A DNA stretch of 63,778 nucleotides, filler included, from Reclinomonas americana ATCC 50394 (lineage: Eukaryota), in the NCBI GenBank assembly GCA_048213135.1. It is 4 parts of 4 records of this genome, joined end to end, with 100 filler letters (N's around TTAATTAATTAA, not from the genome) between each part and the next. Parts side by side here need not be neighbours in the genome. Positions count along the whole stretch, not along the records: positions 1 to 28,482 come from PS015142.1; 3 more parts are not named here. One strand, 5' to 3'. A program made the translations under genes and the position numbers. Each line of letters begins with the position of its first letter. The first letter of the stretch is position 1. The notes beneath the pieces are model-generated. The model was given only the letters and a program-made list of their open reading frames with translations, ran no database searches and was not told where the DNA came from. This document shows, one piece after another, positions 1 to 63,778 of the stretch.

Positions 1-16
1 GCGTGTCACAACGCAC

Positions 17-485
17 CAGACGCGTACGACGACACAAACTTCTCAAAGTTCTCCGCCGTCAGCTCGTCCTTGAAGTTGTAGTGCAGGTTGTTGATGTAGT
101 CATCGATGGCCACCGCCGGGGTGGTGCCGCTCAGACCGAGGCGCGTCTGGTGCGATCCAAAGTGCTCGCTGTGCGTGTGTGGCAAAAGTGAGGTGAGCAC
201 GGTGGACAAGGAAGCAATGGTGGTTGGCGTCACACTCAACTTGTCGAGGTAGATGAAAGTGAGGTTGCTCTTGTACTTGGAGGCGGTCGACTTCAGCGGC
301 TCGATCAGGCTCTGCACCGCCTTCTTGTCGCTCTTGTCGACAAAGACCAGGGCGAACGGCTTATTGCGCGACAGGAACTCGCCGGCGTTGTCAAAGGTGA
401 GCTCACCAAACACCGGGCTCGCCGTGTCGGTGAAGAACGACTCGAGCGACGAGCTCTTGTCGTATGCCACACGCGGCTCGTCGAA
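17..485 (-). CDS. PDI: Protein disulfide isomerase, b/b' domain exons (partial; contig apparently inverted relative to the rest of the gene)
   Basis: Translation FFTDTASPVFGELTFDNAGEF...PAVAIDDYINNLHYNFKDELTAENFEKFVSSYASG resembles the PDI b' domain. Has an internal intron (donor GTTGAGT at 240) and ends at a GTGCGT donor (nt 16) that joins in frame to the + strand exon at 1535. Confidence 0.75.
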
Positions 486-1534
486 NNNNNNNNNNNNNNN
501 NNNNNNNNNNNNNNNNNNNNNNNNNNNNNNNNNNNNNNNNNNNNNNNNNNNNNNNNNNNNNNNNNNNNNNNNNNNNNNNNNNNNNNNNNNNNNNNNNNNN
601 NNNNNNNNNNNNNNNNNNNNNNNNNNNNNNNNNNNNNNNNNNNNNNNNNNNNNNNNNNNNNNNNNNNNNNNNNNNNNNNNNNNNNNNNNNNNNNNNNNNN
701 NNNNNNNNNNNNNNNNNNNNNNNNNNNNNNNNNNNNNNNNNNNNNNNNNNNNNNNNNNNNNNNNNNNNNNNNNNNNNNNNNNNNNNNNNNNNNNNNNNNN
801 NNNNNNNNNNNNNNNNNNNNNNNNNNNNNNNNNNNNNNNNNNNNNNNNNNNNNNNNNNNNNNNNNNNNNNNNNNNNNNNNNNNNNNNNNNNNNNNNNNNN
901 NNNNNNNNNNNNNNNNNNNNNNNNNNNNNNNNNNNNNNNNNNNNNNNNNNNNNNNNNNNNNNNNNNNNNNNNNNNNNNNNNNNNNNNNNNNNNNNNNNNN
1001 NNNNNNNNNNNNNNNNNNNNNNNNNNNNNNNNNNNNNNNNNNNNNNNNNNNNNNNNNNNNNNNNNNNNNNNNNNNNNNNNNNNNNNNNNNNNNNNNNNNN
1101 NNNNNNNNNNNNNNNNNNNNNNNNNNNNNNNNNNNNNNNNNNNNNNNNNNNNNNNNNNNNNNNNNNNNNNNNNNNNNNNNNNNNNNNNNNNNNNNNNNNN
1201 NNNNNNNNNNNNNNNNNNNNNNNNNNNNNNNNNNNNNNNNNNNNNNNNNNNNNNNNNNNNNNNNNNNNNNNNNNNNNNNNNNNNNNNNNNNNNNNNNNNN
1301 NNNNNNNNNNNNNNNNNNNNNNNNNNNNNNNNNNNNNNNNNNNNNNNNNNNNNNNNNNNNNNNNNNNNNNNNNNNNNNNNNNNNNNNNNNNNNNNNNNNN
1401 NNNNNNNNNNNNNNNNNNNNNNNNNNNNNNNNNNNNNNNNNNNNNNNNNNNNNNNNNNNNNNNNNNNNNNNNNNNNNNNNNGTGTTTTTTGCATTTTTTT
1501 GGTTTTGTTGTCGCTCATTCTCCTCCTCATTCAG

Positions 1535-2835
1535 GCACCCTCAAGCCACACCTGCGCAGCGAGCCCATCCCGGCAAAGCAGGAGGGCCCGGTGACGGTGG
1601 TGGTCGGCGACTCGTTCGAGTCGGTGGTTCTCGATGCGAGCAAGGACGTGCTGGTGGAGTTTTACGCTCCGTGGTGCGGCCACTGCAAGAAGCTGACGCC
1701 CGTGTACGAGGCGCTGGCCGAGCACTTTGCCGAGGACAAGGGCCTGGTGATTGCCAAGTTCGACGCCACTGTCAACGACCCGCCGTCGACCGTTTCGATC
1801 GAGGGCTTCCCCACGATTCTCTTCTTCCCGGCCAACGACAAGGCCAACCCGATTACGTTTGAGGGCCCGCGCAAGCTCGAGGGCTTCATCTCGTTCATCG
1901 AGGAGCGCGCCACGGTCCCGGTGAAGAAGACGCCGAAGAAGGAGGAGGCGGCTGAGGCGGAGACGGAGGAGCCGAAGAAGGAGGAGTCGAAGGAGGAGGC
2001 GGCGGCGGCTGAGCCGAAGAAGGAGGCTGAGGCTGCTGAGCCGAAGAAGGAGGAGGCGGCGGCGGCGGCGGCTGAGGCCGAGGTGAAGAAGGCTGACGCT
2101 GAGGAGGAGGTGCAAGTCAAGGTGCAGAAGAAGGACAAGAAGAAGAAGGGCAAGAAGGACAAGGCCGAGGAGGAGGCCGCTCGCATCAAGGCGGAAGAGG
2201 AGGCCGATGCTGCTCGCCAGGCCGCGCTGCAGGCCGAGGCCGCGGCACGCAAGAAGGCGCAGGAGGAGGAGGAGGCTGCGCGGCGCAAGGCCGAAGAGGA
2301 GGAGGCCATCCGCTTGAAGGCTGAGGCGGCCGAGGCTGCCCGTCAGGCGGCGCAGGCGGCAGAGGAGGAGCGTGTGAAGGCTGTTGCGGAGGAGGAGGAG
2401 GCTCGCCAGAAGGCAGCCGCCGAGGAGAAGAGCAGCAAGAAGGCCAAGAAGGACAAGAAGAAGGGCAAGAAGGCGGCGGCGGCGGAGGAGGATGCCGCGG
2501 CTGCTGCCAAGAAGGCTGAGGAGGAGGCGGCCAAGAAGAAGGCCGAGGAGGAAGCCGAGGCGGAGGCGGCTGCAGCTGCAGCGAAGAAGGCCAAGGAGGA
2601 GGAGGAGGAGGCCAAGAAGAAGGCTGAGGAAGAGGAGGCAGCAGCGGCGGCGGCGGCCAAGAAGGCCGAGGAAGAGGCCAAGGCGGCAGCAGAGGAGGAG
2701 GAGGCCAAGGCGGCGGCAGCGGCGGCGGCAGAAGCCGAAGCGGCGGCAGCAGCGGCAGCCAAGAAGGACAAGGCCACCAAGCCGAAGAAGGACAAGAAGC
2801 GCATCGGCAAGAAGGCGCCCAAGGACGAACTGTAG
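1535..2835 (+). CDS. PDI: Protein disulfide isomerase, terminal exon: x-linker + a' thioredoxin domain + long K/E/A-rich tail, C-terminal KDEL
   Basis: LKPHLRSEPIP x-linker, DVLVEFYAPWCGHCKKL active site, EGFPTI cis-Pro motif, ends KDEL-stop. Polypyrimidine tract and CAG acceptor upstream. Confidence 0.93.
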
Positions 2836-3201
2836 ACGAGCAACATGGCCGCTCGATATCTCGTGAGGACAACTCTCAATACACGAAATCGGACATTGCT
2901 TTGCATCGTGTCGTTTCCACCGGCCCCGCACTCCCCACCACCCCCATGTGTCTGATCCGTGCCAAGTCGGTTGCAGAAGGGTCTCACGGGGCCGCACGCA
3001 CGAGTTGTCCGCAAACAAGGCCTTGTCGGTTGCAGAGAATTCTCGAACAAAGAGCCCGCCAAGAAATCAGACAAAATCGAGCGTCGTGGAGCCAACCTCC
3101 AACTCTCTTAGAACCTCGCACGCACGCAGAGACCACCCGCTCTCCCTCCCCTCCCTCCCCCTTACATACAAACGAACAACCACCACCACCACCACAACAT
3201 C

Positions 3202-3369
3202 ATGGCCGACACCGCCCTCGCCATGCTCCTCGACAGCCCCGCCGCCGCGGCTCTCTCACTCATCTTGTGTGGTGTGAGTGTCGCCGTGGGCGTCGCTCTG
3301 CTGGTGCTCCTCGTGCGCCACCTGCACGCACCTTCCAAGACGACCGCCGACGAACACGCATCACGAGTG
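3202..3369 (+). CDS. Hypothetical membrane protein, N-terminal fragment (runs into a gap)
   Basis: ATG followed by a hydrophobic stretch (LSLILCGVSVAVGVALLVLLV) with typical codon usage. Remainder hidden by Ns. Confidence 0.4.
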
Positions 3370-5549
3370 NNNNNNNNNNNNNNNNNNNNNNNNNNNNNNN
3401 NNNNNNNNNNNNNNNNNNNNNNNNNNNNNNNNNNNNNNNNNNNNNNNNNNNNNNNNNNNNNNNNNNNNNNNNNNNNNNNNNNNNNNNNNNNNNNNNNNNN
3501 NNNNNNNNNNNNNNNNNNNNNNNNNNNNNNNNNNNNNNNNNNNNNNNNNNNNNNNNNNNNNNNNNNNNNNNNNNNNNNNNNNNNNNNNNNNNNNNNNNNN
3601 NNNNNNNNNNNNNNNNNNNNNNNNNNNNNNNNNNNNNNNNNNNNNNNNNNNNNNNNNNNNNNNNNNNNNNNNNNNNNNNNNNNNNNNNNNNNNNNNNNNN
3701 NNNNNNNNNNNNNNNNNNNNNNNNNNNNNNNNNNNNNNNNNNNNNNNNNNNNNNNNNNNNNNNNNNNNNNNNNNNNNNNNNNNNNNNNNNNNNNNNNNNN
3801 NNNNNNNNNNNNNNNNNNNNNNNNNNNNNNNNNNNNNNNNNNNNNNNNNNNNNNNNNNNNNNNNNNNNNNNNNNNNNNNNNNNNNNNNNNNNNNNNNNNN
3901 NNNNNNNNNNNNNNNNNNNNNNNNNNNNNNNNNNNNNNNNNNNNNNNNNNNNNNNNNNNNNNNNNNNNNNNNNNNNNNNNNNNNNNNNNNNNNNNNNNNN
4001 NNNNNNNNNNNNNNNNNNNNNNNNNNNNNNNNNNNNNNNNNNNNNNNNNNNNNNNNNNNNNNNNNNNNGAGAGCGTGCGAATGTGCCGCGCGCCCGAGGC
4101 CGACGCCACACTGGTTGGCGCGCGTCCACCCGCGCGCGACAGCGGCGAGGCCGGTGGTGGCGGAGGAGTCGAGCGCAGTGGCGACATGACCGGCGACAGT
4201 GGCGGGGTGGAGCTCACCGAGGGCGAGCGGGTGAGCGCCGGGCGATGAATCGGCACCGCGTTGCGTCTGTAGATGAGAGCAAGTGTGAGTGAGCGAGAGT
4301 CGCGCACATCAACCTCGCCCCCCCCCTCTCTTTTATCTCACGCAACGGTGGCGATGGTGGTTGGCTTGTGGGTGAGCGCAGCGGGAGCGTCATCAACGCA
4401 GCGTCGTTGTCGGTGGCGGCGGTGTGCGCATGATGATGATTGTCGTCCGCTTCCTCTTCTTCTTCTTCNNNNNNNNNNNNNNNNNNNNNNNNNNNNNNNN
4501 NNNNNNNNNNNNNNNNNNNNNNNNNNNNNNNNNNNNNNNNNNNNNNNNNNNNNNNNNNNNNNNNNNNNNNNNNNNNNNNNNNNNNNNNNNNNNNNNNNNN
4601 NNNNNNNNNNNNNNNNNNNNNNNNNNNNNNNNNNNNNNNNNNNNNNNNNNNNNNNNNNNNNNNNNNNNNNNNNNNNNNNNNNNNNNNNNNNNNNNNNNNN
4701 NNNNNNNNNNNNNNNNNNNNNNNNNNNNNNNNNNNNNNNNNNNNNNNNNNNNNNNNNNNNNNNNNNNNNNNNNNNNNNNNNNNNNNNNNNNNNNNNNNNN
4801 NNNNNNNNNNNNNNNNNNNNNNNNNNNNNNNNNNNNNNNNNNNNNNNNNNNNNNNNNNNNNNNNNNNNNNNNNNNNNNNNNNNNNNNNNNNNNNNNNNNN
4901 NNNNNNNNNNNNNNNNNNNNNNNNNNNNNNNNNNNNNNNNNNNNNNNNNNNNNNNNNNNNNNNNNNNNNNNNNNNNNNNNNNNNNNNNNNNNNNNNNNNN
5001 NNNNNNNNNNNNNNNNNNNNNNNNNNNNNNNNNNNNNNNNNNNNNNNNNNNNNNNNNNNNNNNNNNNNNNNNNNNNNNNNNNNNNNNNNNNNNNNNNNNN
5101 NNNNNNNNNNNNNNNNNNNNNNNNNNNNNNNNNNNNNNNNNNNNNNNNNNNNNNNNNNNNNNNNNNNNNNNNNNNNNNNNNNNNNNNNNNNNNNNNNNNN
5201 NNNNNNNNNNNNNNNNNNNNNNNNNNNNNNNNNNNNNNNNNNNNNNNNNNNNNNNNNNNNNNNNNNNNGCTCTCCAGTGCCTCTTCGTATGAGATGCTGA
5301 GTGAGCATGCGCCGCCGTCGCCGCTGACTCCGCGCGCCGCCAGTGGCACACCGCCGCTGCCGGCGACCTGTATGCGCTGAGAGGGAGCGGCGGATATTCC
5401 ATGTTGTTTTTGACCCATTTTTGAATCACTCTCGCTTGCGCCGCAGTCAGCGAGACGGCTGTTTTTCCTCCCTGTTATATGTTTTGGTACAGCTCCACAA
5501 CCACACAAGATGCTACAAGAAAAGAATGAAACGTACACTCTACTTAGTA

Positions 5550-8500
5550 TCATGATCTTCCGTCGCGGATTTCGTCGTACACGGCCTGCCCGTGTGCCGT
5601 GAGCAGGAGGGCGGTGGAGGCGCCGGTTGTGCGCAGGCAGAACTGGGAGCGGAAGGCGCCGCGTCGGGGCGGGGTGAAGGTGATGGCGATGCGCTGGCGA
5701 GGCACCTCGCTGCCTTGCTCGCTGGCCCGCAGCACGCCGGCGTCCGGCTCGAAACGGAAGGCGTGCGGGTCGTCGCTCTCGGCCATGTCGCCCGCTTGAG
5801 CCATGAAGCGCGTGCCATTGGGTACGTGCTCCACGTGCCACCTGTGTATCGAGTGTTGTGAGGCAAAAGTAAAATCACCACTTGGCTGCATGCAACAACG
5901 AGCGACGCAACGACACTTGGTCGAAAGAGGGGTTCGACAGTACCACGGTGATGGTATAGGCCTTTTGTACGTTGCCAAAGTCCACGTCGGGCGTGTTGAG
6001 CTCGGCTTGCGGGAAGTGCAGCACACCGGCCAGCGGCAGGATTTGCGTGTGGTTGCTGGCGTAGTGGACCACCAACTCGCCCGTGAGACTGGTCGACGAG
6101 GCTGCGCGAGGGGAGGAGGAAGAGGAAGTCAGGCCACGAGAAAGGGTGATTTGTGAGTTCTTGCTCGACACACACACACACCTTCACCACCGGCGACCTC
6201 GTTCTCCTCGGCGCTCGGTCGCATCTCCGACGAAGGTGTGAATGCGACCAGAGCCTCCACCGAGTCTTGCGGACCGAGCTGGAAAATGGTCGACGGCGTG
6301 TCGGGTCGCGGAATCGCTTTCGACTTCAACGTACTGCCGCCGGCCAGCGGGTGACCCGGCGCCGAGGTGTGTGTCTTGATCAGGCGGAAGAGGTGCGAAG
6401 GACGGGCGTTCAACGAGAACACCAGCGTGGAGCTCGTCAAGTTGCGCAGCGTCATGGAGCGCACACAAGGGAACCCTGACGGAGCAGCTGCGCGAAGACT
6501 CAGCACGCGCGACACACAAACAGTGCACAAACATCACACACCATTAGCCGCGGCAGATGCCATCGGCGGTCGTGCTCGGGGCGCGCTGCCTCCACTGCGT
6601 GCTGATATTGCGCCGCCGCCGCCGCTGGCCTCCAGCGCGCTCACTTGCGAGTACGTGGTGGTGAACTTGAGCTTGTTGGATACGTCGGGCGTCAGGACCG
6701 GCACCTCGGTGGCGCCCGTCAGATTCACTCGCAGCTCGCGGAACAGCTCGTCGCGCGTGTTGCTCGGCGGCGGCAGTGCCTCGTGCGCAGAGGCAGGAGC
6801 CTGTCGTGGTGGGTTAGCCGATGCAGGCGGGATTGCGTGAACAGCACTTACAAACACACACCATGGGATGTGCGAGACTCGATAGACCGCGCAAGAAGAA
6901 CTGGTCGTGGATGCCGGGATCGGCCGGTGGCATAAATGTGACTGTGACTCGGCCGCTCTCGTGTGCGCGAACCAGCTGTTGACGATGTGAGAGTGCTGTC
7001 GGTGACGTTTTGCGAGAAATGCAACACGCACCACTTCTTCGGGCTCCACGAAAAACACGCTCGTGTCAGTCGGCGGCTCGTGGCTGCACGACACACCACG
7101 ACGAGGGTGAGCGAAAATAACACATGGAACGAGTACAAAGGGCGACGACGCAACGCAGAGAGTCGCGGTGTAATCTCGGCAGTATCCGGGNNNNNNNNNN
7201 NNNNNNNNNNNNNNNNNNNNNNNNNNNNNNNNNNNNNNNNNNNNNNNNNNNNNNNNNNNNNNNNNNNNNNNNNNNNNNNNNNNNNNNNNNNNNNNNNNNN
7301 NNNNNNNNNNNNNNNNNNNNNNNNNNNNNNNNNNNNNNNNNNNNNNNNNNNNNNNNNNNNNNNNNNNNNNNNNNNNNNNNNNNNNNNNNNNNNNNNNNNN
7401 NNNNNNNNNNNNNNNNNNNNNNNNNNNNNNNNNNNNNNNNNNNNNNNNNNNNNNNNNNNNNNNNNNNNNNNNNNNNNNNNNNNNNNNNNNNNNNNNNNNN
7501 NNNNNNNNNNNNNNNNNNNNNNNNNNNNNNNNNNNNNNNNNNNNNNNNNNNNNNNNNNNNNNNNNNNNNNNNNNNNNNNNNNNNNNNNNNNNNNNNNNNN
7601 NNNNNNNNNNNNNNNNNNNNNNNNNNNNNNNNNNNNNNNNNNNNNNNNNNNNNNNNNNNNNNNNNNNNNNNNNNNNNNNNNNNNNNNNNNNNNNNNNNNN
7701 NNNNNNNNNNNNNNNNNNNNNNNNNNNNNNNNNNNNNNNNNNNNNNNNNNNNNNNNNNNNNNNNNNNNNNNNNNNNNNNNNNNNNNNNNNNNNNNNNNNN
7801 NNNNNNNNNNNNNNNNNNNNNNNNNNNNTCCACCTCAAAGTGCACGTCCACGTGCCGCGCCGGTGGCTCGTCACGGTACACGCCCCAGCGAATGCGCAGG
7901 TCTGTGCGCGAGCCTCGCGTCAGTCATCAAAAGGAAACATGCGAGAGTTGGTGGGTCAACGTACCGGCCCCAGAGAGGTTCTTGAACTTGAGCTCCTTGG
8001 TCAGATTGGAGGCACCGACTGCGCACATGGCTGGCTCCCATCGCAGCAACGCGTACTCGCCGGGGCTGGAAGTCGTCGTCATCTCGCGGTTTGTGAAATG
8101 GTGTAATGAGGGTCCGGGGGCCGACAGCGACATTTGTGCGCCCTTGGGCAGCGAGCCACCAGTCATTGACATGGTGGCCAGCGTCATGTTCCCTGCGGTT
8201 TTGTCAGCGAGCGAACCAAAACGTGTAATGTAGTACAACGCGAGAACCGCACCTTGTGCTGCCACATCTTGTGCCGCCAGCTTCAAGCCAACAGTGTGCG
8301 CGTGGAGCACCAGTGGAATGCCGCTCACCAGCGCCACGATAGGCACGCGCGCCGCCGGCATGCCATCCACTTGCACCACCAACTCGTCGCGGTACTCGCC
8401 ACACACATTGTTGTACATGTTGACGTCGATGAGTGTGGTGGAGTACGGCGCAATGACACCCTCCCAGCTCGACAACTCGAACAGAGCGCCGTGTCGCGTC

Positions 8501-11500
8501 GACCGGAGGGCGTTCAACACGCGATCGCGTTCGTCCTCCATTTGCTTCTTGGTGGCATGATAGGCCTGTCCCTGTGCCGACTGGAACGCCGGTCCCTTGC
8601 CCTGCGATTCCCATCTCGTCAGCCACAACAACAACAACACCAGACAAATATGAGACACGCCACGAGGCTCTCCCAACCTGCGCAGTTGGATGTGCCAACA
8701 GAGTGCGCCGTTTCCGCACGCCTGACGCCTGGCTGTGTGCCTGCACGCGTGATCCTGCACGCGATCCAGTGGCCGACGATCCAGCCAATCGCGATGGCGG
8801 CTCCGGCCGCAGCACCGATGGTGGCGGCTGCGCCGGAATATCACCACGCAAGACCGACGACGTTGGCGTCTCACCTCTGGCAGTCAGCAGTNNNNNNNNN
8901 NNNNNNNNNNNNNNNNNNNNNNNNNNNNNNNNNNNNNNNNNNNNNNNNNNNNNNNNNNNNNNNNNNNNNNNNNNNNNNNNNNNNNNNNNNNNNNNNNNNN
9001 NNNNNNNNNNNNNNNNNNNNNNNNNNNNNNNNNNNNNNNNNNNNNNNNNNNNNNNNNNNNNNNNNNNNNNNNNNNNNNNNNNNNNNNNNNNNNNNNNNNN
9101 NNNNNNNNNNNNNNNNNNNNNNNNNNNNNNNNNNNNNNNNNNNNNNNNNNNNNNNNNNNNNNNNNNNNNNNNNNNNNNNNNNNNNNNNNNNNNNNNNNNN
9201 NNNNNNNNNNNNNNNNNNNNNNNNNNNNNNNNNNNNNNNNNNNNNNNNNNNNNNNNNNNNNNNNNNNNNNNNNNNNNNNNNNNNNNNNNNNNNNNNNNNN
9301 NNNNNNNNNNNNNNNNNNNNNNNNNNNNNNNNNNNNNNNNNNNNNNNNNNNNNNNNNNNNNNNNNNNNNNNNNNNNNNNNNNNNNNNNNNNNNNNNNNNN
9401 NNNNNNNNNNNNNNNNNNNNNNNNNNNCCCGTTGCGGAGACAGCGTCGGCCTGCGAGGGTGGTGACGAATTGAGACAAGACAATGAGAGCACACAAGTCA
9501 CATGCATGCCCACGCACCGCTGGGAACGACAGGCGATCAACATAGGCAGAGAACGCTGCACTGGCCGACGAGTGGTTTCGCACTGTCAGCGTCAGCGTCT
9601 TGCGCTCAAACAGGCCCACCATGCCGAAATCGAGACACGGTACTGGCGCCGTTGGCGGCCGCTCAGTCGGCGGTGCCGTCGTCGTGGCTCTTTCAAAGCA
9701 TTGATCCACCAGCCAAGAGGCAAAACTGCGCAGAGAAGGCGAAGGTGTGAATAACTAAATAACTGCAGACTGCAACCACGAGTGGCGACGGCGCGTGGGG
9801 GGTACGCACGGCTGAATGGGCTTGTTGACTCGATGAACATCGCCGTCGAACGCGTCGGCCGAGTCGGCAGTGGCAGTTCCCGCCGTGGCCTCGCTGGTGC
9901 CTTCGACAAACCCACTGGCAAGTGCGCCGACTTCGGCAGCGATTTGCGTGGTGACCTCCTGTGTATGCACAGTGAGTTCGTGATGATGGGATTTCAGCAA
10001 GGCGAGCTGAGCGACTCGCCTCCTCGTTGGCCACATCCAGCGACAGCACCATGCCCTCGGTGCGACCAGACACCGCCAGTGCAATCGGCGTCTCCATACC
10101 CTGAACCCAGCACGGTAGCAGGATGCGGAACGGACCCACGACGGTTGGCGTCACTTGCATCGTCAGCAGGGCGTCGGAGCACGGCGCAATGCGCCCAGTT
10201 GCCGCCGAAATGCCCACCATGCAGGCTGTGAACACACAAGGACGACCACGTGAGATCACAGTGTACTGCGCAAGCTCGCGCATGCACACACACACAAACC
10301 ATCAGCTTGCACACTGATCCACTCGAAATCGGCGGGCACAAGACTCAGATTCTGTAGTGTGATCTCAAACAGCTGCGGAACGTTGATGGTACACGGCGGC
10401 AGCTCGATCACCGGTGGTCTCATGACGACCTGAGCGCACCACAGTAAATACCGATGGCCACAGATACAAAAAGAGAGAGAGAGTCACGGAGGAGCACCTT
10501 TGGGGCGTCCACCACCGCTCGAACACTGATGAAGCAACTCTCGCCGTCTTCGACAGCGCATTCCACCAGACCCTCCAGACGGAACGGATACTCGGGATTG
10601 AACACGACCGACACAATCTGCGTGACACGAGGCGTCAGCTGCCTTTGCAAAATTAAGCGCACAGCAACATGTCGGCATGCACACCTCCTTGGATTTCTTG
10701 GCCAGCACACCCTCGGGAGGCAGGAAGAGGAACTTGGGTTGCTCCGACATTTCGTGCGTCAAGTCGTCACTGCACCACAGTAACGAGGATCGGAACGAGT
10801 AAGCATCTCACACAGCACACTGCATGAGAGACGAAACAGCGCCGCACCTGTCTCGCAACCGACTTGCCGTGACACGCTCGGCCAGCATCCAGTGCACCGG
10901 CGTCGGCGAGTCGTTGACCACGGTGAGTGTGGCGGCAACCTCGGTGCCGACCTCGACCACACCAAAGTCGATGGCGGCCTCCTCGAGGAAGACCTGCGGA
11001 CCGGCAACCTGGCCCGAGATGTACAGCTTCACTGGCCGCGCCGCGTCGAACTTGCATGGGAGGACGAGAGCCAGCGTTTGTGGAGAGTTGATCAGCAAGC
11101 TGACCTTGACCTGCAGGATGGTGGTAGGCGTTTGAGCCAAGGAAGAAATGAAGATGAATTCGAAGCATGAAAAGGAACGGACCTGCATGGCCTGGCCGGC
11201 TGCAATCTTGCCATTAAAAGGCTGCAACTGGATGGCGTACGGCCCGAAATCCGAGTCGTCGGTGGTGATGCCCTCGTAGTCACCGTGTGAGTCGCCCTCC
11301 AGTGATCGTGTTCTCTTGCGTTCCTCTTCGGCGTAGTTGTACTCGCGATTGTTGCGAATCCCATTGTGCACACCCTCCGGCAGCTCCCACTTGAACGACA
11401 CGGCAACATCGCCACGGTTGTGCAACGTAATGTACCGGTCGTAGCGCTCACCCAGCAGCATCTTGCCTTGGAAGGCAATGATGGGAGGCACCAGTTCGAC

Positions 11501-14500
11501 GCTGACCTGGCACGCATCGCCAAACATATCGAAGCGCTGCACGGACATGTCATAGCAGCCGCGCTCCCGATCACTGTCCACCAGCAAACGCCGCAGTGCA
11601 TCCGTGGCAAAGAAGCGATTCGGGTCCAGAGTGGCACCGACCAGCGACGCATCCAACTCGGCCTCGTCTACGCCACCGCGTGAGAATCGACGCACACAGC
11701 AAGACGACAAACAACAAAGCGAACAACCAACCGTTTTGTGTGCGCTCCGAGAGCTCTTTGGTGAGCGATCCACCAGGCAGCCCCTCCACCCACAGACGAG
11801 CCACCGCAGTGTGAGTGCCAGGGTGAACGTCGCCAGGAGGCGCAAAGGCAAAGTGGAACACCGCCGTGTCTTGCGCGGCCACCTGCCGTGATGGAGGCTC
11901 CACCAGGAACACCGACGACGATTTCCCTTGCTGGTTCTGGTGAGTAGGCAGTGTTGAGTGAGACAAGAGCGCCGACATAAATTCGCACAGAGGCACACAC
12001 ACATACCAGCAATTTCCACGTCACAGTCAGGGGTACAAGGCTCGAGTTTGTCACTTCGACTGCGCACGCACAAAAAACAAACAACGGTGAACAAGTTGGT
12101 GACAACAACTCACGATACCATGTGCAAAACTCACCCGCGCGAACTTCCTTCGACGTCAGCGTGGTCTCATTAAACGCCAGCGTCGATGAGTGAATTCTGG
12201 GATCAAAGGGCTCGCCGTTGACCTTGCTCACAAACACATTCGGCAGCGTGCCAGTACCTGCAGCATCCACAAATGAGCAACGGTGGCGCATGAAGGCGAC
12301 CGCTTGCAGCGCGTCGACGCAAGGATACCGTTCAGCGTGTACCGGAACACCGTCATGTTGTCGCACACTATATACAGATTCTGCTCAGCCATGTCGGTCG
12401 ACAGTGGCGCAAACAACACTTGCACATCCACCTCTGCGACCCAAGAAATGGAGGAAAGCATTAGCTTCCGCCGACTCGCAGAATCACCACTCGCTGATGC
12501 TCCTCTCACCAGACGATGGCACGAGCATAAAGTCGGTCGGGTACACCTCAAAGTTGACACCACACTGCACACGTGTGCGCTCCGCCAGAGCCGAGCTCAA
12601 CAGGTAACCAACGCCCTCAGTTTCGTATTGCAGGAATTCTGCCAACACAATCGGTGACGATGAGACGGGGCGTCGCCAAGCATTCTATCGCGAGGCACAC
12701 AAACCGTCTTCGGAGAGCAGCCAAAAGTTGCCGTTGCCACCAATGTTCTTGCAACGGAACACATTGTCGGACTCGAATCCGATCAACGCAGGCCTGCAGA
12801 AGGTAGACGAGAACAATCAACGCCCCAGTCATCAACTCCACCCCACAATGACGACGACGACGGAACTTGCAGTTGAGCCGATTCGGCAGCGTCAGTCGCG
12901 GTGGGTGGTTACGGCCGAGAAGAGTCACTATGATACGAAGAGGCGAAGTGAGATGACAAGCACATCTGCATCTCTCCTGCTCAATAAACCACCAACCTTC
13001 CAACTCGGAAAAGTCAGTGACCACCACGGCGGCGTCGTCGACATCGGCCACACTGTCCGGTTTGAACAACACCACCACAGTGATGCTCATACCCGGTGCG
13101 ACCAGTGCATTGTTGTTCGGCAGCTTGGCCAAGTGCACGGAAAAGCGAGAAGTGGTCGGTGGCAGCACGCGCAACCGCCTTGACGTGCTCGACACATTCA
13201 TCACCGTGAACGACTGCTCCAGTTGCTCACCCACCTGCGCATCGAACACAAAACATACGACGCCGTAATCAGTCAGAATGCTCCGTGCCCCCACCCTCAC
13301 TGTACATGGCCACCACTGACCCTGTACGCCGAGAAGGTCACGGTGTTGGTGGAGAGCGCAAACGCTTGGTCTCGCCGTGTACCACTCAGTCGCGGTCGTT
13401 CGTCCTTGCTCGGCAAGTCGCGGAATCGGGGATTCACACGGAAGTTCAACTTGCTAGTCATGTGAGCCTCAAGCTGCGCGTCAGCCGGATGCTGCTGGGC
13501 CACCGCTGTGCGCAAACGCTGTCGCTTTGTCGGTGTGGAGGCACCAACGACCTGACCGTCACCACCGAGTTTGAGCGGAACCACCATCTCCGTCAGGCGC
13601 TCCTTGTGGCTCTCAAACTCCTTCTGCTGCACCTCAGCCTCGTCCACAAAGCGCACCACAGAGCCGGCACGCGACTGTCCACCACCAGTGACAACAGGTG
13701 GACGCGTGGGCGGTGGTGATCGGTCTGCGCACGCATATGAATTCAACTGAATGCTCACTCTCTCCGCTAACCAGTGCATACGCACCGAGGTTGACTTGAC
13801 TGCCACGCGAAAGGGTGACAGAGGCAAAACGAGGCATGGACTCGCGCTTGGAGGCCAGCGGCAGCGGCTGGAACGTCCTGAACACGCTACTGTCTTTGCT
13901 GGTCATGAGCGCCACCGCGTCCACCAGATGGTAGCGCGCCAGCAGCGCCTCATCCTCTTGCAGGAACTGATTCACCAAGCTCTCATCTGCACGTGCGATC
14001 ACACTGGTGAGCCATTCGTTCATCGATTCCTCGCGTGCACATGGAAATGGAGGGGCGAACCAGGTTGATCCGCGTGTTCATGGTCGATCTGCACAGCGGG
14101 CGGTGAGCGGTGAGATGCGAGTCACGCACACACTGACATGTTGTTCAAGCACAAAGACGCACTGCAGATGGCCCGGCTCCATCACCCGGATCCGAGGGGA
14201 ACTGCGAGGAGGCGTGAACCGATCGCGGCGCACCGCTGCCCTCCGCAGCTGCCGTTGTTGTCGGCGCCGACGAGGCAGCGACAACAGCCGGCTCGTCGTC
14301 CAGCTTCACACTCTTGGCGACCTCGGCACGCAGACGTCGCATGCGATGCCGACTGGCCTCCACCAAGTGATCGGCAAGTCGCATGCATTCCTCCACCGAG
14401 TCGCGCGCCCGACCCTTCACCAAACGAATCGTGGAGCCGTACTCATCTTGCGGCTCATTGTCGTCCGGCTCGTCGACTCCCAAGCCCTTGGACGGGTGTG

Positions 14501-15233
14501 GAGCTGCCAGTAACAGTGAGTAGTGTGCCTTTTCATCCATAGACGACAACGACGTGGACGAAACGCTCTGGAGGCGCCACCGGCACAGGCTCTGGCTCCG
14601 GCTCTGGCGGTGCTGCAACGCGACACACACAGACACCAATCAGCATGGCACATCAACAAGACGAGATGACAAAAGCAGCGCAACGAGGTGGAGGCGCCTT
14701 GGAGGGCTTTGGTGGTGGACCCTTCTTGCCGCCCTTGACCGGCTTCTCTGGCTCTGGTTCCGGTTCCTGCGCGCGCCCATCCCACCATCAGCAAATCGTG
14801 GCCACCCCACTGAGTGTGTGTGAGCGTGCGTTCATGCAAGAGACGCAACGGGTGGGGGAGGCGGTGGCGGTGGCGGTGGGGTTGGCGGTCGAGGCGGCGG
14901 GTAGTACGAGGTGAACACCTCGCGCAGCACCGTCAGCAGTCGCTCCTGGCACGACAGTTCCGGAGGCGGTGGTGGCGGCGGTGTTGATGGGGGACTGGGT
15001 GTGCGTGGTGGCGACATGCTGTCTGCGGTTGCATGCTCGCTGCTGCCCGATGGACCAGCACCACCATCAGCAGCTGCGGTGACTGGAGGCGGCGATGGCG
15101 GTGGCTCTTCGACCTTGACCGGCTCTGTGGACGATGGAAGGGGGAGAGAGAGAGTGAAGCAGTGAGCAGTGTGCGTGTGCGTGTGCGAGCGAAGGAGGGA
15201 AAGGGACGCACTCTCGGCCTTCTTCGGCGGCAT
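5550..15233 (-). CDS. DLEC1: DLEC1/CFAP81 (FAP81)-like ciliary central-apparatus protein with multiple ASH/Ig-like domains, ~25+ exons, two gaps
   Basis: Spliced translation: Pro-rich N-terminus (MPPKKAE...), LNFRVNPRF, VTFSAYRVGEQLEQSFTVMNVSSTSRRLRVLPP, LVAPGMSITVVVLFKPDSVAD, repeated IDFG...TLTVxN ASH-type motifs, C-terminal LLLTAHGQAVYDE. Family assignment is from recalled motifs. Confidence 0.8.
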
Positions 15234-15305
15234 CGCAACCAACAACTGATCGTCATGTTGCTCGCGTTACGCATTGTCCATTCGCGCTTTTTTGCGTGTC
15301 AATCA

Positions 15306-17285
15306 ATGGGTGAGCAAACCCGCTTTCTTGCCTTCTTCCCCCCGTGTCTCCTTCTCTCTTAACACTGTGCCATGCAGCAGCTTCGTCATCGTCATCGTCG
15401 TCATTATCGTTGAATGCAGTTGGCATCCGGTCGGCGTTGTTGATGTGGTACGATGCACACTGTCGGCAGCTGCCCTGGCGCAAGCCACCTCCTGTGTACG
15501 CTTCTGCCTCTGCAGGTACTACGGCGCACAGTGATTGCTCTTGTGCGTCGCGTTGTGACCATCTGTGTGCATCAGACGACGATGTCTCCGAGGAGCGCCA
15601 GCAGCATGCGTATCGCGTGTGGGTGTCGGAGATTATGCTGCAGCAGACGCGAGTGCAGACGGTGATTGAGTACTTTGAGCGATGGATGCGTCGCTTCCCG
15701 ACAGTTGCGCTTGTTTGATTGAGCCTGCAGCTGTGCATTCGCTCATGCATGCCTGCATGCAGGTGTCGGTCCTTGCCAGTGTATCGCTCGAGGTGCTGTT
15801 GGTGTTAGTGTTGATGTTAATGCATCCGTTGGCACTCACACCTGTGCAGGAAGTGAATGAGACGTGGGCTGGCCTGGGCTATTATCGGCGAGCGAAAATG
15901 CTGCATGCCGGCGCACAAAAGGTCGTCGGCTGCAGCACGATGCGTGGCCTGGTCCCGGCGACGGTGGGCGATCTCAAGCAGATCCCTGGCATTGGTGACT
16001 ACACGGCCGGAGCCGTGTCGTCGATTGCGTTTGGTCGTGTGGAGGCACTGGTGGACGGCAATGTCATGCGCGTGCTGTCGCGGCTCTGTTGCATCGACGA
16101 CGACATTAAGAAGCCGGCTGTGACCAGGACGTTTTGGTGAGCGACCATGCATCTTATGCCGCTTCCACCGTCGTCTCACTGGCACCGCCCACGATCGCAA
16201 GGTCGCTGGCTCGCGAGTTGGTGGATCCAGGTCGGCCCGGTGACTTCAACCAAGCCCTCATGGAACTCGGCGCCGTGGTGTGCACGCCCAAGTCACCATC
16301 GTGCGCCACATGTCCGATCAAGGAGCACTGCCGTGCGTACGCGCAGCAAGTGGAAAAGGGCGACGAGTATGCGGTGCGATGACAATCAACGTGCCTTTGT
16401 GTCACTGTACTCTCGTTCTCTCACACTCGCGTCACAGGTCACGCTGTATCCGGTCAAGTCGAAAAAGGCCGCCGTGCCTGAAATCTCCACTGCTGTGGCC
16501 GTAGTGAGTACCGATCAGGCACCTCCGTCGTATTTGCTCGTGCAGCGGCCGGCCGAGGGCCTGCTGGCATCGTTGTGGGAGTTTCCGTGGTTCGTCTTCT
16601 TGTCAACAACACTCTTTTTTCCCCGTTGTTACTCTCCTCCTCATCCTTCTCCTCCTCTTCGTCGCCACAGTGTGGCCGTGGACAAGTCGGCCGACGCAGA
16701 TGAGCAACGACAAGCGCTGGTGGAATTCGCGCGCGAGGTCGTTGGTCTGCCGGCGGTGCAGGTGACTGAGCATGTAGTGTGCGCCGTGGTGACACACACA
16801 TTCTCGCATCTGCGGCAACACATGCACGTGCACGTGTTGCGCGTGCACCCGTCGTGTGCCGACGTCGCCACCGGTCAACTTCTCGGCGCACACGACTGGT
16901 CGGCTTCGGTGCGCAGTGCTGCCGGTCGTGGTGTCGTGCAACCTCAACCGTGGCGCTGGGTGCCGGCCGCGGAGATGGCGGAGGTGGCCTTGTCGAGTGG
17001 CATGCGCAAGGTGCTGCACTCGGCCGCCCTCAACAAATCGGTGCTGTCCACGTTTTCGGTGACGAAGCGGCCGCGAAAACCGAAGAAAGAAGCCAAGGAG
17101 GAGGAGGAAGATGACGATGACGACGACGGCGAGGATGTGAAGATGGAGGAGGAGAAGGGAAAAGGCGGCGATGACGTTGATGCCGACGACGACGACGATG
17201 AGGTGGTGGAGATCACTCCAGAGGAGGTGCGACCACCACCCCGAAAGCGAGCCAGAAAAGCCAGTGCGGTCGCCGTCACCACCAA

Positions 17286-17318
<33 letters not shown>

Positions 17319-17376
17319 GAAGAGTGGCGCGACGCAGAAAACATTGTCGACGTTTTTCACTCGTAGCGGGAAGTGA
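15306..17376 (+). CDS. MUTYH: A/G-specific adenine DNA glycosylase MutY homolog
   Basis: [32 protein letters not shown], Hh[36 protein letters not shown], 4Fe-4S motif [22 protein letters not shown]-like [10 protein letters not shown] and HTFSH, C-terminal PIP box QKTLSTFF. First coding exon is only ATGG. Confidence 0.96.
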
Positions 17377-17391
17377 GGGCGACTCTACTAT

Positions 17392-20300
17392 TCACGTGCG
17401 GCGATCCCGGTGGCGACTGCTGTCCGTGGGCGGATTGATGCACGGCATGAAGGGTCGCAGGGCTAACCGCGTGCGTATTTGCCGCGCACTCAGTGGGGCG
17501 GCAAACTGCTGCGGGTCGAGCGGAATGACCTCGTCGGGCAACAGCGGAACATGAATCCCGAGTCCGGCGTCATAATACACCGTCTGATCGTGATGGTGTA
17601 AGGGGGGGAGGAAAGACATGATGATATTGTTTTTTTGTGTCCGCACCTGCCACTGGCTGTCGGGTGACAGCACGAACCAGAGCGTGGCAACAGAGGCACC
17701 TGGTCCGTCGATATTAGAGTACTCGCGCACAAGCATGCCGTGCACCGAGAACGCACGTCCCGGACGCTGCGCGCGCTGGAGTCAGCATTCATCGAGAGAA
17801 AAACAATTACCATCGCCTCGCCAAACCTCCAGATCATGTACTTGTCTCGATGAGCGCGACTCCTGCTGCTGGAGATGCAGGTACACGTCGAGGTGGTGGT
17901 CGGCGGCATGCAGTGCCGTCTCCATATCGAGACCGACACTGGCGACTGGCTCCTCACGTACGCGCACGTGCATTTCTTGTGGAGGCGGACGGCGACGGCG
18001 GTGATGCGTCGAAGCCACCACCTCCTCGTCGTCGTTGATGACAAGCTGCACGTCGCCCACATCGCGCAAGTACTCTGCGTCCGCGTCCAAGACACTGTCG
18101 GTGCTCGACGCATCATCGTCGCTGTTCGCCGTGGCCTCCTGCTGGTCGCGTTGTCGCCGGCGCTCTTCTTCCAGCTCCTTCCGACGAGTCTCGACCAGCT
18201 TCCGACGCTGCTTGCGCAACAGCTCTCGCTGACGCTTCTCTTTCGCGGCCTTCTTCTCGCGACTGCCGCAAACGCAATAAAGGGAATCAGGCTTGTGGGA
18301 GGCTGATCCCAGTTCATGCGCACGACAAACCTCGTCGCAGCTGCCGTCTTGGACTCCCGATTCCGACGCTTGTCGTCCTTCTTGTCGCTGTCACTACTAC
18401 TGCTACTATCGTCATCGTCGCCGTCGGTGCTGGTGGACTTCTTGCGACAGCAACACATGGAAAACAGCTTCCGAAAGATGCCAAACTTGCTATACAGCGT
18501 GTCAGCACTCCACAGCGGAACAACATGCAACTGGTGTGGGCACGCAACAAGCCAAGATACAGAAGGGCGAGCAATCCCAGGTAGAAGGCCAGTGAGGCCG
18601 CCAACTTGCCCCAGCAGCCGCTAAACAACGAGCACGTAATGTTGAAGCTGCGGAGGTCGCATCGCAGGGGTGAGGCACGCCCGCACACGTGGATGGTCAG
18701 CAGAACGAATCGCACGCAACAATCCACATGAACAGCTGTCGGAACCACCGGACCCGAGAATGGCAGGCGTCCCCGAGTCACTGGGTGCCGACCCACCCTG
18801 CATACCCTGGTTGATCATCATGGCGGTGGTGTTGAAGCTGACCACCACAGTGTCGATGAGTGACTGCCCGCTGTCGTACAGCAGCACTGCACGTGCGCCA
18901 CGTAATGAGTAACAGATGGAAGTCATTGCTGAGCACATCAACGGCACCTGAGCAAATGTGATCCGCCTGAACCGACGTCTCGGCGAAAATGTCAAACACA
19001 AACAGGTGCGTATCACCCGGTGCAATCGACGCAGTCTGTGCCTGCACCTCTTTGATGTCGCTCGAACACTGTGCCACAGTGACATAAAAGTCGGCAGTCA
19101 CGTTGCCGATGCTGGCCACCAGGACCTTCATCTTGCCGTTGTTGGAGTTGCCCTCGAACGTGCCGACCGTGGCACTTCTGATGACACCGCCACTCCTGCA
19201 CCTCACACTCGTCAGTCAACGCAGTCATCGGCCCCGTGCGCGCCATAGTGGAGGCCGCACCTGTTCACCACATATTGCACATTGTCGGCCTTCAGCGTGA
19301 TCGTAATCACACTGGCCTGCAAGCTCCGAATCTGGTACGCCAGGTACGTGTCGTTGCGACCGCTCTCGCGCAGGCTCACAAAGTTGCCGAAGCCGTCCAG
19401 CAGGTAGCGTGGCGTTAGGCCCTGACTGACGCGCTGGAGATCAGACTGCGCACATTCGTTATTTTTGTTGAGATGAGTGTAACACAGCAGTACTTGGGAG
19501 CATCTGGGACCAGCACCTGGTACAAGTCCTGCAGCTGATTGTTGAGGCAGGAGCCGGCTGGTTTATCGCACGCATTAGCATCGTACTTGAATGCCTGCGA
19601 GAGCATGGTGGTGAGCATCACGAGCGAACCACCATTGCTGGCATAAAACAGCGAGCAAACACAACGTAAAAACCGACACCGATCTTGTCGCACTCGCGAC
19701 CGTCGAATGTGATCAGTTCACGGTCGACCAGCATCCACGCGGCAGGTCCCTGGTGCGCAGCGATTTATGAATGGAAGAGTGAAACACTGGATTGCAGATT
19801 GGCAACACTCCAGGCAAACCAGCTTCACAACGGGATCGTCGACCGGGATCCAAGGCACCATCATGATCTTGTTGGCGAGGATCGGCGGCGAGGTGTACGG
19901 TGAGAAGTCGCCCACCAGTCGCACTTGCACACTGCGATATCGATGCACAGAATCAGCACGTGTAGACGGCCAGTCTGTGCCATGTGTATGCGTGTGATCG
20001 ACTCACGCTCCATCCGACGACAGCGATCCCAACTGCGTGGGACTGACTCGCAACAGCTCCGTGCTGGTCTCGTTGTCGGAGGTGTATCGCACAATGCTCA
20101 CCGTGATGATGAAGAACACCTCCCACTCGCCGACCTCGTAGCCATTGTACCACAGATCGCGAAAGCGCATGCAGTGTGCACTCTGACCCGAGTCGGAGAA
20201 GAGGCCGCAGTTCAGACTGCCACGCGCTGGACCACTGCCAGAGCCCACCAGTCCGCCGAGCACGTCGCCAATGGAACACGAGCAGCAAAAGCCTTGCGAG

Positions 20301-20909
20301 TACTGCACGCGGTTGTTGTTGGCGTCGGTGTACCAGCCGCACGACGGATTGTCGTCGTGGTCGCCGGCCACACACTGGCTCAGCAGCAGCGACTGCAACA
20401 CGATGCGCTCCTTCGGCTTGGTGTTGAAGGTCTGCGCGCCCCAACAGCGTCATTCAGCGACCACCACTTCCACACTCCTCTACGCGTGGTGACAACAACG
20501 TACAAACCTGTCGATACGTGACCGGGTAACGCACATACGCGTTGGTCTTCTTCACCGAGATCTCCCACGGTTTCTGCAAGACGCGCGTCTTGCCGGTCTC
20601 ATCCGCCACACGATCGACCGTCGCCAGCAGTGCCTCGGTGTTGTTCTGCATACGTGCACGTCACGATAAGCACAGCGCGAGTGAAGCTTCCGGCGCCAAC
20701 CCCACCTGCCCAATGTCGACCGACATGGTCAACACAAACTTCTCCGTGCACGAGATGCCGCTGGCCGTGTCGCGCCCGCTTCCATCACGCACGCACTTGC
20801 TGACCTGTGACGAGGCCAGCAGCCCGCCCTCCACGCTGCTCACCGTCACCACCAGCATCACCGTCATCGCCACGAGCATGCTCGCCTGCACCACCACAAC
20901 AATGCGCAT
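17392..20909 (-). CDS. HAP2: HAP2/GCS1 gamete fusogen (class II fusexin) with long cytoplasmic tail
   Basis: Signal peptide; SQGFCCSC, ARGSLNC, SAHCMRFRDLWYNGYEVG, WMLVDRELITFDGRECDKIGVGFYAFKY...CDKPAGSCLNNQL; Ig-like domain III; TM helix followed by CCCRKK. All introns GT-AG with the frame maintained. Confidence 0.95.
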
Positions 20910-21370
20910 CCTTCTGTCGCGTTGGTGTTGCTGCTGCTGTCGCGCCGCTGCCGACCTCACACCATCACACAACAACATGCGCTCCACATGCATCTGCACA
21001 CACGCACTACCGATGGCGGTCCAACGCCACTTGCCACCATTTTTTCTCCGATCTCGTGCACGGTTCAAAAAAACAATGTCCCACAAGACGCACGGCAATG
21101 TCGCGGCGTACACTAGCGCAGCAGTGTGTGCTTGGGGCTCTTACAGAAACTTAACGCTTCTCTTCGATGGGGGTTTTCTTCCTCGGTGGGATTATCTCCC
21201 GAAGGGGGGCCAGAGAAATTTTTTGGTGCAACAACCCGTTCAAGCTGCCACTCCTCCATTGGCAAAGCTCGACCCGATGCGCGCCATGACATTCTGAAAC
21301 TAGGAACAAGAAGAAAAACGAAACGAAACATGCTGCCGTACACTACTATAGCCCCGTCGTGCAAAAGCGG

Positions 21371-21830
21371 TCATTCATGCAATCCCTCTTCCTCCCACAT
21401 GGCGGTGAGTACAGCCACCATGTACGGCAATGGTACTGGTTCGTCGAGTCGTGATCTTCCCGGGTTCACCAGGCACTCGGAGATCGAGTCAATCGAGGGC
21501 GGTGACCGCCCTTGCCGCTTCCGCGCCTCCCGTGTTGCAGCCGGCGTTGCTGCAGAAGACGACTCGCCACCGGCACTGCCACTGGCGCCCGACTCACCGG
21601 TGACCACAGACCCTGCACCTGTCCACTTGGCTCTCAACATGTTCCACCGCTCCGGCCCTGTGCCATCGATTGTCAGCCGACAAGAAAGAGCGTCAAAAGA
21701 GGAAGAAATCGCATCGCTCACCAGGTTGTACGTGTGCCAACTCCCGCTGCATGGCGTCCAACTGCGATGGCTGCGAGGGCCGACCAGCGGCCGACCCTCC
21801 ACTTGACGAGGCGACCGACACGGCTGCCGA
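21371..21830 (-). CDS. DUF4050/Gag1-like clamp domain protein, C-terminal exons (5' part in gap)
   Basis: Spliced translation ...HVQPGPERWNMLRAKWT...IDSISECLVNPGRSRLDEPVPLPYMVAVLTAMWEEEGLHE* resembles the W..LR..W / P.PL..MV..L...W..EG signature recalled for DUF4050. Confidence 0.6.
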
Positions 21831-24059
21831 CTGTAGCACAGCGCACGTGAGCACCAACAACAACAACAGCAACAGCCGAAAGTNNNNNNNNNNNNNNNNN
21901 NNNNNNNNNNNNNNNNNNNNNNNNNNNNNNNNNNNNNNNNNNNNNNNNNNNNNNNNNNNNNNNNNNNNNNNNNNNNNNNNNNNNNNNNNNNNNNNNNNNN
22001 NNNNNNNNNNNNNNNNNNNNNNNNNNNNNNNNNNNNNNNNNNNNNNNNNNNNNNNNNNNNNNNNNNNNNNNNNNNNNNNNNNNNNNNNNNNNNNNNNNNN
22101 NNNNNNNNNNNNNNNNNNNNNNNNNNNNNNNNNNNNNNNNNNNNNNNNNNNNNNNNNNNNNNNNNNNNNNNNNNNNNNNNNNNNNNNNNNNNNNNNNNNN
22201 NNNNNNNNNNNNNNNNNNNNNNNNNNNNNNNNNNNNNNNNNNNNNNNNNNNNNNNNNNNNNNNNNNNNNNNNNNNNNNNNNNNNNNNNNNNNNNNNNNNN
22301 NNNNNNNNNNNNNNNNNNNNNNNNNNNNNNNNNNNNNNNNNNNNNNNNNNNNNNNNNNNNNNNNNNNNNNNNNNNNNNNNNNNNNNNNNNNNNNNNNNGT
22401 GTCTCGCTCCGTGCCATGTGGAATCGGTTCTCTCTTCGATGTCGATCGGCGCACCGACATGTCTCTTGCTCACTCACTCGCTCGCCCGCCCCCCCCGCAC
22501 ACACAGTCCAAGAGAGCAAGAGCACGAGCAGCGGCAGTCGAGGCAGCAGCGGTCGCCGCGTTCTCGTCGTCATCTCTCTGCTCGTCGCCGACCTCGTCGA
22601 GTCGACAACAGCAGGAGCGGGCGTTGGCGTGTCTCGTTGCGCGTTCCCCGAGTGCCTCTCCTCCGCGACTCTCGCTCGGTGAGGTAGCAGCGGTGGCGGA
22701 GGTCGCCAGTGGCAAGTCGGCATCGTCGTTTTGCTGTGGGAGCGGGGGCGGAAGCGGCTCAGACGAGGAGTGGTCGGTGCGGAGGCGTAGACCAGTGGGA
22801 TCCACTGCCAAGGCAGCGTTGGGTGCATCGTCGTCATCGTCGTCTACAGTAGCGTGGAAGCAACAGCAGCAGCAGCAGCAACAGCAGGTGGCGGCTGTGT
22901 CTTGGGCTTTTGAAAAAAGGAGTCTTTCTGTGGCTCTCGGGTGCTCAGCGGCAGCAGCTGTCGGTGGTGGCAGTGTGCTGAACAAGGTCGTCTCCACGGG
23001 GGGAAGCTCATCCAAGTCATCCGACGGCACCGGCCGTCGTGGAAGAAGTCCGGCAAGAAAACAGGCGGTAAGTGTGTGTTTTGTGGTTTTCCGCCCTGCA
23101 TTTCATCGGNNNNNNNNNNNNNNNNNNNNNNNNNNNNNNNNNNNNNNNNNNNNNNNNNNNNNNNNNNNNNNNNNNNNNNNNNNNNNNNNNNNNNNNNNNN
23201 NNNNNNNNNNNNNNNNNNNNNNNNNNNNNNNNNNNNNNNNNNNNNNNNNNNNNNNNNNNNNNNNNNNNNNNNNNNNNNNNNNNNNNNNNNNNNNNNNNNN
23301 NNNNNNNNNNNNNNNNNNNNNNNNNNNNNNNNNNNNNNNNNNNNNNNNNNNNNNNNNNNNNNNNNNNNNNNNNNNNNNNNNNNNNNNNNNNNNNNNNNNN
23401 NNNNNNNNNNNNNNNNNNNNNNNNNNNNNNNNNNNNNNNNNNNNNNNNNNNNNNNNNNNNNNNNNNNNNNNNNNNNNNNNNNNNNNNNNNNNNNNNNNNN
23501 NNNNNNNNNNNNNNNNNNNNNNNNNNNNNNNNNNNNNNNNNNNNNNNNNNNNNNNNNNNNNNNNNNNNNNNNNNNNNNNNNNNNNNNNNNNNNNNNNNNN
23601 NNNNNNNNNNNNNNNNNNNNNNNNNNNNNNNNNNNNNNNNNNNNNNNNNNNNNNNNNNNNNNNNNNNNNNNNNNNNNNNNNNNNNNNNNNNNNNNNNNNN
23701 NNNNNNNNNNNNNNNNNNNNNNNNNNNNNNNNNNNNNNNNNNNNNNNNNNNNNNNNNNNNNNNNNNNNNNNNNNNNNNNNNNNNNNNNNNNNNNNNNNNN
23801 NNNNNNNNNNNNNNNNNNNNNNNNNNNNNNNNNNNNNNNNNNNNNNNNNNNNNNNNNNNNNNNNNNNNNNNNNNNNNNNNNNNNNNNNNNNNNNNNNNNN
23901 NNNNNNNNNNNNNNNNNNNNNNNNNNNNNNNNNNNNNNNNNNNNNNNNNNNNNNNNNNNNNNNNNNNNNNNNNNNNNNNNNNNNNNNNNNNNNNAGTGCG
24001 TGTGTGTGTGCGACAGAGAGGCATAGAGAGAGTGTGTGTGTGTGTGCGCGTGTGATACA

Positions 24060-24430
24060 CAAAGGAATCGCATCCGACAAGACCACCAACGCGTGCTCCT
24101 GCCGCAGTATCTCCACACGAACCCTTTGCGTCACAAAGACCACGACCAGAGTCAAGCACGCCAGCAGGAACACCAAGCCAGTGATGATACCGAAAGCGGC
24201 GACTCCCGAGAGCTCACTGACAGTGCCGGTGGAGGAGGAGGCGACGGACGACAAGACAGAGGAGGCGATCGCGTCCACGCTCGTCGCACTCGCAATGTCG
24301 CTCACAGCAACGAGACCGACGACGACGACTACAGCAGCGGTTTGCAGTCGTGTTGCGCGGGACGCCGCCGAGAGGATAGCAGACTCCGTCGTCGTGGTTG
24401 TGTGCGCGCTCCCGCCGGAGATGCGTCGAT
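24060..24430 (-). CDS. Hypothetical single-pass membrane protein (partial)
   Basis: Ser/Thr-rich segment followed by the hydrophobic helix VAAFGIITGLVFLLACLTLVVVFV and basic residues. Ends at an intron-like TG repeat and a gap. Confidence 0.4.
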
Positions 24431-24503
24431 GAATGAATGGACAACCAAGAGGACAAGAGTTTTACGGAGGCATATTCTTGGCTGTTTTCGTGATTCGACT
24501 CAC

Positions 24504-26472
24504 TCACTCGCGCGGCAGCTTGGTCAGCTCCTCGCAGTAGGCGGCCAGCAGCTTGATGCCCTGGATGTAGTTCTCGCGGTCAAACTTTTCGTTCTGGCCA
24601 TGAGCTGCGCGACGACAGAGGAGGGGAACGGATTTGAGCCTTGTTCTCTGACAGCGACACGCAAGTGCACAAGGGAGGACGCACCGCCGTCGTCGCTGCG
24701 GCCGAGCGGAAGCATCAGCACCGTCTTGCCGGTGGCCTCTGTGAAGGTGAGCGTGATTGGGATCGAGCCGCCCTCGCGAGTGAAATCGGGCGTCACGCCC
24801 CACACCAACTCGGTGGCCTTGCGACCAGCCACTGTACGCACACTGTTAGGAGGGATGGATGAATCACGCCGCGAGGGGAAGGCATGCACGCAACCGTCTG
24901 TGCACGAGGAGCGAGGTGAGAAGCGAAAAACAAGATATCAATGCATATATAGCATGCATTCGGACGAAACAGTTCGGGTGGTCGGGGTTGGCCAGCCACG
25001 GCTTGCCCGGGTGCTCGCACCACAGACGCATCTCGTTCGGTGAGCCGAGTCCCGCAAACACGCGCTCAACGTGGCGGCGAGTGACCTCAATGGCCTGATC
25101 CGGCGTCATGTCCGGCACGAGGCTGTATGCGCGACGGACACTTCAGCTCGACAAGAAATGCAATGCAAGACCACTCCGCCCACCACCACCTACCGGATGG
25201 AGAACTTGCCGACAACGCGTCCCGGAATCACCGTCTTGCCGCCGACACCGTAAAAGGCGCCCTCCACGCCGTGGATGGAGAGCGAGGGGTAGCGCCAGCG
25301 TTGCATCAGCGTGCGGATCTTGTCCTCCCTGCCCACTCTCCCCAATCAGCAACACAACAGCGACAAATGACAAGAGAAGGCGACAGAACTTGTGAATGAC
25401 ATGCGCGCCACCGGCGTCGCTCGAGAACTCGGTGAGCGAAAAGTCAATAGGCTCGTACAGAGCGCGCTCCTCGTCGGTGACGGGGCGCACCAGGTCAGAG
25501 ATGCCCTCGATCTGGATGTTGCCACGCGGGTCCACCAGCGAGCTGAAAATGTGCACGAGATCGGTCATCGGCTCGTGCACGGTGCCGCCAAAGAGACCAC
25601 TGTGCAGATCCTTGCGCGGACCCACAATCTCCACAAAGAAGTAAGTCAGCCCACGCAGGCCTGTGCATGCAGGAGAGTCGTGTGGTGAGCCACCGTGCGC
25701 CTGGAGGAAAGGCCACACAACCTCCACCTACTCCACCCCACTCACCGTACGTCAGGCACGGCTTGCTCTTGCTCAGCCAGTAGTTGTCGCTGATGCACAC
25801 GAAGTCGGTGCCGGCCATGAACTCGCGACCCCGCGGTCCGAGCACAAACTCCTCCAGACCAAGGCTGCCGCTCTCCTCCATGCCCTCGGAGATGAGCTGC
25901 GGGAGAGTTGAGCAACAGAGGGAGAAGGGAGGACGATCAGGAAAGAAGCATAACCTTGATGTTGACGGGCAGTTCCCGTCCCAGTGCCTGATACGCCTCC
26001 ACAACCCACAGCTGATTGGTATGGTCCGCGGTGAGAGTCGCAGAAACAACAACAACATACACGTCAACACAAACGAACCCACGCGAGGCCAGGGCCCTGC
26101 ATCGCACACCAAAGCACATGAGAAAAACACGTGCAACATACATTTTCCGGTGCAAGCAAACAGCACCTTGTCATCAGTGGTGCCACGGCCCCACAGCTTG
26201 CCGTCCAACTCAGTCATGGTGAACCTGTGCACAACCAGCACAGCACATGAGAGACACGCGACACGACACGCACAGAGGCCGCTGCATGCACTCACGGAGG
26301 CTGCATTGTGAGAGTGAGTGATCGTGAGACAACAAGGAAGGAAAATGTCGACTGATGCAACGCACCGTGTTCCAGCCATCGTCCAAGCGCGCCGGCTGCA
26401 CATCATAGTGGAAGTAGATGAGCAGTGTCGGCTTGGAGGCGTCACTGCCAAACTGCGCCAGAAGGATCTGCA

Positions 26473-26511
<39 letters not shown>

Positions 26512-26920
26512 GACAAGAGAGAGTGATAACAGACAACAGAAGGAACGCAACAGGCGGCAGCTGCATGCTGGTGCCCTCCTGTGTGGCAGTAGCAGCAGCA
26601 GCAACAGTGTGAGTGAGCGTGTGAGTGAGAATGTAAGAGAGCATTCATGCGAGTTTTTTTCACCTGTGCGCCGAGCTCACACAGCTCTGCCGTGCCTCCC
26701 AGGCGACGCACCCACTCAACAAGCCACTCGGCCTGACGCACGCAGTCGCCTGTGCATGCACAGTGAGCGAGAAGTGCAAGAAAGAGAGACTGTGTGTAAG
26801 AGAGAGAAAGTAACTGCGATGCGCGGGGTCCGAGCTCACACTGGGAATGGCCACAGCCTCACCCAAGCGCGCCACGTACTCGTCGGCATGTGCATCCACA
26901 AACGCAAAGAACTCCTCCAT
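24504..26920 (-). CDS. CNDP2: Cytosolic non-specific dipeptidase (M20A; CNDP2/Dug1 family)
   Basis: [88 protein letters not shown]. Includes 3-, 5-, 18- and 27-nt exons. Confidence 0.96.
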
Positions 26921-26990
26921 CTCCACTCGTCACAGTCACAACAACAATGAAAACTCCGACGGAGGGACACACTATTCTTCGTTCAGCTGC

Positions 26991-28482
26991 ATGCTGAGCT
27001 GCGGCTGTGGTGCGCTTCTCCTCTGTTCCCCCCTCCTCTCTGTTGCCTCCGCCTTATCATCTCCGTGCAGGCCGCGAGGGCGAGCTGGGTGCCGGCCACG
27101 TGCTGGAGAGCGATGTTCCCATTCGCGTCGAGTGTGCTGCGTTTGCTGCAGTTCCGTCCACTGTGCCTCCTTCTCTCTCTCCTCTCACCATGTGCGCGCC
27201 CGCTCACTGTGTCGTCGCAGGAGAGTGGCGATGCAGGTGTGCATCACTGGCGTGTTTCATCGTTGTGCGTGTTGGCACTGAACTCCTTCCTGTGATGATG
27301 CAGCTGGTGTGGGCCTCGTGACGGTGGCGAGTGTGGAGCCTGTGGAGCGTGTGGTTCGCGTGTCGGCTGGCGAGCATCATGCGCTGGCTGTCACTGGTGA
27401 TTTCTCGCTCGATCATTGCAGTCTCCTTTGTGCACCACTGACGATCCATGCTGGTGGGTGCAGACGCGGGTCGGTTGTACAGTTGGGGATGTGGGTCGCG
27501 CTGGTGTCTTGGGCGTGAGAGCACCGCCGATGCCAACACGCCGCAGGTGGTGAGCTTTCCGGACCTGGAGGATGGACGGGCGCGACGAGTGATTGCTGCG
27601 GCGGCTGGATCGCAGTGCAGTGCGGCGGTCACCAGTTGCGTGCAGTGTGCATGCTGATTGACCGCTTCTCGTTTCCCGGGACTCACCCGCTGTGCAGACG
27701 ACGGGATCTTGTGGACGTGGGGCTTTTCTCGAGAGGGTCAACTGGGTCACTCGGACTTTCGGCATCGAGCGCTGCCGACGGTGGTGGAGGCGCTGCGACG
27801 CAAGGCGATTGTCGATGTGAGCTGCGGCGACTCGCACCTGGTCGCTCTCTCAGGTATCCTATGCCATTCAGGGGAGAAGAGAGAGGGAGAGAGTTTGTTT
27901 ACGCATCGCTTCGCGGCAGAGGCTGGCGATCTGTTTGCGTGCGGCTGGAATGACTACGGCCGCCTCGGTCTCGGAGACAAGCAGCTGCGCTCCATTCCAC
28001 AGCAACTACGGCGCTTCACGCCAGACGGCTGCAATATTGTGCAGGTGGCCTGTGGCTGGCGCCACACACTGACTCTCTCCGGTGAGCACATTCACACTCA
28101 CACGAGTCTGTCCAATCACCCTCGCGCTCCTGCTCTCAAAGTGTGTACGCTTGCCAGACTCGGGAGTAATATGGTCCTTCGGCTCCAACGCCTACGGACA
28201 GCTGGGCGTCGGCGATACCAAGGATCGTCTGGTCGCCGCGCAGATCACCTTGGCCGAGACTATCGACTCGGCCGCTGGCTCCATGACGCCGGTGTTTACA
28301 CGCATCGCTGCTGGACAGCGCTTCAGTGCGGCCGTGTCCGGTGTGCCTCTCTGTGATCGCCCCTTGCGTGTGTCTGTTCTTCAAGGATGTTCTGACACTT
28401 GTGATAAAAGACGACGGTCGTGCCTGGTGTTGGGGCAGCTCGGCGCGTGGACAACTGGGACTCGGTGACGGTCAGCCGCCAG
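26991..28482 (+). CDS. RCC1-repeat (BLIP-II/RCC1 beta-propeller) protein, 3' truncated
   Basis: Repeats such as VSAGEHHALAVT-DAGRLYSWG, VSCGDSHLVALS-EAGDLFACGWNDYGRLGLG, VACGWRHTLTLS-DSGVIWSFGSNAYGQLGVG. Confidence 0.9.
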
Positions 28483-28526
28483 NNNNNNNNNNNNNNNNNN
28501 NNNNNNNNNNNNNNNNNNNNNNNNNN

Positions 28527-28538
28527 TTAATTAATTAA
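28527..28538. other. Artificial scaffold linker (TTAATTAATTAA within N padding)
   Basis: Palindromic six-frame stop 12-mer flanked by short N runs. Identical copies at 43440-43451 and 62153-62164. Confidence 0.9.
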
Positions 28539-28582
28539 NNNNNNNNNNNNNNNNNNNNNNNNNNNNNNNNNNNNNNNNNNNN

Positions 28583-31500
28583 GGCACTTGCCCGCCTGCC
28601 GCTTGCAGTGATATGGCGCTACATGTGTGCAGCACACAAGCTGTCACAAATAAACCGGGCGACACGCGAGAAGCGCAGACGAAGGTGCACACTACGCAAC
28701 GACTGTGCCAGGTACGACTGATAGTTCTGAACTGCGCCTGCAGCGTCGGCTGCCGACGACTGCTGCGCCTGTTCATTGGCCTGCTGCAGGAACTGGCCGA
28801 GGTACGCCAATAGCAGCGAGACGCCGAAGAAGAGCACGTATTGCATCACCATGCCAACCACCAGAATGATCAGCAAGCGGATTGGGTAGAAGAAGCCGTG
28901 TTGCTCATATCGCAGCTCGTGGTTGGTTGGCGGTGTGTAGAACACTGCGACAAGCACAACTCAGGACCTGCTCGACTGACTGCGCTGGCTGGTGTTGTTG
29001 TACGCAACAGTCGCGAATGAAATGAATCACGGCCAGCGAGCACCGTGCACAGCATCCNNNNNNNNNNNNNNNNNNNNNNNNNNNNNNNNNNNNNNNNNNN
29101 NNNNNNNNNNNNNNNNNNNNNNNNNNNNNNNNNNNNNNNNNNNNNNNNNNNNNNNNNNNNNNNNNNNNNNNNNNNNNNNNNNNNNNNNNNNNNNNNNNNN
29201 NNNNNNNNNNNNNNNNNNNNNNNNNNNNNNNNNNNNNNNNNNNNNNNNNNNNNNNNNNNNNNNNNNNNNNNNNNNNNNNNNNNNNNNNNNNNNNNNNNNN
29301 NNNNNNNNNNNNNNNNNNNNNNNNNNNNNNNNNNNNNNNNNNNNNNNNNNNNNNNNNNNNNNNNNNNNNNNNNNNNNNNNNNNNNNNNNNNNNNNNNNNN
29401 NNNNNNNNNNNNNNNNNNNNNNNNNNNNNNNNNNNNNNNNNNNNNNNNNNNNNNNNNNNNNNNNNNNNNNNNNNNNNNNNNNNNNNNNNNNNNNNNNNNN
29501 NNNNNNNNNNNNNNNNNNNNNNNNNNNNNNNNNNNNNNNNNNNNNNNNNNNNNNNNNNNNNNNNNNNNNNNNNNNNNNNNNNNNNNNNNNNNNNNNNNNN
29601 NNNNNNNNNNNNNNNNNNNNNNNNNNNNNNNNNNNNNNNNNNNNNNNNNNNNNNNNNNNNNNNNNNNNNNNNNNNNNNNNNNNNNNNNNNNNNNNNNNNN
29701 NNNNNNNNNNNNNNNNNNNNNNNNNNNNNNNNNNNNNNNNNNNNNNNNNNNNNNNNNNNNNNNNNNNNNNNNNNNNNNNNNNNNNNNNNNNNNNNNNNNN
29801 NNNNNNNNNNNNNNNNNNNNNNNNNNNNNNNNNNNNNNNNNNNNNNNNNNNNNNNNNNNNNNNNNNNNNNNNNNNNNNNNNNNNNNNNNNNNNNNNNNNN
29901 NNNNNNNNNNNNNNNNNNNNNNNNNNNNNNNNNNNNNNNNNNNNNNNNNNNNNNNNNNNNNNNNNNNNNNNNNNNNNNACGACGCCTCTTGGCAGTTGGC
30001 AACTGGTAATCAAATGTCAGCATGGAGAAGAAAGCGTATGCAGGCGACTTGCAGTCTACGAGGAGACCTTGTGAAACCATGCTGGCTGCCCGGCACGAGC
30101 GTCCTGCTCAACCTCGTTGGTCAGCAGCCGCCTTACCAACAGGCGCTGTTCGTCGGATCGCACCCTTGTGAACTGTGTGTGATCACGTAGACATCTGTCA
30201 GAAAAGATGGAAAGGCAGAAGGGATATGCGAAGGGAGAGAGCACGCAACATCCAGCTGCTTCGTGCGCGCTTTGTTCACAAACAAAAAGTATACTTGCTG
30301 AAGAACGGCGCCCAGTGTCAAGAGCGCCACGAAGCTGTGTAGTGCCAGAGACAGAGACAGAGCGAGTAAGCATGACTAATCAGTTGTGTGAAGAAGCAAA
30401 GCAACGAGGAGAACTACGACGCAACGTGACGAGAACGAAAAATGAGCCTGTGGTGAGTGAACAACAGGCAAAGTTAGTGAAGAGCATTATCTGTGACCGA
30501 CCGCACAATGGCAACTCTGTTCGCACCCTGATACTTGTCGGGCGACGAGTATAACTGAGGAATAATTCACACTTTGATGAACACGCAAGCACAAGTTTGT
30601 CGGCACATCACGGTCGCCTTACCAAGTGATCGTAGTTTGCCCAGCGTGCGAGCAGCCACAGGAGGTTGGCCAGGAAGCCGAGGCAGCCAAGCAGACCTGC
30701 ACGAATAGTGCAACTATTGGCACTGCGTTCTACGCACACAGGCGACGAAATGCACTCTCACCAATGAAAATGAAGGCAGGGAGAATCCACGCTGCACAAC
30801 AGTGTTATCAATCAGACTAGTCGAGGTCAAAGTGACTACGACTGCTGAGAATCCACTCACCAGTGACCGACATGAAGATCGGGAGACTTGCCAGCGCCAC
30901 AATGTACAGGCCATTCTGGCAAGCAGAGCAACTTTAGCCAAATACACCTCTGCAACAGGAGAAAAGCAGGCGGCACTGACCTCCCACGTGTCCAGCGATT
31001 CGGTATTAATTTGCGACGGGTTGTCGAACTCTATGCCTTCCGACGCCTCCGAAGCGACACCATTGCAAACTGCGATGAGCTGCACCGGTCCAGTGGGGCC
31101 AGACAGAATGCTGACGCCTTCAAAGTTCGCGACGCCGTTGTCGTTGGTAGGCCACACCGTGTACCCAGAATATGGATACGGCTGTGAAAGGAAAAGATGA
31201 GTGAGGCAACAAGAGCAATCCACCGATTCCCACCACTCGCACGCACCACATTGACAACGTGACTAGAGGTCGCCGGAATGAGACTGCAAAATGTCTGTGG
31301 CAGCGCTCCGCCTGCAAGGTTTTGCATAAGAAACGAATCGTCACACAGACTCTCTCATACGACACAAGCTCACCAGTGGGGGACAGCGCAACAGCGGCGA
31401 CCGTGAATTTCTCGCCGAGGCTGATATTTTTCGGCACCTCGGTCACTCGCGCGCTACCGACGGGATTCGTGAGGGTGAAAGTCGGTAGCTGGTACTGACT

Positions 31501-34134
31501 GTTGACACCGTAGGACGCCACGATATAGTAGGAGCCTGGACGACATGTGAGGTGGACAGATGAGGATGATAGGCGCCATTGCAAGGCAAACCTGGTGCTC
31601 CCCACTGAAACACCACGCCGTCGGTGCATGCATTACCGAGGGGTCCGGTGACAAGCACGCCATTGTTGCCGCTGAAGCCGGGGCTTGTCGGAAGCACAGT
31701 GACCGGCATGTTGGCAACCACATTCAACGCGATCGAAGCACCGCTGACAGGAGATCCGGTTCGCAGCAGCGCTTTCACGCACACTGGCAACGCGGATGGT
31801 ACACCGACTTCCACGGTCGACGGCATCGACGTGACGGTGAGTTGGTCAGGGAACACCGTCACCACGAGTATGTCAGTCAGTGCGCTGCGACGAGTGAGTA
31901 CGAGAGAAACGCTGCGTGAATGCGCGAAATCCTCGCTCACACACACCTCGTGATGCCCAGAGCACTGAACTGCAGGCGATACTGGCCAGGAGGTGCAACA
32001 ATGCCCAGAGTCGAGAATGTCGCCACGCCATTGCTACGGCAGCGAGTGAGCAAGCAAAGTTGAGACTCGACAGCGTTGTTGACTAAAATCAACATATACC
32101 TGTTGGACTGGACTGTGGGATTGATAAGGGAGGCCACAGACGCCGTTCCGCTGGCGGCCAGCACAGAAGCAGTGACCGTCAGCGGCTGATACGGCGCCTG
32201 CCAACCCTGAAACTGTGTGCGCAACAGAATGAGCACAAGAAAACATGGACGACTGTTGAGATAACTCTCGCAGACGCAACGGATATCCGCACGGTTGGTT
32301 GGTAGGAGGGTGGGAACTGCTGGCCGCTGCTGCACACTGGTGGTACACTCCACTGTACATTGAGAGCGACAATCGGGTTCACTTGCAGCACAACGTTCGA
32401 TTGCGGACTGCGAGCGGCTGTGAGTCACCAGACGACAAAGAGAGTGCGGGTGCGATAACTTGCGAGTACCTCCACATCTGCGGCTCGGCAAACGGCAGAA
32501 CAAACGACATGGTGTGATTGCCAGTGGGACCGCCCTGATAACGTTGCGTGAGCGATGCGCATCGTTCCGAGCACCAAGAACACAGAGGCGAACTCACGGG
32601 AAACACAAAGTTTGTCAAGGTGGCCGTGCCGGAGACATCGGTGATGGTGTACTGCGTCGACACTACACCGGGGGCGTAGGACACAAACACACTGTCGTAC
32701 GCGAGTGAGGAACACTCGACCTTCTCCAGCAATTGTTGCTGTCGTACGTGTGTACGCAACGGAATGTGGTTCACAATGTTGCCGCCTTGCGTCGGTTGCA
32801 GAATGGCCGCCGGCGATTGTGCGAGCACCTGTGATACGTACGGGCTGCTCGGCGACACCAGTGGCTGTTGCGCGAACGCAATCGACGACACTGTTCACGG
32901 AGGGAATGAGAGAGAGAAAAGTGAGAGAAACGAGAGCACAATGAGTCACCTGGATTCGGGCAAGCCCCCATCATCATCAGTCCGCCGGGTCGTCCACCCG
33001 AAATGGGTACGAGTGGCAGACGCTGCGCAGCACGAGTGGATGAGTGACAAGAGATGTAGCAGATGAAATGAGCACACACAAACCTGATAGACTCCGCTCC
33101 TGACTCCTAGTTGCAGCGTGGCACAACCTGTAGTACGTGACAGTCAACAACAGTGGCAACATGTATAATTAATTAGACAAGTGTTGTGGAGACACTTGCC
33201 GTTGGCGTCTGTCGGTAGCGGCGCCGTAATGACCCTGTCAAAGGCCAATTGCAATGTCTGCTGACTGATGAGTGGTTGAATTTGCGTCTCGCCAAAGAGG
33301 AGCGCCAGGCCAAAGATGCCGGCCTGCGATGGATGTTGGTGGCGACAGATGCAGAAGAAAGACGGACGATGCGCGCACTGCTGACCTGATTGCCGACAAA
33401 GATGTAGTCGAGCCATGTTGGAGGCATCAGATTGGCATTGGGCATGGACGGTAGGTACACGCCAAGATAGAGCGAGCGTCCGCTCAGCGGCCCATTCTCA
33501 TTGGAGATGCACACGGTCGGCTGCTGCTGCAAGTACACACCGGCCTGACCGCATATGGGTGTCTGCTGGACGACAAACTCCGTCGCTGTAAAACAGAAAC
33601 ACAGATGTGAGGAGCTGTGCCGATGTAGTTGACATGGTGGCGTGCATCAGAGCACAAACCGAGATCCGTGGTGGAAAACAGTGGCATGGTGGTAAGATCG
33701 GCACCACACTGCAGAGCACTGCGACCAATCCACAGGCCCATTGTATTCGAGTATGCTGCACACATGACGCAAACGGTGGTGAGGGAGAAGGGAGGAGAGA
33801 AAGGAAGAGAGGAGGGGGGGGGGGGGGGGGGCACTCACAGCGCACGACACGCAGGTTCGCAAAGGACACGATGCCATCGGGGCCCGTCACTGGCATCTTC
33901 GAGAGCAGCTGCGGATCATCCCATCGCACATCTGCACGCAGCGGAAGTTACGTCGCAAATTCGCATATGGCGCGGATGACGCCCACAAGCACACATGCTC
34001 ACCGAATTCGACGCCGGCGGTGATATTCAAGGCGTCCCACGTGAACGGGAAAGGGGACTCTCCGGGAACAGCACGGAGTTGTTGATCCAGTGCCTGTGTG
34101 GAAAGCCATGAGGGAGGGAGGGAGAGAGAGAGGA

Positions 34135-34195
<61 letters not shown>

Positions 34196-37100
34196 TAGAG
34201 TAGACGAAGACNNNNNNNNNNNNNNNNNNNNNNNNNNNNNNNNNNNNNNNNNNNNNNNNNNNNNNNNNNNNNNNNNNNNNNNNNNNNNNNNNNNNNNNNN
34301 NNNNNNNNNNNNNNNNNNNNNNNNNNNNNNNNNNNNNNNNNNNNNNNNNNNNNNNNNNNNNNNNNNNNNNNNNNNNNNNNNNNNNNNNNNNNNNNNNNNN
34401 NNNNNNNNNNNNNNNNNNNNNNNNNNNNNNNNNNNNNNNNNNNNNNNNNNNNNNNNNNNNNNNNNNNNNNNNNNNNNNNNGAGAGAGAGAGAGAGAGAGA
34501 TGCATGATGCAAGCAGGCAGTCACCTGGTATCGAATCGGCTCGGGCCACGTCTGATTGTAGGCCACAACCGCTGGTGGAGCATTCAACGGTACCAGTATG
34601 TTGCATTGTGTGAATGTGGTGTTGTTGATGATTTGGAAGGGAGCACTGAAGCGCTGGACGCCGTCCACAGAGAAGATGACTTGATACTGTGTGAGGTGTG
34701 TGAATAACAACACGCATACAATCTCAGTGATGCGGGGGAGTGAGAGAAAAACAGACCACGCCAGTCAAAGCTGCTGCGATTTGCACATTAACAGGAAGCT
34801 CTCCCGTCATACTGCAACACTAGCACAGTCAGCAATTATCCGACACACACACAAAAAGCCAGTGAGCGCGAATGATACCTAGATCGACTTTCCCACGGTC
34901 GCTGTGCTCGCAACACAGCCGACGAGTTGGGGAACGGGGAGGAGTCAACGCGCTGCAACGCTAAAAACGCGCTTTTGCCACCAACACCTGCGAGTAGTTG
35001 AATGATTCGTCGGCGACTAGCGTACGCATACACACACAGCGAGAAGGAGAGAGAGAGAGAGAGAGAGAGAGAGCGATACTGACCCTGGGCATTGCTGGTC
35101 ACTCGGAGAATGGAGAGAAAAGTCGCATCGCTCATGGTCGTCGTGTTGAACGCGACCACACTCGGTGCGTCCACCAGCACTTGCACATCGGTAATCGATG
35201 TGGTGACGTTGATCAGTTGCGACGGCAGCGTGCCCTTGCCCTCGCAAAAGAACGACAGCCGGAATGTACCAGCATCGCCGTAGGCGGTGAAAGCGAGACC
35301 AGAGAACGTGGCCCTGCAGCGCGGTGAGGACGACTTGCGATGTGGACGCCACGACAACACGCCCGCACACATACCGTCCATTCTGGTCGGTGACTGCGGT
35401 GAAGTTCCGCAAGCCCTTGTCACTGCTGTAGTATGGCACGGGTAACAACTGAAAGTAGTCGATGCTGTGCGACAGAGAAGAAGCAGTTGAGTTAAACAAA
35501 AAAGAAACGAGAAGGAGGAGGACAGCTTGTGTACCCCTCTGCGAGTGGAAACGAGATGCGAGTGAGACACGGTTCATGAAGGCGCGCGAGAGGATGTGCA
35601 CGCAACGAGATGACGATATCAGAGCAAACACTTTCTTGCCGGGCATGGGATTCTGCTGCGCATCCTGCACCAGAACAATGGGCTGAACAGCCAGTGGCAC
35701 ACCCTCCACCGCAGACGGCGACGGCTGTTGGAACAGAATGACCGAGCCCACTGCAGCAGGACACAGCGATGAATGCACTGGGGCCATACACATACGCACA
35801 GCAGAGATGCTCAGGTCCACCAGCGGTAGTCATGGCCATCGGCTCCGAGTTGTTGATCAGCCAGTCGGAATCCGCGTTCTCCGACACTGCCAAATCAGTC
35901 ACATAAGAGAGAAATGGAAAAGGAAGCGAGCCACGGGTGCGGCCGTACCGATGCGCAAGTAGTTGATGGGACTCGAGCTGGCGGCGAGTGTGACATTGTT
36001 GAATGTGACCATGCCGTGCGCGTCCGATGGTCCACCGCGCGAGTTGATAATGTCAGCTGTGCTGCACGTGAGTCTCCCTTCTCCTTTACATGTCACGGCG
36101 ATGGATTACGCAACTGACTACAACTCCAGGGATGCCCATTTGCTGCGACGGCAGCAATGTTCAGACGACTGCGTCTAAGAAAATCTAATTTTTTTGAAGC
36201 ACGCTACCTGTGGTTTGGCAGAGGCCACGACAAAGGCGTAAGCGCCGGCCACCGGGTTGCCACTGGCATCGAGCAACTGCACCACCGGCTGGTTGGTGAA
36301 CGGCGTGCCGAAAGGAATGAAATTGGCTCCGGGACCGCCGCTCGTCAGCACGATTTGTTGCACTGCGGTGGGAGTTTGTGAGCGGTGACTTGCGAGATGA
36401 CAACATCAGCGCTCCTCACCTGTGGGCGTCACCAGCACTGGACTTGGCGGTAGCTCTACCGAGCCGCCGCCAAAGTTGATGCCATACGTCGTGCCAATCG
36501 CAGCATTGATGTACCAGCCGCACCCGCTGGACTCGAAGCGCAGGTCCACAAATCCCGCGTCTCCATTCTGCACGCAACGCAATCGCAATCAATATGACAG
36601 CGCAGGTAGGGCGGTGTGTGAGAAGTCATGAATGTGCGCTCACCAAACCCGTGACTGCGGTGGTGTTGCCGACCAGGCGAGGGATCGCACACTCAATGTA
36701 ATTGTAGGCCTCGAATCTGCATCGTGGGTGCGCGTTGGTGCCATGATCTCTCACCCGACGAGACACACGCACGCGCACACGGGGAAGGGTACGCAACGAG
36801 TACCGCTCGAGTGCGTCATTCTGACCATACACCTGCGCATACGCCGTCACTGTCGTGCCGGCGACGCGATTCGTGTCGGTGCCGACGGCTAGAACCTGTG
36901 CGCCGCTCAGGTGAGCGAGAGAAGGAAAGGGAGGAGAGAGAATGACGCGCGCAGTGGGAGTGCTTGACGCACCGTCGGCTGCTGCTGCAGGTTCACATTG
37001 TAGTACGCCGTCCGCGAGGGAGTCTGCATCGTGTACACCACCGCCACCTTGGCGGCGGCCAGCGGTTGCCGATTGGGATCCACGTACACCGAGTGCAGGG

Positions 37101-37630
37101 CAATGAACAGCAGGGAGGTGATGACGGTGGAGAAGATGAGCACGGAGGCTGCTCGGGTTCGAGCGCGGTCGTACACAGCGTCGAGAAAGACCTTTTTTCG
37201 CATCATTTCGTCATCATCATCAATGCGTGCGTGATATCGGAGACACACACAAACACACACGCACCGGCAAGTGAATGCCCGAGTACGTGCCCGTGCGCGC
37301 ATCGTACCGTGCTCCGTAGCACTTCCACGAACGGCGGCGCGGTCGGATGCAGCGGTCAATGGCGGCGGAGAGGCCGGCGCATCGTCTCTCGTCTTGCGAC
37401 TCCACGCCCTTCTCGCCCTGGCGGATGGCGCGTACGTGCGCCGACGGCAGTCGTACCATGGTGTGCGTGAGACCACTGGTCATCGATTGCCTGCCGTCAT
37501 CGTCGTCGTCGCCACGGTCGTCGTCGGCAGTCTCCACGAAGCGCGTGTAGGGAGCGGTGTCTCTCGTGTGTGGAGCGGCGGCAGTGGGTGCTGCAGAGTC
37601 CCCGGGGGGGACAAGCAGTGGAGAGCGCAT
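28583..37630 (-). CDS. Large membrane protein: N-terminal TM, several bacterial-type Ig-like repeats, C-terminal multipass TM region (weakly STRA6-like); ~30+ exons, 3' truncated
   Basis: Continuous spliced frame with recurring modules QP(V/T)V..(L/Q)D..GNP..G and T(D/N).NG.A.F..L. N-terminal helix SVLIFSTVITSLLFIAL; several hydrophobic helices from ~30900 downward; RLLVRRLL and GFFYPIRLL motifs. Confidence 0.75.
34108..34200. repeat. (AG)n microsatellite in an intron, next to an assembly gap
   Basis: Directly visible. Similar AG/CT and CA/GT runs occur at ~26474, ~35045, ~43925 and ~47808. Confidence 0.95.
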
Positions 37631-38796
37631 GTGCGCCTCGCTGTGAGAGATCTAGAGTTCGATGTGTGATGGTGAATTGATTGGTCAATTGCAATGGATC
37701 AATTTTGGTGAGGCGAGCGTGCGCAACAAGCAACAAACAGGGGAAGCGGTGGCAGCCTTCGTCGCTTGCTAGTAGAGCATGAAACAGGCGATCACGTCGC
37801 GAAGGTGCAAGACCTGAGTTCGAATTCGAGATCGCGATTGAGTCTCCGGTCACAAGGGCGCCGGTCGGCAAACGACGAGCTTTTACAAGCGACATCAGTG
37901 TGGTTTGTTTGTCGACCAGTACCAAGGCGAGCTTGCCCTGAGCTGGTTGTCCCTGGTTTTTGCGAATTCGTCCGCTGCGGATCTGCATCCGTTTTTCAGC
38001 CGATCTCCGCAGACATCGAGGCTCATGCTGCTGCTGGATATGCTCGGAGACTGAGCCTGCTTCTGCTGCCACCCACATGCGGCCTCTGGAGACACGACGG
38101 CACCAGCAACAATTTTCCGATGTCAAATCCGAACACGGACACAAAACCTCGTCGTCTGCCCCGCCGCCAACTCCTTCCTGGCGTCGTATTGACGGAGAGA
38201 GCTGCTCCATTGTAATTTGTGTCGGGGAGACCAAGTTGCAGTGTCACTCGGCGATTCAATTAGATTGATGCTTTGCAAAAACTGGTCGTCGCATGCGCCA
38301 CGTTTCTCTCCGCTGCGTGACAACTGGACCCGCACACCCCCCTCTCGCTCTACCTCGTTCCCGCCGACCTCCATTTCCATCCGGGCCCGCCAGGCCCCCA
38401 CGGTCAGAGGGAGCCGCGCATTCCCTGTGCAGTCAGAAAATCGCCGGAATTTGAGCGGGAAGTTGCGCTGCGCGTGCTTCATGTTCGAATTTCCTGTGCG
38501 TGCCGACATGACACACAGCTCTCACACACGCCACGGCAGTTTTCCAACACACACACGCACACATACATCACCTTCAAAAACAGCACCGGCGTGTGTGCGG
38601 GTGTTTGGTCGAGTCGCGCGCGCGCCAAAAGATCGCGAGCATCGCGCAAGAAGTGTCCGGTCATTGCAGTTTTTTTGTGTGCGTTGAGAGAAGACCAACT
38701 TGTCATCATCAATTCACCCGTCATCATCTCATCATCATCATCATCATCAACATCCGCATCACCAACCACCTCCCCTTGCGCGCCAAAAAAAGCATC

Positions 38797-39471
38797 ATGA
38801 CTGCCTACGCCAACTCGATGGACTTGCTCGGTACGTGTCCATTCTTGTGTGTCCCGAGTGTGCAGCGTCCCAATTCGCACCCCTCACTCTCTTCTCTCTT
38901 GCCCTCCCTCTCTCCTCGCACAGACACCCAGGAAATGTCGGCACACACCGAGTCGGCGCTCTACGCCGCCCTCCGCCCACTCGTCCTGTCGACCTCGACT
39001 CGGCGAAGACCAGTGGCAGCGGCGTCTTCGTCGTCACGGCGCAGCCGCCACAACCACGTTGTTGTTGTGCCGCGTCCCCCGTGCAACTCACCTGTGCCGG
39101 GCGACGACCTGTCGGTGGCTGCCGCCGCCGCACGTGTTGTGTTCCCCACGGTGGAGGATCTGGCCGAGGCACTCCTGGCACACTTGTCCGTGGCCGGTAT
39201 CACACCACCACCCAACACACCACTGTCGCCGCCGACGGCGACTGCTGATGCCCACACTGCGTCATCATCATCGTCGTCGTCGTTGTCGCTGTCCATCTTC
39301 CCGTGTGCGGTGCCGTGTGACACGCCACCGACCGCCGCTGCAGTGGTGTCGCCGATTGCCATTTCACCCTCGTCCAAACTGACGCCAGTTGGGGACGAGT
39401 CGGCGGCCGTGGCCTCGTCGCCACCAGCTGTTCGCATGTCGACCTTGACGGTGGCACCGCGTGCGGCATGA
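38797..39471 (+). CDS. Hypothetical Ser/Pro-rich protein (2 exons)
   Basis: ATG at 38797, GTACGT donor and CAG acceptor in frame, ORF ends TGA. Short helical patch FPTVEDLAEALLAHL; no recognised family. Confidence 0.5.
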   Translation: MTAYANSMDLLGTCPFLCVPSVQRPNSHPSLSSLLPSLSPRTDTQEMSAHTESALYAALRPLVLSTSTRRRPVAAASSSSRRSRHNHVVVVPRPPCNSPVPGDDLSVAAAAARVVFPTVEDLAEALLAHLSVAGITPPPNTPLSPPTATADAHTASSSSSSSLSLSIFPCAVPCDTPPTAAAVVSPIAISPSSKLTPVGDESAAVASSPPAVRMSTLTVAPRAA

Positions 39472-39671
39472 TCTTTTTGTGCCTTCTTTTTTGTATCTAT
39501 ATATGTTATTTGTGTCTGTCAGCTGTTTAAGAGAGGTGGAAAGAGAGCGAGAGGGACGCCTGTGTACGAGTAGCCATGCATGAGAGTGAAACTGCATTGT
39601 TAACCATCACCATCGTCATCCAAGTCACAATCGACGACAACACGACGACAACACGACTATGGTACGAACAA

Positions 39672-41331
39672 CTACTTATGACTCAGCAGCTGATCCACTA
39701 CGGCCTGTGCCTTGGCGGCGCTGATGCCACAGTGAATGCGAATGAAGCCAGTGTTCTTCGGCTCGTTGCCCCAGAACATACTGCCGGGACACACGCCAAC
39801 GCCCTTTTCGAGAGCAGCAATGGTCGCCGCCATGTCCGACTCACGGTGGTGGCGGAACATGCCGTACATGGTTCCCTCTGTCAGAGGAGAGAAGGATGAG
39901 TAGGATGAAAGGAGACTGACAGAAAGATAGCCATACAGACACGAACCAGGCTCAATGGGCTCCCATCCGAGAGCCTCGGCAAACGCCGGTGCCATCAGCT
40001 GCCAGTTGGCACGCATCAAGGCGCCGACAGACGTCGCATGCGCCTCCATGTCGTCGAGGTGCTCCAGGAGGTACTCACCAAAGGGGATCTGCAGCCACGG
40101 CAAGCAAATGTAGATCGGATCGGCCACGCGGAGAATCTGCATCGCACCGCAGTCAGCCTCGTTGCGACATTGACATCAAGCGAAAAACAAAAACCTTGGT
40201 AATGGTCTCGGGATGCGAGATTAGGAACCCCACGCGCCATGATTGCACCGAGAGGCACTTGGAGAAACCGCGCGCCACCACCACATTGCGCGGCGGCATC
40301 TCCTCCTCCGACGAGCCCTTGATGGCGCACGTGTGAGAGTGTCCGTCCCACACCAGATCGGCGTAGCACTCGTCCGCAATAATCAGGCAGTCGTAGGCGC
40401 TGCAGAGGGTCACCAGACGATCGATCTCGTCCTCGCGCCACACTCGGCACGCCGGATTGCTCGGATTGCAGTAGATCAGCACCTGCAAGCCGGCCTTCAG
40501 CTCCGTCTCGATGCGCTCAAAGTCCGGCGCAAAGTCGGCCGTCGACGGCAGGTAGATCGGGTCGGCGCCAAACACGCCGCGGATCTGCAGCAAGTGGTAC
40601 GTGTAGAACGGCTCCACCAGGCTTGCCGCGGAGAGCGCGGTGAGGCACAAGAGCGGAAGAGAATCGAGATTTCGTCGTGGTTCACGTACCCGACGCGTGT
40701 CTTGCCCTCGGACTTGGCATACAGCATGGCCGACACGCATCCGCCAGCCACACCCTGCGCGCCACACACCGACTTGCGCGGCAGACGCATGCCGTAGCGC
40801 TCACGCAGCATGTGCAGCACTCCCTGCAGGTACACCTCGTCGCCGGTACGCGGCCGGTACTGATGAACTGCGTGCCCCGCCACCCCCCCACCTGCAGTGA
40901 GCACACAGACACGAGCAGCTGTGAACACAGACGCAACGAGCATCGCGCAGGCAAGCCTCTGCGCGCGAGTGGTCAGTGAGTGCAGCAGTCGCCTGGGAGT
41001 GATGGATCAATGCACTCACCGCCAGCCAACTGCCGCAGCAGCTTTGGTGGAGGCAGCTCAATGATGCCTTGCGCCACACTCGGCAGTCCCTGTGTGCACA
41101 CGCGCGCGCGCGTGAGTGAACATCTCCCGCTCTCTCTCTGTCTCTGTCCCCCTCACCTGCGCCGCACACCAGTCGTTAATGTCGCGCATCTACAGGTGCA
41201 TGCACGCGTGTGTGAGAGAGTGGCAGAGTGGGGGGGCACGCAGATAAGACACTCACTGTCGGGGAGGGCGGGAGCGTGGACAAGTCGAGCGCGCGCTTTT
41301 CCGACGTGGGTTCACCTGATGCCGAGGACAT
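39672..41331 (-). CDS. PLP-dependent aminotransferase class I/II
   Basis: VAQGIIELPPP, LVEPFYTYH, CNPSNPAC, IIADECYADL, GFSKCLSVQSWRVG (PLP lysine), VCPGSMF...FIRIHCG. Confidence 0.92.
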
Positions 41332-41544
41332 GGTGTGTGGCTGCAATGGAGAGTACGAGTGTATGAAAGAGAGACAGGAAGAAAGCGGAGGGAAAAGGGC
41401 GCACAATGCACGCTTATGATATCAATGTGGGACACCGCGCGGACACACTCTATCTCTCCGTCTGTCTCTCTCACACGCACGCACACACTGTCTGTCAGAG
41501 TGTGCGCGTGTCTTTGTGTGCGCATTCACACACACACACACATC

Positions 41545-43066
41545 ATGCGCAAGACCGCAGTGAGTGGCAATCATGCACTTGCACAGCGTGCAAGTCACGC
41601 GCGTCACACTCCTGCTCCTCCTCCTTCATCATCATCTTCTTCCCCCACTGCATCAACTGTAACTGCAACAGAGGACGGTGCTCTGCAGCACTCACGTGCA
41701 CCGCGTGTGCATGTGGTGCCGCGCGAGGCCCTCTCGCTGAGCATGTGGCTGCGCCCCACTGTGTGGTGGCTGGTGACACGCGTGGTGGCGCTCGCCTGTG
41801 TGTACTTTGCCGTGATGTTCAGGTAAATCCCCTCCATTGTCATTTTCCCATTCTCTCTTGTCCTTGTGCATGACAATCACACAGTTTGCGGTATGTGGCC
41901 TCGCGCGCGGCAATCGCTGGCGATGTGGCGTCCGTGGCATCGTGGCTGGAGTCGAGCAGCTGTGAGTATCTGTGGCCGGATCCGTGCGGAGGCATGTTGT
42001 ACTGGGCGGCGGCGACGAATCAGTCGCAGGTGATGGAGTTGTTGATTGATCAACTGCCGGCCGACGACTTGGCCGAGCGCCTCGACGCCGCCATGATCTA
42101 CGCCGGCTCGCATGGTGACCCGGCCACTGCGCTGGCTCTCATGGCGTATCTGCCGGAATCGGAGTGGGCGACTCGTGTCGACGACTACGGCAACACGTCG
42201 ATCATGTGGGCCATCCGGGCGCAGCAAACCGAGTTGGCGATCAAGCTGATTCGCAAGGCACCGCTGCCGGTGCTGTCGTCTCAGTGCCCGCACCGCTACG
42301 CCGCCATGCATCTTGCGGCGTTCTACGGTCTCGCCACGGTGCTCGACGCGCTGTTGGAGTACCAACCTGCGCCGTATGTGGGCGCCGGAACGTACGAGGG
42401 CGAGACGGTGCTGATGCACGCCTCGTATCGTGGTCACACGGCGATTGTGGAGCGGCTGCTGACGCTGTTGCGTGTGCCAATGGATATCGTGTCAAACACC
42501 GCCACCGGTCACACGGCGTTGCTGCTGGCCACGGCCGCCGGACATGCCGACATTGCATTGGCGCTGATCGATCGCACTCCCGTGATGGATCTCATCTACA
42601 CCAACATGGAGCTGAACTCGCCCGCGATTCTGGCCGCCGCCCGTGGCGACGTGGTGATTATGCGTCGTCTGCTGGAGCGCATCACACCCGAAATCATCGG
42701 CTTGCCCAACTCGAGCGGCAACACCGCCCTCATGGAGGCCCTGGAGTCGCGACACATGGAGGTGGCGCACATGCTGGCCGACATGTGGCCTGGCGAGGTG
42801 CTGCGACAGATCTCCGTCAGGGGCGAGACGGCACTGTCACTGGCCGTGGCCACCGGCGACGTGGCCATGGTCATCAAGTTGTGCGAGAAGCGGGCTGCGG
42901 TGCCACGTCACGTTGCGTGTGGAGGTGGTTGTGTACAGAGTGAGAGGCACAGGCTGATTCATGTGTTTTTTTTCCTGTGCAGTATGGTGAACCGCTGCCA
43001 CCGTTTGTGGAGGAGTTCCTCCTGAAGCACGCGGCGCAGCTGTTTGTCAGTGTGGAGACGACTTGA
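41545..43066 (+). CDS. Ankyrin-repeat protein with N-terminal transmembrane segment
   Basis: Hydrophobic segment VWWLVTRVVALACVYFAVMF in exon 1. Ankyrin motifs GNTSIMWA, GETVLMHASYRGH, GHTALLLATAAGH, GNTALMEA, GETALSLA. Confidence 0.88.
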
Positions 43067-43439
43067 AGAAAAGGGCAAGGGCGGGACCATCAAGTATTAC
43101 ACTGATCGCAGTGAAGGAGGGAACATCAGCAGAACAGTACCGTTCGTAAAAGAGGCATTCATTTGAGGGGTTGAGAGGGGGGGTGGATAAAGAAAAAATT
43201 GATGCCTAGGCCTGTGCCGGGTGCGGTGCCACGAGAGCCACACCTGCAATGCCCGCGTGCACGATTGTGCGCACCAACATGACCAGCGGCACCACGAGCG
43301 TGTAATCGCCATAGCCCATCTCATAACTGCGTCGCTCGCGCGTTTTAGAGGCAGAAGAAAAAGTAGAAGCCGACAATGAGTCACGCAACATGCTGNNNNN
43401 NNNNNNNNNNNNNNNNNNNNNNNNNNNNNNNNNNNNNNN

Positions 43440-43451
43440 TTAATTAATTAA
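43440..43451. other. Artificial scaffold linker
   Basis: TTAATTAATTAA in N padding. Confidence 0.9.
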
Positions 43452-43495
43452 NNNNNNNNNNNNNNNNNNNNNNNNNNNNNNNNNNNNNNNNNNNN

Positions 43496-43927
43496 CACGG
43501 AGATAACAAGCAGTAGGTGTACGTGCCAACAGACGGCGCCGGTTCTGGATCCTGCACGCCATGGCGACTGAGGCGACGTCCTCGGACGTCAACACACAGG
43601 CACGTGAATCCACGCGACACCAGCGCCGCCGCAATAGAAGGCCGGTCGGCGCGCGCCAGTGTGTGATGATTGACCATGAAGGCATGCCCGCAAATGATCA
43701 CACCCAGCGGTCTTGAATTGTGTAAGCACACACCGCACACACGCACACACACTCGCCAACACGCACCTCTCGTTGGCGGGAGCAAACTCGAGCACGTGCA
43801 ACTGACATCCGTCGGGCATGCGGATCAGACTGCATGGATGGTGATGATACGTGTGTGATGAGCGACGATTCAAACTGACAAGACACGCGCGTGCACGCAG
43901 AGGCACGCACGCAGACATGCACGTACA

Positions 43928-43958
<31 letters not shown>

Positions 43959-44946
43959 GCAACTGGTCTTTCGGAACTGCGGGCATGTGCACTGATGAGT
44001 GCCACGCGTTGGCGTCAGAGGTGGTGGTCTCCGCGGTGCCTTTGCTTGAGCGTGGGCGACGACGGCGGCGGCGCATCACCAGCTGCATGNNNNNNNNNNN
44101 NNNNNNNNNNNNNNNNNNNNNNNNNNNNNNNNNNNNNNNNNNNNNNNNNNNNNNNNNNNNNNNNNNNNNNNNNNNNNNNNNNNNNNNNNNNNNNNNNNNN
44201 NNNNNNNNNNNNNNNNNNNNNNNNNNNNNNNNNNNNNNNNNNNNNNNNNNNNNNNNNNNNNNNNNNNNNNNNNNNNNNNNNNNNNNNNNNNNNNNNNNNN
44301 NNNNNNNNNNNNNNNNNNNNNNNNNNNNNNNNNNNNNNNNNNNNNNNNNNNNNNNNNNNNNNNNNNNNNNNNNNNNNNNNNNNNNNNNNNNNNNNNNNNN
44401 NNNNNNNNNNNNNNNNNNNNNNNNNNNNNNNNNNNNNNNNNNNNNNNNNNNNNNNNNNNNNNNNNNNNNNNNNNNNNNNNNNNNNNNNNNNNNNNNNNNN
44501 NNNNNNNNNNNNNNNNNNNNNNNNNNNNNNNNNNNNNNNNNNNNNNNNNNNNNNNNNNNNNNNNNNNNNNNNNNNNNNNNNNNNNNNNNNNNNNNNNNNN
44601 NNNNNNNNNNNNNNNNNNNNNNNNNNNNNNNNNNNNNNNNNNNNNNNNNNNNNNNNNNNNNNNNNNNNNNNNNNNNNNNNNNNNNNNNNNNNNNNNNNNN
44701 NNNNNNNNNNNNNNNNNNNNNNNNNNNNNNNNNNNNNNNNNNNNNNNNNNNNNNNNNNNNNNNNNNNNNNNNNNNNNNNNNNNNNNNNNNNNNNNNNNNN
44801 NNNNNNNNNNNNNNNNNNNNNAAATGAGGGTGCGTGAAGGGGGAGAGAGGAAAGTGAGGAAAGCAGGGGAGCGAGAGACGCAGAATGTGACGCACCACTG
44901 CTATGATCAAGGCCAGCACGGTGGAGAGTGCGATCCACAGCCACAT
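43496..44946 (-). CDS. Alpha/beta-hydrolase with N-terminal signal anchor (partial, gapped)
   Basis: MWLWIALSTVLALIIAVV anchor; IRMPDGCQLHVLEF...GVIICGHAFMVN...LVSRGFTCLCVDVRGRRLS is a typical N-terminal alpha/beta-hydrolase pattern. Catalytic Ser region not visible. Confidence 0.7.
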
Positions 44947-46365
44947 GGTGATCGACTTAACAACACACGCACGCACACACACAACGACACAACACAACGA
45001 AGAGGGCTGAGATTTGGGCGCGAGGGACAACTCCGATGCACTTCACGCGCGGGCCGACAATTACAGGCAAGGCAAACAAGTATACTAGGGCGCAGGCGAT
45101 ATACAGATAACCAAAACAAGCACCGCGGATTGACGCGGTGCACGCGAAACATAACAAAGAAAGGCTGAACCGACAATCCGAACACAGAAGTGATCATGAT
45201 GGCGGGACGATCACACACACCACCAGTGCTGGCAGTGAGCGAGTCCCTCCACTTGGTGAAGTGGCATGCTGGCAAGGGCTATATCTGGTTCCAGACGTGG
45301 GCACTCAGCACCCCTTGTGAGGTGGCTCCCTCGAAGAGATGTTGGAGGTGGGAATCCAAATGCCAGCGTTCGTGGTGGCGAAGGGTGCGTCGATAGCGGC
45401 ATCCAGTTGCGGAAACTCTTGTGGTCTGCGCGCCAACGATGAGACAGAGCTCGAGAGCGCGCGAATTCTAGAATCTCAGCATCTCTTCTCGCACTTGCCA
45501 GGTGACAGGTTTTCTTTTCGTGGTTTCTCTTCCTCTCCTCAAAAGCTCACACAACTGAACTGGACACATGCACACACACATCTTCTCATCTGTGCCCTCG
45601 TGATTCTCTCTCTGTCGCCCTCTTCACTGTTCGCGCGCGCGCGATTTGCTTGCTCTCTTGTCTGGTGAAAAGAATCACTTTCATCGCGCGTGACGTGCAC
45701 AAGAAAACCACGATCCTACAACTGCTGACGTCTTCGCGAGTGCGTCATGGCATCAGAGAGGCGGAAGAGACAAGAGAAGGACATGACTGAGGCGATCGGA
45801 GGTGTGACGAGGGGCGGAACAACAAGGAACGATGATCTACACGCGTTGGTCTCTCTCTCTACAACACACCACGCAGTAGAGAGGTACTGGCGTGTAGGGA
45901 GAGGAAAGGAAGTGCCAGGAACAGGCGCGGAGTGCCTCGAGGTGACATGACTGATCTCCCACTGGCGACACGCCTCGGAGACGCAGCTCTTCGTCTGGGT
46001 TCATGGCCAGAGGGGGAGGTGGTCAGTGGAGAAGTTGGGCGCCTCTTGAGCTTCGTGCTTCGTAGCGGAGTCTTTTCCTTCCTCTCGAAAGTCAGCGAGC
46101 AATGTAAAAACAAGAGAATCAATCGCTTTTGGCAGTTCTGCCTGATTTGTTGACAGGTCTACAGTGCTGTCTCATGTCAGACAGTTGTATCCCTGGCTCT
46201 CCAACGGCAGCACGATGGATATCGATATCGATGGCGTGCTTGGGATATCGGTGCTGTATGACCGCAAATATAACGTTAAGCTGCTGCGACTCTTCATCAA
46301 TTATTCATTACGTTACATTTTCACAAGTCAAAAAACACGCTGTGCATACTATACACACAATCTCA

Positions 46366-46932
46366 CTAGTCACACTCCATGCCCTCGGCAGGCGCCGGCC
46401 ACAGTCCGACAGAGGGTGGCGCCAGCCTCGACTGCGAAGGCACTCGCAGCGCCGACATTACTGGAATACGACGCACAGAGCCGGAGGCCACCGGAAGGGC
46501 CGGAAGCACATCCATCTCGCCGTTGCTGGCAAACTCAGCCATCTCCTCCGGCGCACTTGGCATGGTGGCACGAACCCCGTCGTCGACAAACACAAGCTGA
46601 ACCAGCCGGCTGTAGTCGAAGCCGACAATCACCAACTCCATGAGGACGGAGTAGAGGTTCTGCACGCACAGCATGCAGCATCGGTTCTCGGGGCACTCGG
46701 CGGTGGGCTTCGGGTTGTCTACCGCATGGACACCGTCCTGCGGCTGACACTGCACAATCGCCGGCCTGTTGTCGGCGGTGATGGAGAACATGGCGCCAAA
46801 GCACGTCGGGGAAGGGTACTTGTGCAAGTAGATAATGAGGCGGTTGTTCTCGCGGTCCATCTCCAGGGGCGCCGGCCGAGAGAAGTTGCAGTAGTCCACC
46901 ACGAAAATCTCTGGCTCCCAGTCTCGATACAT
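46366..46932 (-). CDS. Hypothetical protein (probably terminal exon)
   Basis: ~190-codon open frame with host-like codon usage and a globular, Cys-containing composition (ECPENRCCMLC). No family recognised. Confidence 0.55.
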   Translation of the reverse strand: MYRDWEPEIFVVDYCNFSRPAPLEMDRENNRLIIYLHKYPSPTCFGAMFSITADNRPAIVQCQPQDGVHAVDNPKPTAECPENRCCMLCVQNLYSVLMELVIVGFDYSRLVQLVFVDDGVRATMPSAPEEMAEFASNGEMDVLPALPVASGSVRRIPVMSALRVPSQSRLAPPSVGLWPAPAEGMECD

Positions 46933-47807
46933 GGCAGAGGAGTGGAGGGCTAGAAAAGGATGAAAGAGGGGGTGGAGGGGAGGGGTGGAGGGGTGGCGTG
47001 GTTGGCTCAAATCGGAGACTGCATGCCAAATGGAGAGAAGAGCACAATGAAAAATCTGTCAGAACCCTCTTTCCGTGCCCTCTCACCCTCACACACCCAT
47101 ACCCACGCACACGCCCAACGAGTACCGAGAGAGACACGCCCGACAAGCAGAAGAAAAGCAGAGGAACCAACCATCACGTTGTTGTCAGATCTAGAGAGCC
47201 AATGGGTGTTGAATGATCCACGTCACACAGACTCTCTCTCTCTCTCTCACACACCACACTCACACACACTCAGAGAGAGAGAGAGAAAGAGAGCAAGAAA
47301 CACTCTCCCACACAGTCAGAGAGAGCAAGAAAGACACACGTCCATCTGCGTCAAGTTCACATCCATGACATACAACACAAAGAGTTTAAGACCGCGCCTC
47401 TGTCGAGGTTGAGCGGACACTGGCGCAGCAGCAGCAGCAGCAGCNNNNNNNNNNNNNNNNNNNNNNNNNNNNNNNNNNNNNNNNNNNNNNNNNNNNNNNN
47501 NNNNNNNNNNNNNNNNNNNNNNNNNNNNNNNNNNNNNNNNNNNNNNNNNNNNNNNNNNNNNNNNNNNNNNNNNNNNNNNNNNNNNNNNNNNNNNNNNNNN
47601 NNNNNNNNNNNNNNNNNNNNNNNNNNNNNNNNNNNNNNNNNNNNNNNNNNNNNNNNNNNNNNNNNNNNNNNNNNNNNNNNNNNNNNNNNNNNNNNNNNNN
47701 NNNNNNNNNNNNNNNNNNNNNNNNNNNNNNNNNNNNNNNNNNNNNNNNNNNNNNNNNNNNNNNNNNNNNNNNNNNNNNNNNNNNNNNNNNNNNNNNNNNN
47801 NNNNNNN

Positions 47808-47853
<46 letters not shown>

Positions 47854-48006
47854 AGAGAGAGAGAGAGAGACTCCGCTGTGACAAGCCAACAAAAGGTACA
47901 CCACAAGACACAGAGTTTTTCCACCTCCCACACACCTCTTCCCGCGTAAAGGTCAAAGAAGCGAATGAGAGAGACAAATGCCTGTGCGCGAGCGACACAA
48001 CAAACA

Positions 48007-50883
48007 ATGGCCTCGTTGCCGGCGACAAGGTACACACACACACACACACACGCATGTGCTGCTCTCTCCCCATCTCACTCACACACACTCTCACTCTGTG
48101 CAAAACAGTTGGCCGGCGGCCTTCTACTCCTTGGTGTGTGTGGCACTGGGCGATGCACTGGGCGCGCCACTGGAGAACAAGGTGTTCACGGTGCAAGACC
48201 TGGAGGAGCGGTGGCCGCGCGACACGTGAGTTTCTCCGCGCGTGTGCATTGCAGGCGTGTGTGTCACTCATTTGGTGAGTGAGTTGTCCAGTCCGTATCC
48301 CGAGGCGCTGCTGGTGCCTGGCGCGGTGCACACGGATGACACGCAGATGACGCTCACCTTTGTGGAAGTACTGCTCAAGTACGTCGCGCGTGTGCGATTG
48401 ATTGATTGCCATGCATGCATGTTTCGAGTTCCGCTCACACGCACACGCAATGCAGCAATGGGTACTTTGAGACGTCGTATGTCAAGAACGCGTGGCTGCT
48501 GCTGTCGGAGACCGACTGGTTCGCGCAGTGCGGACAGAAGATCGCCGGTCCGTACCAGCTGGGCGGATTTCGCGGCACCGGTGGAAACTTTCGCTGGTGC
48601 GTAGACGAGACGGTGCCTCGTTCTCGCCTTTCCTCTCTCCCATATATACGCGTGTAGGTCAGTCAAGCAGTGGCGTGACAATGGACTGGATGCGTGCGGT
48701 GCACAGAACTCGTTGCGTATCGACCTCCACCCGTCTCCTGTGTGCGTGTTTCGTTGACTTATCGTGTGTCATTCAAGCGGCGGCAATGGCGCTGCGATGC
48801 GTGTGGCACCCCTGTCGTTGTACGCGTACACCATGGCACACGGCGGTCAGCTCACAGTTGCGTTGTTGTTTGCCGCTGTGGCGATTCATGTCTCATGTTT
48901 TTCTCGCGTCGCCAGAATGCAGTGAGCACCCTGCGGCAGATCGTGGCCGACTCGGCACTACTGACGCACACGAGCCTGTTGGGCATCAGTCCGGCGTATG
49001 CCTTGGCACACGCACTCTTGTTGATCCTCGATGAACCGAATCAGGTCCGCGTCACATGTGGCAGCCAGTCACTGTGTGCATGCATTCTCACCTCACCACC
49101 GTGCAGATGTCCAGCAATGCTGCACTGCGCGACACGCCACTGGAGGATCGAGTGCCACTCATTCTAACGCAAATCGCCGATGCGGTGGAGGAGTTCGAGT
49201 CGTTTCTGTGGACTCACGCAGGGTTTCGGGAGTATCGGTGCGTCCAAGCAACGAAATCGTGCCGTGCCAGTTGCGGTGCACTCATCATGTGTGACAGGGA
49301 GGAGAACGAGCAGTGGCGCGGTCGCTACTCGGTGTTCCTGCACAATGTGAGCGCGCACCTCTCCGACGCGCTGGTACAGTGGAGGGAGCATCGGCAGGCG
49401 GATGAGATGGATCGCGCGTATCAGGCGACGTGGGTGCGGGAGGCGCCTCCGACCAACCACGATGTTGCGTGACTGGCGCGAGAAGTAGTGGTGAATGGTG
49501 GGCTTACACTGACGATTGCGCGACAGAGATCAAGCGCCGCGGCAGACAGGCCGCCGTCACCACCTCCTCCTCCAGCGGCACCCGTGCGGCGAGCGGGTGT
49601 GGTGGCACGCGGCGCCGGTGGTGGCACTGACGAACTTGACTCGCTGCTCGATCTGGAGGCTGAGATTGCTGCGGAAAGAGGCGACCAAGATGAGTGGGTA
49701 ACTGTGGCAGTGTCACCCAAGAGGCCAGCTGCGGGGACACAACCACCGCCACCACCACCGCCACCACCACCCGCACGACCAGCTCATGCCGTCAGCACAC
49801 TGGACGATGTCATGCGTCGTGTGGCCGAAGAAATCGAGACCGAGAGTGGCTCCCTCACCGACAGTCAACTCTCTGGGTTTGTGCCGTCTGAGTTACTCGC
49901 GCTGTGACGGCAGCATCTCATTGTGAAACAGTGCATGCGATGGGTTTGCGCCGGCGAGCACGACCACGGCTCTCGTGGCTGGCCTCTTGTTGCGCCAACG
50001 ACCGTTTCTGCATGCATTGCACGTGCTGTACTCCTTTGGCGGTGACACCGACTCGGCGGGGGCCATGGTACGTCGCTGTAAGTGCTGTAAGTGCAAGTGA
50101 GCGTGCTTTCTCAAGAGTGTGATCGCAGGCCGGCATGTTGCTCGGTGCACACTACGGTAACACTGATCGATTTGAGCGAGAGGTGCCCGCGGTACTTGCA
50201 AGGCGCCTTGTGTGCTGCGACGCTCTGTTGGAGGTGTTTTCGCTGTTTGCCAACAGCATTGTGGAGGTCTTGTCGTCGATGCTGCTGAAGTCATTCGTGT
50301 CAGTGAGATTCAACTCAAGAGTCGGATGTGCAGGGAACAATTCCGCTGCGCGACCGCGAAATCAACGCAGTGGAGCTCGAGCGTCAGGTGTCGCTGGAAA
50401 TCATTCGCACACCGGTGAGAACATGATCACTGCGCCGGTTTCCGTTCGGTGCTGTTGTTTGTATTCACCTCTCCTTGCTTGTAGATGCACCTGCGCCCAG
50501 CCAACTATCGCAGCAAGGAGGCAGTGTGGCGGCGCGCCAAGTACGTGGAATGTACGTCGCAAAAAAACACGTTGCCGTGGTCGCCTGTGAGGAGCATTTG
50601 CTTACGCTGTCGCTGGCGCAGATCTGCAGCGCATTGTGCAAGAAGAGTGGGAAGAGATGACGGTGGACGAGGCGGTGCAGTCGTTGGAGGAGGTGTACAC
50701 GCGCGTGTTCACCAACAGCCAGCGATGGCACTTTACGCTCTTGTTCAGCGGTTATGTGCCTTGCCCTGCTTGTTTGATGCACGCTTATGAGATAATCTCA
50801 ATGCCTCACTTGCTTGTATGTGCGTAGAGGACGAGCGACGCGAACTGATTCTAAAGGAGTTTCGACGCCGCTTCGATCTGTAA
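48007..50883 (+). CDS. ADP-ribosylglycohydrolase (ARH/DraG family) with C-terminal extension
   Basis: ALGDALGAPLE, HTDDTQMT, SGGNGAAMRVAP, ALLTH, FGGDTDSAGAMAGMLLGA. About 12 introns with the frame maintained. Confidence 0.92.
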
Positions 50884-50934
50884 TGGCGTGTCATTTGCAA
50901 TGCAGACACGCTCCTGTTTCATTCCATCCACGTG

Positions 50935-53900
50935 TTACTCGTTGCAGTTGGGGTCGCGCATGTGCAGTGGCACATCTTCGACTTGTGGTTGTTGCTGTTG
51001 TTGTTGTTGCTGCTGCTGCTGCTGCTCAGGAATCGCCGGCTCGCCTGTGCGACAAAGTTTGCACGACGAATAACGGGTGGTAGATAACATCAGAAGGCGT
51101 ACATACCGGCAGGTCGCTGCGCTCCTGCGCGGAGTGCCATCATGCGCGCTTGCAGCGATAGCCCACCACCCAGGCCTCCAGGAACGGCAACAGCTTCTGG
51201 ACGCACAACAAACGGATTCGCTGGCGGCTCTGCAGGTCACCCCCTCACGTGAGACTGAGCGCATCGCGACGTCATTCTAGGCCACACATGCAAGCACACA
51301 CCGCGAACAAGAGGCTCGGCTGCAGCTGCAGCGGCAGCGGCAGCGGCGGCGGAAGCCACAGCCGCAGGCGATGGAAGTGAGAGAACAGCTGGCTGGCTCC
51401 GCTCTGCACACCGAGTGCAAAGATCAGACAGAACGACAGCGTAGTCGCGTGCCGTATTCGCACACACCTGCCACAGCGGCCGACCGGGCGCCAAAGGGAT
51501 TCGCGGCGACTGGTGATTGAACAGCGGCGAATGGTACCGGTGCGGCTAGTCGCGATTGTTTCAGAAATAGGTTGGTGAACAGCACCAGCAAAGAGTGACA
51601 TATCGCACCTGGAGAGCCAGCCGCCGCCTGTCGAGGAGCACCAAACGGATTGCCTGCTGGCGCAGCCGCTGGAACCGCAGCTGCAAAAAACAAATATCGA
51701 TCAGCACGACGGCTCTCGGGCAGACAGTGCACACGAACTACGCACCTGGTGATGCATTTTGTCGCGGAGCACCAAACGGATTGCCTACCGGCGCAGCTGC
51801 TGGAACCGCAGCTGCAAAAACAAATACCGTTTAGCAGGGTGGCTGTCGGGTAAACAGTGCACACGAACCACGCACCTGGTGATGCATTTTGTCGCGGTGC
51901 AAACGGATTGCCGGCGAGTACTGGCGATGCGACACCTGCGACACCTGCGTAGTCAACAAAAATACCGACAGCGAGTCAAAAGGCCCAACAAGACCGGCAA
52001 CGTACCTGGCGATGCAGGCTGCCGAGCAGCACCGAATGGATTTACTCTTAGCGCGGGCGAAGCGGGATTGCCTATTTTGACGTAGTGAGTACATACATGC
52101 ACCGTCGTCGTCCACACACCAGTCGCAAGACGCACCAGCGGGAGCAGGCGGCTGCGCATTTTCCGGCAACGGCGGCGCTGAGGGCAGTACACACTTGTGA
52201 GGGCGGCGAAAGAACAACCGCACACGCGAAACAGTGCAACACCATTGTATGCCAAACGGAATGCTGCCAGTGAGTTGTCCACGTCAGCAACTGCGTTCTC
52301 TGCTCGCATGGTCAGTCAGTGACACATTCACCCACACACACACACATCAGGTGCGCCACGCACCGCTCATCGGAGACTCGGCTGTCAAACGCACGACACA
52401 CAAACAAGTGAGACATTCCACCAACAGCTCAAGCGCGGGCAGGGGAAATCCATCTCACCGTTGGCGGCAGGGGCGGGCGGCGACGACACAGCTGCGCGTC
52501 AGGATGGATGAGTTGACGCAGCACGCGTTGACAATGACAGCACATGCACGCACGGTTGCGAGCTGCAAACGGATTCGCAGCGGCGAGCCGAAGGGGTACC
52601 GCCGGCAATGCCACTGGAACAAGTTGCGGCGGTACTGCACACAAGAGCGCACGACGCGTCACCACATCAGCAACAATCACACACCACCACATCACCGCGC
52701 GCCACTTTTCACCTGGTGCAGCAGCTGCCGCTGCGGCGGGCGGCGCTGACTCAGGTGCGCCCTGCGACTGAAACACTGTCGATTGCTTCTCTGCATCGAA
52801 TGGCGTCGGGGAGAACGAGCTGCGCACTTGCAGCACTTCTGTCCCACTCTCCCGTGAGCGGGGGCACCGAAGAAGACACATTCCGGCGGCCCCTCACCTT
52901 GCCCGCGTTCGTCACCGGGCATGTCGCCCTGGAGATCAACGAGGCTGACCTGCGGACTGGCAGCCGAGGCCGCTCTCCCACCAAACGGATTGACCGCGAG
53001 TGCTGCAGCTGCGGCAGCTGTCGTGGATGTGGTGTGAGACAAGAACATTACTTTGGCGCGCCCACACAAAACTCATACTGACCAGCGCGACGAGGGGCAA
53101 ACGGGTTCGCCGCAAGGACTGCATCACGTGCGGTGAGGAGAGATGAAGAGGGCGCGCGGTGACATGAAGGCATGAGGAGCAACACATACCACTGCTGGCT
53201 TCGGGTCGAGGTGCGACGGGTCCGAATGGATTGCGTGCCGCCGACGGCGCTGCGTGCACGACAAGATAAAGGACGTCAAGACTCAGAACGGTAGTGCCAG
53301 GCTCGAGACAAGAACACACCGACAGCTACAGGAGACCTGCCGGCGTCCGAGCCTGCTCGACAAGACACATTATCTCAATGAAAACACCACAGACTCAGGG
53401 AAGCCTCACCTCCTTGACCATCCTCTTCCGCTCGTTCACCTGCATCCACAAAGAATGAGAAGCAAGAACAAAGAGAAACAATCACAAGAGGCAACGAACC
53501 TCCGCGTGCCACTGGCTTGCCTGCAAAGCAACATTGAAGGCGTCAATGACGAGCGCGAAACAATCATCCTACCCAGACATAACGCACTCACCAAAACCGG
53601 TCGCCACTGGCGACACTGCTGCTGCTGCTGCTGCCGCCGATGCAGCAGCGCGAGGCGGCGGTGGTTGCGGCATGCGCATAATGCACACGGAGAAATCAAT
53701 GCTGACAGAGATGAAGCGCCGATTGCGCACGTCGCACAGCAACTCGGTGGCGGTGTCCCGATGAATGTCGTACGCGTACGATACTCGAATGCCGCCCGGC
53801 TGCGGCTCGTTGCCGACATGCCACACTCCAATGGACGACGCACCACCGCCACTGCAAAATACGGCGCCTGCACCCCACGTGGCCAGCATCTGCGCTTGCT

Positions 53901-55143
53901 GGATGTCGCGCAAGCTGCACGTCACCTGCAATGCAACAGAATCCCAGTGAGAGCTGCATCAATAGTGATCAGCGCGCTTCGCCACGCCACGCACCTGGCC
54001 AGTGGCAGCGTTGAACATGCGCAGATTCTGGAGGCTATTCAACATCATCACGTATCGGCCGTCGCCCGACCACGCGAGCGAGTAGGCGGGACCGACGGCA
54101 TACTCGTCCAGCCTATGCACGACAGTCATCGAGACTCGTCCATCCTCTGCGGCACGCGAAAGCCGGAGAATATGAGCCGAACCGGGCGCAGTGCTGGCCG
54201 CGGCGTAGTTGGCCACCACCAAGTGCGAGCCGTCCGGCGAGAACGCCAACGGCCACCTCCTGATCCCCCGCTGATTCTGCGTCGGCAACGACACGTTGTG
54301 TAGTAATCCAAGTGTCTCCAGATCCAAGATGGACAGTGTGACCCTGGAGGATTCCTCCCAAGTGAACATTGACACCGTGGCGACCACACCGTTCGTAGCG
54401 GCAATCGACAACACTGAACCACCGTACTCGTTTTCTTCGCCGACCTCGAGAGTGAATGGGTTCTCGCTCTCATCTGGTCGTGCATGTGCATCCAAGCGCT
54501 CATGTCGCCCGTCCAACACCGCAACAGCAGGCATGTAGGTGACTTCGCGTATCACATCCACACGATCCCAGTGCCACCGGCGCACACCGTGTCCCCCGAC
54601 CAGCAGCTGAGACCCCTGTTTCCCCGCTACAAAGATCAGCAACCAGCGTCATCATGGACAACAGACGCGCGCGCACGCAACATCCGGCGTCCAGCACACC
54701 GCCGTAAAGGGCATGTTGTCGGGAAACACGCCAAGCGGCAGCATCACCGTGCGCCGATCTTGCGGCTCCAAGCCAGCGCCGTCCATCTCTGGGCTCACAT
54801 CCACCACAAAACACAGTCGCGAGGAACCCACCAGCGCCAGCCACTCGCCCTCCACCACATTCTCCTCCACCTCCTCCTCATCATTGGCATCACGTGGAGC
54901 TGCACTCGCTCAACAGCATGACTACTCACACTCTTCACGTGTGACACGAGCACATGTGAAAAAAACGCAACGAGGACTCGGGCGCAACGCGGCGCCATAT
55001 GGCAAGAATGGAATGCAAAAGTGCGAGAGGATGTCCGCAGCACTCGACTTCACCGCAAAGCTCTGCGTCTCCTCGTCACTGCTGCTCTCCCCGCTGTTGC
55101 CAGCAGCAGCGCTGGCACCTCGACGTCGACGCCGACGATCCAT
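50935..55143 (-). CDS. Beta-propeller (WD40-like) protein with long Pro/Ala-rich tail carrying 10 NPF motifs
   Basis: Propeller motifs AVCWTPDGSQLLVGG, LAFSPDGSHLVV, SLAWSGDGRYV. A chain of short phase-1 exons continues in frame to a poly-Q and stop at 50935. Confidence 0.75.
51640..51910 (-). repeat. ~131-bp tandem duplication of an exon+intron unit (NPF exon)
   Basis: accaaacggattgcct...cgcagctgcaaaaa...cagtgcacacgaac.acgcacctggtgatgcattttgtcgcgg recurs at 51640 and 51771, with a third partial copy at ~51899. Confidence 0.9.
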
Positions 55144-55233
55144 GTCGCACACACACAAGCAAGACGAAGAAGAGTGAGCAAAGGGGACAAGAGGACGCAC
55201 GCGCGTGTGTTCTTGGCCGTTCTTCTGTGACCA

Positions 55234-56763
55234 ATGGAGGCAGTGCTGGACTCGCGCATTGGCGCTCTTGTGCTGGCACCACTGGTGCTCATTCTGCTGC
55301 TCACCTCGGTGTTGCGCACATACGCGTCACAGTGGTTGCAGCCAAAGCGCAAGCCCGCAAAGGAGGCTGTGCAACTCGAGTCCGCATTCACACAAACACA
55401 CACACACTCTCTCTCTCTCTCGCACGCATACTCACTGTGCGTACGTGTGTGTGTGCATGTGACACAGGCAACAAACGCTGTACTTGCAGCTGTTCCAGCG
55501 CAACTGGTCGTTCCTCCCGCAACGTGCGGCGCTGCGACAGCGCACCAAGTTGATGGCCGACTTTGAGAAGCGCCTGCACCTGTCGCCAGAGGAGGCCAAG
55601 CGGAAGCAAGAGGAGGAGCAGGATATGAGTGCTGTTGCGTGGAGAATCAACAGAGAGAGAAGGAGAGAGCAAAGTCTTGATTGCCCACACGTGTCGATGT
55701 GTTGTTGTGTGCTTGTGTGCGNNNNNNNNNNNNNNNNNNNNNNNNNNNNNNNNNNNNNNNNNNNNNNNNNNNNNNNNNNNNNNNNNNNNNNNNNNNNNNN
55801 NNTGTGCGTGTGAGCAGCAACTTGCCAAGGCGTTTGGTGGTGGCGCCAACCCCGGCGACCAGATGCAGATGTTTGATGGCATGAAGGGCCAGATTGCAAT
55901 GGTGCTCTCCAATGTCGCCACCTATGCCATCATCTCGCAGCTCTTTGCCGGCATTGTGGCTGGTTCGATGCGCTATCCTGTCTTCTCTTCTCCCACCACC
56001 TCACTTCCTTTTACGCGTGTCGCACAGGCAAGTTGCCGTTCTCGCTGCTCGACAAGTTCCGACCAATGACGCAGCGCGGTGTCGATCTGCCGGGCCTGGA
56101 GATCAGCTACGTGACGTCGCTGTCGCTATACGTGCTGGTGATGGTTGGCGTGGGTGGATGCGTGGCGCTGCTGCTCGGCGGCCAGAATGGTGCGTCGATC
56201 TTCTTTGTTGTGATTCTGCGCACCTTCTCTTATGGCGTTGTGTGCAGACACGGCGATGATGACGCGCGCCATGGTGGCACCGATGCCCGGCATGGGTATG
56301 CCGGGCCAGGCGAACGCCAAGGACCCGCAGGCCATTCTCAAGGCCGAGACCGACAATCTGCACACCATCTCCTACCGCAGCGCCGTCAGCGTGTGCCACC
56401 GCAACTGGTTCTCGCCGCAGCCGTGGCTCGCCGTGGGCAGCACTGCTGCACCCTCCGCTCCGTCAGCGGCCTCATCCGCTGCTGCTGCTGCGCTGGCATC
56501 TTCCTCCTCCTCGTCGTCGTCATCGGCGGCGGCCGCATCCGCTGCTGGTCTGTCGTCGTCGAGCGGTGCAGCGGCTGGTGAGTTCGACACACTCGGCGTG
56601 GACATGGACGAGTCGGGCTCGCGTCGTTCTGTTGCGTCGACGCTGTGTTTGTGCATTACGATCAGCAGCTCTTTGTGTCTTCCGTCTCACGAATGACAAC
56701 TGTGAACAGAACGCCAAGCTCGACCAGTTGCGCGACAGAATGTCAAAGCAGCGTCGCCGCTAA
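55234..56763 (+). CDS. EMC3: ER membrane protein complex subunit 3 (EMC3/TMCO1 Oxa1 superfamily)
   Basis: LDSRIGALVLAPLVLILLLTSVLRTY, MFDGMKGQIAMVL, FAGIVAGKLPFSLLDKFRPMTQRGVDLPGLEISYVTSLSLY, ILKAETDNL. Confidence 0.85.
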
Positions 56764-56882
56764 AGTAACTCGAACAGTGTGCGTCCACGTGTGGAGCCCC
56801 CCTCGTGAGAAGCACAATGAATGAACTTCGTGGTAGAAACAACAAACAAGAGATCGTGTCCCACACTTCTTGATCTGCTGGC

Positions 56883-58015
56883 ATGAGCAGTGGGAGCTGG
56901 CTGCCGCAGCGGTGTCCGCGGCCCTCACAGCGCCTCATATTAGGCATCGTGGCCGTGCTCCTCCTGCTCCTCTTTGTCTGGTCTGCTGCATTCATCATGC
57001 ACACACTCTTTCCTCCTCTCTCTCACACACTCTCACACACAGGCGTCTCACACGCATTCCGTTTGTGCAACTCAACGGCGACGAGCACCTCGGCCTCATC
57101 GAATCCATCGCTGCACTGCGACTGTACAGCGACGAGGCAGTGGGAACACCGTTGGTGTTGGATGTCGGGGCCAATCAGGGCGGGGTGTCAATGATTGCTG
57201 CGCTGCGTGGCTTCCAGGTGGTGGCCTTCGAGGCCATCGAGCACAACGTGAGCAGAGTGCGCGCAGCAGCAAAACGCTACGGTGTGGAGAGCAGTGTGCG
57301 AGTGGTACACGGCGCGGTGTGGGATCGCGCTGGCGACACCAAGTACTTTCTGCCGCAGCCGAGTGCCGACTACGACGGGCAGATGATCAAGCAGCAACGG
57401 AGTGGCGGAGATACAACTGGTGCTGCTGCGTCGGTGCCCGTGCAGACTGTCACCATTGACGAGGAGGCGGTGCCGGCGGATCGCGATGTCGTGCTGCTCA
57501 AAATCGATGTCGAAGGCTGCGAGTATCGTGCCCTGCTTGGTGCTCGACGACTGCTGGAGACGCGCCGTGTGCCGTTCGTCCTCGTCGAGTACTCGCCGCT
57601 CAACCTGAAAACCGTGTCGGACCTGGCCGAGCCGGAGCAGATGCTCACGTTCCTCGTTACGCAACAGCGCCGCATGAGAATGATCGTCGCAGCGCGAGTT
57701 GCTCATCGCCGTATATAACAGTCGGATCAAGGCTACGAGCTGTTCCTGTACTCGTGCCACTGGACGCGCGCCACTTCCGTGCCCTGGTCATGCCATCCGG
57801 ACCGGTACACGCCGCAGCTCGTGCAGCAGGCGACCTCGGCCGGTGGCACCTACACGGGCGCCTTCAGACACTCGCCTCTGGCGCACGCCAAGCACATTCG
57901 CCGGAGCGACTTTGCCGAGTTCACCAACTGGATGGTCCGGCAAGGAGGGCCCTTCCGCTCTCTCGCCGACATACTCGCCGTTCGCGCCAGAGACATTCCC
58001 ATACCGCCAGAGTGA
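56883..58015 (+). CDS. FkbM-family SAM-dependent methyltransferase, type II membrane (likely Golgi) topology
   Basis: N-terminal TM ILGIVAVLLLLLFVW; LDVGANQG, VVAFEA, TVTID, LLKIDVEGCE. Confidence 0.9.
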
Positions 58016-58074
58016 ACTTCGCACAAACAAGTCCCACACTCTTCGTTGGCTTCCGTCGTTGTTCCGTTTCCATC

Positions 58075-58321
58075 ATGATGGCAGAGCGCGACTTGCCGAC
58101 TGTGCGTGAGTACGTTAACAACGTGTCGCGACTGGCCAAGTCCGCAGTGGAGGCCGACAAGCTGGGCGATTTGGTGTGTGTGTCTGTCTCTGTGTATTCA
58201 TTCTCTCTTCCTCTCACTCTCTCACTCTTCTCTCGTCACGTACACGCACACAGGATGTGGCGCGTACACAGTACCGAGAAGTGNNNNNNNNNNNNNNNNN
58301 NNNGTGCGTCCGTCCTACTTC

Positions 58322-58385
<64 letters not shown>

Positions 58386-59661
58386 GCGATTCGCCAGTGA
58401 TTGATCATCATCATCAACATCAGATGGTTCTGTATCGCGATCGCATGTCTCAAATCAAGGCCGGCACCATCATTTCACCCTCGTCGGCCATGGCCGGTGG
58501 CAGCGGAGGCGGAGCCAGTGGAAGTGGCGTGGAGGGCAGTGGCTCGTTGCGTATTCTTCTCCCTCTCTGTCTCTTGTCTCTCTCCCTCCCTCTCACAAGG
58601 GTGCCCGTCAGGTCGACTGCCGGCGGCCGTCGCAAGTCGCGCATGTTTGACACGCCGGATACACCGGGCACACCGTCGTCGCCTTCGACACCCACCCCCA
58701 TCATGCTCACCTCGTCGGCGGCGACCATGGCCTCGGCCGTGGTCAGCAACTCCACGGTGCAGCCGATGGGCACATTTGTGGAGGAGGATATTCAGCCGGT
58801 GCGTGAGTCTCGAGGGTGACTGAATGTGCAGGGAGTGGCTCACACGGTGACTGCAGACCGATTTCGCTCCACCGCCGCCAGAGGCGCACCGGCGCACGTT
58901 CTGGTTGCTGCGTGCATTCAAGCGCACAGTCGAGTGTGGCGCCTTTCTCACGCCACAGGTGTACGTCTCGCGCGAAGTGTGGTGCGTATCGTTTTCCACT
59001 TTCCTTGCATGCCTCTGTCGGTGCTTACGCCACACGCAGGTCGCGCACGCACAAGTTGTCAGCCGTGCGGCAAAAGTGCGACTTCCTCGACAGCATCTCC
59101 GACGTGCTGCGCAACCTGCAAGTCAAGTACAGCCAGAAGCGGCATGAGTTGCCGGCGCAGTTGGATCGGTGCCTGAAGGACATGACGCAGTTCCGCCTCG
59201 CACTCGCCAAGGCGCTCTCGTGTGTGGAGTTTCCCGACGACCGCAAGTCGACCAGCGGCCTCCAGCGCTTTGGGCAGTCGGTGCTCTCGCTCGGTCACAG
59301 CATCGCCAAGGGTGCTTCGCGACTCGTCTCCAGCGCACGCTCCAAGTTACGTCCGCCGTCGTCCTCGATTTCTTTTGGAGGCATGAGTTGCTGAACGCGC
59401 TCGTGCGCACGTAGGAACTCGGATCTGCCCTACTCGACACTCGTGTCGTCGTTTGTGGACGAGTCGGGATTCATTGAGGAGTTGCTGCTGATGCCGGATC
59501 TGTCGTTGGAGTGCACCGAGAAGCTGATGCGCTTGGCCGACTTTTTCATGCGCACTGTGTGCGTGTTTGTTCTGGAGGACACGTTGCGGATGGCCGAGAA
59601 CCACGTCAAGAAGAACCGCGAGTTGTACAGTCGGTTGCCGGTGGACTTGAAGAGTGTGTAA
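58075..59661 (+). CDS. MIT-domain protein with conserved C-terminal helical domain
   Basis: N-terminal LAKSAVEADKLGDLDVARTQYRE...YRDR MIT pattern; later RTFWLLRAFKRTVECGAFLTPQVYVSREVW motif. Confidence 0.7.
58327..58384. repeat. (GT)n microsatellite, intronic
   Basis: Directly visible. Confidence 0.95.
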
Positions 59662-59839
59662 ACAGCAGAGAGTGAGAGTGCACGTGCAACATTTCTTTTG
59701 TTCATCTTTCATTCCAATTTCACACACACATACGTGGCAGTTGCAAGGCTGCCAGAAGAGATACACACACACACAGATATATGCATACACAATCCACCAC
59801 CACACCATCACTAGCACAATTGCGCGGAGAAGAGATTGA

Positions 59840-60692
<853 letters not shown>

Positions 60693-60869
60693 NNNNNNNN
60701 NNNNNNNNNNNNNNNNNNNNNNNNNNNNNNNNNNNNNNNNNNNNNNNNNNNNNNNNNNNNNNNNNNNNNNNNNNNNNNNNNNNNNNNNNNNNNNNNNNNN
60801 NNNNNNNNNNNNNNNNNNNNNNNNNNNNNNNNNNNNNNNNNNNNNNNNNNNNNNNNNNNNNNNNNNNNC

Positions 60870-61058
60870 ATCGAGGAGTTGCTGTTGATGCCGGATCTGT
60901 CGTTGGAGTGCACCGAGAAGCTGATGCGCTTGGCCGACTTTTTCATGCGCACTGTGTGCGTGTTTGTTCTGGAGGACACGTTGCGGATGGCCGAGAACTA
61001 CGTCAAGAAGAACCGCGAGTTGTACAGTCGGTTGCCGGTGGACTTGAAGAGTGTGTAA
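60870..61058 (+). CDS. Duplicate of the last exon of the MIT-domain gene
   Basis: Near-identical to 59473-59661, including an H->Y change (ENH vs ENY). Confidence 0.85.
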   Translation: MEELLLMPDLSLECTEKLMRLADFFMRTVCVFVLEDTLRMAENYVKKNRELYSRLPVDLKSV

Positions 61059-61238
61059 ACAGCAGAGAGCGAGAGTGCACGTGCAACATTTCTTTTCTTC
61101 ATCTTTCATTCCAATTTCACACACACACACACATACGTGGCAGTTGCAAGGCTGCCAGAAGAGATACACACACACATATATGCATACACAATCCACCACC
61201 ACACCATCACTAGCACAATTGCGCGGAGAAGAGATTGA

Positions 61239-62108
<870 letters not shown>

Positions 62109-62152
62109 NNNNNNNNNNNNNNNNNNNNNNNNNNNNNNNNNNNNNNNNNNNN

Positions 62153-62164
62153 TTAATTAATTAA
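62153..62164. other. Artificial scaffold linker
   Basis: TTAATTAATTAA in N padding. Confidence 0.9.
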
Positions 62165-62815
62165 NNNNNNNNNNNNNNNNNNNNNNNNNNNNNNNNNNNN
62201 NNNNNNNNAGATCCCAACATCTCTCTCTTCGCGCATCACTTTCCTTCTCTCTTGAGCATGTGCAGGTCCCAACATCACTCCACGCGTCAGCTTGCTTTCT
62301 CCTCGCGCATCGCTCTTTTCTTCTCTTCAGCATGCGTGGGTGACAACACCATTCAACACGTCGGCTTTCTTTCTCCCCTTCCTTCCCCCGTCTCGCNNNN
62401 NNNNNNNNNNNNNNNNNNNNNNNNNNNNNNNNNNNNNNNNNNNNNNNNNNNNNNNNNNNNNNNNNNNNNNNNNNNNNNNNNNNNNNNNNNNNNNNNNNNN
62501 NNNNNNNNNNNNNNNNNNNNNNNNNNNNNNNNNNNNNNNNNNNNNNNNNNNNNNNNNNNNNNNNNNNNNNNNNNNNNNNNNNNNNNNNNNNNNNNNNNNN
62601 NNNNNNNNNNNNNNNNNNNNNNNNNNNNNNNNNNNNNNNNNNNNNNNNNNNNNNNNNNNNNNNNNNNNNNNNNNNNNNNNNNNNNNNNNNNNNNNNNNNN
62701 NNNNNNNNNNNNNNNNNNNNNNNNNNNNNNNNNNNNNNNNNNNNNNNNNNNNNNNNNNNNNNNNNNNNNNNNNNNNNNNNNNNNNNNNNNNNNNNNNNNN
62801 NNNNNNNNNNNNNNN

Positions 62816-63778
<963 letters not shown>

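Follow-up and report, generated by a model that had tools for sequence, protein, structure and literature searches.

Introduction

Constitutive microexons of 1–15 nt, often frame-essential and missed by annotation, have been described in plants (PMC8831610). They include a 5 nt rice exon validated by RT-PCR and 1 nt exons in APC11 and VPS55 (PMC8831610, PMC4674806; a single-nucleotide exon for APC11 in PMC4674806), and the introns that flank plant microexons are seemingly removed consecutively (PMC8831610). In animals, a microexon is too small for exon definition and is rescued by intron definition across short flanking introns (PMC8378409, on PRP-40/PRPF40A); in C. elegans, short flanking introns make special factors unnecessary (PMC8378409). 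Intron definition has been proposed to be dominant in protists and fungi (PMC2397502), and the P450 genes of the basidiomycete Phanerochaete combine short introns and many exons with a shortest exon of 6 bp (PMC1184071). With regard to donor recognition, shifted-register 5′ splice sites are described in human (Roca and Krainer 2009, via PMC4856993), and the U1 arms of Entamoeba, Mastigamoeba and Physarum have co-evolved with atypical donors, standard and modified U1 both being said to be present in Physarum (bioRxiv 10.1101/2022.06.08.495308). These statements hold as far as the excerpts of the cited sources go.

Here, we describe a predicted 5 nt exon, CCTCC, in a dipeptidase gene of Reclinomonas americana ATCC 50394 (GCA_048213135.1). 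It lies in a stretch of 63 778 nt, filler included, which is referred to as the window. Exon 5 of the gene is an internal coding exon of no more than 15 nt with canonical GT–AG introns on either side. On its own it adds one case to a published class, and its layout is rare though already known; it is the surrounding splicing system that is unusual.

Methods

The homolog set for the dipeptidase was reduced from 71 matches to 54 by length (430–520 residues). For the stretch from exon 4 to exon 6, every solution with no, one or two introns (GT or GC donors, AG acceptors; 5403 in total) was enumerated and scored against the homolog profile. The genome-wide sample comprised chaperonin, Ras-family, Hsp70 and E2 loci, spliced-aligned to homolog profiles; in later alignment passes the splice-site weights came from training on the first pass, and there was no length term. 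The 113 loci gave 85 with introns above the score thresholds (28 were dropped), corresponding to 56 genes besides CNDP2. A filter that required no N, a YAG acceptor and a donor score above 0 left 175 internal exons; it lost some small exons, such as the 13 and 14 nt exons of Rab1, and the small-exon counts are therefore floors. Searches with AAA, aldehyde dehydrogenase and cyclophilin yielded no usable exon sample, the aldehyde dehydrogenase matches being mostly intronless and full-length, several of them on bacterial-looking contigs. Bacterial DNA is present in the assembly, with 16S and 23S rRNA on C1 (Table 1) and intronless chaperone genes on C2; a search for 18S rRNA yielded nothing but a bacterial 16S.

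Window positions 1–28482 correspond to contig C134 and the remaining parts do not map there. The scaffolds of the window are joined through 44 + 44 N with a 12 nt spacer that carries stops in all six frames (28527–28538, 43440–43451 and 62153–62164).

Gene model and the five-nucleotide exon

The hand-built model consists of 15 exons that form a single open frame of 472 residues, interrupted by 14 GT–CAG introns of 58–85 nt (14 introns per 472 codons; Table 1). A spliced profile aligner, run with a flat intron penalty that is blind to length, returned the identical 15 exons in the window. The largest exon, exon 10, matches the solved structures 2zof (E = 1.2e-27) and 4ruh (1.2e-26), both of cytosolic non-specific dipeptidase (CNDP2), and more weakly DUG1 (2.4e-22) and beta-Ala-His dipeptidase (7.6e-17). 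Full-length similarity assigns the predicted product to the CNDP2/DUG1 type, with CNDP2 as the closest match. Its homologs contain PF01546 and PF07687, and H-Y-D-V-Q-P, D-D-K, M-E-E-S, S-D-N-Y-W and H-G-Q-N-E-K, presumably the metal-ligand motifs, were all found in translations of the gene.

Table 1. Coordinates of the features discussed. Positions are those of the window unless a contig is given.
Feature	Location	Strand	Remarks
CNDP2/DUG1-type M20 dipeptidase gene	24504–26920	-	15 exons, 472 residues, start codon provisional; length-blind spliced alignment agrees
Exon 3, 27 nt	26552–26578	-	Between 85 and 84 nt introns
Exon 4, 102 nt	26366–26467	-	G-W-N-T at its end; model
Intron 4, 65 nt	26301–26365	-	G/GTGCGT...TGCAG, phase 0; 55 nt in the second copy
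Exon 5, 5 nt, CCTCC	26296–26300	-	One Pro codon and two bases of the next Pro; model, enumeration, spliced aligner, second copy
Intron 5, 71 nt	26225–26295	-	C/GTGAGT...CACAG, phase 2; weak donor (5th–10th percentile)
Exon 6, 58 nt	26167–26224	-	Model
Exon 7, 18 nt	26079–26096	-	G-P-G-L-A-W; between 70 and 67 nt introns
Intron 12, 73 nt	24898–24970	-	T/GTTTCGT...CACAG, second-class donor; model
Exon 13, 3 nt	24895–24897	-	Tyr of H-P-N-Y; overlooked by the sequence-only reading
Intron 13, 63 nt	24832–24894	-	G/GTTGCGT...TACAG, second-class donor; model
Thioredoxin/PDI-like	9–2832		
DLEC1 cilium gene	10259–13453	-	Pfam
MutY-like glycosylase	15314–17373	+	
HAP2/GCS1 gamete-fusion gene	18781–20660	-	Pfam
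RCC1-repeat gene	27442–28465	+	Divergent from CNDP2
Aminotransferase	40156–40800	-	
Ankyrin repeats	41874–43022	+	
EMC3	55231–56578	+	
FkbM methyltransferase	56837–57715	+	
PCNA 3′ half	59843–60692	-	Cut by a gap
PCNA 3′ half	61242–62107	-	Cut by a gap
PhyH	63019–63390	+	
Rab1 1 nt exon (G)	G000:C7952:3173	-	L216; first base of Gly in I-G-D; flanking introns 120 and 246–254 nt
Mitochondrial Hsp70 1 nt exon (A)	G000:C207:66859	-	L195; completes Gly of G-I-D-L-G-T-T
Mitochondrial Hsp70 1 nt exon, second copy	G000:C742:34341	-	L196
Ubc13-like E2, 3 nt exon	G000:C86:165559–165557	-	L280; flanking introns 74/73 nt; in both copies
U1, canonical 5′ arm	G000:C343:5715–5887	-	Adjoins host-style introns
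U1 variant	G000:C429:9347–9500	+	5′ arm changes at positions 5, 8 and 11
U1 variant	G000:C479:4310–4463	+	Allele-like to the C429 copy; changes at positions 5, 8 and 11
Bacterial 16S and 23S rRNA	G000:C1:279109–280629		L003

The sequence-only reading of this DNA had proposed a CCTCC microexon between introns of 65 and 71 nt, followed shortly by an 18 nt exon encoding GPGLAW; both were located, on the minus strand. It had also held the 5 nt to be essential for the frame and for a W..PF motif, and this is borne out: dropping them shifts the frame to a TGA at codon 5 of exon 6, and including them restores W-x3-PF, the spacing of the homologs. The gap between W and PF is exactly three residues in 48 of the 54 homologs, and the other six, which escape the regular expression, have the same spacing once aligned. 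Among the 5403 enumerated solutions, 1532 keep the frame open, and the model with the 5 nt exon is at the top with 702.5 bits, followed by 696.3 bits for the runner-up and 691.7 bits for the top single-intron solution.

The splice sites themselves are modest. Their summed score of 8.4 is beaten by chance motifs in three of 35 plain long introns, and the donor score of 4.1 lies between the 5th and 10th percentiles of true donors; this donor is canonical in type but follows a C, an uncommon context in this genome, where 34 of 37 GTGAGT donors come after a G. When the 141 nt stretch was put through 5000 dinucleotide shuffles, a YAG-N(1-10)-GT motif of any kind occurred in 2687, a frame-restoring one in 1285 and a 5 nt one in 511, and the bare motif at exon 5 is thus no better than chance. 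A 5 nt piece bounded by YAG and GT that also supplies the Pro arose in just 18 of the 5000, so that the case for exon 5 rests on frame and homology. An exact search of metagenome contigs with one 29 nt stretch of exon gave no matches.

A second copy of the gene, 94% identical, lies on contig C2410. Between the copies, 15 of 1212 nt of internal exon differ, with no change in length, and 46 of 998 nt of intron differ, with unequal lengths in eight of the 14 introns, including a 10 nt deletion in intron 4. The aligner again recovered the 5, 18, 27 and 3 nt exons in this copy. We infer that the two copies are alleles, since most of the genes searched came in pairs. Retention of the 5 nt in both is weak evidence by itself, the copies being 94% identical. 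Together, the splice sites, the need for the frame, the match to homologs and the retention in both copies argue that CCTCC is a genuine coding exon, constitutively included in the gene of a CNDP2/DUG1-type dipeptidase, with a probability that we put at about 0.88.

Towards the 3′ end of the gene, an apparent intron of 139 nt holds a second microexon, exon 13 (3 nt). It is the top of 918 open-frame solutions, 11 bits over skipping, and is retained in the second copy. The Tyr that it supplies falls at a position with Tyr or Phe in 53 of the 54 homologs, the last homolog being truncated there. In a strict sequence-only scan of the window exon 13 was the sole match, and exon 5 was missed.

Tiny exons and intron lengths in the genome

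Tiny exons were found in further core genes (Table 1). The glycines of Rab1 and mitochondrial Hsp70 to which single-base exons contribute are invariant. The 1 nt exon of Rab1 is also present in a second copy (C6229, L215), and that of mitochondrial Hsp70 lies between introns of 69/84 and 74/83 nt in its two copies; the sole alternative found for these two 1 nt exons is a single intron with a noncanonical, T-starting donor. Rab7 contains a 9 nt exon with flanking introns of 150/139 nt, seen in the one copy examined. For the five microexons other than exon 5, the site sums of 14.5–19.0 are above those of chance motifs in all 35 plain long introns. No exon of 10 nt or less was found in the chaperonin set, for which the homologs are distant, and none of the chaperonin introns of 100–300 nt holds a convincing hidden exon. 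An 8 nt 'exon' at L280 arose because the aligner had jumped from one tandem paralog to the other, and it was dropped before counting; the tandem paralog lies just downstream of the Ubc13-like gene.

Several further observations concern these genes and their introns. Rab1 contains a run of consecutive 14, 13 and 17 nt exons. Both introns around the 3 nt exon of the Ubc13-like gene start with GTGCGTGTT and share another 8 nt word, and there is a hint that one of the two may have arisen from the other. A GC–AG intron of 62–63 nt with a GCAAG-type donor is present in an E2 gene (L267/L268, on G000:C4876 and C4765). Of 254 introns, 150 carry the branch-point-like motif CT[ACG]AC within 45 nt of their 3′ end, usually 15–30 nt before the acceptor, in a count made without a shuffle control.

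Four of the 175 internal exons are 10 nt or less, where random spacing of introns would give about 14 (approximately 3.5 times as many), and eight are 11–20 nt, where it would give 13. The shortfall in the smallest class may reflect a soft penalty or under-detection. Of the proposal that there is almost no minimum exon size, one part holds, in that 1 nt exons are required in other genes; the other is tempered by the depletion of exons of 10 nt or less relative to random expectation. As judged from these gene models, exon size appears to have no hard floor in this genome.

Short introns predominate, with a long tail (median 74 nt for 241 introns; 185 of 50–100 nt, 25 of 101–200 nt and 30 above 200 nt). 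Some exceed 1 kb, and some of the long ones may be aligner misses. The strict regime of ~70 nt introns suggested earlier is therefore overstated, with 55 of 241 introns above 100 nt and two microexons flanked by longer introns. The accompanying suggestion to scan long introns for an internal YAG-N(0-10)-GT is unspecific by itself; the motif occurs by chance in 14 of the 35 long introns without a called exon, and a double-length intron was rejected as a stand-alone marker of a microexon.

If exons of 1–9 nt do make up approximately 2% of the internal exons of core housekeeping genes, the organism would be a natural test system, in which the ordering of adjacent introns and the real lower limit of exon size could be addressed. 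Standard annotation would introduce frameshifts into essential genes, namely those for Rab1, mitochondrial Hsp70 and CNDP2.

Splicing of exon 5 and alternative readings

Exon 5 would be the by-product of two ordinary spliceosomal introns that lie 5 nt apart in an intron-dense gene. Each short intron would be recognized as a unit, through pairing of its donor and branch point with its acceptor over the length of the intron. Introns 4 and 5 would be removed one by one, so that exon 5 itself need not be recognized. Transcripts that skip the exon or retain an intron would meet early stops and be discarded. The same regime would permit the 1, 3 and 9 nt exons elsewhere in the genome: with an intron roughly every 100 coding bases, neighbours only a few bases apart are to be expected if nothing forbids them. 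On these grounds intron definition with sequential removal probably explains exon 5. Short-range intron definition alone cannot account for everything, because of the 55 introns above 100 nt and those above 1 kb.

Exon 5 could instead be real but regulated, its weak donor leading to partial skipping or retention and to decay, by which the level of the dipeptidase would be tuned. The low rank of this donor, within the bottom tenth of true donors, and the higher intron retention around plant microexons (PMC8831610, as excerpted) are in keeping with this; however, the C ahead of the donor would be dictated by the Pro codon, which accounts for the weakness without regulation, and we regard regulation as unlikely. 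Less likely still is a need for a dedicated inclusion factor or for exon bridging, as for animal neural microexons. Some microexons here do lie between introns of 120–254 nt, and 30 of the 241 introns exceed 200 nt, but exon 5 shifts the frame and has flanks of 65 and 71 nt, whereas the regulated microexons in the available text of PMC8378409 preserve the frame and are flanked by long introns. The TGC before the acceptor of exon 5 belongs to TGCAG, which is the most frequent acceptor in this genome (25 of 103).

Two readings that dispense with CCTCC altogether are both very improbable. In the first, the runner-up of the enumeration, an 8 nt exon at 26281–26274 between introns of 84 and 49 nt would give W-N-T-R-P-L-F. 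Its donor score of 4.8 is near that of exon 5, but the product is one residue over the homolog spacing, only one of 257 sampled introns is shorter than 49 nt, and the 8 nt piece and its donor are altered in the second copy, in which exon 5 and its sites are unaltered. In the second, a single GC–AG intron of 139 nt (26363–26225) would leave W-N-T-V-F in frame with no microexon. It is the top of the 68 single-intron solutions, is picked by the aligner once exons shorter than 11–12 nt are forbidden and has a precedent in the GC–AG intron of the E2 gene. It scores 10.8 bits lower, however, and W-N-T-V-F lacks the conserved Pro and is one residue short, and none of the 54 homologs has that spacing; its donor scores -0.9 even when treated as GT (the 5th percentile of donors is 2.6), and the E2 intron has a GCAAG-type donor. 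An assembly error or pseudogene with an artefactual frameshift, conceivable in an assembly fragmented into 16441 contigs, is largely refuted by the two separately assembled copies, which agree in an intact frame and in the same small exons.

A second donor class and a variant U1

Among the 257 donors sampled, a group of 60 combines T at +3 with G at +6, in most cases as GTTGCG. These are termed second-class and include five of the 14 donors of CNDP2. A G precedes only seven of the 60, but it precedes all 30 GTTxG donors and 152 of the 162 donors that lack T at +3 (Fisher p = 5e-33 for the contrast in G preference between the donor classes).

At least three U1 genes are present (L296–L298), as found among the 41 of 1208 candidates that were scored; all three are slightly below the Rfam gathering cut-off. 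A loop-motif pattern gave 12 matches, consisting of the same three genes and nine without an Rfam match. One gene has a canonical 5′ arm, and the two variant copies have loops and an Sm site that look intact (Table 1). Second-class donors are better matched by the variant (mean 7.9 versus 3.7 pairs), whose ninth base lies opposite the first G of the intron, one base out of register. By this complementarity, the second-class donors would correspond to shifted-register 5′ splice sites. The alternative that they begin TT-starting introns cut after the G was rejected, as the GT–AG junction fits better than the one-base-shifted one (15 wins and one loss in 30 informative cases; 55 wins and two losses in 99 controls), and cleavage is predicted to be still before the GT. 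Three equal-scoring U6 genes (L299–L301, on G000:C9242, C9240 and C8299) were found among the 48 of 4277 candidates scored, and one alignment shows a canonical ACAGAGA box.

A link between microexons and the second class was sought among the 12 donors around six microexons; three are second-class, which is no enrichment over the 60 of 257 genome-wide. Both donors around exon 5 are of the canonical type, and neither the second class nor the variant U1 therefore explains this exon. As a tentative proposal, for which we have less than even confidence and in which the causal step is conjectural, the major spliceosome might combine in effect no minimum exon size with two U1 snRNPs, the canonical one acting after exons that end in G and the variant at GTT(G)CG after others. 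Exon ends would then be freed of splice signal, and introns could lodge at every position of a codon and within a few bases of one another. If true, the variant U1 and its out-of-register donors would turn what is a rarity in human into a routine and genetically separable choice of splice site.

Other features of the window

The other genes of the window are listed in Table 1. The HAP2/GCS1 gamete-fusion gene and the DLEC1 cilium gene, both identified by Pfam, make it probable that the organism has flagella and a sexual cycle. PCNA is represented by two adjoining 3′ halves that are nearly identical, each cut by a gap; they are probably two alleles scaffolded in tandem.

Comparison with known systems

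Exon 5 departs from animal neural microexons in two features, its length of 5 nt not being a multiple of 3 and its flanking introns being short. It also sits in a housekeeping enzyme, unlike the neural microexon programme of animals, to which SRRM4/eMIC belong. Animal neural microexons, in the excerpts of PMC8378409, are alternatively spliced, have lengths that are mostly divisible by 3 and lie between introns of conventional or long size. The genes here resemble those of basidiomycetes, as far as these are described in the excerpted source, in their short introns, many exons and small exons across the genome; the minimum is 6 bp there (PMC1184071) and 5, 3 and 1 nt here, and the presence of the cilium gene DLEC1 speaks against a basidiomycete.

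In the open-access literature we found neither a description of this U1 variant nor a protist reported to have tiny exons at a comparable density, and among the matches listed there was no protist survey of such exons and no paper on GTTGCG donors; the excerpted text of PMC13326754 contains nothing on such a U1 variant. The shifted class accounts for 60 of 257 donors here and is a rarity in human according to the excerpts available. In the same partial accounts, the published U1 changes keep the canonical register, whereas the variant described here, changed at positions 5, 8 and 11, fits the shifted one.

Plant microexons are validated by RNA and conserved across species, whereas exon 5 is known from the DNA sequence of two allele-like copies. 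Plants have 2,398 such exons in ten species (PMC8831610, as excerpted), compared with four of 175 internal exons of 10 nt or less in this genome, which suggests a much higher density here, in a small sample. Like the plant microexons, exon 5 is tiny, internal and coding, is bounded by GT–AG introns on both sides and restores both the reading frame and a conserved protein sequence.

Follow-up and report, generated by a model that had tools for sequence, protein, structure and literature searches.

The stretch of DNA analyzed here (the window; 63,778 nucleotides, filler included) joins four parts of four genome records of Reclinomonas americana ATCC 50394 (assembly GCA_048213135.1). Its minus strand carries, at 24504..26920, a gene of 15 exons and 14 introns, the latter 58-85 nt in length, with an open reading frame of 472 aa. 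The product was matched to the structures of human and mouse CNDP2 and of yeast Dug1 (best PDB entries 4RUH, 2ZOF and 4G1P), is 54-60% identical to its top 20 homologue matches, and scores 709 bits on the family profile, over profile positions 4-472. The similarity extends over the full length, through both the catalytic and the dimerisation domains, and supports assignment of the predicted gene to the CNDP2/Dug1 dipeptidases of family M20. Residues H93, D95, D126, D127, E160, E161, D190 and H441 occupy columns conserved in 56-58 of 58 homologues, and we take them to be the metal-binding and catalytic residues. The predicted gene is likely a working dipeptidase gene. In a quick tree, inferred from a set without amoebozoan, apusozoan or other named protist references, the protein grouped with choanoflagellate and animal sequences (98% SH-aLRT). 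A third match in the genome, on a multi-megabase contig (L003, G000:C2), is an intronless M20 peptidase ORF of 465 aa, which is probably bacterial.

The gene contains short exons of 5, 18 and 27 nt and, between exons 12 and 14, a predicted internal exon of only three nucleotides, ACG (exon 13; 24895..24897, minus strand). Exon 12 (24971..25122, minus strand) ends in AACT at 24971, and its translation corresponds to human CNDP2 residues 344-393. Exon 14 (24685..24831, minus strand) corresponds to residues 396-443. Exon 13 has phase 1-1, completing the codon of Tyr390 and starting that of Val391. It is preceded by intron 12 (24898..24970, minus strand; 73 nt, GTTTCG...GCACAG), whose donor GTTTCGT follows an exonic T, and is followed by intron 13 (24832..24894, minus strand; 63 nt, GTTGCG...GTACAG), whose donor GTTGCGT follows an exonic G. 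Both are GT-AG introns with a CAG acceptor. An internal exon of at most 30 nt between two complete spliceosomal introns is by definition a microexon, and exon 13, as predicted, is one. Its inclusion gives the peptide HPN-Y-V-AGRKA within the 472-aa frame. Skipping gives HPN-L-AGRKA across a single intron of 139 nt, with the frame kept; both outcomes reproduce those of an earlier note on this DNA. As skipping leaves the frame intact, only the function of the protein would force inclusion.

Conservation of the residues across the microexon

The alignment to human CNDP2 ends at residue 393 for exon 12 and resumes at residue 396 for exon 14 (397 and 400 in the mouse protein), hence two residues are expected between the two exons. 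Inclusion supplies two (Y-V) and skipping one (L). We retained 58 of 120 homologue matches, those within ranks 1-70 that were 380 aa or longer, and found the aromatic column occupied by tyrosine in 33 and phenylalanine in 24; the sole gap belongs to an isoform that terminates or departs from the alignment at this point. On the profile of these 58 homologues the inclusion protein scored 709.2 bits and the skipping protein 698.6 bits. The best 80 of at least 360 metagenome matches to CNDP2 gave the same picture: 60 loci were contiguous in register (F in 33, Y in 27), a further 18, read by eye, kept both the Y/F residue and the spacing, and 2 of the 80 were unreadable. The shorter spacing that skipping would produce occurred in none of the 58 homologues and in none of the 78 readable loci among these best 80. 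The ortholog alignment that the earlier note had proposed thus favors inclusion, by the Y/F column and the two-residue spacing alike. The family pattern HP.Y.AG, which that note gave, holds for the spacing and the aromatic residue and is too narrow as written, since W and P, Y or F, and A or G occur. In the AlphaFold model of a homologue with identical local sequence (P0008; mean pLDDT 91), both residues belong to the first turn of a helix spanning 389-402, by hand-counted positions. Loss of one residue at this helix would be expected to harm the enzyme.

For the span from exon 12 to exon 14 we enumerated 430 solutions with one or two GT/GC-AG introns. The solution with the 3-nt exon ranked first of the 133 that were open. 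A second copy of the gene, separately assembled (L004, G000:C2410), is 95.3% identical and has the same gene structure and an identical 3-nt exon; from its sequence it looks like the other haplotype. The 18 substitutions between the copies in 1419 exonic bases result in one amino-acid change, whereas 998 intronic bases contain 46 substitutions and 54 gap bases. Judged by this single amino-acid change among 18 exonic haplotype differences, the CNDP2/Dug1 gene is under constraint. A run of 47 nt around exon 13 is identical in the two haplotypes, weak support given that we estimate its chance occurrence at about 1 in 10.

These data bear on the possibility that the true splice solution is a different one, for instance a GC-donor exon of 6 nt or a single GC-AG intron from 24953 to 24818, or that the locus is mis-assembled or dead. 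The sheer number of open solutions lends this some room, and the next best of them reaches 702.5 bits. The near rivals, however, need GC donors, or yield insertions or residues that are not conserved; retention of intron 12 (73 nt) shifts the frame, and that of intron 13 (63 nt) adds 21 residues. An assembly error or a dead gene is at odds with the same structure in the separately assembled haplotype, where 17 of the 18 exonic changes are silent. We regard this group of explanations as very unlikely.

Splice signals and gene prediction

A simple gene model was self-trained on approximately 397 kb of genomic sequence (the window together with portions of contigs C133, C134 and C135, with at least 13.6 kb of overlap), from which the CNDP2/Dug1 gene was left out. 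The model converged on 976 introns, 935 of them distinct, with a median length of 68 nt; 860 of the 935 fall at 50-95 nt and six at 125-155 nt. Applied to the gene left out of its training, it called the 3-nt exon. In the same gene it missed exons 5-7 and shifted two acceptors, and its counts are accordingly approximate. Among predicted sites, the donor and acceptor of intron 12 stand at the 85th and 72nd percentiles and those of intron 13 at the 86th and 84th, and the log-odds for inclusion from signals alone amounted to 9.6 nats. A CTCAC motif in intron 12 (24916..24920, minus strand) and a CTAAC motif in intron 13 (24845..24849, minus strand) stand at the usual branch distance and may serve as branch points; of 836 predicted introns, 71% have a CT[CGA]A[CT] motif in the branch zone, against 18% after shuffling. 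The sequence ahead of the AG of intron 12 is 80% pyrimidines, so that the pyrimidine tract with a CTCAC motif that the earlier note had described is present.

How readily such an arrangement would arise by chance was gauged by dinucleotide shuffling of the 100-nt interior, in 5000 replicates. An AG-NNN-GT that leaves two introns of 50-95 nt appeared in 90, of which 29 also restored Y/F. An exon of 1-30 nt with a summed site score at least equal to that observed appeared in 23 shuffles, and a 3-nt exon of this strength in none. When 300 shuffles were passed through the gene model, a single intron was predicted in 288, an inner exon of 12-36 nt in five and some other outcome in seven; no 3-nt exon was called. 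RNA structure was considered as an aid to inclusion and rejected, as the fold was no better than that of shuffles (z of 0.84 in the window and -0.07 in the other haplotype). A hairpin of 8 bp is predicted within intron 12 (approximately 24940-24960, minus strand) in both haplotypes.

Were the exon always skipped, the AG-ACG-GT would be there by chance, within one 139-nt intron, and the protein would have a private deletion of one residue. The frame is open for this reading, and introns of 125-155 nt do occur (6 of the 935 predicted). Yet it falls 10.6 bits below inclusion on the family profile, it gives up the Y/F column that is present in every readable homologue, and it leaves to chance a 3-nt exon with sites whose strength was matched in 0 of 5000 shuffles. 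Constant skipping is therefore extremely unlikely. The minus strand reads as the earlier note had claimed, and homology, splice signals and intron lengths agree on a 3-nt microexon in CNDP2. From the genomic sequence, we consider it very probable that the ACG exon (24897-24895) is included in the mRNA.

A different matter is whether a real exon could be alternatively spliced, with regulated skipping that would replace Y-V by L and modulate or inactivate the enzyme while the frame is kept. The symmetric phase 1-1 would permit this, for skipping keeps the frame, and alternative use is common among Drosophila microexons, most of which are alternative (283 of 411 internal ones, in the accessible text of PMC8042270). 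Four metagenome loci (L063, L081, L082 and L091) contain the exon for this helix twice in tandem, upstream of the match and resembling mutually exclusive exons, which suggests that alternative splicing of the region may occur in other organisms. Against such regulation in the present gene, the shorter spacing is seen in none of the homologues read, the inner splice sites are of above-average strength, and skipping would require an intron of 139 nt, a length that is seldom predicted here. On balance, regulated skipping is unlikely, and the evidence argues for an exon that is included as a rule.

The same gene contains a second very small exon, of 5 nt (exon 5; 26296..26300, minus strand). It ranked first of 588 open solutions, its skipping leads to a stop at codon 112, and among one-intron alternatives even the best depends on a GC donor and falls short by 10 bits. 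This exon is critical for the frame, and it gives separate support for the splicing of exons of a few bases in the CNDP2/Dug1 gene. In the genome sample, predicted exons of 1-5 nt numbered seven, against 28.6 under random placement (among 813), and a crude word-based test over approximately 397 kb found no excess of 3-nt spacings (two at k=3). Very small exons are therefore either disfavored or under-called; isolated microexons are tolerated in this genome but not abundant, or else they are under-called. Elsewhere in the window, the gene model predicts, ab initio only, an exon of 4 nt (35535-35538, minus strand) and one of 6 nt (53320-53325, minus strand), each between introns of normal length.

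The GTT.CG donors and two types of U1

Both introns that flank the microexon start with a donor of the GTT.CG type, in keeping with the earlier note, which had placed them in a shifted class. The class is not special to the microexon. It accounts for 226 of the 935 predicted introns, about a quarter, and we rejected a particular tie to tiny exons, as such donors follow exons of 1-12 nt in 4 of 19 cases and exons of more than 120 nt in 106 of 423, the same share. The base before a GTT.CG donor is A, C or T in 205 introns and G in 21, compared to G in 586 of 709 for other donors. The microexon's own donor follows a G, being one of those 21, so a last base other than G is strongly preferred without being a strict requirement.

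The genome search for U1 returned three matches, of two types. Two of them (L120:1501-1654 and L121:1501-1654, on G000:C429 and C479) have a variant 5' arm, AUACGUAACUUG, complementary to GTTRCGT; the flanks of these contigs are 93-97% identical, and the contigs look allelic. The third (L122:1501-1673, minus strand, on G000:C343) has the canonical 5' arm. An additional canonical-arm 12-mer is found on C2364. The variant U1 aligned to RF00003 over positions 1-166 with an E value of 3.5e-14 and 64.0 bits, below the cut-off of 69.5, with protein-binding loops and an Sm-like site visible; the canonical-arm U1 is likewise below the Rfam cut-off (63.7 vs 69.5 bits).

Among the 860 predicted introns of normal length, all 212 GTT.CG donors pair better with the variant arm by at least 1 kcal/mol, with a mean duplex energy of -9.1 kcal/mol compared to -1.1 kcal/mol for the canonical arm. 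The 648 other donors favor the canonical arm by at least 1 kcal/mol in 363 cases and the variant arm in 70. For the donor of intron 12 the duplex energies are -3.6 (variant) and +0.5 kcal/mol (canonical), and for that of intron 13 they are -10.4 and -3.1 kcal/mol. In a register shifted by +1, the canonical U1 could form five Watson-Crick pairs with each of the microexon donors, and the variant could form six. Because a second U1 gene matches the GTT.CG donors directly, ordinary U1 in a shifted register is probably not what reads them. Of the other snRNAs, U6 gave three matches, of which the two that were aligned contain the standard ACAGAGA box, and the U5 search of the genome gave no match, the controls likewise being without signal. 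We lean slightly toward a broader picture, in which two U1 snRNPs, one canonical and one reprogrammed for about a quarter of the introns, operate in parallel in a spliceosome that has no practical lower limit of exon size. Should this be true, an essential 3-nt exon of a universal enzyme, placed between two variant-U1 introns, would be the cleanest reporter of both properties.

Proposed splicing mechanism and origin

Our preferred reading, to which we assign a probability of roughly 0.84, is that the ACG exon is constitutive, that the short introns on its two sides are removed sequentially by intron definition, and that their donors are likely read by the variant U1. Constitutive inclusion is suggested by the invariant Y/F column together with the spacing. 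Each flanking intron would be recognized as a unit across its own length; as introns of about 70 nt can be recognized individually, the exon between them would not need to carry signals itself. Two assembled spliceosomes would not fit on three bases, so that introns 12 and 13 would leave one after the other. The variant U1, whose 5' arm matches GTTRCGT, would have to be expressed and would read the starts of both introns.

The exon may have arisen by insertion of two introns at a distance of three bases, in a gene that is very rich in introns. When we placed 14 introns at random in this coding sequence, an exon of at most 3 nt resulted in 32% of trials, and a special function is thus unnecessary to explain the exon. 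Origin by duplication of one intron was rejected, as introns 12 and 13 resemble each other less than most pairs do (of 204 same-class introns, 79% and 75% reach an equal or higher score). Introns at the positions of introns 12 and 13 were found in 0 of the 78 readable metagenome loci (of the best 80 of at least 360), among which the best identity is 77% and many look like transcripts. By this comparison with loci that are distant and in many cases transcript-like, the two introns are probably lineage-specific. An unrelated CNDP2 locus (L043, approximately 1447-1485) is interrupted by an intron located 2 nt upstream of where intron 12 lies, and several other CNDP2 loci break near residues 398-400.

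Comparison with known systems

Neural microexons of animals are tissue-regulated switches under the control of SRRM3/4. Exon 13 resembles them in a length that is a multiple of three and in frame-neutral skipping, and it differs, as far as the accessible accounts go, in that its residue is ancestral and invariant and its flanking introns are of about 70 nt. A search of the genome for the SRRM3/4-type regulator (PF15230) gave no match, but the control genomes were also without signal.

Closer parallels are found in plants and fungi, here taken from the accessible parts of the reports. The plant set of 1-15 nt microexons includes RNA-confirmed 1-nt exons in APC11 and VPS55 (PMC8831610). It shares with the present case a tiny coding exon in a conserved protein, between ordinary introns, that is usually included and easily missed by annotation. 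In contrast, the plant microexons are RNA-confirmed and conserved across many plants, whereas exon 13 is known from genomic sequence, with no matching intron position in the 78 readable loci. The intron-rich fungus Cryptococcus neoformans has exons down to 1 bp (PMC3990503), and there too the genome is intron-dense, the introns are short and the tiny exons stand among ordinary ones. Its intron density is 3.35 per kb of coding sequence (PMC3990503), compared to a predicted 5.8 here, and here about a quarter of the donors are of the GTT.CG type. PMC4739763, in its accessible part, describes only a method for the detection of 3-15 nt exons. The 3-nt exon is ordinary as a microexon, such exons being already known in plants and fungi.

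With regard to the donors, U1 arms that have co-evolved with atypical donors are described for Entamoeba and Mastigamoeba, and Physarum is reported to have both a standard and a modified U1 (10.1101/2022.06.08.495308). In the available text of that report, as here, the 5' arm is altered to fit an atypical donor, and Physarum shares the presence of both U1s. The changes in those arms are substitutions in the normal register, whereas here the core of the donor is one base deeper in the intron and the canonical U1 coexists. At mammalian shifted-register 5' splice sites the ordinary U1 slips register (PMC9311317, citing Roca and Krainer 2009). These sites, as the accessible text presents them, also resemble the usual consensus displaced by one base toward the intron interior; here, however, the class is common (the 226 predicted introns above) and is better matched by a dedicated U1 gene. 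Our literature search, with most subscription journals and supplements outside it, found no link of CNDP2 to a microexon, nothing on this U1 arm and no 3-nt microexon in a protist.

The main relevance of the locus is to annotation. A predictor that drops the 3-nt exon removes an invariant aromatic residue and raises no frameshift warning. Since the family is conserved from fungi to humans and fixes the answer, the locus is a homology-anchored test case for 3-nt splicing. Both flanking introns fit the variant U1, and the locus therefore also probes which U1 reads GTT.CG donors.

Some features of the assembly and of the rest of the window are of note. The assembly appears to contain both haplotypes, 95% identical, and multi-megabase contigs of bacterial appearance. 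Two near-identical partial PCNA genes (59840-60680 and 61240-62100, minus strand) flank an N gap in the window, either as tandem copies or as both haplotypes scaffolded serially. Pfam matches in the window include a HAP2/GCS1 gamete-fusion domain (18781-20449, minus strand) and a DLEC1-like protein (10811-13453, minus strand), presumably pointing to a sexual, flagellated organism.
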